Shown here: in pieces, positions 1-64,000 of the stretch
Position numbering within the stretch: position 1 is the stretch's first letter
Layout of the letters: each line of letters starts with the position of its first letter
From: an uncultured Phycisphaerales bacterium
Lineage (GTDB): Bacteria; Planctomycetota; Phycisphaerae; Tepidisphaerales; Tepidisphaeraceae
Reading direction: 5' to 3'
Assembly: GCA_963844715.1 (NCBI GenBank)
Contig: CAWJPJ010000004.1
Location: 32,001 to 96,000 of the forward strand
DNA: 64,000 nucleotides
Made by a program: the position numbers and the translations under genes
Notes under the pieces: generated by a model
What the model saw: the letters and a program-made list of their open reading frames with translations, nothing else
Databases searched by the model: none
What the model was told of the DNA's origin: nothing

Positions 1-743
1 CGCCCGCGGTAATCGGTCAGTGGAAAGCGATTTACGACGGCCGGAGCGTTGGGGTTACCCGGGCAATTCCCTTTGCAACAACATTTATCGATCTAAATTG
101 CCGCATGGAAATGTGGGCGCGAGGTCCGTTCGATTATTTGCACTTCTACCTCTCGCAGGAACTTCTTAACCGGATCGCGCACGACAACGCAATTGGGTCA
201 TCGCTCCAACTTCAGGAAGTCTTTTTTGTCGAAGATCTGGTTGTGGCGCAAATGACAAGGAGCATTCTCTGGCCGGTCAAACACGGGGAGCCCCTCGATC
301 GGCTTGCGCTGGACCAAATCGCAATGATCCTGGGGGCTCACACGTTGCAGGCGCGTTGCGGCGCCCCCAAATTTTCGGCCGGCCCCAGGTGTGGGTTGGA
401 GCCGTGGCAAAAGCTGCGAGCCGAGGAGATGTTACGGGCGCATCTCGAGGGGAATCTGACGATCAAAGAGCTGGCCACGGCCTGCTCTCTTTCTCCGAGT
501 CATTTCGGACGATGCTTTCGGCGGAGTTTTGGCACCTCTGTTCACCAGCGGTTGCTTCAGCTACGAACCGAGCATGCCAAGCAGTTGCTTTTGCAAAGCA
601 ATGATACGTTGGTTGAGGTTGCGTTACAGTCGGGCTTCTGCGATCAAGCCGCTTTTAGTCGAACCTTCAGCCGCATCGAGCACACGACGCCGTCACGCTG
701 GCGCCGAGTTAACAAGAACGGGCAAGGCGAACCTCTGGAATGA
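1..743 (+). CDS. AraC-family transcriptional regulator (5' partial)
   Basis: C-terminal AraC HTH (LTIKELATACSLSPSHFGRCFRRSFG...VALQSGFCDQAAFSRTF). The frame is open from position 3, so the start lies outside the window. Confidence 0.9.
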   Translation, partial: PAVIGQWKAIYDGRSVGVTRAIPFATTFIDLNCRMEMWARGPFDYLHFYLSQELLNRIAHDNAIGSSLQLQEVFFVEDLVVAQMTRSILWPVKHGEPLDRLALDQIAMILGAHTLQARCGAPKFSAGPRCGLEPWQKLRAEEMLRAHLEGNLTIKELATACSLSPSHFGRCFRRSFGTSVHQRLLQLRTEHAKQLLLQSNDTLVEVALQSGFCDQAAFSRTFSRIEHTTPSRWRRVNKNGQGEPLE

Positions 744-974
744 CGTTGCTCGAATCAGTTCTCGGCGATTGGCCATTCTAAATTTCGACGATCAGAATCG
801 ACAAAACGGGCGTAATTATCCAAGACGGCTTTTAACCTTCTGTTTACTGTCGCGCGTAGAGGCATGCCAATCGCAGCTGTACGTCCCGCGCAAGGTGGAG
901 GCGTTTGGTGCGAAGGCGTTCGGTTTCGAAAATCGATTGATTCGAGTGCATCTTTTGCGCAAAGGAGAACGGTC

Positions 975-1689
975 GTGAAACAGCATATTAAGAATGTGGT
1001 TCTGGTCCATGGAGCTTTCGCCGACGGGTCCGGTTGGGAAGCTGTCGCTAACATCCTCAGGAATGACGGATACAAGGTGTCGGGTAGCGCAGCCCCCCGA
1101 GACGTCGTACGCTGATGACCAAAAGTACACGAAGGCCGCAATCGACGCCATGGACGGGCCGGTGGTTCTGGTGGGTCACAGTTACGGCGGGTCCATCATC
1201 ACCGAGGCCGGCAATCATCCAAAGGTGGCGGCGCTTGTCTATATTGCCGCGTTTGCGCTCGATGAAGGTGAGAGCTGTGCGTCGATCGAACAGGCCCTGC
1301 CGCAAGCCTCCAAGGCGTTCAAGTCGGACAGCAACGGACTCTGGTGGATAGACCAGGAGCATTTCGCGGCCGACTTTGCGGCGGACATTCCGCCGGAAAA
1401 GGCGGCGTTCATGGCTATATCGCAGGTGCCGATCTCCACCGACTCGTTTACCCACCCGGTTAGGTCACCCGCCTGGAAGACCAAGCCCACCTGGTACATG
1501 GTGGCGACCGCAGACCGATCGATCAATCCTGACCAGGAGCGGATGATGGCGAAGCGCGCTCGTGCCAAGACGGTCGAAGTGAATTCCAGCCATGTGGCCT
1601 ACATGTCTCACCCGAAGGAAGCGGCCAGGCTTATCGAGGAGGCTGCCACCTCTGCGCCCGTCAATCAACCGGCGGCAGTTTCGGTGTAG
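975..1689 (+). CDS. Alpha/beta fold hydrolase (frameshift near 1080)
   Basis: N-terminus VVLVHGAFADGSGW in ORF 864..1115 joins GHSYGG nucleophile motif and C-terminal SSHVAY in ORF 994..1689. AAAGGAG RBS precedes GTG at 975. Confidence 0.85.
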
Positions 1690-1792
1690 GGCTTCGCTCG
1701 CTGGGCGCATGGCGGCCAAGCTAAAACCGGCTCGCCGGAGAGAGGGCCTCCGACGATCCTCGTGATCGATGAAATGATGCCAGAGTAAACAG

Positions 1793-2473
1793 ATGAAACT
1801 GACTTACTACGGACATTCCTGTTTCTCTGTGTTGGCTGGCGGCAAAACATTGTTGTTTGACCCGTTCATTACACCCAATGAACGCGCCAGTTCTATTGAT
1901 GTCGATAAAGTTCCCGCCGACTATATTTTTATTTCGCACGGTCATTACGATCACATTTTTGATGCAGTCCGCATTGCCAAACGAACGGGAGCCAAAGTCT
2001 TGGGGAACTGGGAAATTTATGACTGGTTTAACAAAAATGGCCTCAAGAACACTCACCCGATCAATCCTGGCGGGCAATTCACTTTTGATTTTGGGATTGT
2101 AAAAAGTTTTATTGCCCAACATCCGAGCAGTTTTCCGGATGGCAGCTATGCGGGCGTCGCCTGTGGCTTTGCGTTTAAGACGCCGAGTGGCAGTTTTTAC
2201 TATAGTGGTGATACCGGACTCACATTGGATATGCAGTTGGTGCCATCCTGGGCGAAGCTCGATTTTGCAGTTCTGCCAATAGGTGACGGGTTGACGATGG
2301 GGGCGGAAGATGCGGCAAAAGCAGCTGGGTATGTGGGCGTGAAAAAGGTTCTCGGCGTTCATTACGATACGTTCGGATTCATAAAAATTGATCACTCCAA
2401 AGCCGTCGAGTGCTTTGCGAAGGCGGGCGTGAAACTTTGCTTGCAAGAGATCGGAAGCGAGATTGAATTTTGA
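1793..2473 (+). CDS. Metal-dependent hydrolase, MBL fold (UPF0173-like)
   Basis: YYGHSCF, SHGHYDH, YYSGDT and GVHYDTF motifs; visibly more AT-rich than its neighbours. Confidence 0.9.
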   Translation: MKLTYYGHSCFSVLAGGKTLLFDPFITPNERASSIDVDKVPADYIFISHGHYDHIFDAVRIAKRTGAKVLGNWEIYDWFNKNGLKNTHPINPGGQFTFDFGIVKSFIAQHPSSFPDGSYAGVACGFAFKTPSGSFYYSGDTGLTLDMQLVPSWAKLDFAVLPIGDGLTMGAEDAAKAAGYVGVKKVLGVHYDTFGFIKIDHSKAVECFAKAGVKLCLQEIGSEIEF

Positions 2474-2506
2474 CGGCGGTGGCCGTGACTTTCGTTTGGC
2501 GGGGTT

Positions 2507-3541
2507 CTAGGGGAAGGCTTGGCCGGACGTGGGGGTCCATTTGTCGATGAGGGCCTGCAACTGGGGTTGATTGGGGTTCAGGTCGAGGCTGCGATGCCAG
2601 GTGAGGAGGGCCTGCTTGCGGACGTCCTCATCCAACTCCGCGCCCGCGACGTAACGGCGGATCAGAATCAGACCGGTTTGATTGAGGGCTTGCCAATAGT
2701 CGGGATTTCTGCGCAGCGCTTCGGCGTATTGGCGGTAGGCGTCGTCGTCCTCACCGTCGAGGACCAGGGCGTCGCCGTAGCGCTTGCGGGCCAGGGTGGT
2801 GTCGGAGAGCTTGATCTCGTCGCGCATGACGCCGACGGCGTCGCGGCCCCGGCCCTGGCGGATGAGGTTTCCGGCGAGGTTCATCATGGCGATCGAGGAC
2901 TTGGGATCCAATTCGACGGCGCTGCGATATTCCAATTCGGCGGCGGCGAGATCGCCGGTTGAGTCGAGGCAGACGCCGAGGTTTAGATGCGCCGCGGCGG
3001 AGTGGGGGTCAATCTGCACGGCCTGCTTCATCGTGGTCAGGGCGTCCGCCGGCTGACCCAGCGCCAGATAGACCAGGCCGAGGTTCATGGTCGAATTCAA
3101 ATCAGTCGGCTTAAGCTGCAAGGCCTTGAGGTAACAGCCGGCGGCTTCCTGGAGGCGGTCGAGGAACTGATAGGTGATTCCCAGGTTGTAATGATTTTCG
3201 TAATCATACGGGTCGAGTTTGACAGCGATTTCGTAATGGACCTGCGCCGAGTTGTAATCGGCGCGGCTGCGATAGATGTTGCCCAGGATGACGTGGGCCA
3301 TTGTCAGGTCGGGGTTTTCCTGCACGGCCTGGGTGAGTTCGGTGACGGCGGTGTCGGTGTCGCCGGCCTGATAGGCGGTGGCGCCGCGGATGTATTCCTC
3401 GGTGCCCGCCTGCGGGGCGGCGGCGCCGCTTTCTCCGTGGTGGAGCAGGCAACCCGTATTCAGGAGACAGAGGCCGGCAATCGCGGTTCCGGCGACGAAT
3501 CGGGCGACCAGACGGGCAAGAGCGCTTCCGTGAGTCATCAT
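2507..3541 (-). CDS. TPR-repeat protein, probable lipoprotein
   Basis: Hydrophobic N-terminus with a possible lipobox (NTGC), followed by multiple TPR repeats (HYNLG, MNLG, HLNLG). Confidence 0.8.
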   Translation of the reverse strand: MMTHGSALARLVARFVAGTAIAGLCLLNTGCLLHHGESGAAAPQAGTEEYIRGATAYQAGDTDTAVTELTQAVQENPDLTMAHVILGNIYRSRADYNSAQVHYEIAVKLDPYDYENHYNLGITYQFLDRLQEAAGCYLKALQLKPTDLNSTMNLGLVYLALGQPADALTTMKQAVQIDPHSAAAHLNLGVCLDSTGDLAAAELEYRSAVELDPKSSIAMMNLAGNLIRQGRGRDAVGVMRDEIKLSDTTLARKRYGDALVLDGEDDDAYRQYAEALRRNPDYWQALNQTGLILIRRYVAGAELDEDVRKQALLTWHRSLDLNPNQPQLQALIDKWTPTSGQAFP

Positions 3542-3586
3542 GTGAGGGGTTGGTTTAAATCTTTCGACAGACTCTTAAATCGGCGG

Positions 3587-3615
3587 TTGACGATGGTTTA
3601 CGCCAGTTCTACTAT
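3587..3615 (+). promoter_or_regulatory. Putative sigma70 promoter for the GT2/BshC-like pair
   Basis: TTGACG-17 bp-TACTAT upstream of 3720. Confidence 0.5.
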
Positions 3616-3719
3616 GAATCGAGTTTCCGCCGCCGGCAAGGATTGCGTCCCATAAACGCATGGCGGTGGCGTCAACATAAATAAGGTTTTCGCGGTCATA
3701 AAGTTGCGAGGAGCTTATC

Positions 3720-4454
3720 GTGAAGTTGCTCATTGCCGTGCCGGTTTATAACGAAATCAAGTACGTTGGTCACGTGCTGGACAAGATTAAGCATTTTTGG
3801 CCGGAAGTGTTAGTCGTGGACGACGGAAGCGACGATGGAACGGGACCGATGCTGGCGGCGCGGAGCGATATCCGGGTGATTCGGCACGGGAGCAATCGGG
3901 GATATGGGCAAAGCCTGATTGACGCGTTCGCCTTTGCGGATCGCGCGGGTTATGAGTGGGTTTTGACGATGGATTGCGATGAGCAGCACGAGCCGGAGAT
4001 GATCCCTGAGTTCATCAAGCACATTCAGACGGACAAATGGGATTTGATCAGCGGGTCGCGGTATTTGCATCCGCGGGGAGATGACGACCTGCCGCCGACG
4101 GACCGGCGGGCGATCAATGTGACGATCACTACAATTTTGAACGACCTTTTTAATCTGGGTTTGACGGACGCATTTTGCGGATTTAAGGCGCATCGGGTTT
4201 CGGGTTTGCGCAAGTTGCATCTGGATGTGGCGGGCTATGCATTTCCGGTGCAGCTCTGGCCGCAAGTGGCGGCGGCGAATCTGCGCGTGACGGAGCTTCC
4301 GGTGCGGCTGATCTACAATGATCCGACACGGCATTTCGGCGGCGAACTGGACGATGCGGGCATTCGGCTCAAGCACTATCTGCAAGTGCTGAACCGGGAA
4401 GTCACCAAACTCACCGACCGAACGCCGGAGCCGATTGGCTGCGGCTGCGAATAA
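3720..4454 (+). CDS. Glycosyltransferase family 2 (DPM-synthase-like)
   Basis: VPVYNE, VVDDGSDD, TMDCDEQH, SGSRY and TDAFCGFKA motifs. Confidence 0.9.
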   Translation: MKLLIAVPVYNEIKYVGHVLDKIKHFWPEVLVVDDGSDDGTGPMLAARSDIRVIRHGSNRGYGQSLIDAFAFADRAGYEWVLTMDCDEQHEPEMIPEFIKHIQTDKWDLISGSRYLHPRGDDDLPPTDRRAINVTITTILNDLFNLGLTDAFCGFKAHRVSGLRKLHLDVAGYAFPVQLWPQVAAANLRVTELPVRLIYNDPTRHFGGELDDAGIRLKHYLQVLNREVTKLTDRTPEPIGCGCE

Positions 4455-4463
4455 ATTCAACCT

Positions 4464-5972
4464 ATGATCCGGGGATTTTCGTCCTATCCCGACTGGAAAG
4501 CGCCGGGCGAAGACTCGGGTTTGCTGATCTGGCCCGAGCCGGCCGATCTCCTCAAACAAACTCTGGAAAATCGAAAGGCGCTTGCCGGGCAGACCGCGCC
4601 GGTGGCCGGTGGCGTGCCGCTGAATGAGCTGCGCCACGAGATGCGAAAGTGGCTGCATCTTGCAGATGATTTGCCTCTTTTTGTTACGGCGCATCAGACG
4701 GAGCTTTACCACGCGGGGGTCTGGTCGAAGCTGGCGCTGGCGGCGGCGGCGGTGGGAAGAATCGGGGCGGAATCGATCATGATCGGGGTGGATACGGATG
4801 CTCCGAAGCATTTGAATCTGCGCTGGCCGCGATTTTCCGCGCCGATTACGGATGATCCGAATCTGGGCGTGTCGGCGTGGAGCGGATTGGTCGCGGGGCC
4901 CACGCCCAAGCATCTGGCGGAATTGACGGGCGCGCTCAAATCGGCGGCGGAGCAGTGGTCGTTTAAGCCGATGGCTTTGGAGTTTCTGGCGGAAATGACG
5001 CGGCGATCGATCGATCAGCCGGGGCTGTCTCCAGGAATCACTGAGGCGATGCAGAAATTGGATTGGGAGCTGGGACTGCGGCATCAGTCTTTGATCGCGT
5101 CGCCGATTTTTGGAAGTCTTCCCTATCTGGCGATTACGCATCATCTGCTGGCGCGGGCGGGGGAATTCGCGCAAGTTTACAACCGCGCGCTGGCCGAATA
5201 TCGCGCGGCGCACGGCATTCACACCGGGGCGCGGCCGATGCCCGATCTGCAAATCCTGGCGAACAGCGTCGAAGTGCCGTTCTGGATGGATGATTTGAGG
5301 ACGGGGTATCGGTCTCGGCCGCATGTTATTCATGATCAACACGGTTGGAAGATTATCGCCTGCGGGCAGACTCTGCGGCTCGATCCGAAATCGGGCGGAT
5401 GGGCCGGAGCGGAGGAATTGCAAAAGTTCCTGCAAGGGTGCGGCGCGCGGATCTCGCCGCGGGCGCTGACGCTGACGCTGGTGATCCGATTGCTGGTCGC
5501 GGATCAATTCATTCACGGGATCGGCGGCGGGCGCTACGATCAGGTGACGGATCAGGTGATCGCGAGATTTTTCGGGATCGAGCCGCCGCCGTTCGCGGTG
5601 ACGACGGCGACGTTGTATTTCCCCACGGCGGTGGGGCGGAGGCGGCCTTGTCTTCCCTGCCTGGCGCATGAGGGGCATCAACTTCGGCATCGCGTGCTGG
5701 AGGAAAAGAAGGCCGATTTGGTGCGGCTGATCGAACAGTCGCCGCGGAAATCGGCGCAGAGGCAGAAGGCGTTTTCGATGATGCAATCGATGCTGGCGGC
5801 GGCGGCAGCGGAGCATCCGAAAATTCAGGATTGGCAAACCCGGGTCGCCGAGGCGAATCGAGTGAATCTTGAAGATTCGGTTTTGTTTGATCGGGAGTAT
5901 TTTTATGGGATGCAGCCGAGGGAACGACTGGTGAGGATAATCGACAGTTATGCGAAAAGATTTGCCGAATAA
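4464..5972 (+). CDS. Conserved hypothetical protein, possibly a distant BshC-like ligase
   Basis: TAHQTELYHAGVWSK, GVDTD and FIHGIGGGRYD motifs, then a coiled-coil C-terminal part. The layout resembles BshC; starts 9 bp after the GT2 stop. Confidence 0.5.
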   Translation: MIRGFSSYPDWKAPGEDSGLLIWPEPADLLKQTLENRKALAGQTAPVAGGVPLNELRHEMRKWLHLADDLPLFVTAHQTELYHAGVWSKLALAAAAVGRIGAESIMIGVDTDAPKHLNLRWPRFSAPITDDPNLGVSAWSGLVAGPTPKHLAELTGALKSAAEQWSFKPMALEFLAEMTRRSIDQPGLSPGITEAMQKLDWELGLRHQSLIASPIFGSLPYLAITHHLLARAGEFAQVYNRALAEYRAAHGIHTGARPMPDLQILANSVEVPFWMDDLRTGYRSRPHVIHDQHGWKIIACGQTLRLDPKSGGWAGAEELQKFLQGCGARISPRALTLTLVIRLLVADQFIHGIGGGRYDQVTDQVIARFFGIEPPPFAVTTATLYFPTAVGRRRPCLPCLAHEGHQLRHRVLEEKKADLVRLIEQSPRKSAQRQKAFSMMQSMLAAAAAEHPKIQDWQTRVAEANRVNLEDSVLFDREYFYGMQPRERLVRIIDSYAKRFAE

Positions 5973-6146
5973 CTACTTTTCGCAAACCTCATCTTCGAGC
6001 AACATTTCTATGACTTCGCGCAGATTTCGGTTGAGTTCGTCGAGTGTTGCGCCTTGGGAATGCGCTCCCGCGAAGCCCGGGACGTAACCGACGAGCAGGC
6101 CGGTTTCAGGATCTTTTTCCACGATGGCCGTGAATGTCGCCTTCAT
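5973..6146 (-). CDS. hicB: HicB-family antitoxin (57 aa, absent from the ORF track)
   Basis: Manual translation MKATFTAIVEKDPETGLLVGYVPGFAGAHSQGATLDELNRNLREVIEMLLEDEVCEK matches the HicB pattern (VPG..GAHSQG.TLDEL..NL.E.IE). Confidence 0.8.
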   Translation of the reverse strand: MKATFTAIVEKDPETGLLVGYVPGFAGAHSQGATLDELNRNLREVIEMLLEDEVCEK

Positions 6147-6239
6147 TACCGCGATTATAGCAAATTAAGGGGTCGTCGGCGAGTTTGTTAAGCGGCGTGC
6201 GGGCCTCTAAAATGCAGGGCTCGTATTGCGGAACGCCGT

Positions 6240-8027
6240 ATGCAGATTCGTAATTTTTCGATCATTGCCCATATCGATCATGGGAAGAGCACGTTGTCGG
6301 ACCGGCTGCTGATGCGCGCCGGGGCGATCACGGAGCGCGAATTCAAGGAACAGATTCTGGACGATATGGACCTGGAGCGGGAGCGGGGGATCACGATCAA
6401 GGCGTCGGCGGTGACGGTGTTTCATACTGTTGATGGGGAAGAGTTCATGCTCAACTTCATCGATACGCCGGGGCATGTGGATTTTCATTACGAAGTGCAA
6501 AAGGCCCTTCAGGCGTGCGAAGGGGCGATTCTGGTGGTGGACGCGACGCAGGGGGTTCAGGCGCAGACGGTTGCCAATGCGTACGCGGCGCTCGAGGCTG
6601 GGTTGGAGATCATTCCAGTTATCAACAAGATCGATCTGGCGAGTGCTCAGCCGGTGCAGGTGGCGGAGGAAATCGAGCAGATTCTCGGATTCCCGGCGGA
6701 GGATACGCTGCTGGTTTCCGCCAAGACGGGGCAGGGGATCGATGAGTTGCTGGATCTGCTGTGCCGGAAGCTGCCGGCCCCGCGCGGGGACCCGAACGCG
6801 CCGACGCGGGCGCTGATTTTCGACAGCATTTACGACGATTATCGCGGCGTGATTGTTTACGTGCGCGTGGTGGACGGGGAACTGGTCAAGGGGCAGAAAA
6901 TTCGGCTTATGGGCGTGGACAAGCAGTACCAGATCACGGATCTGGCGAAGCTGATGCCGCGGCCGAAGCAAGTGGAAAAGATCGGGACGGGGGAAGTGGG
7001 ATTTCTGGTCGCGGCGATCAAGGATTTACACGACGTGCGGGTGGGCGACACGGTGACGGACGCGGGCAATCCCGCGAAGGAGGCGCTGCCGGGTTATAAG
7101 CCGATCCAGCAGATGGTTTATTGCGATTTTTATCCCGGCGGGAGCACGCAATACGACCAGCTTCGCGACGCGATGGACCGGTTGCAGCTCAACGACAGCA
7201 GTTTTACGTTCGCGCCGGAGTCATCGGATGCGCTGGGATTTGGATTTCGCTGCGGATTCCTGGGTCTTTTGCACATGGAGATCATTCAGGAGCGGCTGGA
7301 GAGGGAATTTCATATCGAGGTGATTCAGACGGCGCCGACGGTGACGTACGAAATCAAGCTCACGGACGGCAGCGTGATGCGGATCGATGCGCCAAGCGAG
7401 CTGCCGAACCCGACGCAGGTGGAGGAGATTCGCGAGCCGTATATTTTGATGAATTTGATTCTGCCGGGCGACAGCGTGGGGGCGCTGATGAAATTGTGCG
7501 AGGACCGGCGGGGGGTTTACAAGAAGACGGAATATATTGGGGCGTCGCGGGTGATTCTGGTTTATGAATTGCCGCTGGCGGAGGTGATTTACGATTTTTA
7601 CGACCGGCTGAAGAGCGCGACGCGCGGGTATGGCACGATGGATTACGATCTGATCGGGTTCCGGGTGGGTGATCTTGTGAAGATGGATATTCTGGTCAAC
7701 GGGGATCGGGTGGATGCGCTGAGCGTCATCGTTCATCGCGATCACGCCGAGCAGCGGGGGAGGAAATTGCTGGTGCGGCTCAAGGAGGAGATCGCTCGGC
7801 ATCTGTTTGAGATTCCGCTTCAGGCGGCGATTGGCGGGAAGATCATCGCCCGCGAAACCATCAAATCGGTGGGCAAGAACGTCACGGCCAAGTGCTACGG
7901 CGGGGACGTGACGCGCAAGCGAAAACTGCTGGAAAAACAAAAAGAGGGAAAGAAGCGGATGAAGCGGGTGGGAAGCGTGGATATTCCGCAGGAAGCGTTC
8001 ATGGCGATTTTGGAGAGCGGGGAGTAA
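6240..8027 (+). CDS. lepA: Elongation factor 4 (GTPase)
   Basis: [39 protein letters not shown] and [25 protein letters not shown]. Confidence 0.98.
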
Positions 8028-8042
8028 CGGTATCATCGGCGC

Positions 8043-10086
8043 ATGGTGGCGGCGGAATTGGGAAATCGACGAGCGATTAGCCAAGGCGCAGCAACTGCGC
8101 CGGGACAAGCGGTGGGGCGAGGCGGAGTCCATCTGCCGGGAAATTCTGGAGATCGAGCCGAACGAATCGGAGGCGCTGCACCTGCTGGCGCTGCTGTTGT
8201 CGCTTCAGGGGCGGCGGGAGGAGGCGATTCCCGTTTATCGCAGGGCGCTGGTCGAGCGGCAGGATATCCCGGAGGCTTGGGTGAACCTCGGGGCGGCGCT
8301 GCGGGCGACGGGGAAAGTGGAAGAGGCGGCGGCCGCGCTGCAGAAGGCGATTGACCTGCGCGGGGATCTATTCGAGGCGTGGTTTAATCTGGGCAATGCG
8401 CGGATGGAGTTGAAGCAGCGGAACGCCGCCGCGGAGGCGTTCGCGGTTGCGGGGCGATTGCGGCCGGATGTTGCCGAGGCGTGGCTGAATCTGGGGGCGG
8501 CGAAATTGCATGAGGGCGCGGCGGTGGAGGCGGTGGAGGCATTCAATCGCGCCACGGCGGTAAAGCCGGAGCTTTCGGCCGCATGGATCAACGCCGGGGC
8601 TGCTCTTTTGATTTTGGGAAGAGACGGGCAGGCGGTCGAATACCTGCGTCGCGGGATTGAGCTTGATCCCGGGAATGGCGAGGCGTACGCGCATTTGGCG
8701 GCGGCTTTGAGAAAGACGGGTCAGTACGCGGCTGCTGCCGAGGCGCTGCGGCGGGCGGTTTCGCTGTGGCCGAATAATGGAGATGCGCTGGTGAAACTGA
8801 GCGCCCTCTTGCAGGACCTGGGGCTGATGTCCGAATCGCTGAAATGGTGCGAGAAATATCTGGCGATGAATCCCGCCGATGTCGACATCGCCAGTTACCG
8901 GCTTTGCCTGCTGCATTTGGTTCCGGGGTATACGCAGGAGAGGATTTTTCAGGAGCACTTGGATTGGGACAAGCGATTTGGGGCGAAGACACGCGGGCCG
9001 CTTCCGAAGCGTGCGGATCACCGGCGGTTGCGGATCGGGTATGTGTCGCCGGATTTTCGATTGCACTCGGTGTCGTTTTTTCTTGAGGCGCTATTGGAGC
9101 GGCATGACACGCAGAGTTTCGAGATTTATTGCTATAGCGACGTGGCGCGCCCGGACGACGTGACGGCACGGTTCAGGGGGCGCTGCCGGAACTGGCGGGA
9201 AATCGCCGGACGCGGCAATGACGAAGTTGCGGAAATCATCCGGGGAGATGAGATCGATATTCTGGTCGATCTCGCTGGGCACACGGCGGACAACCGGCTG
9301 GAGGTTTTTTCGCGGCGCATCGCGCCGGTTCAGGTGACTTATCTGGGGTATCCGGGATCGACGGGGTTGAAAGAGATGGATTTTCGGCTGACGGACGCCT
9401 GGGCCGATCCGCCGGGGAAGACGGAGCGGTATTGCACGGAGCGATTGATTCGCCTGCCGCGGACGGTGGCGTGCTATCGCGCTTGGGAGAAATGCCCGCC
9501 GCCGGGGCGATTGCGGCGCGCGAAGCCGACGTTCGGATGCTTCACTGTGCTGCGCAAAGTGGGGGATGAAGTATTGAATGCGTGGGGAGAAATTCTGGCG
9601 AGAGTTCCGGGGTCGAAATTTTTTCTGGGAGCGATCGGATTGGGGGATCAGGCCGTGCGAGGGAGAATCATCGACGCTCTGGGCAAATATGGAATTGGCG
9701 CGGATCGGCTGATTTTTCAGGATGTCCTTCCGATGGACAAATATTTCGCGGTGCATCATGAGATCGATCTGTATCTCGACACGTTCCCGGTGAACGGGCA
9801 CACGGTTGTTTGCCACGCCTTGTGGATGGGTGTTCCGGTGATCAATCTGGCGGGGGAGGTTTATTGCCAGAGGCTGGGGGCGAGCGTTTTGAATAATCTG
9901 GGGCTGGGAGATTGGGCGGTCGATTCGGCGCAGAAATACATTGATCTGGCCGTGCAATTGGCGGGCGATTTGCCGAAAATGGATTTGCGCGAGCGGATGA
10001 AAAATTCACCGGTAATGCACGCGGAACAATTCGCGCGGGACGTCGAGCAGGCCTATCGAGAAATGTGGGCTGCTACCGCTCGGTGA
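8043..10086 (+). CDS. TPR plus GT41 protein (SPINDLY/O-GlcNAc transferase family); frameshift near 8060
   Basis: N-terminal TPRs, then RIGYVSPDFRLHSV, IDILVDLAGHT, APVQVTYLGYP and DLYLDTFPVNGHT. The 8197 frame extends upstream as EIDERLAKAQQLRR... Confidence 0.85.
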
Positions 10087-11170
10087 CGGTGAATGAAACC
10101 TGGGGATTCTCGCCCGGGGCGAGGCGGACATCGGGTGGCAAGCCCAGAATTATCAGATCCTTCATCCTGGGGTTTTTCACGTCGTCGCTGTTGATCTGCA
10201 ACGCCGCGATCGGATGCACCTGGTGCTGGGCAATCTCGTCGATTTTGTCGGGCGGACCGACCAGCTTCACGGCCGGGTAAATGGGCGGGTCGAAGCCGAT
10301 CTTGTAATCGTTGACGACCACATTGTCAGCCATGAGAAGGATCGGAAGATTCGTCGCGGTGTAAGTGACGTCGGATTCCTTTACGGTCAGGGTTGCCTGC
10401 ACGGTTTGGGGATCGATGGTGACGCCTTCGGCGTCCGGGGGAATTAGAGAGACGGAGACCGGCGCGTGCTGTCCTGGCGAGTTCAGCATCGGCAAATTGG
10501 TGATGTCCGCGACGACCGAAAGGTGACCCTTTTCACTGGTGATGCGATCGAGCGCCTGGCTCGGCCCGGTTATCCTGATGGTGGGGGGCGTGAAGATCGC
10601 CGTTTCCACACTGAGCAATCCCGGCGGGGCTTCCACGGGAACTTCGCGGGTGACGAGTTTGTCCACAAATACGCGAAGGAAAGCCGGCGAGGCTTTTTGC
10701 ACGGTGATGCCGAGGTCCTTGAAGCGCCGGTCGTTTTCGATGTTGGGGAGGGTTTCGATCTCGTGCTCGCCGAGGGGAATCGACGGATCGATCGACACGA
10801 TCAGGGGATTGCCGGGTGCGAGCGATTCGCTGATTCGGTCGAGATTCGATTGCGGCCCCCAAAGATCGCAGGTGATCAACTTCTCGGGCGGGCTGAGCAG
10901 GGTGACAACCCGCGAGGGGTCGGTGCTTTGGATTTCGATGCTGGCCGAGACGTCCTGCTTGCCGACTTCCTGCCCCTGCTCGGCGTAGATCCAGATCAGG
11001 AGGGTCAGGGGAGCGACCCAGGCGAGCGTCCACAGGAACGATTTGATGTTTTCGCGGGTGAAGCCTTCGCGGATTCGCTGCATTTCCTCGGTGGCTTTGC
11101 GCGCGTAATAATCGACGATCAGGGGCCGATGTCGGTGAGGTGAGGAGTTTGGGGGGAGCGGGTTTTCCAT
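10073..11170 (-). CDS. CdaR/YbbR-like regulator of diadenylate cyclase
   Basis: Single N-terminal TM helix followed by beta-rich repeats (V...GP...); lies directly downstream of cdaA. Confidence 0.6.
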   Translation of the reverse strand: MENPLPPNSSPHRHRPLIVDYYARKATEEMQRIREGFTRENIKSFLWTLAWVAPLTLLIWIYAEQGQEVGKQDVSASIEIQSTDPSRVVTLLSPPEKLITCDLWGPQSNLDRISESLAPGNPLIVSIDPSIPLGEHEIETLPNIENDRRFKDLGITVQKASPAFLRVFVDKLVTREVPVEAPPGLLSVETAIFTPPTIRITGPSQALDRITSEKGHLSVVADITNLPMLNSPGQHAPVSVSLIPPDAEGVTIDPQTVQATLTVKESDVTYTATNLPILLMADNVVVNDYKIGFDPPIYPAVKLVGPPDKIDEIAQHQVHPIAALQINSDDVKNPRMKDLIILGLPPDVRLAPGENPQVSFTVTER

Positions 11171-11183
11171 GACTTTGGCGCAG

Positions 11184-12022
11184 TTATGCCGCTACCTTTT
11201 TTTTCCCGACTTCGGCGACAGTGCCGCGCGAGAGAAGTTCGATGAGCAAGCCGCGCAGGGCGTCGGGGGTGAGTTTGCGGATGAGTTTTCCGCTTTCGGC
11301 GATGCTGATGTCGCCGGTTTCCTCCGACACGACAATGACGATGGCGTCGCTCTCCTGGCTCATGCCGACGGCGGCACGATGGCGGCTGCCCAGCTCGCGT
11401 TCCAATTCGCCGCTTTCGGCCAGGGGAAATTGCACGCCGGCGAAGGCGATGCGTCCCTGGCTGATCACCACGCCCAGATCGTGCAGCGGGCTGTTCGGCC
11501 AGAAGATCGTGTTGAGCAGATCGGCGGTGAGATCGGCGTTGACGCGCGTGGCGCTCTCGGCAAAGCCGACGAGGCCGACTTCGCGCTCGATGGCGATCAG
11601 GCCGCCGATTTTCGGCGCGAGAGGAAGGTGGCGGATTCGACGAGTTGCTCGATGTCTTCATTGATCTGCTGAGTCCAGCCCCGGAAAAGGCGGGTTTCAC
11701 CGAGGCGCATCAGGGCGCGGCGGAGTTCCGGCTGGAAGACGACCGCCAGGGCGAACGAGGCGAAGAGGAGAACCTTTTCGTAAAGAAAGATGATCGGGTC
11801 GAGCTTGAAGACTTTTCCGACCAGATTGATGATCAGATAGAACCCGATGAGTACGACGGCGATGCCCTTGAGCATGCGGACGCCGCGGGTGCCCTCGAGG
11901 AAGCGAATGATCCAAAAGACGACGGCTCCGATGAGGAGCAACTGGATCGCCACCTGCCACCAACTATACCCCGAAAGAGAGCGTAAGAATGTGGTGAAGT
12001 TGTTGTGTAGATCAGGGTTCAT
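11184..12022 (-). CDS. cdaA: Diadenylate cyclase CdaA/DacA (frameshift near 11605)
   Basis: Three TM helices and VVFQPELRRAL in 11597..12022; LGSRHRAAVGMSQESDAIVIVVSEETG in 11184..11471. Confidence 0.9.
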
Positions 12023-12101
12023 TCGCTAGCGAAACTCGATCCCGATGCGGTTTTCCCGCATGTTCTCATGGAACTATATAAACAAACCGGCAATCGGACC
12101 A

Positions 12102-12974
12102 TTACTCCTTGAGAAAATCCGGCGTTTTTCCGATGCAAATGGCGCGAATCGTTCGCAGGACCTGCGAGATCGGGCCAATATCGTGGACACGGACGACCGA
12201 AGCGCCGTTAGCGACCGAATAAGCGACAGCGGCGGCGGTGCCGAAAATCCGCCGCTGTGGGTCCGGTTCATTGAGAATCCGCCCGATAAACTTCTTTCTG
12301 CTGACTCCGACGACGAGCGGATGGCCGAGTGCCGCCAAGCGCGAGGTGTCGCGCAACAGTTGCAGGTCTTGCGGCGACGTTTTTGGCAAATCCGATTCCC
12401 GGATCGAGGAGAATGTGGCGCCGGGGAATTCCGGCTGCTACCGCCGCGTCCCGCCGCTCGATGAGGAACTGGGCAACTTCGGCGGTGACGTCCGCGTAAA
12501 CCGTGTCATTTTGCATAGTGGCGGGGGTTCCGCGCATATGCATCAGGATCATCGGCTGCGCCGGGCGGAAGTTAGCGGAAACATCTGTGCGTCAAACCGT
12601 CCGGCGGAAATGTCATTGACCACATCCGCGCCGGCATCGAGCGCGGCGGCGGCGGCGGAGGCGCTGGTTGTGTCGATCGAGATCAGTGTGGCCGAGCGTT
12701 TTCGAATCAGGCGGATGACGGGAATCGTGCGCCTGATCTGCTCATCGGCAGGGACGGGGAGCGCTCCGGGACGGGTCGACTCGCCGCCGACGTCGATCCA
12801 GTCCGCTCCTTCGGCGATGAGGGCGAGGGCGCGGTCGGCGGCGGCTTCGGGGATGGGGAATTGTCCCCCGTCGCTGAAACTATCGGGTGTAACGTTTATG
12901 ACGCCCATGAGGAGGGGCGCTCGGGCCATTTCGGCCGTTTGGGCAAGCCAATTGTTAAATTCCGCTAAATTCAC
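12102..12974 (-). CDS. folP: Dihydropteroate synthase (two frameshifts, near 12550 and 12385)
   Basis: MGVINVTPDSFSDGG, DVGGESTRPG, LMHMRGTP, LDPGIGFAK, VGVSRKKFIG and VRVHD spread over three ORFs. Confidence 0.93.
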
Positions 12975-13047
12975 GTTTTTTTTCGGCCGATAATGTTAAG
13001 GTTGTGTAAAGATCGGCTATAATCCCATAGTCTTTTGAAGGTTAAGG

Positions 13048-13230
13048 ATGTTTTCGGATCTGTTTCATCGGTTTATTTACTACAGCGCTGTCTTGACGGT
13101 GGTTGCGACGGTATGGGTTTCCGCCTGGTCGAAGGCGTTGATGGAAGAGGCGAATATCGGGACGTGGCCGCCCTTGCAGCCGCACCTGGAAATGGTCTCC
13201 CACAGCGCCGCCCCTGCGGTCATGCCGTGA
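13048..13230 (+). CDS. Small putative membrane protein (60 aa)
   Basis: One hydrophobic segment; TATAAT at ~13018 and an AGG-rich leader upstream; fills the gap between folP and the GNAT gene. Confidence 0.35.
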   Translation: MFSDLFHRFIYYSAVLTVVATVWVSAWSKALMEEANIGTWPPLQPHLEMVSHSAAPAVMP

Positions 13231-13275
13231 GCTAAACCAGGATTCCGCGCTACAGAGTTTCGACCCAAGACGCGG

Positions 13276-13725
13276 TTATTCGACCAGATTCTTCTCGAAC
13301 ACAACGAGGTTGTCGGCGTGGGTCGAATCCCATCGCAGCCCGACAATGTCATATCCCATTGAAATGGCGAAATGAATGAACTCGCGCTGGTGGTTCATAC
13401 ATTCGCAACGGACGTATTCGTAGCCGTGGTCCTTGGCCCATGCCTGCTGGGCTTCCTGGAGTTGGCGCCCCACGCCGTGCCGCCGAACCTCGGGCAAAAC
13501 CGCCCCCATCCAGTGGTAAAACATCCCGGGCTTGAGTTCAAACCCGATCCAGAACCCAACCGGCTTGTTGTCCATGCGTGCGATCAATGTCAGGGTGTTG
13601 TAACGCCCCATGAAGCGGCGTTTGAAAAAATCGACCTCCCGTTTGGGCCGGAAGATGGAGTTGTATAGCTCCACAGCCCGGGGGAGCATTTTTTCATCCG
13701 CGATGTCGATGTCAGCCTGAGCCAC
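13276..13725 (-). CDS. GNAT-family N-acetyltransferase
   Basis: Acetyl-CoA motif AVLPEVRRHGVGRQL; GTG start with AGGAGG RBS. Confidence 0.85.
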   Translation of the reverse strand: MAQADIDIADEKMLPRAVELYNSIFRPKREVDFFKRRFMGRYNTLTLIARMDNKPVGFWIGFELKPGMFYHWMGAVLPEVRRHGVGRQLQEAQQAWAKDHGYEYVRCECMNHQREFIHFAISMGYDIVGLRWDSTHADNLVVFEKNLVE

Positions 13726-13826
13726 GAACGCAAACCTCCTTGAGGAGATTGGTCACACGATTGGGTTGATTGTAACGCGGCCGACGCGGGAAGTCACACG
13801 CAGCGAAAAGGGGTGGTTTTTGATTG

Positions 13827-13941
13827 AACCGCCAAGGCGCCAAGATCGCCAAGTTAAATCCGCCAAGCAATCTCGAGAACTTATAATTCAATTCTTCTTT
13901 CTTGGCGTTTTGATCTTGGCGTTCTTGGCGCCTTGGCGGTT
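13827..13941. repeat. Inverted-repeat element built from CGCCAAG units (MITE/REP-like)
   Basis: AACCGCCAAGGCGCCAAGA (13827-13845) and its exact reverse complement (13923-13941), with further internal GCCAAG/CTTGGC copies; abuts the pgsA stop. Confidence 0.85.
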
Positions 13942-14612
13942 TAACCACTCTTCGATTTTAGACCGGCGAAGTAAAGGCGGATGGCGTGGCGGATGTAGAG
14001 GAGGCCGCTGATGACGGTGATGGCAAGTGTGGCCCAAATGCAGAAATCGCGGAAATGGCGGAAGTCGACTTCGCCGTCGGTGGTGAATCGATCGCGATAG
14101 TTGACGTAGAGAAGGATGACCAGGATGGTCGCGGATTGGAAGGCCATTTTGAGTTTTCCGGAGAATTGCGCGCCGAAGGCTTGGCCGCCGCTTTCGCTGG
14201 AGCCGCGGAGGCTGGTGACGAGCAGTTCTCGGGCGAGGATGACGACGACCATCCACGGGACGACGCCGGTGATGGTGGTGACGTTCGAGGGGGTCTCGCC
14301 GGGGTTCTGCCAGGGGATGGTGAAATTCTTGCCGGCGAAAAAGATGAAACTTCCCAAGACGAGAACTTTATCGACGAACGGATCGACGACACGGCCGAAG
14401 GCGCCCTCGGCTTTCCAGCGGCGGGCGAGATACCCGTCGAGAAAATCCGTAATCAGCGCGACGATGTAAATGAAAAAGGCGATGTTGAGCCAGACGACGT
14501 CGCCGTGGCGGCCCATGGGGCTTTCGTTTTGGTAATAGGAGAGCATGCCGAAGAAAACGAAGGCCAGCACAAGGCGCGAGGCGGTGAGTGCGTTGGGGAT
14601 ATGGCGGAACAT
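13941..14612 (-). CDS. pgsA: CDP-diacylglycerol--glycerol-3-phosphate 3-phosphatidyltransferase
   Basis: IPNALTASRL and the CDP-alcohol motif TDFLDGYLARR...FGRVVDPFVDK; RELLVTSLR, GKLKM. Confidence 0.9.
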   Translation of the reverse strand: MFRHIPNALTASRLVLAFVFFGMLSYYQNESPMGRHGDVVWLNIAFFIYIVALITDFLDGYLARRWKAEGAFGRVVDPFVDKVLVLGSFIFFAGKNFTIPWQNPGETPSNVTTITGVVPWMVVVILARELLVTSLRGSSESGGQAFGAQFSGKLKMAFQSATILVILLYVNYRDRFTTDGEVDFRHFRDFCIWATLAITVISGLLYIRHAIRLYFAGLKSKSG

Positions 14613-14669
14613 TTGCTGTGAAAATTGTAGAGACACTGAGCGGCGGGGCAAATGGGGGAACGTGACGAG

Positions 14670-16145
14670 TTATTTCGACTCGCGGCGGCGATAGACGAAA
14701 TAACGGCCTTCGCGGGTGACGAGGACGTATCCGTCGAGGACACGGTCGATGACTTCGCCGTCGAAAGTGCGGGGGAGCCTGAGGGCTTCGGGGCCGCCGA
14801 GGGGGGATAGGACGACGGCGCGGAATTCGCGCGCGGCCAGTGCATTCCAGAATTGCTTGCCGAGCGCGGGGTCGCGCTCGGTGAGGGCGCGGAACATGAA
14901 TGAGTCGCCGAGGTATGGGCGCTCGCCCGCCAGCAGGGGAAGTAGGGGGTCGTCGGAGAGCAGCGGGCCGGGACCCTGGTTCTGAACCATTGCCATGACC
15001 GCGGCCAGGTGCTCTTTGCGCGCTTCACGATCGATTTTGGAGACTTCTGTCAGGCAGGAAACAGCCGCGGCGAGCGAGAGCGCCACGGCGGCGGTGGCGA
15101 CGACCCAGCGCCCGGACGACTGGCGATGAAGCGCGACGGCGACGCATAGGACCGAGGCGAGTTGAAGATCGATGAGGTGATTGATGTCGGTGCCGGGGGA
15201 GGCGTAGATGGCGAGCGTGCCGAGAGTCGTCATGAGCAGAAGCAGGGCAGGCAGCGATTTGAACTGGCGGCCGACGGCGATTGTCGTGACGGCGAGCACG
15301 GCAAATCCAGCCGCGCCGGGGTCGAAGCGGCACAGCTCGCCGGAGAAGATAATCGGGGCCTGGAGAAGCGAGGCGGCGTCTCCGCCGCCGGCGGCGCAGG
15401 CGGAGATAACTCCGAACATGCGTCCTTGGCTGAGGAATTGAAACAGAAAGGCCAGCGCTAGAACGAAAAGAGCGTAGAAGAATCCCAATTGGACGGCGAC
15501 GCGGAATCGTCGTTGGGAGAGGAGCCAGAGAATCGAGGCGCTGATTCCGAAAAGGCTGGTGAGCTTCGTCGCCATTGCCAGGGCGAAGCAGGCGGCCGCA
15601 ATCAGGATCCACGAATGGCGGCGTTGCTCGGGTTCGATGCGGGTTACGGCGACGAGTCCCCAGAGGCTGAAGGCGGAGGCGAGGGGTTCGGACATACCGC
15701 CGAAGATTCCGATTCGCGCAGGCGGCGGAGAGGGTGAGGCAGGTCATTAAAGCCGCCATGGCGCGGGAAAGCCCGAAGCGGCGTATCAAGGCGTAACAAC
15801 CGGCGAGCATGAAAAGGGTCGAGACGGCGCTGACGATCATGGCGCTGCCGATCGTGCCGAGCGGCGTCCATTTCAGGATGGCGGCTTGAAAGAGGGTGCG
15901 CAGGGGGGCGTAGCGGGTGCCGCCGTAGCCGGAATCGGAGATCAGAGGCCGATAGAGGATGCCGTGCTCGGCGTCGAAGGCGTTTGCGGCCCAAGCGCCG
16001 ACGGTGGGATTAATGTCTCCATAATGGCGGAGGGAGGCGGCCTCCCGCAAGAAGCAGCAAGTTAACAGGACGAATGCAGCGCCGAACATGATCCCAAGCC
16101 CGACACGGCTATCTGAGGCGTGGCGGCGCGTGGGCGCGGATACAG
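14670..16145 (-). CDS. Polytopic membrane protein, ArnT/PMT (GT-C)-like; frameshift near 15710; start approximate
   Basis: N-terminus with GILYRP...GGTRYAPL and TM helices (ORF 15025..16353) joins LAMATKLT and many TM helices (ORF 14670..15695). Confidence 0.55.
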
Positions 16146-16419
16146 ATATCGGACTTTGATGTAGCGCGGTCACAATTAGAGGTATCGGCACGAAGCTGGA
16201 GCGAGAAAAGAGGCCTCCGCCTGTCCGAGCGAAAGCAAAATTATTTGCGTTTTGGTCCGAAGCCGGGCGAACGCGCATAATTTCGATCGGCCGTCGTTGT
16301 TTCGTGTGCCGGTGGTCGATATAATTCCCACAGGAATCACCCCCGTAGGGCATTTGCGATAATCCGTTCGCCGGTGCAGAACCACAGGGCCTCCTGGAAT
16401 CCGTTGTAAGGAGGCTATT

Positions 16420-17597
16420 ATGTCAGACCCAGCCCCAGAATCTGTAATTGCGAGCACTCCAGCCATGGCCGTCGCGGTCAGCGATGACGCGCCAAAGTGT
16501 AAATTCAACGGCAGCGATCGGTTCATCCGCGAGTTAAGGAAGCGCGTGGACGCCTATTTTGAGCGAACCGGGCATAGCCGCCGCGACTGCCCGCAGATGT
16601 ATTTCAAGACCGCAACGATTCTCGCCTGGTTCTTCGGGTCTTATTTGCTGCTGCTCTTCGTCGCCACGAGTTGGTGGACGGTGGTTCCGCTCACGGTGGT
16701 TTTGGGTTTGTCGATTGCCGCGATCGGGTTCAACATTCAGCATGATGGCGGGCACCGGGCCTATTCGAATCACCAGTGGGTCAACAAGATCATGGCCCTG
16801 TCACTGGACATGATGGGCGGCAGTTCCTACATGTGGGATTGGAAGCACAACGCGATCCATCACACGTATCCGAACGTCGATGGGCAGGACGACGATATCA
16901 ACCTTGGATTCCTGGGCGCCTTTCCCCGCAACAGCGGCGGCTTAAATTCCATCGCTATCAAGGGATTTACCTTTGGTTCCTGTATGGATTCCTGGCGATC
17001 AAGTGGCACCTGCTAGACGACTTTTATCAAGTCTCGATCGGGCGCATCGGCCAGCACAAGATTCCGCGGCCGAAGGGAAAAGACCTGGCGGTATTCATCA
17101 CCGGCAAGGTTGTGTTCACTTCCATGGCGTTTGTAATCCCGATGATGATGCATCGCTGGTGGGCGGTGCTATTTGTCTATGTCGGGGCGGCTTTCGTGAG
17201 CGGCGTCGTACTGAGCGTGGTATTCCAATTAGCTCATTGCGTCGGCGAGGCGAGTTTCCCGGTTCCGGTGCATGTTTCGGAAGGAACTGACCGAATTGAG
17301 ACAGATTGGGCCGTGCACCAGGTGCAGACCACGGTCGATTTCGCCAGAGGCAACCGGGTGCTTTGCTGGTTCCTTGGCGGGCTCAATTTCCAGATTGAGC
17401 ATCACCTGTTCCACAAGATTTGCCACATTCACTATCCGGCGCTGTCGAAGCTGGTTGAAGAGGCGTGCCACGATTTCGGCCTGCAATATGCCGAGCACAA
17501 GACGCTCGTATCGGCGATCGGGTCGCACTTTAGATGGCTGGTGGAGATGGGGCGGCCGGTTGCGATGGCGGATCAGCTTCCCGGGGCTGGGGCTTAA
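16420..17597 (+). CDS. Membrane fatty acid (acyl-CoA) desaturase; frameshift near 16920
   Basis: Three His boxes HDGGH, HNAIHH and QIEHH across two ORFs; AAGGAGG RBS. Confidence 0.9.
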
Positions 17598-17640
17598 CGG
17601 GGATATGCCATATGAGCGGCGACGCGCGTATTCTTGGCGA

Positions 17641-18210
17641 TTAACTCGCCGTCTTCCACTGCGTCGAGGCCAGATCAGCCAGGGCTTCAACGAGACTAAC
17701 GTGAGCGCCGTCCGGATCGTTGGCCGGCAGGGTTAGCTTCATTGCTTTGCGATTCCATCCCGTCATGTGTTTCACGAAATCGGGCGGATTGGTGGGGGTG
17801 TTCGCGTCCATCTGCTCGATGGTGAGCACTTCCTTGGGCGCGCTAGCCGGTGAATAATTTGAACCGGTCTTAACCAGCAGTTTCTTGCTTACCGCTTTGG
17901 ACAGGACATTGGGCAGATAAACGTTGATGAACCCGTCGGAGTTGTCCTCGAGGGCGAAGACCTGCATTCGATATTTTCCATCGGCGATAAAAAACCGGAC
18001 GACCTGCAAGCCGACGGTGGCGGCGATCGGCGCCAGCGCTCCGAGCTTTGCCATGAGGCGACGCCAGATTGTCCCATGCGCGGCATTGGGTTCCGCGTCG
18101 CAAACCGCCAGATGTTTCTCCATGTTGGCGCGATCGTGCGCGCCGGTCTGAGCCATTAAAGTCGTCAGCCGAGTCTCGATATCCATTTCTTGAGGCAATT
18201 TGACGGGCAT
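17641..18210 (-). CDS. Hypothetical protein
   Basis: Protein-like ORF (FFIADGKYRMQVFALED; MTGWNRKAMKLTLP) with GGAG RBS before ATG 18210; no family recognised. Confidence 0.6.
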   Translation of the reverse strand: MPVKLPQEMDIETRLTTLMAQTGAHDRANMEKHLAVCDAEPNAAHGTIWRRLMAKLGALAPIAATVGLQVVRFFIADGKYRMQVFALEDNSDGFINVYLPNVLSKAVSKKLLVKTGSNYSPASAPKEVLTIEQMDANTPTNPPDFVKHMTGWNRKAMKLTLPANDPDGAHVSLVEALADLASTQWKTAS

Positions 18211-18224
18211 GGAATCTCCGTAAG

Positions 18225-18273
18225 AAAAACACAATGCGATCGGCCGCCGGCGTCATGGCTGGCGGCCGATCGC
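18225..18273 (-). terminator. Probable intrinsic terminator of the RRM gene
   Basis: Stem GCGATCGGCCGCC...GGCGGCCGATCGC followed on the minus strand by TGTGTTTTT. Confidence 0.55.
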
Positions 18274-18310
18274 TGTGAATATCAAATCCGGCCGGGGGTT
18301 TCAGCGCCGA

Positions 18311-18670
18311 TTAGTATCGGCTGCGGCCGAAACCGCCACCACCGCCACCACTCTTGCCGCGTGCACCGCCGCCACCGCCGCGGCCACCGCCGCCGCCGCC
18401 GAATCCGCCACGGGGGCGTTCTTCGCGGGGCTTGGCTTCGTTGACGGTGAGGGCGCGGCCGCCGACTTCCTGGCCGTTGAGCGCGGCGATGGCGGCCTTG
18501 GCCTCATCTTCCGAGCCCATCTCGACAAATCCGAAGCCCTTGCTGCGACCGGTATCCCGATCCGCAATGACTTCGGCGCTCTGCACTTTGCCGTGCGGAG
18601 TAAACATCTGTTCCAATTCCGAACCTGTAACGTTGTAGCTCAGGTTCCCGACGTATAACTTGTTTCCCAT
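18311..18670 (-). CDS. RRM RNA-binding protein with Gly-rich tail
   Basis: RNP2 KLYVGNL, RNP1 KGFGFVEM, RALTVNEAKPRE and a Gly/Arg-rich tail. Confidence 0.95.
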   Translation of the reverse strand: MGNKLYVGNLSYNVTGSELEQMFTPHGKVQSAEVIADRDTGRSKGFGFVEMGSEDEAKAAIAALNGQEVGGRALTVNEAKPREERPRGGFGGGGGGRGGGGGARGKSGGGGGGFGRSRY

Positions 18671-19012
18671 GGACCTTTTCCTATTGGGGCTTTAGTGCGC
18701 CGACTGTTCATTTTCCGCGGCGCGAGAGAAATTAGGCCAAAACGGCCCGTTGGTAGGAAAGCGAGGGAGAGACAGGAACGGGAACTGAATCACTTACAGC
18801 GCTCGTACCGGGAGACTCGGTCGTCTACTTACCAGAGTAGCATTATAGCAGGGGGGAGGAGTTGAGTCTATGGGGGCCGGCGGGGCTTCAAAACGGGGCG
18901 CAAAGTTGCGCCAGCATCTTGAATTCCTGCTCAAGCTCTGCGAGCCCGTTTGCGAACGCGTCCGCGGGCATGGCCGGCCGCTTTTCGAGCGTCATGACGA
19001 AGACGGAACCGC

Positions 19013-19422
19013 CTAAAGTTTCTTCTGGGCGCCGGGGAACCACTCGGTATGGATGTCGCCTTCGCGCCGAAATACTGGACGCGCTTGCCGGTGATTTGGA
19101 CGAAGTAGCCGACGCATCCGGCGGCCAGGACCTGGCGGGTGAACTGCGGGTACATGATTTCACCGCGCTGCGCCTGCCGGACCGCGGCCTCGACGGCGGC
19201 GGGCGAGAATTCCTGGGCGATCGGCATCGGTTCGTGGTGCATCGGCACGACGATTGAGCCGCCGTGGGGGGCGTAGTAGGTGTTTTCCATTCGGCTGTAA
19301 TCGGCGTGGTATCGCTCGATGCCGGCCTTCATGAGGCGGCCGACGACCTCGCCGAAATGAATCTTTCCGGCGGCCGACAACTCGGCAACTTCCTTCGCAA
19401 CTTTCATCTGTTCGTCAGTCAT
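19013..19422 (-). CDS. DUF1398-family protein (frameshift near 19065)
   Basis: F.EVVGRLMKAGIERYHADY...AAGCVGYFV...RVQYFG; the -1 frame continues REGDIHTEWFPGAQKKL*. Confidence 0.8.
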
Positions 19423-19455
19423 GGCAGTCTCCTTCGAGTAAGAGGTTTGAAGCAG

Positions 19456-19911
19456 TCAACCAATTGGAACGTCGATCCATTCATGGCGGTTCACAATATC
19501 CCTGAGCAATCGGACGAGATCGGCTCGCGCCTCGCCCGGCAGATGTCCGAAGAACTCGTCATCGTTCTTGTCGGCCAGGCGGGCCAGGGCGGGAACCAGC
19601 TTTTCGCCCTTCGCGGTCAGCGAGACGCTCTGATATCGACGGTCGCCGCTGGAGGCGGTTCGTCGACCGAGGCCCTTGGCGCACAGGCGATCGACGAGCT
19701 TGGAGATCGCCCCGCGCGTCATACCCATTTGCTGGGCCAATTGGCTCGGGTTCGCCGGACCCATCGCGAACATCTGCCGCATGGCTGCCCACTCGGCTAC
19801 CGTGACGCCCCGCGCTTCCACCTTCGTCATGAACGCATGGGAGACGTGGTTCGAGACGAACCGCATCCAATAGCCGATGTGTTTCGTCAATTCGCTGATT
19901 TCCTTTTTCAT
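19456..19911 (-). CDS. MarR-family transcriptional regulator
   Basis: GVTVAEW, winged-HTH PSQLAQQMGMTRGAISKLVDRL and DRRYQSVSLTAKG. Confidence 0.92.
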   Translation of the reverse strand: MKKEISELTKHIGYWMRFVSNHVSHAFMTKVEARGVTVAEWAAMRQMFAMGPANPSQLAQQMGMTRGAISKLVDRLCAKGLGRRTASSGDRRYQSVSLTAKGEKLVPALARLADKNDDEFFGHLPGEARADLVRLLRDIVNRHEWIDVPIG

Positions 19912-20010
19912 CTGTGTTTTTCCTGTCACGATGTCGGTAGCTCGGATCCAGCACTCCGGCCGCACCTTCAAAACGACTTTCGGTGGTCCGCGGTGGGGAG
20001 GCGTTCAATT

Positions 20011-20052
20011 GATTTCCTAGAAAACTATATCGGTGTAATCGCCATGTGTCAA
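20011..20052 (-). promoter_or_regulatory. Sigma70 promoter with overlapping near-palindromic operator for marR-DUF1398
   Basis: Minus strand TTGACA-17 bp-TATAGT; near-palindrome GATTTCCTAGAAAACT overlaps and follows the -10 box. Confidence 0.6.
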
Positions 20053-20160
20053 CAAGAAAATTTTGTTGATTAGGGTGGTGGCAATGAATCCCGGAACGAA
20101 AGTGAAGGAGAGTGAGAAAGTAGGCCCGTTCCCGCGCCGGCTCGCCATTGGCCGCGGCGA

Positions 20161-20207
20161 ATGGAGCCAGCGGGGACTCTAATAGAACTCGCAATCAAGC
20201 TTTCGAG
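20161..20207. repeat. att-like direct repeat copy 1 (related to the tRNA-Ala 3' end)
   Basis: ATGGAGCCAGC...ATAGAACTCGCA...TTTCGAG, repeated at 21192; shares TGGAGC with the tRNA end at 22471. Confidence 0.55.
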
Positions 20208-20413
20208 TGCATTTCGCGGATTCCGCGGCAATTTGGCCGAAATCGTAGTTCACTATGCTGGTCTGAGAGCGACGGATACGCCCTCGGCGCTGATAACCGG
20301 CCTCGCCGTGGTGCCGGATTGACCTGCGTCGCCTTACTCGGATGCGCGGGGAATGCTGCCAGGCGGGAGAGCAACCGTCCCAGAGACATCGGTCGTCGAA
20401 TGAGCAAACCTTG

Positions 20414-20983
20414 CTAATACTTCAGCGGGGGCCCCACCACTTCCATCCCATGCGCCTCAAATAACCGCTTCAGCGCAGTCTGCTGTTTCTCGGGATTTCC
20501 CTTTCCCATCTTGCTCAGTTGAAGAAAAAATTTCTCCATGCTGCCGGCAGGTTGATAGAGCAACAGCATTTGGCCCTCGCCCTCGCTGATCATGGCGTAG
20601 GCGTGCGGAATCTTCCGTGGCGCAAATGCCGAATCTCCCGGATGTAAAGTGAAGGAAACGTCGCCGACCCGAACGATGAATTCGCCGCGGATCACATAAA
20701 ACCATTCGTCCTGGGAATGATGGCGATGCAAAGCAGGTCCGCCTTTTGACAATCGTATTGTATCGTAGACGCACAGTGCGCCATTGGTATCCCGCCCCGA
20801 AATCTTGAGATCTATTTGCCCGCCCATGATCAGCGGTTCTTGCGAATACCGGTTCTCTTGTGCCGGAACCAGGAAGCCTTCGCCGGCGCCCTCCCGACTC
20901 ACCTCCTCACCCTCCGCGATTCGATCAGTCGCGGCAGACGCCGCAGCTGTCGAAGGAAACTTCGGAAAGTTTCGCCGTTTCAT
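20414..20983 (-). CDS. Cupin-domain protein (quercetinase-like)
   Basis: GGPALHRHHSQDEWFYVIRGE and PRKIPHAY motifs; N-terminal KRRNF resembles a degenerate Tat motif. Confidence 0.85.
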   Translation of the reverse strand: MKRRNFPKFPSTAAASAATDRIAEGEEVSREGAGEGFLVPAQENRYSQEPLIMGGQIDLKISGRDTNGALCVYDTIRLSKGGPALHRHHSQDEWFYVIRGEFIVRVGDVSFTLHPGDSAFAPRKIPHAYAMISEGEGQMLLLYQPAGSMEKFFLQLSKMGKGNPEKQQTALKRLFEAHGMEVVGPPLKY

Positions 20984-21191
20984 AGAGGCTGGTTTGTATG
21001 CTGAAGGGACCGACTCCGCAAATCCCGCGAGGATTTTTCCACTTAGAAGGCGGTGCCTTGGGCGGCGGATCATGCCTTTAGCGGATCTCAGTTCACGCGA
21101 TTGCACAGTATTCAGCCGCGCTGATTTTCCGAATGAAAGTTTTCCATCGGACGATGCAATAAAGCGGGGGATGCTCCGCGCAGCAAGTCAA

Positions 21192-21236
21192 ATGGAGCCA
21201 GCAGGCCACCGATAGAACTCGCAGCCGCATTTCGAG
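21192..21236. repeat. att-like direct repeat copy 2
   Basis: ATGGAGCCAGC...ATAGAACTCGCA...TTTCGAG, matching 20161..20207. Confidence 0.55.
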
Positions 21237-21268
21237 ATGCCTCGGGACAGATGCCTCGGGACAGTCAC

Positions 21269-21405
21269 CTATTTCCGATTGTCTAATCCGTTGATGAGGC
21301 CGGAAAGCATTTTGGAAATCTCCTCAAGATCGCTCTTCAGGGCATCGTGATCAGCTTTTTGGATTAATCCGCGCCGTCCGCACCGGTCCAGAGGTGGAAT
21401 GCACA
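21269..21405 (-). pseudogene. C-terminal fragment of a four-helix-bundle (23S rRNA IVP-like) protein
   Basis: Manual translation CIPPLDRCGRRGLIQKADHDALKSDLEEISKMLSGLINGLDNRK* is clearly homologous to the end of 57827..58188. Confidence 0.7.
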
Positions 21406-21547
21406 TAGAAGCGTTCGCTCAGGTTTTCCGGGCATTTTCGTACACATCAAAACGCAGAACAATTTGGAAATTGGTGACTATGGATGACAACAATCCGAAC
21501 TACCAAACGTATCTTCTGCCCCCCGGAAAAATCAGTTCTTCCCCGGC

Positions 21548-22105
21548 TTGTGGCCAATAGGTCTCGCGATGGCATCGAGGGTGCCCTGGTTGGGTGACAG
21601 GTCCGTCACAGCCGCGATAATTTTTGTTTCCTTAGGCATGGCCAGTGTCGACCTTACCGGCTTATGGTTAACCGGAGAGAGGAGATATCTTGTCTGCGGC
21701 CTTGCCACCTTCTATCTGCTGCTCTGCGGCCAGTCGGCTTTAAATGGCGGATGGAAATACACTGTTCAGCACTATTCAATTATCCGCAAGCTCTTCGCCG
21801 TTCCCGCTGACGCACAAACACTGGATGTGTTCTTCAAACGCGCGATGGCTACCAAGAGACAACTGACTTATGCACTGCCGATTAGCGTTCTTGGGACAAT
21901 CATCTTCATTGTGATTTTCCGCAGTAATGGCCTTTCCTACGTTGTTGGCGCACCAGTCTGCTTTATTGTTTTTCTGGTCGTAGGAAACGGGCTCTACTTC
22001 GCAACCATAGCCCCCGGCATCACACAAGCGCTGTCATGTGCAAAACTGCAACTCGATTACATGAATCCCGCCGGCACCGTAGCAGTTGCAACCCTATCGC
22101 GAATG
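21548..22105 (+). pseudogene. Truncated, lower-GC membrane protein
   Basis: About four hydrophobic helices; protein-like character is lost near 22105, where the recombinase-like tail begins. Confidence 0.45.
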
Positions 22106-22470
22106 CGGGAGCATTCACCGCCGCAGAGTTCCGCAAACGCAAGGAGGAAACCCTCAACCGTAAGCGAAAACTCCTCGATGACCTGGCTGCCCTTGACCGG
22201 GACGACGTGCAGCGGTTCGAACCGCTAAAACGGTTCGTAACTAGCTCAAAGCAAATGAAATACGTCGCGGAAGTCGCCGACCCCAAAGAGCTACGAGCCA
22301 AACTTGAAGATGTCGGTTCCAACCTCACGGTTCGGGACCGGAAGCTCCACGTCGAGCCACGCGGAGCGTGGCAACTCGTTGTAGATCAAGGTTCTTTTGC
22401 CCAACCCAACGCCGCGACGGAAATTTCCGTCGCGGCGTTTGTTGGTGAAACTCGCCTTTATCCAACAGAG
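22100..22470 (+). pseudogene. C-terminal remnant of a large serine recombinase reading into the tRNA
   Basis: Coiled coil (EFRKRKEETLNRKRKL), then VGSNLTVRDRKL...W, running into the reverse-complement tRNA (WSDGESNP). This layout is typical of tRNA-targeting serine integrases; no catalytic domain is present. Confidence 0.55.
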
Positions 22471-22541
22471 TGGAGCGACGGGGAATCGAACCCCGATTTG
22501 CTGAATGCGATTCAGCCGTCATCCCGTTAGACCATCGCCCC
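22471..22541 (-). tRNA. tRNA-Ala (anticodon CGC)
   Basis: GGGGCGA/TCGCTCC acceptor stem with G3:U70; anticodon stem GCTGA/TCAGC with loop ATCGCAT; T-loop GTTCGATTC; CCA not encoded. Confidence 0.93.
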
Positions 22542-22562
22542 GGGAAAAATTGTAGGTGGGCC

Positions 22563-22590
22563 ATTCTAGAACACCCTATTGGAGGGTCAA
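22563..22590 (-). promoter_or_regulatory. Putative sigma70 promoter of tRNA-Ala
   Basis: Minus strand TTGACC-16 bp-TAGAAT about 20 bp upstream of the tRNA. Confidence 0.5.
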
Positions 22591-22768
22591 GTTTGGCGAA
22601 AAAGCGATGGAAAATGAGGAAATGAACGGTTTACATCAAAATAAGTGAAACAATCGGCCCGTTTGGCAGTTTATTTCTTTGACGAGGGAAATTATGCAGT
22701 CCTATGGTTCATATAGCGTGTCTGAAGATATGAATACTCGTGCTCCTGTCGATTCGAAGGAGAGCCGT

Positions 22769-23095
22769 ATGCAAAATGTGGAGTCGGTCGTCGGCCAGGA
22801 TGTCGAACAACTGACTAATCTGTTTCGTCTTTTGTCCGACCGGACCCGGCTGAATATTCTGCTCACTCTGGCCGAGGGGGAGCGGAACGTGGGTAGTTTG
22901 TGCCACGAATTAGGTTTGCCGCAGCCCACTGTGAGCCATCACCTGGGCCTTTTGCGCGTGAACAACATCATCACCAATCACCGCAAGGGGAAGCAGGTTT
23001 ATTACTCGCTGGGCGGCGCGGTCAGCAGAGACGACGCGGGGTTGCAGACCAGCGTTGAGAATTACGCGGTGAAGATTTCCAAGAAGCCGGCGTAA
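22769..23095 (+). CDS. ArsR/SmtB-family regulator
   Basis: FRLLSDRTRLNIL, LPQPTVSHHLGLLR and RKGKQVYYSL; AAGGAG RBS. Confidence 0.9.
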   Translation: MQNVESVVGQDVEQLTNLFRLLSDRTRLNILLTLAEGERNVGSLCHELGLPQPTVSHHLGLLRVNNIITNHRKGKQVYYSLGGAVSRDDAGLQTSVENYAVKISKKPA

Positions 23096-23141
23096 CGTTG
23101 GCCGGGGGGCATCCGGTGGAACGAGTTCCACCGGCTTCGCG

Positions 23142-24095
23142 TCAGGCGGGGGGGTCGTCTCGGAATATTCGGCCTGTGGCTTCGATGAAGACGTCTTCCA
23201 GGGTGGGTTTTCCAACCGAGACGGAATCGATGAGGCCGGGCATGGCCTCGATTAATTGCGGAACAAATTCGTAACCGCGCTGCCGCTCAAGGCGAACGAC
23301 ACCATCCAGCGCTTCGGCTTTCAAATTAAATTTTTCGAGGATCGTTTGAGCAACCACCGCCGGCTGCGCGCTGTGGAGTGTGATGACGTCGCCGCCGATG
23401 CGCTCCTTGAGCGCGGCGGGCGAGTCGCAGGCGGCTAGTTTGCCGTGATCGACGATTGCGAGCCGGGAGCATCGATCGCCCTCGTCCATCAGGTGCGTTG
23501 TTAGCAAGACCGTCACACCGTCGTTTTGCTGGACTTCGTGAAGATATCGCCAGAGATCGATTCTGGCGGTGGGGTCGAGGCCGGTGCTCGGTTCGTCGAG
23601 TAATAAAACCTTCGGGCGGTTGAGCATTCCCTTGGCGAGTTCGACGCGGCGGCGCATGCCGCCGGAAAATCCCTCGACGCGATCGCGGCGCCGATCGGCC
23701 AGGCCGACGCGATCCAGAAGTTGATTGATGCGTTGTTTTAGTTCCGCGCCGTGCAGGCCGTAGAGATGTCCCTGGTGGCGGAGGTTTTCCTCGGCGGTCA
23801 ACTGCTTGTCGAGACTTGGGGATTGGAAGACCACGCCGATCTGGCGGCGAAGCTCATCGCGATTTGCGCGCAAGTCGAGTCCGAGCATGGTTACTTTGCC
23901 GGGCTCGACGGGAATGAGCGTGCTGAGAATTCTAAAGAGGGTGGTTTTGCCGCTGCCGTTGGGACCGAGGAATCCGAAGATTTCGCCGCGGCGGACTTCG
24001 AGGGAAAGATCGTCCAATGCCAGGCGCGGCGGCTTGACGCCGTAGTCGTGGCTCAGGTGGTCGACTCGAACGATGGTGGTGTCGGTTTCGCTCAC
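23142..24095 (-). CDS. ABC transporter ATP-binding protein (DrrA/NodI-like)
   Basis: Walker A GPNGSGKT, signature FSGGMRRR, LLLDEP and C-terminal PTLEDVF. Confidence 0.93.
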   Translation of the reverse strand: MSETDTTIVRVDHLSHDYGVKPPRLALDDLSLEVRRGEIFGFLGPNGSGKTTLFRILSTLIPVEPGKVTMLGLDLRANRDELRRQIGVVFQSPSLDKQLTAEENLRHQGHLYGLHGAELKQRINQLLDRVGLADRRRDRVEGFSGGMRRRVELAKGMLNRPKVLLLDEPSTGLDPTARIDLWRYLHEVQQNDGVTVLLTTHLMDEGDRCSRLAIVDHGKLAACDSPAALKERIGGDVITLHSAQPAVVAQTILEKFNLKAEALDGVVRLERQRGYEFVPQLIEAMPGLIDSVSVGKPTLEDVFIEATGRIFRDDPPA

Positions 24096-24817
24096 GGCAA
24101 TTGGAAAACGAACTTCACGTCGCTGGTGCTCGAATCCGACACGGTAATGCTTTGCTGCTGCTGGGGCAAAGCCTCATGCCAGGCGGCCAGCGTGTAGTTG
24201 CCGGGCGGGACGTGGGAGATCGTGAAGCTTCCGTCGGAGGAGGTCACGGCGAAATACGGGTGGTTGAATACGCCGATCCAGGCGGTCATCCAGGGGTGAA
24301 CGTCGCATTTCACGCGAAAGGGCGGCTCCGGGTCTTGCAGGGTGATTTGCTTCGAGCTGGGGCTTGAGAAGGCGAAATTAAAGGGGGGATTTTGTACATC
24401 CTGAAACTGGACATTGTGCATGCACGTATCGCTCGATTTGATGATCAACGGCTGGCCGGTTTGGACGGCCAGAACATGGGGGACGTAAACGCAATTGACC
24501 TGATCGAGGACGGCGGGGGGCTTGCCCGTGGCGGGTTTGGGGTCTTCGGGGGCGTTGGCGAGAAAGACGATGACATTTTGGATGCCGCCGCTGGGGTCGC
24601 ACACGAGCGTTTCATCCTTGATTTGCGGAGAACCGGGAATCAATAGTTGCGTCGGGGGAGTGCCGGCTAGAACGACTTTGCCCGTGATGGTTCCGCTGCC
24701 GGCCGTGGGATTCACGTCCGCGGAAACGGAAGACGGTTGTGAACCGCGCCCGCACCCGGCAAGCAGGGCGGGGAGCAAAACAAGCGTCACAATCGGATAT
24801 CTCAAAAAGCCGCGCAC
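24092..24817 (-). CDS. Lipoprotein with carboxypeptidase-regulatory-like/cupredoxin-like domain
   Basis: Lipobox LAGC; DQVNCVYVPHV, MHNV, KCDVHPWM (possible Cu ligands) and PPGNYTLAAWHE. Confidence 0.7.
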   Translation of the reverse strand: MRGFLRYPIVTLVLLPALLAGCGRGSQPSSVSADVNPTAGSGTITGKVVLAGTPPTQLLIPGSPQIKDETLVCDPSGGIQNVIVFLANAPEDPKPATGKPPAVLDQVNCVYVPHVLAVQTGQPLIIKSSDTCMHNVQFQDVQNPPFNFAFSSPSSKQITLQDPEPPFRVKCDVHPWMTAWIGVFNHPYFAVTSSDGSFTISHVPPGNYTLAAWHEALPQQQQSITVSDSSTSDVKFVFQLP

Positions 24818-24822
24818 CGGGT

Positions 24823-25729
24823 TCAGGTCCGATCCAACATAAGCATCGTGAGCAAAATCGGCAGATAAATGATCGAGGCCAGGAAAAGTCTACGTGCGTC
24901 AAGACGAGTTCGGCGGATCGCGGCGCCGGCTGCGAAATACATCAGCGCCAGGCCCAGGATCATGGCGGAAACAAAATAGAGGCGTCCGGAGATGCCGAGC
25001 ATCGCGGGGACGAGCGTGATGGGGATCAGCGCGGCGGCGTAAAACAGAATCTGCCGCCCGGTCATTCGCCCGCTGCTGTCGATGACCGGCAGCATCTGGA
25101 ATCCGCCTTTGCGATAGTCTTCGCGATAAAGAACGGCAATCGCCAGGAAATGCGGAATCTGCCAGATGAAGAGGATGGCGAACATCGCGACGGCGGCGGG
25201 GGCGAGAGAACCGGTGATGGCCGTCCAGCCCATGACGGGGGGAATCGCACCGGGGATCGCGCCGACGACCGTGTTCAAGCTGGTGCGGCGTTTTAGGGGG
25301 GTGTAAAGCAAAACGTAGCTGGCGAGCGTGAACGTGCCCAGAGCGGCGGTCAATGTATTGACGAAGAAGTAGAGGATCAGGCCGCCGAGAAGTCCGCAGA
25401 TCAGGCCCAGCAAGAGCGCGTTTTTTGTGCCGATGCGCCGAGTGGGGAGGGGTCGGTTGGCGGTTCGAACCATGAGGCCGTCGTAGCGGCGTTCGATGAC
25501 CTGATTGAGGATGCTGGCCGCCGCGGCGCACACGCGCGGTGCCGATCATCGTGCAGGGGAGGCGATGCCAATCGGCGGGAACTTGCGCCGCCATGCAGCA
25601 GCCGACCATGGTCGTTCCCAAAACCAGTAGATTCATGCGGGGGCGGATGAGGACCAGGAGATCGGCCAGGCGCGAGGGCCGGGCGGTGATCGGCACGGGA
25701 GAAGAGAGAATGGTTTCGGCGGTACTCAT
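24823..25729 (-). CDS. ctaB: Protoheme IX farnesyltransferase (heme O synthase); frameshift near 25535
   Basis: NQVIERRYDGLMVRTANRPLP, YTPLKR, GAIPGAIPPVMGW and WQIPHF...YREDY. Confidence 0.93.
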
Positions 25730-26843
25730 TGCGGCGATAACTCAAATTCCGAATCGTGCGTACTTGGTACGGCCGACCGAACCTGCCGGCGGTGGGGGAT
25801 CGACCTCAGCAGAGCCACCGACCGAATTACCGTGATCCAGCAAACCATGAGCACGAGCGAGCCTACGGCGAGGTGCAGCGACGCGATATCGGCCGGTTTA
25901 CGCAGAAGCACGGTCAGGATACCGAGGGTGATCTGAGTTGGAATCAGCGCGATGAGCATCCACGCCGGGCGCGTCAGCGCCGATTGACTCGGGACGCGGC
26001 GCAGGATCGTAAACACCAGCCAGCCGGTGGCAATCGTGACCAAGAGCGCGCCGATGCGATGCGCGAAGTGAATCCAGATCTGAAAAAGCGTGACGCGATT
26101 CAGTCCCAGATCGACTCCGAAACGATGGATCGCCTCGCGGCGGAAGGCGTCGTTTATCGCCAGCGGGGGAAGAATCTTGCCGAAGCTCAACGGGAAATCG
26201 GGAATTGCCAGCCCCGCGTCGTTGTGCCGCATGACGGCGCCGATGAGGAGTTGAACCGCCACGGTGATCGAGGCGGCGATCGCCAGGGCCATGACCTGGG
26301 CGACCGCGACGGTCTGCTCGGGGCGAAGATCTTTTGGCGTGGTCCAGAAACGCGAAGTCATGACGCAATACGTCGCCATGAAGCAGAAGACGAGTTGCTG
26401 CGCAGCCGTGGACGATGGCCAGGTCGCGCTCGATTGAGAACAACGCGCAGGCCGCCGAGCACGCCCTGAAACAACACGGCAAAGAAGATTCCCAAGGCCG
26501 TGAAGCGAACCCACCGGCGGCGGTCGGTTCTCCACGCGACGATTACCAGCAGGATGGAAAGGAATCCGACCAGCGTGGCCAGCAGGCGGTGGGTGTGCTC
26601 GAAGAAGATTCCCCCGACCCATTTGCTGGGGGGGAAGGTGAACATGTTGTATCCCCAGGAATTGGGCCAGTCCGGAACGCTCATCCCCGCACCGTGACTG
26701 GTGACGAGGCCACCGAGGAAAATGAGCGGGAACGTGGCGACGGCGGTGAGCAGCGCCATGACGTGCAGCCGGGAATTGAAGTGATGGCGTTCCACGGGTC
26801 CGATAAAGGCCAATTGCGTTCCGGAAGATCGACTATAGGACAA
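25726..26843 (-). CDS. ctaA: Heme A synthase COX15/CtaA; frameshifted near 26400-26440
   Basis: GGLVTSHGAGMSVPDWP, FFEHTHR, QGVLGGLRV, HFAHRIGA and SLHLAVG. Confidence 0.88.
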
Positions 26844-26927
26844 TGCCGCAACTGGAACAAGGTCAGAACCTGAATCCTGTGGCGTCGGTTAGCCGATTAA
26901 TAGAGGACTACGAACCGGAGTTTATCT

Positions 26928-27617
26928 ATGCGCAGACTAACGGCGGCGATTTTGGCGGCGGCGGCACTGGGAATGTGGGGCTGCTCGAGCAGCCATACTC
27001 AATCAACCGAGTCGGCTCAGCAGCAGTCGCTGCGAGAAGCGGATGAGAAAGCCACGATGGACCTGGGCAAGACGCCCATCACCGCCAATACGCGATTCGC
27101 GGCGGGGCAAATGGCTGAGTCGGAAGGGAATTACGCAGCCGCTGTTGTGCAGTATCAGTACGCCGTCAAGCTCAACCCGAAGCACGAACTGGCGCTTTAT
27201 CGCTTGGGCGTCATCTTTACGCAGTTCAAGCAATTCGATCAGGCGATCAGCGCCTGGCAGCAGTATGTGATCGCGACCAACCAGGCCGCCGGCGCATACG
27301 GAAATCTCGGATTCTGCTACGAGTTGTCGGGCAAGCCGGCTCTGGCGGAGTCCACCTATCAGACCGGCCTGAAACACGAATACCTGAATTTATTGTGCCG
27401 GACCAACTACGGCCTGATGCTGGCGCGGCAGGGCCGCACGCAGGATGCGGAGAGCATCTGGCGTCCGGTTCTGAGCGATGCGCAGATTCACTACAACTTT
27501 GCCAGCGTGTATCAGCTCGAAGGCCGCAAAACCCAGGCGAAAGCGGAGTATCAGCGGGCCTTGGACCTTGATCCGAACTTAACCGACGCCCAACAGAGGC
27601 TCGCGTCGCTCGAATAG
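26928..27617 (+). CDS. TPR lipoprotein
   Basis: Signal peptide with lipobox MWGC; several TPR repeats. Confidence 0.8.
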   Translation: MRRLTAAILAAAALGMWGCSSSHTQSTESAQQQSLREADEKATMDLGKTPITANTRFAAGQMAESEGNYAAAVVQYQYAVKLNPKHELALYRLGVIFTQFKQFDQAISAWQQYVIATNQAAGAYGNLGFCYELSGKPALAESTYQTGLKHEYLNLLCRTNYGLMLARQGRTQDAESIWRPVLSDAQIHYNFASVYQLEGRKTQAKAEYQRALDLDPNLTDAQQRLASLE

Positions 27618-27638
27618 GTTTGTGAGATCGCAAACAGA

Positions 27639-27673
27639 GCCGGCGGATAACCATCCGCCGGCTTTCTTTTTTT
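27639..27673 (+). terminator. Intrinsic terminator
   Basis: GCCGGCGGAT-AACC-ATCCGCCGGC followed by TTTCTTTTTTT. Confidence 0.85.
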
Positions 27674-27840
27674 GTGCGGAGGGTTTCTTGCGGGATTGCA
27701 ATCTGGTCGTGAATATGTAAATTTCCGCGTGCGACCAAATGCCACACCCGTTCGGTATCGCTGTTGAGACGGGGTGTCGATAAGATCGCGGCCGTTGTTG
27801 CGAATGGATGGCGCTGACGCCCGGGACTTAGACATTTCCG

Positions 27841-28521
27841 ATGCAGCACGAGTGGTACGAAAAACCCTTTGTCTTCCCCAAGTGGGCGAATTACCTGCTT
27901 CCAGCCATAGTGATTGGGGCAATCGGCGGCATGTTTTATGTGCCGACGGTGGTGGACCTCGGTGCGTCGCCGCTGACGCTGGCGGTGGGGTACTCGCCGG
28001 TTCAGCCGGTGCCGTATAGTCACGCCCTTCACGCCGGAACGCTGGGGATTGACTGCCGGTATTGCCACACGACGGTTGAAAAGGCCGCCTTCGCCGCTCT
28101 GCCCCCGACGGAAACCTGCATGAACTGCCACACCAATATCCGCAATCAGAGCAACAAGCTGCTGCCGATCCGCCAGAGCTGGGCGACGGGTAAGCCCGTC
28201 GAGTGGGTGCGGGTGCATCAGCTTCCGGATTACGTTTACTTCAATCACAGCGCCCACGTCATGCACGGCGTCGGCTGCATCGAATGCCACGGGCGCATCG
28301 ACCGGATGGAGCAGGTCTATCAGGCCAAGCCGCTGAGCATGGGATGGTGCCTGGAATGCCATCGCGATCCGGGCCCGCATCTGCGGCCGCCCGATGTTTC
28401 TCCAACCGACATGAATTGGGTCCCCGGCGATAATCCCGAAGTTTTAGCGCAACAGCTTATTCAGGTGTATGGGATCCACGACAAGGCGTATATGACCAGT
28501 TGTTCGACGTGCCATCGATAA
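27841..28521 (+). CDS. actA: Alternative complex III pentaheme cytochrome c subunit
   Basis: N-terminal TM helix, PVQPVPYSHALH and five CxxCH motifs (CRYCH, CMNCH, CIECH, CLECH, CSTCH). Confidence 0.93.
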   Translation: MQHEWYEKPFVFPKWANYLLPAIVIGAIGGMFYVPTVVDLGASPLTLAVGYSPVQPVPYSHALHAGTLGIDCRYCHTTVEKAAFAALPPTETCMNCHTNIRNQSNKLLPIRQSWATGKPVEWVRVHQLPDYVYFNHSAHVMHGVGCIECHGRIDRMEQVYQAKPLSMGWCLECHRDPGPHLRPPDVSPTDMNWVPGDNPEVLAQQLIQVYGIHDKAYMTSCSTCHR

Positions 28522-28527
28522 TGAAAC

Positions 28528-31500
28528 ATGAAGCATCACGCTAGACAACGTGACTATTGGCGAAGCCTGGAGCACCTGGCGCAGACGCCGGAAATCCGCG
28601 CCATGGCGGAGAACGAATTCAGCGAGTACGACCCGGCGGAGATGCTGAAGCTGCCGGCCGTGACGCGGCGGCGATTCGTTCAGCTCATGAGCGCGTCGAT
28701 GGCATTGGCGGGTCTGACGCTGAGCGGATGCCGGCGCTGGCCGCAGGATAAGCTCGCGCCTTACACCAGCAATCCGGCCAGTCGAATTCCGGGAATCCCG
28801 GAGCAATACGCGACGGTGATGGAAATCAACGGCGTCGCCAGCCCGCTGCTGGTCACGAGCTTCGACGGGCGGCCCGATCAAGATCGAGGGGAATCCTACC
28901 CATCCCTATTCGCAAACCGTCGCCGGGAAACTCGGCTCGGCGGATGCGATGGCGCAGGCCTCGGTGTTGGAGTTGTACGATCCGGATCGGCTTACTTCAG
29001 TGATCGACCGCACGGGTTCACCCGACAAGATGTCCGATTGGGACGCCCTTGCCGCGGCGTTGCGCGGGGCGATGAGCAGCCTGCCGGGCGACTCAATGCA
29101 GGGCTTGGCGATATTGAGCCAGGCGACGAGCAGCCCGACCCGCGAGCGATTGCGCGAACAAATCGCCAGGAAATACGGCAAAATTCAGTGGGTTGAATTC
29201 GAATCTCTCAGCCGGGACAACGAGACGGCCGGCAGCATTCTGGCGCTGGGCAAGCCGGCCCGGCAGGTGCTGCATCTCGATAAGGCGTCGGTGGTGGTCT
29301 GTCTGGATGCCGATCCGCTTTTGACGCATCCGGCGCACACGAAATATTCCAGTGATTGGGCCAGCCGGCGCCGCTCGGCGGACACCGGGTCGATGAACCG
29401 CGTTTATGTCGCCGAAAGCACGCTGACGACGACCGGCTCTGTCGCCGATGTGCGCTTAGGCGTTCTGCCTTCGCGGATCAGTCCGATCCTGGCGGCATTG
29501 GCGGCCAAGTTGGGCGTGGGAAGTTCATCCGGGCAGCTTTCGGACGATGAACAGGATTTCGTTAATCGAGCCGCCGCGGATATTTCGGCGCACGGGTCTT
29601 CTTCCGTCGTCGTGCTGGGGAGTTACATTTCTCCGCAGGATCACGCCGTGGCGCTCGCCCTGAACAACGCGATCGGCGCGATCGGCAATACGCTGACGCT
29701 GCACGAAATTCCGATCGATCAGCGGCCGGATCATTTCGCGGCTCTGGGGCAGCTTGCCGATCAGATGAAATCCGGGGCGGTGACGACGCTGATCATGCTC
29801 GGCGGCAATCCCGTTTATGATTCCCCGGCCGATATTGATTTCGTCGGGGCGCTGAAGGCCGTTCCCAATTCGATTCATCTGACTCTTTACGACAACGAAA
29901 CAACGCAGCTTTGCAAATGGGCGGTTCCGCAGGCGCATTATCTGGAATCGTGGTCGGACGCGCGGGCCTGGGATGGGACGGTCAGCGTCGTTCAGCCTTT
30001 GATTGAACCGCTCTACGGCGGGCAGACGCCGGAGCAATTGCTTGCATTCATCGCAGGCGAAAAACAAACGGATAGCGACGTATTGGTCCGCTCGACATTC
30101 AGCAGTCTCCTGCCGGCGGGGGACGCGGATGCGGATTATCGCCGCGTGCTCAACGACGGGATGCTCTCAGGGAGCGCTTATCCGCAAATCAGCGCGACGA
30201 TTCAGCCGCTGGTTACAGCAGCTCCCGCCGCGACGGCAGCCTCGGGGATGGAAATCCGTTTCCTCGCCAGCCCATATCTTTACGACGGCAGATTCGCCGG
30301 CAGCGGGTGGCTTCAGGAAATGCCCAATCCGCTGACCAAACTGGTTTGGGACAACGCCGCCCTGATTTCAAAGGCCGATGCGGATCAAATGGGAGTCGAA
30401 CTCGGCGACATGCTCCAGATCACGCTGGACGGGCGCTCACTTCAGATTCCGGCGTTTATTCTGCCGGGCCAGCCCAAAGGCGTGATTGGTCTGACCCTTG
30501 GCTACGGCCGGAGTGCGGCGGGGCACATCGGCACGGGCGTCGGGGTCAATGTAAATGTTATTCGCTCGGGCGCGCACGCTTTCGCGGCGTCGGGCGCCAA
30601 AGTCGTCAAGACCGGCGAGACCTACAGCCTTGTAACCACTCAGGATTACCACCTCCTCGACTCGTTGGGCATCAAACAGCGGCAGGAACAGGTCGGCGAG
30701 AAGAAATTCCACAGCGGCGAGATCATCAAGGAAGCGACGCTTGCCGAATATTCGGCCGATCCGGCGCTCTTTCAGCGCAAGGACGATGGGAGTCTGGCGC
30801 TTCAGCTTTGGCAGCCGCCGAACACCTTTAACGATCCGCACGCCTGGGGGATGGCGATCGACTTGGGCAGTTGCATCGGGTGTCACGCTTGCGTGGTCGC
30901 CTGCCAGGCGGAGAACAACATTCCGATCGTGGGCAAGGATCAAGTCGAGCGCAATCGCGAAATGCACTGGATTCGCATCGACCGCTATTTCAAGGGAGAG
31001 GCGGACGATCCGAATCCGGAGGTTGTCTATCAGCCGCTTACGTGCCAGCAGTGCGAAAACGCGCCGTGCGAGCAGGTCTGCCCCGTGGGGGCGACGATGC
31101 ACGACACCGAAGGGCTGAACGTGATGGTTTACAACCGTTGCGTCGGCACGCGATATTGCAGCAACAACTGCCCCTACAAAGTCCGCCGGTTCAATTATCT
31201 GGATTGGCAAAGCCAGGACCCGCGGAACGACAAATATCCGAAGCCGTATTTGAATATCCCGGACCAGCAGCAATTGGAACAGGTGAATCAGATCAAGCGG
31301 ATGGTCTTTAATCCGGAAGTGACGCTCCGCATGCGCGGCGTGATGGAAAAGTGCACCTTCTGCGTGCAGCGCATTCACGTCACGCAGACGGCCAAGAGAG
31401 CCGCCGGCGAGGAATTGGCCGACGGCGATATCGTGACGGCCTGCCAGCAGGCTTGCCCGACGCAGGCGATCGTCTTCGGCGATTTGAACGATCCGAATTC

Positions 31501-31609
31501 GAAGGTCTCACAATGGCATCAGAACAATCGGGCCTTTGCCCTGTTGGATGCCGATTTGAATACCCGGCCGCGCAACCGGTTTTTGGCGAAGATCAGTAAT
31601 CCGGCATAA
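28528..31609 (+). CDS. actB: Alternative complex III subunit B (Tat-exported molybdopterin-oxidoreductase-like plus Fe-S domains); frameshift near 28877
   Basis: YWRSLE, TRRRFVQLM Tat motif, CIGCHACVVACQAENN, CQQCENAPCEQVCP, RCVGTRYCSNNCPYK and EKCTFCVQR. Confidence 0.93.
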
Positions 31610-31630
31610 CCAAGCCGGCAGGATGTGCAG

Positions 31631-33199
31631 ATGGACAGCGAAGCTTCAGCACTGTTTGCCAATATTGCCCGCCAGCACGACGCGGACAACACGACGGACG
31701 ATCCGCGCTTCCGCGCGCCGCTGGTGGTCGGCGGGAATGATCTCGGCGGGGTGACGGCGACGGTCGCCGGCGTTTCCGAGCGGAAGCCGCCGCCGGCGTG
31801 GTATGTCGCGTTCGCCATTTCGCTGAGCCTGCTGGGCCTGCTCGGATTCTGCATCGCGTATTTGTTCCTCACGGGCGTCGGGGTTTGGGGAAACAATCAG
31901 CCGGCGGCGTGGGGCTTTGGCATCGTCAATTTCGTTTTTTGGGTCGGAATCGGGCACGCCGGCACGCTCATCAGCGCGATTCTGTTTCTATTCCGGCAGA
32001 ACTGGCGCACGGGCATTAACCGCATGGCCGAGGCGATGACGATTTTCGCGGTCGTTTGCGCCGGAATGTTCCCGGGCATTCACGTCGGCCGGCCCTGGCT
32101 CGCATACTGGCTCTTTCCGCTGCCGAATCAGATGGAGATGTGGCCGCAGTTCAGGTCTCCGTTGCTTTGGGACGTTTTCGCCGTCGGAACTTATGCGACC
32201 GTTTCGCTGCTCTTCTGGTACACGGGAATGGTGCCGGACATCGCGACGTTCCGCGACCGCGCCAAAACTCGGACCAAGCAGGTCATTTACGGCATTTTGT
32301 CTCTCGGTTGGAATGGATCGAGCCGGCATTGGCACCGATATGAGCGGGCTTACCTGCTCCTGGCCGCCTTGGCGACGCCGCTGGTGTTGTCGGTGCACTC
32401 GGTCGTCAGTTTCGATTTCGCGGTCGCGCAATTGCCCGGGTGGCATACGACGATCTTTCCGCCCTATTTCGTCGCCGGGGCGATCTTCGGCGGGTTCGCG
32501 ATGGTGCTCTGCCTGGCCATCCCGGCTCGCGAGCTTTTCGGGCTTAAGGACATCATTACCAAGCGCCACCTTGAGAACATGGCCAAGATTCTTCTGGCCA
32601 CCGGCATGATGGTCGGCTATGCCTACATGACCGAATTCTTCATCGCCGCTTACGGCGGCGATCCCCACGAGCAGTTCACGTTCCTCAATCGCGCTCTTGG
32701 CCCCTATGGGTGGAGTTACTTCACGATGATCTTCTGCAACGTCATCGCGCCACAGTTGATGTGGTCGAAGAAATTGCGGACCAACGTGTGGGTGCTCTGG
32801 ATCGTGGCAATGTTCGCCAACGCGGGGATGTGGTTCGAGCGATTTGTGATCATTGTGACGTCGCTGACGCGCGATTTCCTGCCGTCGAGCTGGCACAATT
32901 ACTGGCCGACCTGGGTCGATCTGTGCACGCTGGCGGGAAGCTTTGGATTGTTCATGACGCTATTTTTGCTCTTCTGCCGCTATCTGCCGACCGTGGCGAT
33001 GGCGGAGGTGAAGACGGTGATGCCGCAGGCCGCACTCGCACGGCGGGCACACGGAAGACGAGCGGCGAACCGATTATCGCCCCGACGAGCACCACGATCC
33101 GGACCGCGACGCGCCCAGATTTGCCAACCGCTAGAAATGGCGGGAGTTTGTTATGTCGACACAAACACACGAACATCCCACGGAAACGGCAGCGGCTGA
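31631..33199 (+). CDS. actC: Alternative complex III NrfD-like quinol-oxidising subunit (C-terminus probably frameshifted)
   Basis: [40 protein letters not shown] and [11 protein letters not shown]. Confidence 0.93.
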
Positions 33200-33734
33200 A
33201 GTGCCGCCGCAACTGACCGGCGTCATCGCCGAGTTCACCACGGTGGACGAAGTCATCGGCGCGGCCCGGCGCGTGCGCGCGGCAGGGTACAAAATCTGGG
33301 ACGTGCACAGCCCGTTCCCGATTCACGGCATCGATGCGGTCATCGGCATCCGTCCGACCATTCTCCCCTGGATCGTTTTGTGCGGGGGATTGAGCGGTTT
33401 GGGCGGGGCGCTGCTGCTGCAGTGGTATTGCAACGCTTTTGATTATCCATTTCTCATCAGTGGAAAGCCTCTGTTCAGCTTGCCGGCGAATATTCCCATC
33501 ATTTTCGAGGGGACCGTTCTCTGTTCGGCGATCTCGGCGGTCGTCGGCATGTTCGCGCTCAACCGCCTGCCGCTGCTTTACAACCCGCTGTTCAAGAGCA
33601 AGCGTTTCCGGCGCGTGACCGACGACCGGTTTTTCATTTATATCGACGCCTCGGACGGGAGATTCGACGAAAAGGGGACCAGCGAATTTCTCTCGTCCCT
33701 GGGGGCGGCCGCCGTGGAGCGGATTGAAGACTGA
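33153..33734 (+). CDS. actD: Alternative complex III subunit D (DUF3341)
   Basis: [19 protein letters not shown] and IPIIFE; position in the act operon. Confidence 0.9.
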
Positions 33735-34527
33735 TGTCGGAACAGACGCCACATTCTCATGACGATCAGCTTCCCCTGGATGCGCCGGCCGAGCTGCCGA
33801 TTCCGCAGCTTCCGCGCCCGCCGTTCTGGATGGTTTCGCTGGCGGTGATTTCGGTGGTGGTCACTTGGCTCCCGCTGGCGCTGATCGCGCGGCGCGGGCG
33901 ACGCGTTCGACGGAGCCGCGCATCCAGATCATGCAGGATATGGGCGTGCAGCCAAAATATAAGGAGCAGGCGACCGATCCGATCTTTGCCGACGATCGGG
34001 CCATGCGTCCGAAGATTCCCGGCACGGTGGCGCGCGGCGAGCTGGACGAGGATGAGGCGTATTACCACGGTTTCACGCGGATTTACGACGCATCGAGCGG
34101 GGCATGGAAAGTGCAGTTTGCCGCCGACTTGCCCGCGCAATATACGGACACGCCGGAGCATCTCGAGAAACTCATCCGCCGGGGCCAGCAGCGATTTAAT
34201 ATTTATTGCTACGTGTGTCACGGGCTGGACGCATCGGGGCACGGCCCGGTCAACGAGCGAGCCATGGAATTGCAGACCAACGGCGTCGCCGGCATGAGTT
34301 GGACGCCGGCGGCGGTGCTGACCAGCGATCTCATCCGCGCCGAGCCGGACGGAAAAATATTCAATACCATCACCAACGGGATTCGCTCGATGCCGGCGTA
34401 TGGGCGCAGGTCCCCGTCGCCGATCGCTGGGCCATTATTTCGTATGTGCGGACGCTTCAGTTCAGCCAGAGATGCGCCCGAATCGGTGGTGCCGAAGGAC
34501 AAGTTGGACGCCCTTAAGGGACAATAA
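33734..34527 (+). CDS. actE: Alternative complex III monoheme cytochrome c subunit; frameshifts near 33890 and 34405-34470
   Basis: QDMGVQPKYK, IPGTVARG, RFNIYCYVCHG and DGKIFNTITNGIRSMPAY. Confidence 0.88.
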
Positions 34528-34532
34528 ATATC

Positions 34533-35786
34533 GTGTCGACGCATCCGTCCCATTCGTCAGAAGATTCCGAGCGGCTCAATCTGCGCGAGCATGCGTGGCC
34601 GCTTTATAGAACGGCAAACGTGTGCGCGTTCGTGGGGCTGATCGCGGCGGTGGCGCTGGGATACCACGACAATGTGCACAGTGGCCACTGGAGCCGGTTC
34701 CTCTATGCCTATCTCGTCTCGTTTATGTTCTTCCTGGCGATCGCGCTGGGCGGGCTGGCTTTTGTGATGATTCAGCAACTCGTCCGCGCGGGATGGAGCG
34801 TGAACGTGCGGCGAATGGCGGAATGGCTGGCATCGTCCATCCCGGTCCTGGCGGTTTTGTCGGCACCGATTTTGCTTTCGGTCGTCTTCACCAAGGGCGA
34901 TCTCTATCGCTGGGCGGGCGGCACCGTTGAAGGGGAGCCGCTCGTCGGGTTCAAGCGATTCTATTTGCAGCCGTGGTTTTTCATTTTCCGGGTCATCATT
35001 TATTTCGTGGTCTGGTCGATCCTGGGGACATGGTTCTGGAAGCAATCGACGAAGCAGGATCAGACCAGGGATTGGACCCTGACCCGGCGCATGTCCGCCG
35101 TGGCGGCGCCGGGGATGGTGCTGTACGCGATCACCGTGACGCTGGCATCGTTTGATTTTCTGATGAGCCTCGATCCGCACTGGTCGAGCACGATATTCGG
35201 GGTCTATTTCTTCGGCGACTGCATGATTTCGGTTTTTTGCGTGATGTCGCTCACGGCGCTGTTCCTGCAATCGCGCGGGTTTCTGCGGCAGAGCATTACC
35301 GTCGAGCATTACCAGGACCTGGGCAAATATCTCTTCGCCTTCACATTCTTCTGGGGCTATATCGCGTATAGCCAGTACATGCTTCAGTGGTATGGGAACA
35401 TGCCCGAAGAAACCGGGTGGTGGCGTTTGCGCGGGGCGACGACGGTTACCGCCGACGTGAACGCCTGGTCGGGGATTGTGTTGGCGCTGCTGTTCGGACA
35501 TCTGCTGATTCCGTTCGCCGGTCTGCTCTCCCGGCACGTGAAGCGCAGCCGCAAGGGGCTGGCATTTTTCGCGGTGTGGCAGCTCTGCTTTGTCTGGGTG
35601 GACATGTTTTTCCTGGCGATGCCGGAATTCAACGGACGGTTTCATTTGAGCTTGATCGACGTGGCGGCGTTTTTAGGCATCGGCGGGGTGTTTGTCTCCG
35701 TCGTGCTTCGCAAGGCGGCGCATGACGCGCTGCGGCCGCTGGCGGATCCGCGATTGGCGGATTCCCTGGAGTTCCAGAATATTTGA
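34533..35786 (+). CDS. actF: Alternative complex III subunit F (membrane)
   Basis: AGWSVNVRR, FDFLMSLDPHWSSTIFG, DLGKYLFAF and YSQYMLQWYGNMPEET. Confidence 0.9.
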   Translation: MSTHPSHSSEDSERLNLREHAWPLYRTANVCAFVGLIAAVALGYHDNVHSGHWSRFLYAYLVSFMFFLAIALGGLAFVMIQQLVRAGWSVNVRRMAEWLASSIPVLAVLSAPILLSVVFTKGDLYRWAGGTVEGEPLVGFKRFYLQPWFFIFRVIIYFVVWSILGTWFWKQSTKQDQTRDWTLTRRMSAVAAPGMVLYAITVTLASFDFLMSLDPHWSSTIFGVYFFGDCMISVFCVMSLTALFLQSRGFLRQSITVEHYQDLGKYLFAFTFFWGYIAYSQYMLQWYGNMPEETGWWRLRGATTVTADVNAWSGIVLALLFGHLLIPFAGLLSRHVKRSRKGLAFFAVWQLCFVWVDMFFLAMPEFNGRFHLSLIDVAAFLGIGGVFVSVVLRKAAHDALRPLADPRLADSLEFQNI

Positions 35787-35796
35787 GGTAACGCTC

Positions 35797-36105
35797 GTGG
35801 CCTTCAAACAGGAAGTGAATGTTCCCCTGATCGTCACCATCGGCGTGATTTCGTGCATTCTCGTCGTCGTTTTGATCGTCGGCACGGAAGCCTGGTACGA
35901 CAGCGAGGCCCAGGCGGAATTCGATTACGAGGCCGGTCAATATCCCAATAACAGCTTGTTGAGTCTCAAAGCCGGGCAAATGGCGAACATCAATTCGTAT
36001 CATTGGGTCGATCAAAAGAAGGGGATCGTGGCGATCCCGGTTGAAGACGCAATTAAGGTCATGGTTCAAACGGGCGGACATCCGCCCAGCGTGGATAAGC
36101 AGTGA
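35797..36105 (+). CDS. Small single-TM protein, ActG-like
   Basis: TM helix then YHWVDQKKGIVAIPVEDAI; located between actF and sco. Confidence 0.65.
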   Translation: MAFKQEVNVPLIVTIGVISCILVVVLIVGTEAWYDSEAQAEFDYEAGQYPNNSLLSLKAGQMANINSYHWVDQKKGIVAIPVEDAIKVMVQTGGHPPSVDKQ

Positions 36106-36920
36106 TGCGGCGTGTGCTGACCATCCTGGTACTTGTGCTCTCGACTGCAATGTGGGCCCGCGCGGACGCCACGGGGCAATCCGTCGCGCCCCAGCAGTAT
36201 CGCAATGCCGGCGTCGATGAACATCCCAACGCCCAGGTTCCCACTGATCTGGTTTTTTATGACGAGCGCGGCCAGCAGGTCCAGCTTGGGAGCTATTTCC
36301 AGGTCGGGCGGCCGATCATCTTGCAGCTTGGATATTTCGATTGTCCGAAACTTTGCGATGTGATCTCCCGCGACCTGGTCGATACCATCAAGCAAATCGA
36401 TCTCGTCGGCGGGAAGGATTTCGTTTATCTCTTTGTCAGCATCAATCCGGCTGAGTCGCCGAATCTGGCGGCCGTGAAACGGGAGAGCTATCTCGAACAA
36501 TACGGAAAACCCGGGCAGGGGGACGGATTCCATTTCCTGGTCGGCGAGCCGAAGAATATCACGGCTCTCGCGGACGCTGTCGGGTTCCGCTACAACGAAG
36601 TGGACGTTCCGGGCGAATATGCCCACCCGGCGGTGCTGTTCGCCCTGACGCCGGACGGGAAAATCTCCCGATATCTGTATGGCGTCAGCGTTCCGCCGGA
36701 GACGCTGCGGCTCACGCTCGTCGAGGCTTCGCAGGGCAAGATCGGAACTTCATTCGATCGTCTGGCTTTGATGTTCTGCTGTTACGACATCAGCACGGGA
36801 AAATATTCGCTGATGGCGTTTCGCCTGATGCAGGTGGCGTCGGTGTTCACGGTTGCGATCCTGGGCGGGTCGATGCTCTGGATGTTCAGGCACGGCCCGC
36901 GCCGCAGGCCGGCCATTTAA
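36102..36920 (+). CDS. SCO1/SenC-family copper chaperone
   Basis: CPKLC and conserved His (YAHPA), GKISRYLYG, C-terminal TM helix. Confidence 0.9.
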   Translation: MMRRVLTILVLVLSTAMWARADATGQSVAPQQYRNAGVDEHPNAQVPTDLVFYDERGQQVQLGSYFQVGRPIILQLGYFDCPKLCDVISRDLVDTIKQIDLVGGKDFVYLFVSINPAESPNLAAVKRESYLEQYGKPGQGDGFHFLVGEPKNITALADAVGFRYNEVDVPGEYAHPAVLFALTPDGKISRYLYGVSVPPETLRLTLVEASQGKIGTSFDRLALMFCCYDISTGKYSLMAFRLMQVASVFTVAILGGSMLWMFRHGPRRRPAI

Positions 36921-36938
36921 GGGAAGAAAATAGCGATC

Positions 36939-37955
36939 ATGTTGTCGAGTTTGAACATTCTGGCGGATCAAGGCGGATCGTTCTGGATGCCCCCGTCGGC
37001 ATCCACCATTGCGCCCGACGTGGATTGGCTGTTCGATTTTATCATGGCGATCTGCGTCTTCTTCTTCATCCTGATCTTCGTTCTGCTCGTCGTCTTCGCC
37101 TGGAAATACCGCTATCGGGAGGGCGCCCCGGAAGATCGGGGGCCCAAGCACAACACGGCCCTGGAATTGACTTGGACTTTTATCCCCACCGTCATCGTCA
37201 TCGTGATCTTCTTCTACGGGTTCAAAGGGTTCGTTCAGATGGCGATCATCCCGCAGAACAATTACGAGATTGACGTGTCGGCGCGGATGTGGTCGTACAC
37301 GTTCCGCTATCCGACCGGCCACGTCGATAACGTCCTTCACATCCCGGCCGAGACGCCCGTCCAGCTTGTCTTGAACAGCGACGACGTCATCCACGGCTTT
37401 TACATCCCGGCCTTCCGCATCAAGAAGGACGACGTCCCGGGCCGCTACAACAGAATTTGGATCATTGCCGACAAGGTCGATATGGGTAAACCCCAGACCT
37501 ACGACATCTTTTGCACTCAGTTCTGCGGGCAGGGGCACTCGACGATGCGGTCTCACGTCGTCGTGCACAGTCCCGACGACTTCAACGCCTGGCTGAAGAC
37601 CGCCGACATCTTCGTCGGCACGCCCGCCGAGGCGGGCAAGCACATCTGGGAAACCCGCGGGTGTAACCAGTGCCATACCATCGACGGCTCCGCCGGCCGC
37701 GGGCCGACCTGGAAAGACGTCTTCGGCTCCGAGGTCGTCACCCAGAAAGACGGCACGCTGCTGGCCGACGAAAACTATATCCATACCGTCATCACGCAGC
37801 CGAATATCCATCCCCTGCCCGGATTCGACCCGATTATGCCGCCCACCCAGGGGCTTTTGACCGAAAAAGATGTGGACAACGTGATCGCGTTCCTTAAGAG
37901 TTTGAGCGTGCACTATCATCCGATCGTGCCGACGAGTGCACCCGGAAAGAAGTAG
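36939..37955 (+). CDS. coxB: Cytochrome c oxidase subunit II with fused cytochrome c (caa3 type)
   Basis: LELTWTFIP, DVIHGF, CuA motif CTQFCGQGHSTM and heme c motif CNQCH. Confidence 0.95.
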   Translation: MLSSLNILADQGGSFWMPPSASTIAPDVDWLFDFIMAICVFFFILIFVLLVVFAWKYRYREGAPEDRGPKHNTALELTWTFIPTVIVIVIFFYGFKGFVQMAIIPQNNYEIDVSARMWSYTFRYPTGHVDNVLHIPAETPVQLVLNSDDVIHGFYIPAFRIKKDDVPGRYNRIWIIADKVDMGKPQTYDIFCTQFCGQGHSTMRSHVVVHSPDDFNAWLKTADIFVGTPAEAGKHIWETRGCNQCHTIDGSAGRGPTWKDVFGSEVVTQKDGTLLADENYIHTVITQPNIHPLPGFDPIMPPTQGLLTEKDVDNVIAFLKSLSVHYHPIVPTSAPGKK

Positions 37956-38004
37956 TCTGGCGAAGCAGGCCAGGCAAGCAGTCTTGGCCGATTGGGAGTG
38001 TCGT

Positions 38005-39745
38005 ATGTCAGAAGATAATTATCTCACGCATCAGCGCGGGTTCATGAGCTGGGCCTTTTCGCTGGATCACAAGCGGATCGGCCTGATGTACATGGCGATG
38101 GTCATGAGCGCCTTTCTCCTCGGCGGGATTTTCGCGATCACCCTGCGCACGTTCCTCTGGAACAACGACGGGCGGATGTTCAATTTCTTCAAGGATCCGA
38201 ACCAGGGGATGTTGTTCTATAACAACATGTTCACGCCTCCACGGGGCGGTGATGGTGTTCATGTTCATGATCCCGGCGATTCCGGCGATCCTGGGAAATT
38301 TCGTACTGCCGATGATGCTGGGGGCGAAAGACGTCGCGTTTCCGCGTCTCAATCTGCTGAGCCTGTGGATTTATGCCACTGGGGCGTGTTTCTTCACTTA
38401 CGTCCTTCTTGGCGGCGTATTGCGGGCCGCGTTCGGCTGGCACATCCCCGGCGGCTTCGGTCTGGATACCGGATGGACTTTCTATACGCCCTACAGCACG
38501 GCCCACGCCGAAGACGGCGTCGATTCCCGCCACGCTCGGGGCATTCGTCCTCGGCTTCAGCTCGATTCTCACCGGCGTGAATTTCATCACCACGATCCAT
38601 ACGCTTCGCCCCAAGGGGATGACCTGGTTCCGAATGCCGCTCTGTTCCTCTGGGCGATGTACGCCACGAGCTCATTCAGATCCTCGCGACTCCCGTGCTG
38701 GCGATCACGCTTCTGCTGCTCGTCGCCGAGCGGACCATGCACATCGGCATCTTCGACCCTGCTGCTCGGCGGCGATCCCGTTCTCTATCAGCACTTTTTC
38801 TGGTTCTACTCCCACCCGGCCGTCTACATCATGATTCTGCCGGCGATGGGCGTCATCAGCGAAGTCATTCGCGATTCACAGCCGCAAGCATATCTTCGGG
38901 TACAACTTCATCGCCGCTCAGCTCGATCGCCTTGGCGCTGCTGGGCTTCCTGGTCTGGGGCCATCATCTCTTCGCCAGCGGGCAGAGCAATCTGGGCAAC
39001 TCAATCTTCAGCCTGCTCACCTTCAGCGTGGCGATTCCCTCGGCGGTCAAGGTCTTCAACTGGCTCGGGACGCTCTACAAAGGCTCGATCCGCTTCACTA
39101 CGCCGATGCTCGCCGCGATGGGGTTCATTCTGCTCTTCACCATCGGCGGGCTCACCGGCCTGTTCCTGGGCGCGCTGATGACGGACATCCCCCTGCACGA
39201 CACCTATTTCGTCGTCGCCCATTTCCATTATGTGATGATGGGCAGCATCGCTCTTCGCGTTCCTGGCCGGGATGTATCACTGGTTCCCCAAGATGTCCGG
39301 CAAGATGTACAACGAAAAGGTCGGCGCGGTTCGCGGCGATTCTCGTCTTCATCGGGTTTAACCTGACTTTCTTCCCGCAGTTCATCATGGGTTCGCACGG
39401 CAGCCCCGCCGCTGGGCGACTTACCCGATCGAATTCCAGCCTTACCACCGCATGTCGACCATCGGCGCGTACATCATGGCGACCGGGTTCTTCATGGTCG
39501 GATTCAACTGGTTTTTCGCCGTGCTCGTGGGGCCGCAAGGCCGCCGCCAATCCCTGGGGCGGAAATTCGCTGGAATGGCAGACGCCGTCCCCGCCGCCGT
39601 ACGACAACTTTGCCGTCCCCCCGTGGCGGACGATCCGTACAACCTCGGGCGCCTGGATATACGATCCGGCGATTGAAGGCTGGGTCAAAAAACCACAACC
39701 GTCCCAGCCCGTCCCTGGTCACCCACTAGGAAGCAGTACCCATGA
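38005..39745 (+). CDS. coxA: Cytochrome c oxidase subunit I, A2 type; multiple frameshifts; end approximate
   Basis: [40 protein letters not shown] and [12 protein letters not shown] distributed over several frames. Confidence 0.93.
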
Positions 39746-40659
39746 CTTCGGCAACCACGGCTGTACCGTCCGAATCCGAGGGCCATGCCCATCCGCCCTT
39801 CCTCGCGCATCACTTTGATACGCCCGAGCAGCAGTATTTCTCCGCCAAGCTCGGCATGTGGGTCTTCCTCGGCACGGAAATCCTCATGTTCGGCGGGCTC
39901 TTCTGCGCCTATTCCGTCTTCCGGCACAATCACCCGGCGGTGTTCGCCTTCGCGGCTGAGGCGTATCTCAATACGTCGCTGGGGGCTCTCAATACCGTCA
40001 TCCTCATCACCAGCAGCCTCACGATGGCGTGGGGCGTGCGGGCCGCGCAATTGAACCAGCGGAGAACGCTGATCGTCTGCCTGATCCTCACCCTGCTGGG
40101 GGCCGCCGGCTTCATGGTCGTCAAATCGATCGAATACAGCGCCAAGTGGAAGGAAGACGTTTGGATCGGGCAGTGGAACAAATACAACGCCGATTACCGC
40201 GGGGAAACCGGGGACCTGCCGGCTCAGGTTCAAAGCGGGGGTGCGCCCGTCACGGCTGCCGCGTCGTCTCCGACTTTTGACGCCAATACGCCGGCGGACG
40301 TGAGCAAAATTCAGCCTCGCTTTAGCGGGCCCACGGGCCTCGCCGGCCTGACCGCCGCCGCGCCGACTCGTGCGGAAGTCCGCGGCAACGACGAACTCAT
40401 CGACGCCCGCTACCGCGAACTCATCCCCAAGGACCAGTGGCGGGTCAGCACGTTCTTCAGCCTCTATTTCCTCATGACCGGCCTGCACGGCATCCACGTG
40501 CTGGTCGGGATGGCGCTGATCTCCTGGCTGCTGTACAGGTCCGTCCGGGGCGATTTCAGTTCGCAGTGGTATACGCCGGTCGATCTGATCGGGCTTTACT
40601 GGCACCTGGTCGACCTGATCTGGATTTTCCTCTTCCCCTTGCTCTACCTGATCCATTAA
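39742..40659 (+). CDS. coxC: Cytochrome c oxidase subunit III (with a long loop insertion)
   Basis: [35 protein letters not shown] and [17 protein letters not shown]. Confidence 0.93.
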
Positions 40660-40744
40660 ATAGACGAGGAACCGAAATAGACGAGGAACCGACATAGACG
40701 AGGAACCGACATAGACGAGGAACCGACATAGACGAGGAAGCGAT
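40660..40744 (+). repeat. 17-bp tandem repeat, five copies, each containing an RBS-like GAGGA
   Basis: ATAGACGAGGAACCGA(A/C) x4 plus ATAGACGAGGAAGCGAT, directly before ATG 40746. Confidence 0.95.
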
Positions 40745-40745
40745 C

Positions 40746-41120
40746 ATGAGTTCAGAATCTCACGCCAGTGCCCATGCGAGCGGCTCCCACTCGGGCGACG
40801 CCCATCCGATCGGCCACGTCACCTCCGTGCGCCTGCTCCTGACGATCTATTTCATTCTGATCGTCTGCACCATCCTCACCTATTCGGTTTCCCGCATAGA
40901 CCTGGGCCAATTCAACATCTGGGCCGCCCTGGCTATCGCGGTGTTCAAGGCTTCGCTTGTCGTGCTTTATTTCATGCACCTTCGCTGGGATAGCCCGTTT
41001 AATGCGCTGGCCATCATCACCGCCCTGATTTTCGTGGGATTATTCATCGGCCTGGCGTTGCTGGACTCGATGTCGTATCAGCCGCTGCTGAAGTCGACGC
41101 CGACGGCGCTGGGGCCGTGA
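40746..41120 (+). CDS. coxD: Cytochrome c oxidase subunit IV family protein
   Basis: Three TM helices and IAVFKASLVVLYFMHLRW. Confidence 0.9.
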   Translation: MSSESHASAHASGSHSGDAHPIGHVTSVRLLLTIYFILIVCTILTYSVSRIDLGQFNIWAALAIAVFKASLVVLYFMHLRWDSPFNALAIITALIFVGLFIGLALLDSMSYQPLLKSTPTALGP

Positions 41121-41243
41121 ATCTCCCCGCTGGGGGCCCCGCAGGACGCGGCAAATGTCCCGCGCAGCGGAAATTGCGGCTACGTCTTTTTTCCCGGGTC
41201 CCCGCTGTGCGGGGGGATTGGGCTCCCGCGTGGCGGGGAAATC

Positions 41244-41846
41244 ATGATTTTGACCAAGAGTAACAACCAGTACGACACGCCGCGCTCGCGAAGCGCCAGG
41301 GCGATCGGCATCTGGCTGTTTCTGGCCTCGCTGACCATGCTGTTTATCGCGGGGATGGTTCTTTATGTGCTGCTGCGGTTGCACGTTTACGGGAATGCCG
41401 TGCCGGGGGCGATTCATTTGCCGGCGGCTTTGTGGGCGAGCACGGGTCTGCTGCTGGCCGCCAGCGCGGCGATTCACCGGGCGCTGGTGAACGTGCGGCG
41501 GGAGCGGATCGGGCGGTTTCAAACTTATCTGCTCGTCACGTGCGTGCTCGCGGTTGCGTTTGTGTGCGTGCAGGCGCCGAGCCTGGCGAAGATTCTTGCG
41601 GCTCATCGGGCCCAGAACCCCAATGGGTTTCGCATGTATGGGCTGGTGTTCTGTTTGATCGCGCTGCATGCGCTGCATGTCATTGGGGGGATGGTGGCGC
41701 TGGGGGTTGTGATGACCCGAGCGAAGCTCGGCAAATATGATCATGAGAACTTTTATGGGGTGAAGTATGCCGCGGTTTATTGGCATTTTTTGGATATTGT
41801 TTGGATTGTGATGTTTGCAACATTTCTTTTGACGAGCGGCAGTTAG
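41244..41846 (+). CDS. Second heme-copper oxidase subunit III-like protein
   Basis: GIWLFLASLTMLF, LHALHVIGG and YWHFLDIVW. Confidence 0.85.
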   Translation: MILTKSNNQYDTPRSRSARAIGIWLFLASLTMLFIAGMVLYVLLRLHVYGNAVPGAIHLPAALWASTGLLLAASAAIHRALVNVRRERIGRFQTYLLVTCVLAVAFVCVQAPSLAKILAAHRAQNPNGFRMYGLVFCLIALHALHVIGGMVALGVVMTRAKLGKYDHENFYGVKYAAVYWHFLDIVWIVMFATFLLTSGS

Positions 41847-42300
41847 AGTTGCCAGTTGCCAGTTGCCAGGGATTCTCCGAACATTCTGTTCGGAGGCCTG
41901 GGAAAGAAAAAAAGAAAATACATGTGAGAAAAAGGGCGGCCCTTCGACTTTGCTCAGGGGAGCGGGCGAAAGTCGAGTTGTGGGGATTTGTGGGGGAAGT
42001 TGTTGGGGGGATTGGGGTTGGGGCGTCTGTTTTATGTTTAATAAACAGTTGCCGGTTGGCCGCCGCGGCGGCCCTTCGGATCGTTGCCAGTTGCTAGAGG
42101 GGAGGAGATGGCTTTTTTCGGCTTGAAACGGCGATCGATTCTCATATTTAAGAAAATAGATATTGGTATAGCAAGAAACTTTTATTTTTTGTGCTGCTCG
42201 CAAGCCGTGGCGCGGCAGGGGCTTAAAAGCTCGTCTCGGGGAAATGAACATATGGATTTTTTTGAAAACCTTCAGGTTTGTCGCCCCGTAATAGGGGCGA

Positions 42301-42462
42301 GTGTGAAGGGGTGGAGGTGTGAAAGTGTGAAGGGGTGGAGGTGTGAAAGTGTGAAGGTGTGAAACGTGTGAAGGTGTGAAACGTGTGAAGGTGTGAAACG
42401 TGTGAAGGTGTGAAACGTGTGAAGGTGTGAAACGTGTGAAGGTGTGAAACGTGTGAAGGTGT
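42301..42462 (+). repeat. GTGTGAA-based tandem repeat (24 bp x2, then 17 bp x6 plus a partial copy)
   Basis: GTGTGAAGGGGTGGAGGTGTGAAA x2, then GTGTGAAGGTGTGAAAC x6. Confidence 0.95.
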
Positions 42463-42568
42463 ACTCCAAGCGTTCGCTTGGAGGCCTAAGAAAAATAGCT
42501 CTCCATGCGTTCGCTTGGAGTCCTGATGCAGAAGGGTCGCCGGTGCGGCGACGGAAAGGAAAGGCGTT

Positions 42569-43327
42569 ATGACACAGGAAGAGGAAGACGAAATCTTGGA
42601 GAAGGCGCGACATCCTCAGGGGCCGGAGGGGTATGGGGAGATGGGGCTGGATGTTTATTGGAAGATTTTGGAGACGATTCTTCCGCCGGGGAATTCGCTT
42701 TGGGGCGGATGGGCTGTGGATGCGGAAGCGGTGATCAAGGAACTTGGGGCTCGGGATGGGATCGAGAAGCTGATGCTGGATCAAATTCTCTGGCTGCATG
42801 GGAGACTGGCGCGGTTGACGCTGCTGTCTTGCAGGCGGAAGAAGCTGGAGGAGGCGGAGGGGTATCACGCCGCGGCCGATCGGCTGACGGATACGCTGCG
42901 GCGGCATATGGCGGCGTTTGCGAGCTATCGGTATCCGGAGAGAAAGCGGTTTGTGGCTGTGAATCGGGCGAATATTGCGGAGCAGCAGATTGTGATCGAC
43001 GGGCGCAATAAGCGCGGTCGACCGCGACTAGGCACTAGAAACTTGAAACTAGAAACTAGAGGGGGAATGGAGTTGCCCGTTCGACAGGCTCAGGGCGGGC
43101 CAGTTCGACAAGGTCAGGGCGGCCCTTCGGCTGGTTGCCCGTTGCCAGTGGGGGCATCGCGGAATTCCGAAGACTTGAAGCTAGAGGCTGGTCTAGATAC
43201 TAGAGGCTTGAAGCTTGAAGCTAGAAGGGGAGAGGAGTTGCCTCTTCGACGGTGCTCAGAGCAGGCCCCTTCGACAGGCTCAGGGCGGGGCGCGTCTGGA
43301 CGCCGGAGGCTAGAAGTTGGAAGCTAG
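42569..43327 (+). CDS. Hypothetical protein; first ~150 aa protein-like, remainder translated repeats
   Basis: ELGARDGIEKLMLDQILWLH...LRRHMAAFASYR...ANIAEQQIV helical domain; after ~43030 the ORF runs through CTAGAAA and TTCGACAGGCTCAGG repeats. Confidence 0.5.
   Translation: MTQEEEDEILEKARHPQGPEGYGEMGLDVYWKILETILPPGNSLWGGWAVDAEAVIKELGARDGIEKLMLDQILWLHGRLARLTLLSCRRKKLEEAEGYHAAADRLTDTLRRHMAAFASYRYPERKRFVAVNRANIAEQQIVIDGRNKRGRPRLGTRNLKLETRGGMELPVRQAQGGPVRQGQGGPSAGCPLPVGASRNSEDLKLEAGLDTRGLKLEARRGEELPLRRCSEQAPSTGSGRGASGRRRLEVGS
43035..43327. repeat. Mixed CTAGAAA/CTTGAAG heptamers and TTCGACAGGCTCAGGGC REP-like motifs
   Basis: TTCGAC(N)2-4GCTCAG-type copies at ~43080, 43104, 43245 and 43270, also at ~41943 and ~60152; heptamer runs at 43035-43060, 43172-43225 and 44624-44660. 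Confidence 0.75.
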
Positions 43328-43403
43328 GACGGGGAATTTTTGGGAAATCATTTTTTGGTTTTTGGGGGGGCGAGGCGTCGGTCTACCGGATTTGTAATAA
43401 CAG

Positions 43404-44175
43404 GTGCCTTACCCTGCATATCTGTCCCTAGATACAGCCACTTACTCGCTGGTGAACAACCCGGTGGCGAGTGCGCTGCACAAGAAACATGGGCATTTGC
43501 TAAGGGCAGGTATTCGCGACGGTGCAAAAGGCATAATAATTTGCGATGGTGGTTCGCGCTTTGATGCACGAGACTTTGCGCGGCTCGTGGTCGGTCGGCC
43601 TGCAGGACGTAGTGGAGAACTATTTGAGGAACTCTCCTTGGCTGGATTTCGTGTTGAGTTTGTCGGTCGTTTCAGAATATGGGTCGCTGCACACCGGCCG
43701 AAGGGAAAGTCACAAAGTTAGGCCCCAATTTTTCAGCTTAAGGAAAGACAAGAGGATTGAGGAAATAGGGGAAGCCACGCTCAGGATATTTTCCGAGTTG
43801 CCGGAGGCCGATGTCAGTCCTGAAAATGCGAGGGTTTGGTACGAGGATGGGCTTGGCCGAGATGGATTCAGGAGGAAGCCAATGAGTACGAGTTTCGATA
43901 AAAGTGGTCCTGAAAGAATCCGTGTTTCCGCAAGATGGCTGATGGAGATTTTGTCAGGGAAATTTCCAATTGACCAAGCGATGAAGCAGTATCAAATTCC
44001 GCCGGAAATTGCCCGCCGTCCGCAGCAGAATCCGTTTTCGTTAGCCCTAAATGCCGGGAAACTACCCAGGAGCATCCGACTAGTGCATGACGACAGTGCA
44101 GATGATGATGAAATTGAATTTGTTTTCGGGGATGTAGATGCGGCGATTGCAAAATTTGCTGTGCCCAAACGCTAA
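43404..44175 (+). CDS. Hypothetical lower-GC protein, probably frameshifted near 43550 and possibly 5'-truncated
   Basis: Overlapping ORFs 43404..43721 (KGIIICDGG) and 43546..44175 look protein-like; composition differs from the host genes. Confidence 0.45.
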
Positions 44176-44681
44176 GAGTGGAGCTTTGTGCGTTTTTTCG
44201 TTCAGGATAAATGAAGGTGACGCGAATCTAGACGCTAGAGACTGGGCTCTAGGGCCGCCTCGCACCGTCTCGGCGAAACTCGCCGACGGAAAGCAATGCC
44301 TCTCACCTAGCCACCGTGCCGGAACTGGCCTGAGGACGAGGATGTCCGAGCGGACGTGGGTTGGGACGGGGGGACCCGACGCATGGCGAGCTTCGCTAGA
44401 GGAGTAGAACAGTGGATCAGGTGAGCAGTAGATGGAGCGAGAGAAAGTCCCACGAAGCTAGAAACTGGAGGGGAGCTTGGCGGGAGACTCGCGGTGCGTT
44501 GCACCGCCGCTAAACAAAATCACAACGGATGGGCATCGGTTGGCTTTCGCAGAGGGAAATTATCCGGGGCAACAAGTTGGCCCGGCTTCGGGGGAGGGAC
44601 CCACGGCGGCGCCGTGGGCGTTAGCTAGAGGCAAGATACTAGAAACCAGAAACTAGAGGCTTGCAACTGGCAACTGGCAAC

Positions 44682-45626
44682 TTATTTTTTAATCAGTTGA
44701 TCTCTGTAGAACTCGATCATTTTTTTTAGGCCTTCTTTGCGGGGGATGACTGGCGACCAGCCTAGGATTTGTTTGGCTCGGGTGATATCCGGGCAGCGGA
44801 CGCGGGGGTCGTCGGGGGGCATGGGGTGGAAGGTGATTTGGCTTTTACTCGTCGGGATCAGTTCCAGGATATCCTTGGCGATTTGGAGGATGGTTAGCTC
44901 GTCGGGGTTGCCTAGGTTGATGGGTTCGCAGAAGTCGCTTTCCATCGTTAGGTTGATTCCGCGGACGAGGTCGCTGACGTAACAGAGGCTGCGGGTCTGG
45001 GTCCCTTCACCGAAAACGGTTAACGGCTCGTTGTTCAGAGCCTGGCGAATGAAACTGATGACGACTCGGCCGTCGTATGGATCCATGCGCGGGCCGTAGG
45101 TGTTGAAGATGCGGATGATGCGGGTGTCGACTTTTCGCTCGCGGCTGTAGGCCATGGTGCAGGCTTCGCTGAAGCGTTTGGCTTCGTCGTACATGCTGCG
45201 GAGGCCGATGGGATTGACGTTGCCCCAATAATCTTCGCGCTGGGGATGGACGGCGGGGTCGCCGTAGCATTCGCTGGTGCTGGCCATGAGGAAGCGGGCG
45301 TTTTTCGTCTGGCACAGTTCGAGGAGATTCCAGGTGCCCTGGCTGTTGACCTTCATGGTGGCGATTTGGTGTTTGGCGTAGCCGATGGGGCTGGCGGGGG
45401 AGGCCATGTGATAGGCGCGATCTACGGGGCCGTCGAGTTTGAGGGGTTGGATGACGTCGGCTTCTATGAAGGTGTACTTGGGATTTTTGCCGCGCAGGTG
45501 GGCGATGTTTTGGGGTTTGCCGGTGATGAAATTATCTACGCCGACGATTTCATTGCCCTGTGCGAGCAGGAGGTCGGTTAAGTGTGAGCCTAGAAACCCG
45601 GCGGCGCCGGAGATCAGAATTCGCAT
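44682..45626 (-). CDS. UDP-glucuronate decarboxylase-like NAD-dependent epimerase/dehydratase
   Basis: GAAGFLG, HMASPASP, ASTSECYGDP, YDEAKR and RIFNTYGPRM. Confidence 0.93.
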   Translation of the reverse strand: MRILISGAAGFLGSHLTDLLLAQGNEIVGVDNFITGKPQNIAHLRGKNPKYTFIEADVIQPLKLDGPVDRAYHMASPASPIGYAKHQIATMKVNSQGTWNLLELCQTKNARFLMASTSECYGDPAVHPQREDYWGNVNPIGLRSMYDEAKRFSEACTMAYSRERKVDTRIIRIFNTYGPRMDPYDGRVVISFIRQALNNEPLTVFGEGTQTRSLCYVSDLVRGINLTMESDFCEPINLGNPDELTILQIAKDILELIPTSKSQITFHPMPPDDPRVRCPDITRAKQILGWSPVIPRKEGLKKMIEFYRDQLIKK

Positions 45627-45665
45627 TATCGGGCTTTCCTCGTGGGAACCGGTATAGGGTTCATA

Positions 45666-46336
45666 TCGGGGCAATTTCAATGGGTCTTTTGTTAAATCAT
45701 AGCCGGTTTGGCGATACGACCCCCACCCTACCCTCCCCCTGAGTACATGGGGAGGGGATTATTTCGGGGGGCGATGTCAGTTGGTCTTTTGCAGAATCAT
45801 AGCCGCTTCGGCGATCCGACCCCCTCCCTTGCCCTCCCCCTGAGTACATGGGGAGGGAAGCAGAGGGATTGCCGCTCTCCCCTACCCTCATCGTGCCGAA
45901 ACTAGCGGAACGGGAGAGGGGATTAGTTCGGGAGGCGATGTCAGTCGGTCTTTTGCAGAATCATAGCCGGTTTGGCGATCCGACCCCCTCCCTTGCCCTC
46001 ATCGTGCCGAAACCAGCGGAACGGGAGGGGGGATTAGTTCGGGGGGCGATGTCAGTCGGTCATTTCCAAAATCATAGCCGGTTTGGCGATCCGACCCCCT
46101 CCCTTGCCCTCCCCCTGAGTACATGGGGAGGGGATTAGTTCGGGAGGCGATGTCAGTCGGTCTTTTGCAGAATCATAGCCGGTTTGGCGATCCGACCCCC
46201 TCCCTTACCCTCATCGTGCCGAAACCAGCGGAACGGGAGGGGACCAGAGGGGATTCCGCTCTCCCTTACCCTCATCGTGCCGGAACTAGCGGCAGAGGAC
46301 AGGGAGGCTCTCCCCATGAGTACATGGGGAGAGGGG
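45666..46336. repeat. Composite tandem array of REP-like hairpins (five ~60-bp core units plus two hairpin variants)
   Basis: Core GGCGATGTCAGTCGGTCTTTTGCAGAATCATAGCCGGTTTGGCGATCCGACCCC at ~45666, 45764, 45928, 46039 and 46140, followed by CCCTCCCCCTGAGTACATGGGGAGGG or CCCTCATCGTGCCGAAACCAGCGGAACGGGAG. Confidence 0.9.
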
Positions 46337-46345
46337 ACGAGAATT

Positions 46346-47099
46346 TTAGTTGGAAAAACGGAAACGGATGATGGTCAGGATGGCCTTGATTCCGTCTTTC
46401 CAGGTGATCTTTTTACCTTCTTCGTAGCTGCGGCCATAATAGGCGACTCCGACTTCGTAGATTCTGAGCCTTGCGGCGCATTTTAGCGATCTTGGCGGTG
46501 ATTTCGGGTTCGAATCCGAAGCGTCCGCATTTGATTTCGATTCGATCCAGGACCGTTTTGCGGAAAACCTTGTAGCACACCTCCATGTCGGTCAGGTTGA
46601 GGTTGGTGAACATGTTGCTGAAGGAGGTTAGGAATTGGTTGCCTAGGGTGTGCCAGTAATAGAGGACTCGGTGGGGCTCGCCGATGAAGCGGCTGCCGTA
46701 GACTACGTCGGCTTTGTCATCGACGATTGGGCGGAGGAGTTTGGGGTAGTCCTGGGGGTCGTATTCTAGGTCGGCGTCCTGGATGAGGACGATGTCGCCG
46801 GTGGCGTGCTTGAAGCCGTCGCGGAGGGCGGCGCCTTTTCCTTCGTTGATCTGTTTGTGGAAGACGCGGATGTCGCGGCCGGGGTAGACGGTGGGGAGCT
46901 GGTCGAGCTTGGCGCCGGTGCCGTCCTTGGAGCAGTCGTTGACGCAGATCACTTCCATGGTGACGCCGGGCGGGACGGGGGCGGCGAGGACCAAGCCGAT
47001 CAATTGATGGATGGTTTGCTCCTCGTTGTAGACGGGGATGACGACCGACAGTTTGATCGGTTTGGGAGTGGCGGCGGTCGTCGAGAACTCGCTTGTCAT
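46346..47099 (-). CDS. Glycosyltransferase family 2; frameshift near 46475
   Basis: [34 protein letters not shown] and [10 protein letters not shown]; the alternate frame ends [17 protein letters not shown]...SN*. Confidence 0.9.
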
Positions 47100-47212
47100 G
47101 ATCCGAGCCGGCGGCGGCCGACGCGGGGGAATCGTACAGGGTGGCGGGAAAAACTCAAAGGGAACGAAGGGGGGCTTCGTGAGAGGAGGTGGGCGGGTGG
47201 GGAGGGGGGGAA

Positions 47213-47300
47213 AGTGTGAAGAGTGTGAAAGTGTGAAGAGTGCGAAAGTGTGAAGAGTGTGAAGAGTGTGAAGAGTGTGAAGGGTGGGGAGCGTGTGAAG
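47213..47300 (+). repeat. AGTGTGAA(G) tandem repeat
   Basis: About eight 8-9-bp units; same core as 42301..42462. Confidence 0.85.
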
Positions 47301-47503
47301 GGGGTGAGTGCGGAGAGAGCGGGTGATCGGGTGGGTTTTGAGGGGGTGCGGTTTGTGGGGGAGGGGGCGCGGTGCTGCGCACGCGCCGCTAAATAGTTGG
47401 GGGATCGTGGCTGACTAGTGGGGGGATCGTCGCTAAATAGTTCGGGGATCTTGGGTGGATGGTGGGGGATTTTAGTTGATGGAGGTGCGAATCTTCATTG
47501 TTC

Positions 47504-47532
47504 TTGACACAATTTTACAACGGTCATAGGGT
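47504..47532 (+). promoter_or_regulatory. Putative sigma70 promoter
   Basis: TTGACA-17 bp-TAGGGT upstream of 47573. Confidence 0.45.
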
Positions 47533-47572
47533 AGGTCTGAGACTTTCCTCCTCCTGCGCCGGGAGTTTGTCC

Positions 47573-47965
47573 ATGTCCGTCCGAATGGAACTTAGCAAGA
47601 TCATTATCAGTGAAATGGCGGAGTCCCAGATCATTTACCTCAAAGAGGTAGACGGGGAGAGGACGTTTCCGATCGTCATCGGGAGCAACGAGGCCCTGGC
47701 GATCGATCGGCGGCTGAAGGGGATTCCGACGCAGCGCCCGCTGACGCATGATCTGCTGGCCAGCGTGATCGAGCAGATGGGGGGCAGCGTCGAGCGGATC
47801 GAGATCAACGATCTGGCGGACCATACGTTTTTTGCGATCATCCACATCCGGCAGGATGGGCATGTGTTGGAGATCGACAGCCGGCCTAGTGATGCGATCG
47901 CGCTGGGGATTGCGTCGACGGTGCCGATTTATGTGGCGGAGCACGTTTTGAAGGCGGTTTGCTAG
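47573..47965 (+). CDS. Bifunctional nuclease family protein (DUF151)
   Basis: RTFPIVIGSNEALAI, RPLTHDL and DSRPSDAIAL. Confidence 0.9.
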   Translation: MSVRMELSKIIISEMAESQIIYLKEVDGERTFPIVIGSNEALAIDRRLKGIPTQRPLTHDLLASVIEQMGGSVERIEINDLADHTFFAIIHIRQDGHVLEIDSRPSDAIALGIASTVPIYVAEHVLKAVC

Positions 47966-48024
47966 CACCTGGCTGACGGGTGGGTAAAATAGATTTGGGG
48001 CGTTGGGAACGGACAGGAGATTCA

Positions 48025-48363
48025 ATGCAGATGATCGAGGCGGTGATTAAGCCGCATAAAATTGACGCCGTGAAGCAAGCGCTGGCGAAGCTGGGGATTC
48101 TTGGCGTGACGGCGGTGGAATGCAAAGGGTTCGGGCGGCAGATGGGACATACGGAGCGCTATCGAGGGGCGAAGATGGATGTGGGATTTGTGCCGAAGGT
48201 TTTGCTGAAGTTGTGCGTGAAATCGGAGGATGTGGAGAAGGCGGCGGGGGCGATTGTCGAGGCGGCGCGATCGGGGGAGGTGGGGGATGGGAAGATATTC
48301 ATTTATCCGGTGTCACAAGTGATTCGAATTCGGACGGGGGAGACGAACGAGCAGGCGCTTTAA
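48025..48363 (+). CDS. glnB: PII nitrogen regulatory protein
   Basis: IEAVIKPHK, GFGRQ.GHTE.YRG, GEVGDGKIF and RIRTGE; AGGAG RBS. Confidence 0.92.
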   Translation: MQMIEAVIKPHKIDAVKQALAKLGILGVTAVECKGFGRQMGHTERYRGAKMDVGFVPKVLLKLCVKSEDVEKAAGAIVEAARSGEVGDGKIFIYPVSQVIRIRTGETNEQAL

Positions 48364-48385
48364 CCCGGGCGGAGTGGAGTAGGCG

Positions 48386-49027
48386 ATGCGAGGCGGAAAT
48401 GGAAAAGAGCCTCGGGAGACCTCGGCGGTCAGCCGGCGGGGATTTCTTAAGGGAGTCGGCGCGGTTGGCGTTGGGGCGGTGTTGGCGGATCGGGGGATTG
48501 TTCGGGGGGCGGATCAGGCTGCGACTCAACCGGATCAATCCAAAATAATCAGTGGGAATGTTGAGATTGTTTTGAATCTCAATGGGCGGGATCGCAAAGT
48601 TGTGGTGGAACCGCGGACGACTTTGTTGAATGCGTTGCGGAATAATCTTGATCCGCCGTTGACGGGGCCTAAGTTGGTTTGCGACATGGGGACTTGCGGG
48701 GGGTGTACGGTGCTGATGGATGACAAGCCGGTTTATGGGTGTTTGGTTTTGGCGATCGAGGCAGTGGGGAAGAGGATCACTACGGTCGAGGGGATCGGGA
48801 CGCCGGAGGATTTGAGTCCGGTGCAGGCGGCGTTTGGGGAGCATGATGCGATGATGTGCGGGTATTGCACGGATGGGTTCGTGACTTCCATCACGGGATT
48901 GCTGAAAGCTAATCCACATCCTACGGATGAGCAGGTTCGCGAGGCTTGCAAGGGGAATTTCTGTCGATGCGGGACGTATGCGCGGATTTTTCAGGCGGCT
49001 CTTGAGGCGGCGAAGGCTCGGGTTTGA
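48386..49027 (+). CDS. Xanthine/aldehyde oxidoreductase 2Fe-2S subunit with Tat signal (PaoA/YagT-like)
   Basis: SRRGFLK, CDMGTCGGC...C, CGYC and CRC. Confidence 0.92.
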   Translation: MRGGNGKEPRETSAVSRRGFLKGVGAVGVGAVLADRGIVRGADQAATQPDQSKIISGNVEIVLNLNGRDRKVVVEPRTTLLNALRNNLDPPLTGPKLVCDMGTCGGCTVLMDDKPVYGCLVLAIEAVGKRITTVEGIGTPEDLSPVQAAFGEHDAMMCGYCTDGFVTSITGLLKANPHPTDEQVREACKGNFCRCGTYARIFQAALEAAKARV

Positions 49028-49043
49028 GGCGGAGTGTTAGATC

Positions 49044-51197
49044 ATGGCAGAGGACACGACACAGCCGGCGACACTTGCCTGGGGGCCGAATGATAAACAT
49101 CGTCTGCTGAATACGCGGTTGCCGCGGGTGGATTTTCCGTTCAAGACTACGGGGGCGGCGAAATATTCATATGACGTAAAAGTTCCGGGGATGCTTTATG
49201 GGCGGATTTTGTGTTCGACTGTTTCCAAGGGGAAAGTGACGGCGCTGGATTTAACGCCGGCGATGAAAATCCCGGGTGTGAAGGCGGCGGTGGCGCGGGT
49301 GAATGTGGGCGGGTTGGTGCGGTTCGAGGGGGATCCGATCGCGGCGGTGGCGGCGGTTACGCCGGAGATTGCCGAGGATGCGATGCTGGCGATTCAGCTT
49401 ACGCTGGAGCCGGAGCCGTTTGTGGTGACGGCGGAAGATGCCATTAAAGAGGGGGCGCCGGCGGTTTATCCGAACGACGAACGCGTGCAGAACAATACGC
49501 GGTTGCAGAACGCGAGGGGGAGTCTGGATAAGGTCGCGGCGGCAATTCAAGCGGCGGACGTTACGCTGGACGCGGAATATCGCACGCCGATTTTGCATCA
49601 TTGTTGCCTGGAGACGCACGCGGTGGTTGTTGATTATCGCGGCGGGGAGACGGCGACGGTTTACTGCTCGACGCAAGGGACGTTTTCGATTCCGGGCGAT
49701 GCGGCGCGCACGCTGAATCTTGACGACAGTGATGTGGTGGGGATTGTGCAATATATGGGGGGCGGGTTTGGGTCTAAGGGCGGCATCGGCGTCGAGGGGC
49801 AACTTGCGTGCAAGCTGTCGCTGCAAGCGGGGGCGCCGGTGAAGATGGCTTTGCCGCGGCGGGACGAATTTTTGATGGCGGGGAACGGGCCGGGGAGCTG
49901 GCAGAAATTCAGCGCGGGGGCGAGTAAGGACGGGAAGCTGCTGGCGATGCAGATCGAGCAATATGCGCTGGGGGGGATTGGGCGCGGGAGTCTGACGGGG
50001 CAGCCTTACGTGTATCACGTTGATGAGGTTTACCGAAAGGCTGGATCGATCCATACGAATGAGGACGCCTCGCGGCCGCTGCGTGCGCCGGGGCATCCGC
50101 CGGCGTGTTTTGCTATGGAATCGTTCATGGATGAGCTGGCGTACAAGATCGGGATCGACCCGGTTGAGTTTCGGATCAACAATCTTCCTGCGGACGATCC
50201 GCACATTCGGCAGCTTCGGCGCGGGGCGAAGGAAATTGGGTGGGAACGGCGCAACGCGACGGCGGGGGCGACGGCTGGAGTGCTCAAGCGCGGGTTTGGG
50301 TGCGGGTGCGGGATTTGGGGCGGAGGGGGGCGGCCGCAGTGCGTGGTTGAAATTCATGTTGCGCGCGGCGGGGCGGTGACGGTTTCGTGCGGGTCGCAGG
50401 ATTTGGGGACGGGGACGCGGACTTATATGGTCGCCATCGCGGCGGAGGAATTGGGGCTGGAGATGGGCGATGTGCACGAGAAGATCGGGGATACGCGGTT
50501 GACGGATGCGAATTTTTCGGGCGGGTCATCGACGGCGCCGTCGCTTTCACCGGCGGTGAAAGACGCGGCGGTGAACGCGAAGGGGGCGATCGCGGCGATT
50601 GTCGCGCCGCTGCTCGGCGCGGGGCCGGAAGATTTGGTTTTTAGTGATCGGAAAATTTCCGCGAACGGGAAGTCACTGGAATGGTCGCAGGCTTGCGCGG
50701 CGCTGCCGGCGGCGGGGATTTCGGTGCGCGGGACGTTTCGGGCGGGGTTGTCGAGCGTGGGCACGCACGGGGCGGCGTTTGCGGAGGTGGAAGTCGATAC
50801 CGAGACGGGGCATGTTCGCGTGGTGCGGATTTTGGACGTGCAGGATTGCGGACTCCCGCTGAATCGGCTGGCGGTGGAGAGCCAGATCAATGGGGGGATG
50901 GTGCAGGGGATCGGGATGGCGCTGCTGGAAGGGCGGGTGATGGATTCCAATTTGGGCGTGATGGTGAATTCGAGTTTCATGGATTACAAGATCGCGGGTT
51001 GTTTGGAGGTGCCGGAGGAGATGCTTCCGCTGATTGACGACGACGATCCGCGGCAGATGGTGGTTGGAGTGGGGGAGCCGCCTTCGATTCCGCCGGCGGC
51101 GGCGATCGCCAACGCGATATTCAACGCATGCGGGGTGCGGGTGCGGCAGTTGCCAATCACGCCGGACAAAATCATCATGGGTTTGAGCAACGCATGA
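49044..51197 (+). CDS. Xanthine/aldehyde oxidoreductase molybdopterin subunit (PaoC/YagR-like)
   Basis: TGAAKY, GGGFGSK, RAPG, QDLGTG, QINGGMVQGIG and GVGEP. Confidence 0.92.
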   Translation: MAEDTTQPATLAWGPNDKHRLLNTRLPRVDFPFKTTGAAKYSYDVKVPGMLYGRILCSTVSKGKVTALDLTPAMKIPGVKAAVARVNVGGLVRFEGDPIAAVAAVTPEIAEDAMLAIQLTLEPEPFVVTAEDAIKEGAPAVYPNDERVQNNTRLQNARGSLDKVAAAIQAADVTLDAEYRTPILHHCCLETHAVVVDYRGGETATVYCSTQGTFSIPGDAARTLNLDDSDVVGIVQYMGGGFGSKGGIGVEGQLACKLSLQAGAPVKMALPRRDEFLMAGNGPGSWQKFSAGASKDGKLLAMQIEQYALGGIGRGSLTGQPYVYHVDEVYRKAGSIHTNEDASRPLRAPGHPPACFAMESFMDELAYKIGIDPVEFRINNLPADDPHIRQLRRGAKEIGWERRNATAGATAGVLKRGFGCGCGIWGGGGRPQCVVEIHVARGGAVTVSCGSQDLGTGTRTYMVAIAAEELGLEMGDVHEKIGDTRLTDANFSGGSSTAPSLSPAVKDAAVNAKGAIAAIVAPLLGAGPEDLVFSDRKISANGKSLEWSQACAALPAAGISVRGTFRAGLSSVGTHGAAFAEVEVDTETGHVRVVRILDVQDCGLPLNRLAVESQINGGMVQGIGMALLEGRVMDSNLGVMVNSSFMDYKIAGCLEVPEEMLPLIDDDDPRQMVVGVGEPPSIPPAAAIANAIFNACGVRVRQLPITPDKIIMGLSNA

Positions 51198-52195
51198 AAG
51201 CATTCGAGTGGGCAAATCCCGAGAGCGTTGAGGAGGCGGTCGAACTCCTTGCGGAGATCAAGGCGGAGGATGTCAACGACGGGCCACGGCCGATTTCGGG
51301 GGGGCAGGACCTTTTGACGACGATGAAGGAGCGGATTCTTGTCCCGAAGCGGGTGGTGAATCTGAAGACGATTTCGGGGCTGGATGGGATTGAATACGAT
51401 CCGGCGAAGGGGTTGAAAATCGGGGCGCTGGCGAAGCTTTGCGAAATTGAATCGCATGCGGACATTGTCAAGAATTATCCGGGGTTGGCGGAGGCGGCGC
51501 ATTCGATCGCGACGGTTCAATTGCGCAACATGGGGACGATTGGGGGGAATCTTTGCCAGCGGCCGCGGTGTTGGTATTTCAGGCTTCCGTATGTTGTTTG
51601 TCTGAAGAAGGGGGGCGACACGTGCTATTCGGAGCATGGGGAGAATAAGTACAACGCGATCCTGGGCGGGGGGCCTTCGTTTATCGTGCATCCGTCGGAT
51701 CTGGCGACGATGCTTACGGCGCTGGATGCGGTGGTCTCGGTCTCGGGACCGAAGGGGTCGCGCGAGGTTCCGATTGGGAAATTTTTCATTCTGCCTACGG
51801 AGGATGCGTCTCGGGAAAATGTTTTGGACGATGCGGAGATTGTGACAGGGGTTCAGATTCCGGCCTCGGCGTTTGCGGGCAGATCGACGTATCTGAAATT
51901 CAAGGAGCGGCTTTCGCTGGATTTTGCGATGGGTGCGGCGGCGGCGGCGGTTGAGCTTGCGCCGGATGGGACGGTTAAGCAGGCTCGCCTGGTGCTGGGA
52001 GCGGTGGCGCCGATTCCGTGGAGGGTGCCTCTGGCCGAGGCGGCGCTGGTTGGGAAATCTCTTAACGACGATTCGATTCGGGCGGCGGCGGAACTGGCGG
52101 TCCAGGGCGCCAAACCGCTGCAACACAATGCTTATAAAATCCTGCTGTCCAAGGCGTTGGTGCGGCGGGCGCTGGGGAGTTTGAAGACTGCCTGA
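51194..52195 (+). CDS. Xanthine/aldehyde oxidoreductase FAD subunit with 4Fe-4S insert (PaoB/YagS-like)
   Basis: GGQDL, QLRNMGTIGGNLCQRPRCWYFR...CLKKGGDTC, HPSD and GAVAPIPWR. Confidence 0.92.
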   Translation: MKAFEWANPESVEEAVELLAEIKAEDVNDGPRPISGGQDLLTTMKERILVPKRVVNLKTISGLDGIEYDPAKGLKIGALAKLCEIESHADIVKNYPGLAEAAHSIATVQLRNMGTIGGNLCQRPRCWYFRLPYVVCLKKGGDTCYSEHGENKYNAILGGGPSFIVHPSDLATMLTALDAVVSVSGPKGSREVPIGKFFILPTEDASRENVLDDAEIVTGVQIPASAFAGRSTYLKFKERLSLDFAMGAAAAAVELAPDGTVKQARLVLGAVAPIPWRVPLAEAALVGKSLNDDSIRAAAELAVQGAKPLQHNAYKILLSKALVRRALGSLKTA

Positions 52196-52207
52196 TGGAG
52201 CGATGCT

Positions 52208-52447
52208 ATGAGTGAGACGACTGCTCTCCATGTCATTCAGACGCCGTTTTGCGGGGATTTGCGCTCGAAGAAGTTCTTTTTATTGGATCGGATTGCGACG
52301 TCGGCGGAGGAATATCTGGACGCCAGCGAGCATTGTTGGTGCTATCATACTCAGCAGGTGGTGGGACCGGATGGGGAGATTGTTATGCCGGAGCGGTGCG
52401 TGCCGGGGCGAGGGTGCTATCGGTCGGCGCTGGATCGGAGGAAGTGA
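52208..52447 (+). CDS. Small Cys-rich hypothetical protein
   Basis: C..LRSK, CWC..T...GPDG and C...R.CY pattern; GGAG RBS; 12 bp after the FAD subunit stop. Confidence 0.65.
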   Translation: MSETTALHVIQTPFCGDLRSKKFFLLDRIATSAEEYLDASEHCWCYHTQQVVGPDGEIVMPERCVPGRGCYRSALDRRK

Positions 52448-52469
52448 TCGCGGTTGAATTTCAGTATGC

Positions 52470-52840
52470 GCTACTAAAGTCTTCGCGGGTTGCGGGTAAG
52501 ACCCCCACCCTAGCCCTCCCCCCGGGTACGGGGAGAGGGGAGAAGAGTGCGCGAGGCTTCGTTAAAATCTTTGCGGTTTTGGGGTAAGACCCCCACCCTA
52601 GCCCTCCCCCCGGGTACGGGGAGAGGGGAGAAGAGTGCGCGAGGCTTCGTTAAAATCTTTGCGGTTTGGGGATAAGACCCCCACCCTAACCCTCCCCCCG
52701 AGTACAGGGAGAGGGAAAAAAAAGTGCGCGATGCTTTGCTAAAATCTTTGCGGTTTGGGGGTAAGACCCCCACCCTTCGTGCCGAAACTGGCGGAAGGGG
52801 ACAGGGAGTGCTCCCCCCGAGTACGGGGAGAGGGGAAAAA
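52470..52840. repeat. REP-like hairpin tandem array (~89-bp period, four copies)
   Basis: TAAGACCCCCACCCTAGCCCTCCCCCCGGGTACGGGGAGAGGGGA plus near-identical linkers; the fourth copy carries a CGTGCCGAAACTGGCGGAA insert. Confidence 0.9.
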
Positions 52841-52891
52841 CAGTGGACGACCGTTGGACCTCGGCAAAGTAATTTCATTAGTGAGGCGATC

Positions 52892-53552
52892 ATGAACCTG
52901 ACACTCGTTTTAACGATTGCGTGCAGTCTGCTGGGGTCTTCGCCGATTTCGATTCGGTCCTCGACAACTGTGCGGGGCGATTATGTCGAAGGCGCGCACG
53001 GCCAGTGTCTTTGCTGGGCCTTGTCACTTCAACGGGGAAGTGATGACCACCGGGGGGGACGCGATTCTGGCTTGGCATGTGACATCGGGGACTTGGGGTG
53101 GGGTTGATCTTGCGGGGGTTCGGGCGATGGCGGCGGTGAGTTGTGAATCGAATCTTGCGGATGCGACGGCGGGGCGGCGGTCGGAAATTGTGATCGATAG
53201 CTCGGCTAGCAAGGCGCAATCCGCGGCGATGGTTTCGATGCTGCGATTTCGGATGGGCGAGGAATTGGGCGAGATCGGCAGCGTTCGTGCGGGGCGGATC
53301 GCGTTTGTTCATTACGGCCGGCAGTATCGCGTCAGCGCCGGCGGGTTTGGTGCGATGGACGTTCAGGGGATGCCTAACGATGAGTGCTGCAAGCAGCCGA
53401 ATTTGGTTTGGTATTCGCCGCTGATGCATCTGGATTGGCGGAAAGTTGGGTATACGACTACGGCCGAGTATTCGGCCGGGACGCTGACTGATCCGTGGGA
53501 GCGGGCTGACGAGAATGACGCGTTTTACGGAACGTTCTCGATCGCTCGCTGA
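52892..53552 (+). CDS. Secreted DUF1326-like protein; frameshift near 52990
   Basis: Signal peptide, VRGDYVE joining ARTASVFAGPCHFNGE, AILAWHV..G...GVDLAG and VWYSPL. Confidence 0.65.
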
Positions 53553-53910
53553 ATCCGGGTGGGGACCCGGTCTATTTCGTTGCCGGGGCTTTCGTCCAAT
53601 AAAAGATCGAATCTATTGAACCTGCCTGGGGGGCGCGGAGTTTTGGGCGGCTCATTTCCGGGCTGAATCGTTGGGAGGCGGCCGGTTCCATCCGATGAAT
53701 AATTTGATGTCCATGTCAACTCCATTTTACGGGTGGAGTGATGATGTGACACGAATCGTATTTGAATCGCGCGCCTGCTCCCTCCGGTCGCGCCGAAACT
53801 GGCTGAAAAGGATAGTGCGTGTTCCCCCGGATTACCTTTGGAGGGGGAAAAGGGCGCGTGGATATCAAATCGGGTCCGTGTGACACGGGAATTGGGACGC
53901 CGCAAATGGC

Positions 53911-56794
53911 TTGGCGCCTTTTGGGGAAGTTATTCGAAGCGGTTTAAAGAATAATCTGCGGAAGTTTTTGCCTCGAAGCCTTCAGGCGCGATTGATCGTC
54001 GCGCTGATTCTGGTGGCGGGGCCGATCCTGCTTTCGGCGGTGCTGTGGTTGGGCTGGCAATCGGCGCGGCTTGCCGAGTTGTCGGCGGATCAGCATATGG
54101 CGAATCAGGCGGCGTCGGTCGCGGATAACGTCGAGCGTTGGGACCACTACTTTGTGATGGCGCTGGAGAATCTGCGCGGGCAGCCGGACATTTTGAACAT
54201 GTATCCGCCGGACCAGATTCCGGTGCTTCAGCAGATGCAGAAGTCGTACGAGCGGCTGGCGATTGTGCGGGTGACCCGGGCGGACGGCATCAGCGTGGCG
54301 CGAACCGACGGCACGGCCCCGATGGACTACGGCGATCGCGATTGGTTCAAGGCGTGCATGGGGGGGCGCTCGGTCACGAGAGAAGCGCTGATCACCAAAA
54401 CCGGGCACAAGGCGGCGCTGAATTTTTCCATGCCGATTCTGGATGAGAAGGGGAAAATAGTCGGGGTGTTGTCGGCGGTCACCTATTTGACGTCGATGTC
54501 GGATGTGCTGGGGATTTCCGCGGGCGATCCCGGGGAGGAGATTTTTGTTGTCGACGAGCGGGGTCTGGCGCTGGCCGCGCCATTACTACAGAGGACCGAC
54601 AGTCTGACCGATCTGCGCGGCTCGCCGCCGGTTCAGCGATTGCTGCACGGGCAGGACGGGGCGATGGCATTTACGGATTCCTCCGGGACGGAATGGTTCG
54701 CGCAAGCGGTGAAGCTTTCCAACGGGTGGTCGATCGTCTGCCAGATCCCCAAACAGGCCGTCATCGCGCAAAGCAAGGAAATGATGCGCACGGCGTACGC
54801 GCTGGCGGTGTCGGCGCTGTTGTTCCTGGCGGGTTTGGGTGGGCTGGTCGCCAAAAAGATGACCCGTCCGATCCGCGAATTAACGGGGGCGGCGGACGAC
54901 CTGGCATGCGGAAACTGGTCGCGCCGCGTTCGCGGCGATGGGGCCGATGAATTGGGGCGGCTGGCGAGTTCATTCAACAAGATGGCGGGGCATCTGGAGG
55001 CGGCCTACCGGCAGGCGGAGGCGCGTTCGCTCGAGCTTCAGAAGGCGAACGAAGCGCTGCAAGCCAGCGAGGAGCGATATGCGCTGGCGATTCGCGGGGC
55101 CAACGACGGGCTTTGGGACTGGGATCTCAAGACGGGCAGGGTGCATTACTCGGCGCGGTGGAAGGAAATGCTGGGGTGCGAGGACGCGCAGATCGGGGAT
55201 TCTTTGCAGCACTGGATTAGCCGAGTGCATCCCGACGATTTGGAATCGATCCATACGGCGATCGCGGCGCATCGCGAACAGGTTACTCCGCACTTTGAAG
55301 TTGAACATCGTTTGTTGCACACGGACGGGCGTTATCGCTGGATGCTGGCGCGTGGAACTGCGGTTTGGGACGGGGCGGGGCAGGCGACTCGCATGGCCGG
55401 GTCGCTGACTGATGTCACGGCGCGGCGCGAGGCGGAGGAGCAATTGCTCGAGGATGCCCTGCACGAACGCGCTGACGGGGATGCCGAACCGCGTGCTCTT
55501 TTGCGATCGGCTGGAGCGGTCGCTGTCGCGGATGACGCGGGATCCGGATCACGCGTTTACGGTGCTTTTTCTGGACGTGGATCGGTTCAAGGGAATTAAC
55601 GACAGCCTGGGGCACGGGGTGGGGGACCAATTGCTGATCGCCTTTGCGCGGCGGATCAGTTCGTCGCTGCGCCCGAGTGACACGTTCGCGCGGCTGGGCG
55701 GGGATGAATTCACGATTTTGCTGGAGGACCCGCGCGAGCCGGACGACGCGGTCAGCGTCGCGACGCGAATTCTGAATGTACTGAAGGAGCCGTTCAATCT
55801 GGATTCGCACGAGGTGTTTATATCGACGAGCATCGGGATCGCGCACAGCGGGACGCGGTATTCGCGGCCGCAGGAAGTTCTGCGCGATGCGGACATCGCG
55901 ATGTATCGAGCCAAGGCCAAGGGGAAGAATTGCTACGAAGTCTTTGACGTGGGAATGCACACGCGGGCGGTGAAGCTGCTGCAGATGGAAAACGATTTGC
56001 GCCGGGCGATCGATCGGAAGGAATTTGAGCTTTTTTATCAGCCGATCATTCGCATGAACAGCGGGAAGGTTCGGGCGTTCGAGGCGCTGATTCGGTGGCG
56101 GCATCCGGTGCAGGGGTTGATTCCGCCTAACGACTTCATACCCATGGCGGAGGAGACGGGGCTGATCATTCCGATCGGGTGGTGGGTTTTGGAGCAGGCG
56201 TGCCTTCAGGCGGTGCAGTGGCACGCGATCCGGCCGGATCAGTTGATCGATATGAACGTGAATCTTTCGGGGAAGCAGTTTTCACAGCCGGACCTGGTGG
56301 ATCATGTGGTGAGAATTTTGAATGAAACCGGGCTGCCGGCGCAACATTTGATTCTGGAGATGACGGAGAGCGTGGTGATGGAGAATCCGGAGGCGACGGC
56401 GGCGACATTACGCCATCTGAAAGACCTCGGGGTGCAGCTGAACATCGACGATTTCGGGACGGGTTATTCTTCGCTGGCGCATTTGCAGCGGTTCCCGGTG
56501 GACACGATGAAGATCGACCGGTCGTTCGTGGCGCAGATGATTGAGCGGCCGGAGAACGCGGAGATCATCCGGACTATTGTGCATCTGGCGCATAGTCTGA
56601 ATATGAAGGTCACCGCCGAGGGGATCGAAAGTCCGGAGCAACTGGCACAGTTGGAATTGCTCAATTGCGAGAACGCTCAGGGGTTTCTTTTTTCGCGGCC
56701 GCTGGATAGCAAGTCGGCGACGGAGTTGCTGCGGCAGTGGTCGCCGGAGAACGCGGCGCGGCTTGTGGCGTCTCCGGCTACGTCGTCGATTTAA
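53911..56794 (+). CDS. Cache-HAMP-PAS-GGDEF-EAL diguanylate cyclase/phosphodiesterase; frameshift near 55465
   Basis: TM-Cache (DYGDRDWF)-TM, HAMP (DELGRLASSFNKM), PAS (DGLWDWDL, RVHPDD), RLGGDEF, FEALIRW, DDFGTGYSSL and AEGIE. Confidence 0.93.
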
Positions 56795-56839
56795 TCTGCG
56801 TCGGCGCACACACACCGGCGATGGGATCTGACGCGGGGA

Positions 56840-56873
56840 AATCGGAGTGATGGAAAAGCAGCCGAACTTTTTC
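56840..56873. repeat. Degenerate att-like copy related to the tRNA-Pro 3' end
   Basis: AATCGGAGTGA...GAACTTTT resembles AATCGGGGCGA...GAACTTTT at 58344; marks the switch to lower-GC sequence. Confidence 0.4.
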
Positions 56874-56975
56874 TGCGATTCTGCGCAGAGATCGTGGATT
56901 TGTGGATGAACGCTGCGTCAACTGCGGGAACTTGCATGTCGGTACAGAAAAAACGGGCAGTCGCATACCGAGAAC

Positions 56976-57716
56976 TCAAGGGCATTGGCGCTTTCCTTCC
57001 TCTACCATAAACATTCTCTTGCAGGCAGGACAGTAGAGGTAGTACTCGTAGTAATAGGTCTGCCCAGTTTTCGGCTTTTTGTCGCGTGGCATGCGTCGAA
57101 TAAGCGGCGTGGAGCATTCCCGGCATGGCGCGCCCTCGGCGAGCTTTGGCTCCGGCTGCTTCGCGGGCGCTGCCAGATTACTGAAGGCATTCTCCTGCTC
57201 CGGTTTCTCTTCATAACCGGGATCTGCCGACAGGTCTTTGCTTTTCAGCAATCGGATGGAGAGAGCATCGCATCGCTCATTTTCAGCATTTCCCGCGTGT
57301 CCTTTGACCCATTTGAACGCCACGCGATGGATCTGGCACAATTTCCACAACTCTCGCCACAAATCCGCGTTTATGACGGCCTTTTTTCCCCGATGCCAGT
57401 TCATTGCGCGCCACCGCTCTACCCATCCGTCCGACATGGCCTGCACAAGATACTTTGAGTCACTATACAGTGTCACATCGCAAGGTTCCTTTAGTATTTG
57501 GAGCCCGTGAATGGCAGCATAGACTTCCATCCGGTTGTTCGTGGTGCGCCGAAATCCACCGAAAAGCTCTCGGCGCCGGTCCCCATAGATGAGGATCACC
57601 CCATAGCCGCCGGGACCCGGATTCGGCTCTGCCGCCCCGTCGGTGTAGATGACCACATTTTTTCGGCCCTCGCTCATCGGGGTTGTCATGGTGGGTCTAG
57701 GATTTTCGATGTGCAA
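56976..57716 (-). CDS. rnhA: Ribonuclease HI with C-terminal Zn-ribbon extension
   Basis: YTDGA..PNPGPGG, TTNNRME, YSDSKY, NADLW and WVKGHAGNAENERCD; tail CRECSTP...CPAC. Confidence 0.92.
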   Translation of the reverse strand: MHIENPRPTMTTPMSEGRKNVVIYTDGAAEPNPGPGGYGVILIYGDRRRELFGGFRRTTNNRMEVYAAIHGLQILKEPCDVTLYSDSKYLVQAMSDGWVERWRAMNWHRGKKAVINADLWRELWKLCQIHRVAFKWVKGHAGNAENERCDALSIRLLKSKDLSADPGYEEKPEQENAFSNLAAPAKQPEPKLAEGAPCRECSTPLIRRMPRDKKPKTGQTYYYEYYLYCPACKRMFMVEEGKRQCP

Positions 57717-57826
57717 TGTACTGACACGCCGGGAGGAAAAAAAGCTATCGGTTCAAATCCCGTCGCATGGTCGACGCGCGCCGTCCTGCGCGGGTAAAGC
57801 GGCGCCGCGGTTTTCATACAGTTGTG

Positions 57827-58188
57827 TCAAACTGCCCGTCGATCCAGCCCATTGATCAGGCCCGAAAGCATGCGGGCGATTTCTTCGAGCTTGTTTTTGA
57901 GGTCCGAGTGTGCATCGGGTTTGAGTAAGCCTTGCGCGCCGCCAGTTCCGGCAATGGTACGCATTCCTGCGCGCTGCCCCGTGCGATACCGAAGAAATTT
58001 CGTCTGTCGGCCTTGGTGAATCGTCCGTTGCCTTCAGCAATGTTGGCGGCGATGGAGAGTGCAGCACGGCTCAGCTGATCACCCAGGAAGAACTAACCGC
58101 GCGGCAGGTTGCGGGTGATTGTACATATCTCGTCGGCGAAACTGATCGCCCTTTGATAGACGAGTAGTTTCTCGAATGCGAACGCCAT
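57827..58188 (-). pseudogene. Four-helix-bundle (23S rRNA IVP/Avd-like) protein with in-frame TAG and a frameshift
   Basis: Manual translation MAFAFEKLLVYQRAI...[48 protein letters not shown]...LEEIARMLSGLINGL. Confidence 0.85.
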
Positions 58189-58207
58189 TCGTTGGATCGT
58201 AACCTAA

Positions 58208-58328
58208 GAAAGTAGAGAGGAGAAAGTAGACCGCAGGAGAGCTTGGCCTGTTACCCCCGTTGCCGCTCTAACGCAGGTATTGCCCCCCTGCTCTCCTTTC
58301 TACTTTCCACGCCTCTCCTGCTCTATTT
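58208..58328. repeat. Purine/pyrimidine imperfect inverted repeat upstream of the four-helix-bundle gene
   Basis: GAAAGTAGAGAGGAGAAAGTAGA... paired with ...CTCTCCTTTCTACTTTC...CTCTCCTGCTCTATTTT. Confidence 0.6.
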
Positions 58329-58343
58329 TTCGCTGCCGCGAAA

Positions 58344-58378
58344 AATCGGGGCGACAAGACACCAGTTGAACTTTTCCT
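58344..58378. repeat. att-like direct repeat of the tRNA-Pro 3' end
   Basis: ATCGGGGCGACA (58345-58356) is identical to 60001-60012; continues AGACACCAGTTGAACTTTTC (RGDKTPVELF). Confidence 0.65.
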
Positions 58379-58520
58379 CGTTCTTTGCACTAAAATGTCG
58401 GGCCTCAAGCCTACTGGCAGTGGGCTTCGGGAATTAATTCAAGGCATTACGATATTGCCGTCTCTAGAGGTTGGCTTGCCAGAAGAGGTAGGCTGACGGC
58501 TCTTTTGCGTCGACCAAGTT

Positions 58521-58795
58521 TCAAAAGAGCAATCCCTGCGTGTCCTTTTTGGGATAGAATAGGCCGATGACAACCCAGGAACTAGGATGTGCTAAGATCG
58601 TTCCCACAATGAAACGAGTGTCTTTGTCGGGACCACAAAGCTCGTCCAGGAACTTCTGCTTAACTTGCTTCGCTGCCGCTTCAGAATCCGTCCCCTTGTC
58701 GCGCAGTCGCCAGTAGAGTGCGCCAACTTCCCAATCTTCGATCATCATTTGGTGACCCTTGCACCGACCATCATCACATTCGAACTTGTATTTCC
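58521..58795 (-). pseudogene. C-terminal fragment of a conserved hypothetical protein of DUF488-associated loci
   Basis: YKFECDDGRCKGHQMMIEDWEVGALYW...FIVGT...WVVIGLFYPKK; in-frame stop just upstream and no N-terminal part. Confidence 0.55.
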
Positions 58796-58934
58796 CCTTG
58801 AGTGGGTTGGACGCGGGTTGCCCTCATCGGTGGCATTATATCAAGCCTCGCGTGTCTCTGGCGATGCCCGCGAACTTCTGTTATCGGCTGAATTCAAGCG
58901 CATAGTCGGGTTACGCCGATGCTCAAGGAGCATC

Positions 58935-59276
58935 ATGCCAGCAAAGCGAATTCAACTCCGTCGATCCCGTGGATGGAGAATGCCTCCGAACGTGCGCAAG
59001 GTGGACCGTACGACCAAATGGGGTAATCCCTTTAGGATTGGTCAAATCGCGTCGCACCCTCTGACAAAGAGGTCTGTTCACGTCGCAAACGCTGAAATAG
59101 CCGTCGCGCTTTTTGCGGAATATCTGCACACCCGTGAGGGAGTCGCGCTCCTTGACATTGCCAGAAACGAGCTTCGCGGGAAAGATTTAGCGTGTTGGTG
59201 CAAGCCCGGCAATGCGTGCCACGGCGATGTGTTGCTACGCGCCATCTATGAGCCGGCGGCCCGACAAGCTGCGTAA
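58935..59276 (+). CDS. DUF4326-family protein
   Basis: RIQLRRSRGWRMP, VDRTTKWGNPF and ELRGKDLACWC...CHGDVL; AAGGAG RBS. Confidence 0.88.
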   Translation: MPAKRIQLRRSRGWRMPPNVRKVDRTTKWGNPFRIGQIASHPLTKRSVHVANAEIAVALFAEYLHTREGVALLDIARNELRGKDLACWCKPGNACHGDVLLRAIYEPAARQAA

Positions 59277-59279
59277 TCC

Positions 59280-59837
59280 CTATTGGATTGCCACGATTGT
59301 CGCCTCTGTCTGATCCGCAACCAAGTCTGCAATCACGCTCCGGTGGCAGTCTTCGTGGAGCCTTTCATAACATAGTAGCGCCGTTGGAATGCGTCGCGAA
59401 CTCTCTGCCAACCGTGCGATTTCGGGCATCATGGTTTCAACCGCCCATGCTCGAAAGCGATCGGCAAATCGGTGAAAATCGCCCGAGGCATGTAGCTCGT
59501 CTCGCTGCTCCGCAGTGGAGCCTAGCATTGACCAAGCTTGGTACTCGATCCGATTCGCTTTGCACAATGCGCGCAGAGATGCGGCACGAAAATCTGGTTT
59601 TCGTGAGGTTGGACGTTCGCGGATATCCGCGATTGCCTTCACTCCTTGGTCAAGTAAAACGCTAATCAGCCCGTCACCGTCGCGTCGCTCGTAACCGACT
59701 GTATAGAGCGTGACGTTTTTGCCACTCCGAATCAATTTCGTATATCCGGTATCGGTCACCTTCGAGGCAACGCCGAAAGAGGCGAGTTTCTTGGCGTTCG
59801 CTGCTTTGCGCTGTTGAATGTCTGAGAAGAGGTCCAT
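59280..59837 (-). CDS. DUF488-family protein
   Basis: LYTVGYE, ADIRERPTSRKPDF and ALLCYE...CHRSVIA. Confidence 0.88.
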   Translation of the reverse strand: MDLFSDIQQRKAANAKKLASFGVASKVTDTGYTKLIRSGKNVTLYTVGYERRDGDGLISVLLDQGVKAIADIRERPTSRKPDFRAASLRALCKANRIEYQAWSMLGSTAEQRDELHASGDFHRFADRFRAWAVETMMPEIARLAESSRRIPTALLCYERLHEDCHRSVIADLVADQTEATIVAIQ

Positions 59838-60001
59838 TGAACACCTGCGGGGTTGTGTAACTTAAAGGGGTTGGCCGAGCCCCATGTTGGCGTAGCATGG
59901 GCCTCATCCGAATGCGTTTTTGAACGGATTCTAGCGAAAAGTTCGAATCCCGTCACAACCCCAAAGAAAAACCCCTTGTTATGCAAGGGGTTAGGCAATC
60001 A

Positions 60002-60075
60002 TCGGGGCGACAGGATTCGAACCTGCGGCCTTCTGGTCCCAAACCAGACGCTCTACCAAGCTGAGCTACGCCCCG
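60002..60075 (-). tRNA. tRNA-Pro (anticodon TGG)
   Basis: CGGGGCG/CGCCCCG acceptor stem, TAGCTCAGCTTGGTAGAGC D-arm, TCTGG-TTTGGGA-CCAGA anticodon arm and GGTTCGAATCC; CCA not encoded. Confidence 0.96.
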
Positions 60076-60172
60076 GGCTTTTATAGTTTATCGTGGAAGT
60101 GAGGCGGGGGGCAAACGGGGGGCGTTTCTCAAATGGCCCTACGGATGGCCCTTCGACGTCGCTCAGGCCGGG

Positions 60173-61261
60173 CTATCCGTAGGCTTTGGCGGCGTGGAAC
60201 TGACATACTAAATCGAAGACTTTGCCGGCGTGGCGCTTGGCTACGGCTTCGTCTTTTAGCATGGCGATGTTTAGGGTGTCGCAGGTGAATTCGGCTTCGA
60301 GGTTGCTTTCTACGCCGCGACCCATGCCTTCTAGGATTAGGAAATCGGCGTCTTGGGCGGCTTCATTTAATGCTGGGTCGATTTGACTTAAATCAATGAG
60401 GGGCTCGCCGGTGCCTGTGGCTACTTGGGTGATGGGTAGGGTTGCGAAGGATGGCTCGATTGCCAGAACTTTTGGCCACCAGGCTTGGACGTCTTCGATG
60501 GTCATGTCGTTGAGGGTGGGGCGGGAATTGGCGGCCATGACGACTGGGGTTCCGCGCTGGGCCAGCCAGCGGATCATGGGGAGGGCGCCGAGGAGAAAAT
60601 CGCTGCCGGCGTTGTCGATGAAGAAGAGGGCCTTTTTGTGTCTGGGGCCTTTTAGGAGGCGGTCGTGGAGTGAGCGAAAATCGTCGATGAGCCAGGGGTG
60701 GGCGCGGAGTGAATCTCTGGTGGCGAAAAAATCTGGGCTGGAGTTTAGGAATTTTTTGGCGGTGGCATCGGCGCCCATGTCGAAGATGTTTCCGGCGAAC
60801 ACGCCTTGGATGATGGCGCGGAATTGATCTTCGCCGGTTAGGGCGTCGAGCTGGGCGCATACTTTGGGCAAGAGGGGGAGCATGCCGGCGTTTTCGCGAT
60901 TTTTCAGATCGATGAAGGGATCGACGAAGCCGTACTTGCGGAGGAGGCCGTCGCGCCAGGCGTCTAGGGTTAGGATGGTGACGCGGCCTTGGCTATCGGG
61001 GGCGGCACCGAAGGCGTCGAAAGTTTTATAGAACTCGACGCGGCAGGCGGCGGCTCGGGTTTGGGCGGTTTCTCTTGATTCGCCGCGGGCTGCGGCGGCG
61101 TCGATGCCGAGGGCGAGCATTGTGTTCAAGTGGCGTTTGAAGAATTCTAGCCAATGGGCTCGGCCCCAGGCATCGACGGAGAGGTCCCATGAGCAGGCGA
61201 CGTATTTGGTCGGATCGGCGATTTTACAGAAGGGGACTGGCCGGGATGAGGTGAGCGTCAT
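60173..61261 (-). CDS. DUF89/ARMT1-like damage-control phosphatase (PanK4-type)
   Basis: DPFIDLKNREN, AGNIFDMG, FIDNAGSD, ANSRPTLND and EGMGRGVESN. Confidence 0.85.
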   Translation of the reverse strand: MTLTSSRPVPFCKIADPTKYVACSWDLSVDAWGRAHWLEFFKRHLNTMLALGIDAAAARGESRETAQTRAAACRVEFYKTFDAFGAAPDSQGRVTILTLDAWRDGLLRKYGFVDPFIDLKNRENAGMLPLLPKVCAQLDALTGEDQFRAIIQGVFAGNIFDMGADATAKKFLNSSPDFFATRDSLRAHPWLIDDFRSLHDRLLKGPRHKKALFFIDNAGSDFLLGALPMIRWLAQRGTPVVMAANSRPTLNDMTIEDVQAWWPKVLAIEPSFATLPITQVATGTGEPLIDLSQIDPALNEAAQDADFLILEGMGRGVESNLEAEFTCDTLNIAMLKDEAVAKRHAGKVFDLVCQFHAAKAYG

Positions 61262-61291
61262 TTCAAAATCTCAGGACAAAATACTGAATTA

Positions 61292-61395
61292 GCCACAGAT
61301 GGAAATCAGATGGACACGGATAATAGAGTTGCCAGTTGTTAGTTGCCAGTTGCCAGTGAAAATCCATCTGTGCGAATCGGTGGGCCATCTGTGGC
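61292..61395. repeat. Inverted-repeat element with a nested GTTGCCA heptamer run
   Basis: GCCACAGATGG (61292-61302) and CCATCTGTGGC (61385-61395) enclose AGTTGCCAGTTGTTAGTTGCCAGTTGCCAGT (61327-61357). Confidence 0.8.
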
Positions 61396-61640
61396 GACAA
61401 ATCTTTTTTACCAGGCGTAGGCTTCGGGGGCTTCGGCGCCGGGGCCTGGCCAGATTTCGTTTAGGCGGGCTAGGGTGGGGGCGTTGAGGGTGAGATCGAC
61501 GGAACGGAGGACGCTGGTCATTTGGTCTATGGTGCGGGGGCCGATGATGGGGGCAGTGATGGCGGGGTTTTGGATGAGCCAGGCGAGGGCGACGTTGGCG
61601 GGGGATTCGTTCAATTCGCGGCAGAGTGCTTCCCAGGCTT

Positions 61641-62470
61641 CTAGGGCCTGTCTGATGAATCCAAAATCCTGAAATAGCGACGGATCATGGCGAGCTTGGC
61701 CATGGCCTGAAAGTTCACCGCCAGTTTCTCGTAACGCGTGCCCAGGCGGCGATTCTCCTTCATCCAATTCACGCAACGCTCCACCACGTTCCGTCGGCGA
61801 TACGCCTTGCGATCAAAGTTCTCCTGCGGCGGCTGATTCGATTTCGCCGGGATCACCGCTTGGATTCGGTGGCGACGCAGCCATCGCCGCACATTTCCGT
61901 AACTGTATCCCTTGTCGCCCGCCAGCCTCCTGGGGCGACGACGGCGGCGACCGATGCGCATCGCGTTCATCACCGGCTCCACGTACCGGCTCTCGTGGCA
62001 TTGGCCGGCGCTGGCCTCGACGGCGAGCGGAACTCCCTGGCCGTCAGTAACCAGGTGGAGCTTGCTGCCCCACCCGCCTCGGCTGCGGCCCAACGCGTGA
62101 TCCGCCGGTTCTTCCGGGGCGGTTTTGATTTTCTGGCTCCGGCGGCGGATCGACTGGCTCGCACATTGGTGCCGTCGATGCACCACAGGTCCCAGTCGAT
62201 TCGTCCTTGCTTGTCCAACCTCATCTGCAGCCGCTGGAGGATTCGATCAATCGTTCCGTCCTTTCTCCAGCGGTTGAAGCGGTCGTAGACGCTTTGCCAT
62301 CTGCCGTAACGTTCGGGCATCTCGCGCCATTGAGCGCCCGAGTGCAGAATCCAGAACATGCCGTTGAGCGTGGTGCGGTGGTCGTTCCACTGCCCGCCGC
62401 GCTTGCCGTTGCCGGGCAGCAGATCGCCGATCAACTCGTACTGCTCATCCGTGAGCTCATAACGTCGCAT
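61641..62470 (-). CDS. IS5-family transposase in two overlapping frames (shift near 62125)
   Basis: RYELTDEQ, GAQWREMPERYGRWQSVYDRFNRW and IDGT in frame A; GRSRGGWGSKLH, GDKGY and YRRRNVVER...RYEK in frame B. Confidence 0.93.
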
Positions 62471-62530
62471 CCGTGACACCTCGTCTGAAAACCGCTATTT
62501 ATAACCAAAAGCGATTCATCAGACAGGCCC
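61644..62530 (-). mobile_element. IS5-family insertion sequence (IS427-like), 887 bp
   Basis: Perfect 18-bp terminal IR GGGCCTGTCTGATGAATC / GATTCATCAGACAGGCCC; TA duplication within a CTAG target. Confidence 0.95.
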
Positions 62531-63288
62531 TAGCTGGGGGCGGAGTTTTTGGATTCTTTTTTGAAGGGTTTCCTCGGCGCGGCGGCCCTGGTCGATTTTT
62601 TGCAGGACGCCGCCGAGGAGGCCGCCGTCGAGTGGGCTCCAGGGGATGACGCCTACGCCGTAGGCTCGGGCGGCGGGGAGGACTTCCAATTCCACGGTGC
62701 GGCAGGCGAGGCTGTATTTGCTTTGCTCGCTGACGAGTCCCAGGAAATTGCGGTGTCGGGCGGTCTCGCAAGCGGTGGCGATGTGCCAGCCGGCGAAATT
62801 GCTGCTGCCGACGTAGAGGATTTTTCCTTGCTGGACGAGGAGTTCCATGGCTTGCCAGATTTCGTCCCATGGGGTTTGGCGGGAGATGTGGTGCATTTGA
62901 TAGAGGTCGATGTAGTCGATCTTCAGGCGGCGGAGGCTGTCGTCGCAGCAGCGGCGGATTTTGGCGGCGCTGAGGCCTCGGGCCATGTTTATGTCGCCGG
63001 GGAGGACGGACATGTCGGCGAATAGCTTGGTGGCGAGAACGGTTCGCTCGCGGCGGTGGCCGCCTTGGGAGAACCAGTTTCCCAGAATCTGTTCGGTGAC
63101 GCCTTTGCCTTTTTGGCGGCCGTAGACGTCGGCGGTGTCGAAGAAATTGATGCCGAGATCGAGGGCCTTGTCCATGATGGCGTGGGATTCGGATTCGGGG
63201 GTGAAGGGGCCGAAGTTCATTGTGCCGAGGCAGAGGTGGGAGACTTTTAAGCCGGTGCGGCCTAGGGTGGTGTATTGCATGGAAAAAT

Positions 63289-63342
63289 CCGAATGACGAA
63301 ATCCGAATGACGAATCAATGCTCGAATGACTGAATGACCGAA
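63289..63342. repeat. GAATGAC heptamer-like repeat cluster
   Basis: CCGAATGACGAAATCCGAATGACGAATCAATGCTCGAATGACTGAATGACCGAA immediately upstream of the AKR start. Confidence 0.8.
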
Positions 63343-63353
63343 AGGATGCGCGC

Positions 63354-63572
63354 TCACAACTCGTCAGGGGATTTTCGGACCGTTTTGCCGCGGCGATTGG
63401 CTAGGCGGGCCTTGGCGGCTAGTTTTTCCAAAGAGTTCTGGGAGCTTGCCAGGGTTTTGTCCCATTTCAGTTCGCCGTCAATATCCTCGAGCAATTGGTC
63501 CGCCAATTCGTCCTGGGCGGGCTTGGACAAGTGTGCGGCTTTCGCAAAGGCTTTTTCAAGGGATGCGGTCAT
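63354..63572 (-). CDS. Small hypothetical protein, putative antitoxin-like
   Basis: MTASLEKAF.....LSKPAQDELA..LLEDI..E.KWD......LEKLA..A pattern, like small proteins that usually precede RelE/ParE-type toxins. Confidence 0.55.
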   Translation of the reverse strand: MTASLEKAFAKAAHLSKPAQDELADQLLEDIDGELKWDKTLASSQNSLEKLAAKARLANRRGKTVRKSPDEL

Positions 63573-63664
63573 GGGTGACTCCGAGGCCAATCCTACGCCG
63601 TTGTGCCAGGTCGATCAATCTTATTTGTGGCGTAGCAATTGGCGCGGGAGGTAAAATCCCGAAT

Positions 63665-64000
63665 GTGAACTCTTTTCGATCTCGGTTGCTTGATGGTCTG
63701 GCGGTGATTTCATTGTTGCTGTGTGGGGCGATGATCGCGGGTTGGATCGTCGGCGCAATTCATCCTTTTACGTTGCGATTAATATCGAGGCGGGAGCGCA
63801 CGGTTTTTGCGGGATTCGACGGGCGGATATTTGAAATTGCCGGGCAGGGTGTGAAGGTTTCGATTGGATCGAATTTATATGGAACCGACACGGGGACACT
63901 CGGTGAATTTTGGACGACGTACCATGGAAAGCGCAAGGGAGGAATCACATTTTTTCCGGCATATTATTTTGACGGGTGGCTGGGTTTCGGGCGGGGATGG
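63665..64000 (+). CDS. Hypothetical membrane protein (3' partial)
   Basis: Open frame from GTG 63665 to the edge: NSFRSRLLDGLAVISLLLCGAMIAGW..., resembling a family expanded in Phycisphaerae. Confidence 0.55.
   Translation, partial: MNSFRSRLLDGLAVISLLLCGAMIAGWIVGAIHPFTLRLISRRERTVFAGFDGRIFEIAGQGVKVSIGSNLYGTDTGTLGEFWTTYHGKRKGGITFFPAYYFDGWLGFGRGW

Follow-up and report, generated by a model that had tools for sequence, protein, structure and literature searches.

The window analysed here is a 64,000-nt stretch of a contig from an uncultured Phycisphaerales bacterium. Downstream of a tRNA-Pro(TGG) gene, it carries a 3.1-kb island of two gene blocks, each closed on the side facing away from the tRNA by a short att-like site, clear in one case and decayed in the other (Table 1). 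The island is compositionally foreign: the G+C content of 56900-60000 (0.544) is among the lowest 1.5% of the genome's 3.1-kb windows, the GC skew is -0.02 compared with +0.23 and +0.26 in the flanks, and the shift in composition falls at the outer site copy, A_c, which lies 45 nt past the stop of a GGDEF-EAL gene.

Table 1. Features of the tRNA-Pro array, listed from the tRNA outward (positions refer to the window).
Feature	Position	Strand	Evidence or remark
tRNA-Pro(TGG), array anchor	60002-60075	-	3' end at 60002; ARAGORN; Rfam tRNA 71.5 bits
Conserved segment after tRNA	59910-60001	-	Terminator-like hairpin ~59973-59996
DUF488 protein, PDC-M19A-like, block 1	59280-59837	-	Pfam PF04343 E 9e-21; PADLOC PDC-M19A E 6e-28
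DUF4326 protein, block 1	58935-59276	+	Pfam PF14216 E 1.7e-22
PDC-M19B-like C-terminal remnant, 75 aa, block 1	58521-58748	-	PADLOC PDC-M19B E 1.4e-19
Att-like site, copy A_b, closes block 1	58342-58397	-	Direct repeat of tRNA end; profile E 1.9e-14
Leader of four-helix-bundle cassette	58189-58341	-	Hairpin TTTTTCGCGGCAGCGAAAAA; words ATAGAGCAG...AGTAGA
Four-helix-bundle gene (TIGR02436, Avd-like)	57827-58188	-	Translations; in-frame TAG at 58093-58095
Second T-arm-like word GTTCAAATCCCGTCGCA	57751-57767	+	Between four-helix-bundle and RNase H genes
RNase HI with C-terminal zinc ribbon, block 2	56976-57716	-	Pfam RNase_H E 2.6e-39; NCBIfam ribonuclease HI 188 bits
Decayed site copy A_c, outer array end	56839-56895	-	Alignment; arm and tail CACTCCGATTT retained, centre lost

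Block 1 corresponds to a candidate pair of phage-defence genes. Its PDC-M19B-like remnant spans profile positions 191-267 of 269, the C-terminal quarter, and the remainder of the gene is gone through a deletion of ~520 bp at 58792/58793, where a peat-metagenome contig has 520 additional letters. In block 2, the leader of the four-helix-bundle gene contains an inverted repeat (58208-58223 / 58292-58307), and a similar leader follows the site tails of six other loci (L106, L147, L109, L090, L086 and L077). The gene itself shows an apparent frameshift near 57933, but this is contradicted by short-read contigs with one extra G at that point; one such contig retains the TAG and adds the G behind 57933 (X1), and the relative in L106 is intact (TIGR02436 E 2e-26). 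The RNase HI gene shares 84.4% DNA identity over 752 nt with a gene beside a site copy in another genus (L104). The first-pass annotation had described this cargo as acting on nucleic acids, which fits only part of it.

The same annotation had noted that the tRNA end recurs within the island, and this was borne out. The sequence at 58345-58359 (ATCGGGGCGACAAGA) matches the tRNA 3' end at 60001-60015 (ATCGGGGCGACAGGA) at 14 of 15 bases in the same orientation, and continues into ...CACCAGTTGAACTTTTC, the conserved portion of a site family described below. On the tRNA strand, copy A_b reads from an arm through GAAAAGTTCAACTGGTGTCTTGTC to the tail GCCCCGATT. The exact 12-mer occurs seven times in the 4.55-Mb genome, four times at tRNA-Pro-type 3' ends, once at 58345 and twice elsewhere; with two stray matches in 9.1 million strand positions, a chance co-oriented match less than 2 kb from the tRNA is very unlikely. 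Contigs from other contexts end their match to the island at 58343 and 58378, within this copy. The outer copy is more degenerate. Its arm (GAACTTTTTCTGCGATTCTGCGCAGAGATC) and tail (TCGGAGTGAT) are recognisable by alignment, and peat contigs match 56864-56894, but the profile gives it only 8.7 bits, which ranks 12th in the genome at E 7.3, so it convinces only because it is co-oriented and lies at the compositional boundary. The earlier proposal of a related copy at 56840 holds as regards the shift in composition, whereas the copy itself is decayed and weak alone.

Could the island be an ordinary small tRNA island whose internal resemblances are accidental? The outer copy and the T-arm-like words discussed at the end are individually weak, and a further T-arm-like word, at 59040-59056, falls in a coding region. 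For the 58345 site, however, chance was refuted by a profile made solely from other genomes, which recovers the copy at E 1.9e-14, together with a reversed control pattern that has no hit in any of the family's 141 genomes, and for the island as a whole we regard this reading as hardly credible.

The conserved site is 33 bases long and consists of the core AAAAGTTCAACTGGTGTCYTGTC followed by the tRNA-Pro-like tail RCYCCGATT. The final 11-15 bases are a repeat of the tRNA-Pro 3' end, and the bases before them, at least 20, are not tRNA. In the same genome, contig C6 has further copies at 1.9 and 5.2 kb on the downstream side of a tRNA-Pro(CGG) gene, and the stretch from this tRNA to the nearer copy holds SDR and TetR genes. 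With at most two mismatches allowed, the 24-mer was found in 30 of the family's 141 genomes, spread over 18 of 76 genera. When species-representative genomes were scanned for the exact pattern, 94 stretches were returned, mostly from Planctomycetota, and most are labelled as Phycisphaerae, Tepidisphaerales, Pirellulales, Planctomycetia or Gemmatales-type MAGs; many genomes in the survey are MAGs, and relatives among them are not independent. The tail is 77-97% conserved per position, although it was absent from the search pattern. It is identical to the local tRNA acceptor strand in 12 of 24 loci and differs in the other half; the 12 include three of the nine loci whose tRNA has a rarer acceptor. 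Past the tail there is no single conserved arm, but several recurring left-end types. Comparison across genomes, proposed earlier as a check, supports the 58345 motif as a real and widely conserved att-like site with a tRNA-Pro 3' mimic at its end.

Elsewhere, the site separates blocks of 0.1-4.9 kb with unrelated cargo in co-oriented arrays of up to six copies downstream of tRNA-Pro genes. Adjacent sites are co-oriented in 43 of 45 distinct pairs, and their spacing has a median of 1471 nt (interquartile range 1.0-2.5 kb). Of the 94 loci, about 70 of them distinct with flanks, 20 have a co-oriented tRNA-Pro (tgg, cgg or ggg) at most 6 kb upstream, and in 0 of the 94 is a tRNA-Pro downstream or inverted. 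A second locus set gave a co-oriented upstream tRNA-Pro in 6 of 14 loci. Other tRNAs found upstream in place of tRNA-Pro are tRNA-Ile in two loci and tRNA-Asp, tRNA-Thr and tRNA-Leu in single loci. The cargo is diverse, with no family in more than eight loci when ORFs were clustered over all loci. Some cassettes hold two or three genes, and the genes point both ways while the orientation of the site relative to the tRNA is constant.

The same blocks occur elsewhere with breakpoints at the site, as the first-pass annotation had anticipated; besides the L104 RNase H gene, a peat contig and the four-helix-bundle cassettes provide examples. The peat contig (X5 record 9, 2872 nt) carries 58363-59973 at ~95% identity, edged on one side by a tRNA-Pro-type end and on the other by a site tail that is of another type and gives way to a different flank. 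Four-helix-bundle cassettes recur with a fixed geometry (tail, 135-155 nt, gene, 27-32 nt, site) and have identical left and right boundaries in different classes. The segment that follows the tRNA here is likewise shared: its counterparts show 78-86% identity over 78-113 nt in L075, L076, L078, L080, L102 and L148, where they come after a tRNA-Pro 3' fragment or a site copy. In L078 and L080, the terminator and the inverted tRNA-like part come after the outermost site copy, whereas here they follow the intact tRNA.

The site core contains a short dyad, with GGTG and CACC on either side of TCYTGT. When six site copies with their flanks were folded as DNA, no attC-like hairpin was found (z -2.05 to +1.63 relative to shuffles); only local stems of 4-7 bp formed, with two short local hairpins predicted in most copies. 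The word GTTCAAC fits the RYYYAAC word of integron attC, and its partner arm was not seen in the folded copies. Membership among integrons was rejected on the lack of an attC-like hairpin. The earlier label "integron-like" is accordingly apt for the logic of the array but not for its membership, as the attC-type fold is lacking and the genes point both ways. Near-identity of 33 nt across classes, together with the two predicted hairpins, could also mark direct functional constraint on a site for protein binding, termination or tRNA-like processing that travels with accessory genes, the arrays then growing by homologous recombination and duplication. We consider this improbable: Rfam gave no match to the site (E up to 1 for the window and up to 0.1 for three array loci), folding was no better than in shuffles, and such a function gives no reason for the strict link to the tRNA-Pro 3' end, for a tRNA-mimicking tail, or for a site orientation fixed to the tRNA beside genes that point both ways.

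The absence of an integrase, noted at first for this island, extends well beyond it. No match to PF00589 or PF00239 was found in the window's part of contig C4, and a Pfam scan of 131 array ORFs returned no integrase or resolvase and only six IS-type transposase matches. A tyrosine-recombinase profile that recovers 21 of its 21 training domains had 0 matches in 6409 six-frame ORFs (~1.0 million residues) from 108 loci, and five further genomes had no PF00589 match within ~70 kb of the listed site copies. Assembled short contigs of eight runs, which cannot show rare junctions, contained no circular or empty-site junctions. No canonical dif-like word was detected in this genome with two search patterns. 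The available portion of Kono 2011 (PMC3025954) likewise reports that dif prediction failed in Planctomycetes.

These searches bear on whether the arrays are scars of integrase-bearing prophages or other elements that hit tRNA-Pro repeatedly, with deletions leaving attR and adjacent cargo but nothing self-moving. On a viral contig (L181), the site ends a prophage-like stretch beside tail and unknown genes, as a prophage attR would; whole phages therefore use the site, and att-proximal cargo would survive. The array in the window is visibly decaying, and tandem accretion followed by decay is a documented route to CIMEs in the accessible text of PMC5704250, and to island remnants in Prochlorococcus in that of bioRxiv 10.1101/2020.12.28.424599. 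However, the 108 loci hold no tyrosine-recombinase fragment, Pfam found no phage structural genes among the 131 array ORFs, and Pfam, PADLOC and NCBIfam profiles found no phage genes between 56839 and 60001, so this locus lacks what would accompany a prophage attR. Moreover, the blocks are short and tightly sized, and independent random deletions would not yield the same four-helix-bundle cassette boundaries in different classes. Scarring of this kind therefore appears rather unlikely.

The reading we prefer, with slightly better than even confidence, is that 56839-60001 consists of two integrase-less cassettes added at tRNA-Pro(TGG) by successive integrations through a recombinase encoded elsewhere, in the manner of integron, tycheposon or CIME accretion, and that they are now decaying. 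Serial insertion by an outside recombinase is likely because a conserved site ends the blocks and separates similar integrase-free gene blocks in arrays across Planctomycetota. Of the original proposal of repeated integration in trans, the conserved site, the co-oriented arrays and the breakpoints are observed, while the recombinase, its action in trans and present-day movement are what we infer from them. The site is presumably an attP/attR-type recombination site. The GGTG-TCYTGT-CACC dyad may represent a core with a 6-7-bp overlap, and the conserved span of ~33-40 bp would equally fit the site of a large serine recombinase. Exchange between the cassette site and the TCCTGTC-RCCCCGA region of the tRNA would set a cassette beside the tRNA and rebuild the tRNA end from the incoming cassette's own tail, and each new cassette would shift older ones outward. 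The enzyme could be supplied by a phage or other element, or by the host. A simple rule of the newest cassette lying next to the tRNA does not explain the different position of the terminator segment in L078 and L080. This array is probably inactive now, given the outer site without its centre, the stop in the four-helix-bundle gene and the truncated M19B-like gene.

Extended to the phylum, the same logic suggests a Planctomycetota cassette system, like an integron in its working but not in its construction, in which tRNA-Pro is the insertion point, the 33-nt site with its tRNA-Pro mimic marks the cassettes, and a recombinase outside the array, which may be of host Xer type, allows cassettes to be captured, stacked and exchanged between classes. 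We put this wider reading forward only tentatively. Its cargo would comprise defence candidates, Avd-like four-helix-bundle genes, regulators and detoxification enzymes.

Several known systems share some of these features. As in tRNA-anchored islands built by serial site-specific integration, the units downstream of the tRNA gene are delimited by direct repeats of its 3' end in one orientation. No integrase was found here, either in the element itself or in a functional neighbour within the array. Pavlovic 2004 and Bellanger 2011 reportedly describe accretion of CIMEs and ICEs/IMEs at tRNA genes. In the available text of PMC5704250, CIMEs carry no integration genes, keep attL and attR, are mobilised by the integrase of a neighbour or helper, and are described as single decayed ICEs/IMEs beside a functional one. 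By that account, the units here are similar in lacking integration genes, but up to six tiny units with unrelated cargo stand in a row with no functional partner nearby, and one site is common to a phylum. Prochlorococcus tycheposons, as presented in the accessible portion of Hackl et al. (bioRxiv 10.1101/2020.12.28.424599), form tRNA-anchored islands in which older elements are believed to be displaced inward by newer ones, with scattered remnants, extra partial tRNAs and adaptive or defensive cargo; they are defined by their own integrase, carried by 937 elements. Judged against that portion, tRNA anchoring, stacking, remnants and adaptive or defence cargo are shared. In contrast, no recombinase lies in or near the 108 loci, the units are smaller (median 1.5 kb), and the repeat is more than a partial tRNA, being a conserved non-tRNA arm with an 11-15-nt tRNA tail.

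Integrons and CALINs, in the available text of Cury et al. 2016 (PMC4889954), hold small, diverse cassettes of mostly unknown function with one site type in one orientation, and in CALINs the integrase is not nearby. On that description, the arrays here resemble them in their many small unrelated cassettes, single site type and single orientation, and differ in that their genes face either direction, with two or three genes in some cassettes. The site copies have no attC-type extended hairpin, and the array head is a tRNA-Pro gene rather than attI beside intI. IMEXs at dif and the pdif modules of Acinetobacter plasmids also combine small cargo with short conserved sites and no recombinase of their own, host recombinases being the presumed movers. 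Their sites are dif-like (11-6-11 bp), are recombined by XerC/XerD and occur either at dif itself or on plasmids; those of the pdif type alternate in direction. The present blocks are alike in being small cargo bounded by short conserved sites without their own recombinase, whereas their sites share one orientation and imitate the end of a tRNA. Such units are named 'dif modules' in the accessible part of PMC10132070.

Stacked tRNA islands are already known and usually attributed to elements equipped with an integrase of their own. Here, one short site, preserved nearly letter for letter from Phycisphaerae to Pirellulales, separates more than 40 observed small blocks of unrelated genes with no recombinase in reach. 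If the blocks move, cassette capture would have arisen in a second system, built independently of integrons, and in a phylum whose gene flow is poorly understood. The site can then serve as a handle for locating cassettes, cataloguing their cargo, including the candidate defence pair here, and fishing for the recombinase, and it could yield a tool for site-specific integration in Planctomycetes, a group that is difficult to engineer. If the blocks do not move, the arrays nevertheless preserve a clear history of elements invading the same tRNA again and again.

Two smaller features noted earlier deserve mention. A coding reading of the site as RGDKTPxELF was rejected: across 138 copies, this frame was open over the 274 nt examined in 4%, no different from other frames. 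The T-arm-like words at 57751-57767 and 59941-59957 are indeed present on the + strand, opposite to the tRNA, but they are not copies of the 58345 site, and the tRNAs of this genome gave no match to them past the T loop. The further family member at 59040-59056, within a coding region, is probably a chance occurrence. The word at 59941 belongs to a segment of ~110 nt that other genera also conserve, made up of a tail, a terminator and a truncated tRNA end in inverted orientation; on the + strand, 59941-59964 reads as a truncated tRNA-like 3' end (GTTCGAATCCCGTCACAACCCCA) fused to GCGAAAAG.

The repeat of the tRNA 3' end behind tRNA-Pro(TGG), noticed in the first-pass annotation, was confirmed: ATCGGGGCGACAGGA at the tRNA and ATCGGGGCGACAAGA in the second copy lie in the same orientation and do not match by chance. 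The exact 12-mer of this tRNA end occurs seven times in the 4.55-Mb genome, namely as four tRNA-Pro-type 3' ends, the copy at 58345 and two strays, a rarity that argues against chance as the origin of the second copy, which is co-oriented with the tRNA end at a distance of 1.6 kb. The main interest lies in the att-like site to which this copy belongs, which recurs across the phylum, rather than in the array of the window itself, which is a decaying example (Table). The region 56900-60000 has a G+C content of 0.544, among the lowest 1.5% of the genome's 3.1-kb windows, and a GC skew of -0.02, compared with +0.23 and +0.26 in the flanks, where the skew is independent of gene direction. No integrase or resolvase domain was found in the window's part of its contig. 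The in-frame TAG of the four-helix-bundle gene is also present in short-read contigs of run X1, possibly the source sample, which contain an extra G behind 57933 and an extra CG behind 57774, both absent from the window and probably lost through small assembly indel errors; the extra G abolishes the apparent frameshift of this gene, which is therefore probably an assembly error as well. Over 50000-64000, the + strand skew is +0.2 to +0.35 irrespective of gene direction and is broken only by the island (57000-60000) and an insertion sequence (61600-62600). The latter is an IS5-type element at 61641-62479 (- strand) whose DUF4096 and DDE_Tnp_1 parts occupy two frames that overlap; it sits 1.6 kb beyond the tRNA, opposite to the array.

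Table. Features of the tRNA-Pro(TGG) array in the window, listed outward from the tRNA
Feature	Position	Strand	Remark
tRNA-Pro(TGG)	60002-60075	-	array anchor
tRNA 3' end plus one base	60001-60015		ATCGGGGCGACAGGA, written on the + strand
Terminator-like hairpin and inverted truncated tRNA-like 3' end	59941-59964 (tRNA-like end)		first feature outward from the tRNA
DUF488 gene	59280-59837	-	PDC-M19A of PADLOC, E 6e-28
DUF4326 gene	58935-59276	+	
75-aa remnant	58521-58748	-	last quarter of PDC-M19B, E 1.4e-19
Site copy A_b	58342-58397		
Repeat of the tRNA end	58345-58359		ATCGGGGCGACAAGA, same orientation as 60001-60015
Structured leader, then four-helix-bundle gene (TIGR02436, Avd-like)	57827-58188 (gene)	-	in-frame TAG
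Second T-arm-like word	57751-57767		
RNase HI gene with fused zinc ribbon	56976-57716	-	
Decayed site copy A_c	56839-56895		
Stop of GGDEF-EAL gene	45 nt beyond A_c		away from the tRNA

Searching the 3' ends of all tRNA genes in the genome for repeats revealed a second locus, tRNA-Pro(CGG) on contig C6 (973286-973362), with a near-identical site copy 1.9 kb behind it (GAAAGTTCAACTGGTGACTTGTCACCCCGATTT, against AAAAGTTCAACTGGTGTCTTGTCGCCCCGATTT in the window) and a third copy at a distance of 5.2 kb. The tRNA and the first of these copies are separated by SDR and TetR genes, and no integrase was found at this locus. Allowing up to two mismatches, the 24-mer GGAAAGKTCAACKGGTGWCTTGTC is present in 30 of 141 family genomes and 18 of 76 genera, whereas the reversed 24-mer used as a control is present in none of the 141. 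When one genome per species was scanned for exact matches, the site turned up in 94 stretches, most of them labelled as Phycisphaerales, Tepidisphaerales, Pirellulaceae, Planctomycetia, Fimbriiglobus, Blastopirellula or Rubripirellula MAGs; four carry labels of other phyla (Binatus, Acidobacteria, Alphaproteobacteria and Nitrospiraceae) and may be binning errors. Among 138 distinct copies, the nine bases past the searched word read ACCCCGATT with a per-position conservation of 64-97%, and this tail mimics the tRNA-Pro acceptor strand and discriminator base. The arm upstream of the searched word splits into subfamilies, the window's type being GATTTCNGNGCAGAAAACGCA, and the centre, GGTG-TCYTGT-CACC, forms a short dyad around six bases, where the tRNA reads …AATCCTGTC-RCCCCGA at the matching place.

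The scan of this genome with a site profile, which the first-pass annotation had proposed, was performed with a profile built from 135 copies of other genomes; it recovered A_b (E 1.9e-14) and the two C6 copies (E 7e-12 and 2e-8), but A_c scored only 8.7 bits, the 12th best match in the genome. A_c retains the arm and the common tail type CACTCCGATTT and has lost the centre; from the genome-wide rate, the chance of such a score on the same strand within 3.3 kb behind the tRNA is ~0.004, and A_c was accepted as a decayed copy because it is co-oriented and coincides with the compositional boundary. The profile also found two more degenerate copies, which, at C8:388500-388557 (profile match 388515-388556, E 8e-5) and C5:185148-185189 (E 0.011), have no tRNA-Pro call nearby. 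A recurring left-end word, GATTTGATGGGACGAAA, follows the C8 copy and also tRNA-Pro(TGG) in the sister genome G001. The site matches no Rfam family and shows no attC-like folding. A coding reading of the site (RGDKTPVELF) was rejected, as this frame is not conserved as coding sequence. Among the main texts of openly accessible articles, none was found that names the site or contains the word GTTCAACTGGTGTC; articles linking tRNA-Pro, Planctomycetes and islands, or cassettes with tRNA, yielded nothing on it, nor did those about mobile elements of Planctomycetota.

Comparison far beyond the window supports the first-pass proposal of an accretion array of non-autonomous units, whose details were corrected. 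Arrays reach six site copies. Neighbouring copies form 45 distinct pairs, 43 of them co-oriented, and are spaced 100-4938 nt apart (median 1471 nt). Of 94 loci, ~70 of which are distinct and have flanks, 20 have a co-oriented tRNA-Pro (anticodon tgg, cgg or ggg) within 6 kb upstream of the site, and in no locus is the tRNA downstream or inverted relative to it; tRNA-Ile, tRNA-Asp, tRNA-Thr or tRNA-Leu takes its place in a few loci. The cargo of the blocks is unrelated, including glyoxalases, methyltransferases, TetR and AraC regulators, DinB, RibD_C, NmrA, DJ-1, toxin-antitoxin parts, lectins and many proteins without a family, with genes running in both directions, and the largest family from clustering all ORFs occurs in at most eight loci. 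The tail equals the local tRNA acceptor strand in 12 of 24 loci, including three of the nine with a rarer acceptor; in L132, for example, the rarer CAGCCCGA is identical in tRNA and tail. Such partly local, partly foreign tails fit strand exchange beside the tail together with exchange between loci. L132 itself (5870-6040) is a near-empty array, in which the site copy with the matching tail follows tRNA-Pro(CGG) after only 52 nt, occupied by a terminator hairpin.

A modular nature of the blocks is indicated by a 2872-nt peat-metagenome contig from another study (run X5), which carries the block between tRNA and A_b from 58363 to 59973 at ~95% identity. Its 520 additional letters at 58792/58793 correspond approximately to the missing part of the M19B-like gene, indicating a deletion in the window copy. 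Towards the tRNA, this contig runs into a terminator that has diverged and then a tRNA-Pro-type end, and on the far side into a tail of a different type (…TCGGAGTGACAAGA) and a flank unlike that of the window. In addition, X1 contigs of other contexts share with the window no more than 58343-58378, and differ from it to either side. The RNase H gene shares 84.4% DNA identity over 752 nt with a gene that, in another genus, lies ~0.8 kb away from a copy of the site. For comparison, protein identity between the ARMT1-like housekeeping product encoded nearby and its orthologues in the same bacterial family is only 58-74%. Cassettes of the four-helix-bundle type show one constant geometry in both Phycisphaerae and Pirellulaceae, comprising tail, a 135-155-nt leader (hairpin and words ATAGAGCAG…AGTAGA), a 120-aa four-helix-bundle gene, 27-32 nt and the next site. 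ARMT1-like orthologues are present in 28 of 41 related genomes, and tRNA-Pro(tgg) is kept nearby only in the two that belong to the same genus as this genome, whose proteins are 70-74% identical, a divergence too great to compare the blocks one by one; of these, G001 has a different cassette and a decayed arm, and G002 has no recognisable site. An unpublished genome (G004) was counted only in the tallies of ARMT1-like orthologues, the 24-mer survey and the 415-aa integrase described below. Among the Logan contigs, none spans the entire region, and no junction of an excised cassette was seen; nor does any joint leave out exactly one block, a result that speaks neither for nor against movement, and gaps where peat-run contigs leave parts of the region uncovered carry no weight either way. 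One contig in each of runs X7 and X10 contains the joins 56894-58196 and 58241-60001, with sides of 31 and 27 letters; these contigs probably derive from another organism with a miniature unit and were given little weight.

We infer that the site is a recombination site of the attP/attR type; its shape fits a tyrosine recombinase core, and a ~40-bp large serine recombinase site fits equally. In the insertion model that we infer, a circular cassette would enter behind the tRNA through exchange in or close to TCYTGTC, its tail would become the tRNA's new acceptor strand, the arm and old tail would remain at the cassette's far end, and repeated insertions would stack cassettes. The tail must mimic tRNA-Pro in this model because it replaces the acceptor strand, and the enzyme, since it is absent from the arrays, would act in trans, as suggested in the first pass. 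Integrase or resolvase domains occur in none of 131 array ORFs, six of which are IS transposases, and a tyrosine-recombinase profile from 21 domains of this genome, all 21 of which it recovers, has no match among 6409 six-frame ORFs from 108 loci. Five well-assembled genomes have no integrase within ~70 kb of the listed site copies. Viral contigs gave a single match, a site beside phage tail genes, as in a prophage attR, and no integrase was found on the examined piece of that contig. The search for a canonical dif word in this genome, following the idea of Xer, found none. One candidate was an integrase of 415 aa (G000:C8:920583-921830), of which six other genomes hold copies at 95-98% identity. 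Copies at ≥80% identity occur in 11 genomes, nine of which also carry the site, a count confounded by assembly quality and kinship; the integrase was rejected as the enzyme of the tRNA-Pro site, being part of a 5.5-kb element at tRNA-Met (G000:C8:920483-926027; also L194-L198). Across different genera, protein identity of this tyrosine integrase is 95-98% and DNA identity of the element 93-96%, far above the housekeeping level, indicating that the element has been spreading recently.

Among known systems, tycheposon islands are described as tRNA-anchored tandem units split by partial tRNAs, with remnants, in which newer units push older ones outward (bioRxiv 10.1101/2020.12.28.424599), and CIME accretion as involving att-flanked units without integration genes (PMC5704250). 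The arrays match the logic of both, but the integrase that those sources place in the element or its neighbour was not found here. The label integron-like holds for the array logic, which integrons and CALINs have in common with these arrays, but not for the site, which lacks an attC-like fold, nor for the tRNA anchor and the genes in both directions. Xer-dependent modules, like these arrays, lack a recombinase of their own.

Two observations deviate from the simplest insertion model. A ~110-nt segment (tail, terminator and inverted truncated tRNA end) lies directly after the intact tRNA in the window, after tRNA-Pro fragments at the array heads of three loci in other genomes (L075, L076 and L148), and after the outermost site in two more (L078 and L080), this last position being the misfit. 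The inverted fragment is likewise a misfit: it resembles an arm (GCGAAAAG) linked, at the T loop, with the end of another tRNA, which hints that the other strand carries a second, related type of site. Locus L118 (~3650-3739, - strand) has, past its site copy, a perfect palindrome of two inverted AAAAGTTCAAATCTCGTCAGC copies, a word of the same kind as the window's 59935-59957, which also suggests such a second type. No tRNA of this genome could be assigned to the T-arm-like words at 57751 and 59941. At L089:425-490, two site copies stand head to head with a common tail region, an arrangement that inversion or recombination between inverted sites would give.

Two other tRNA regions of this genome lie outside the window. 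At G000:C6:558826-559900, a 5' fragment of tRNA-Pro(CGG) stands ahead of tRNA-Pro(GGG), and two tandem units of 289 bp plus a diverged third come after the latter; each of them contains part of a GIY-YIG-like ORF joined to the 3' two-thirds of tRNA-Pro(CGG). At G000:C6:952626-956065, 27 tRNA calls, one of undetermined type, are located on one strand within 3.5 kb and duplicate many of the genome's tRNAs, which suggests a phage or mobile tRNA array.
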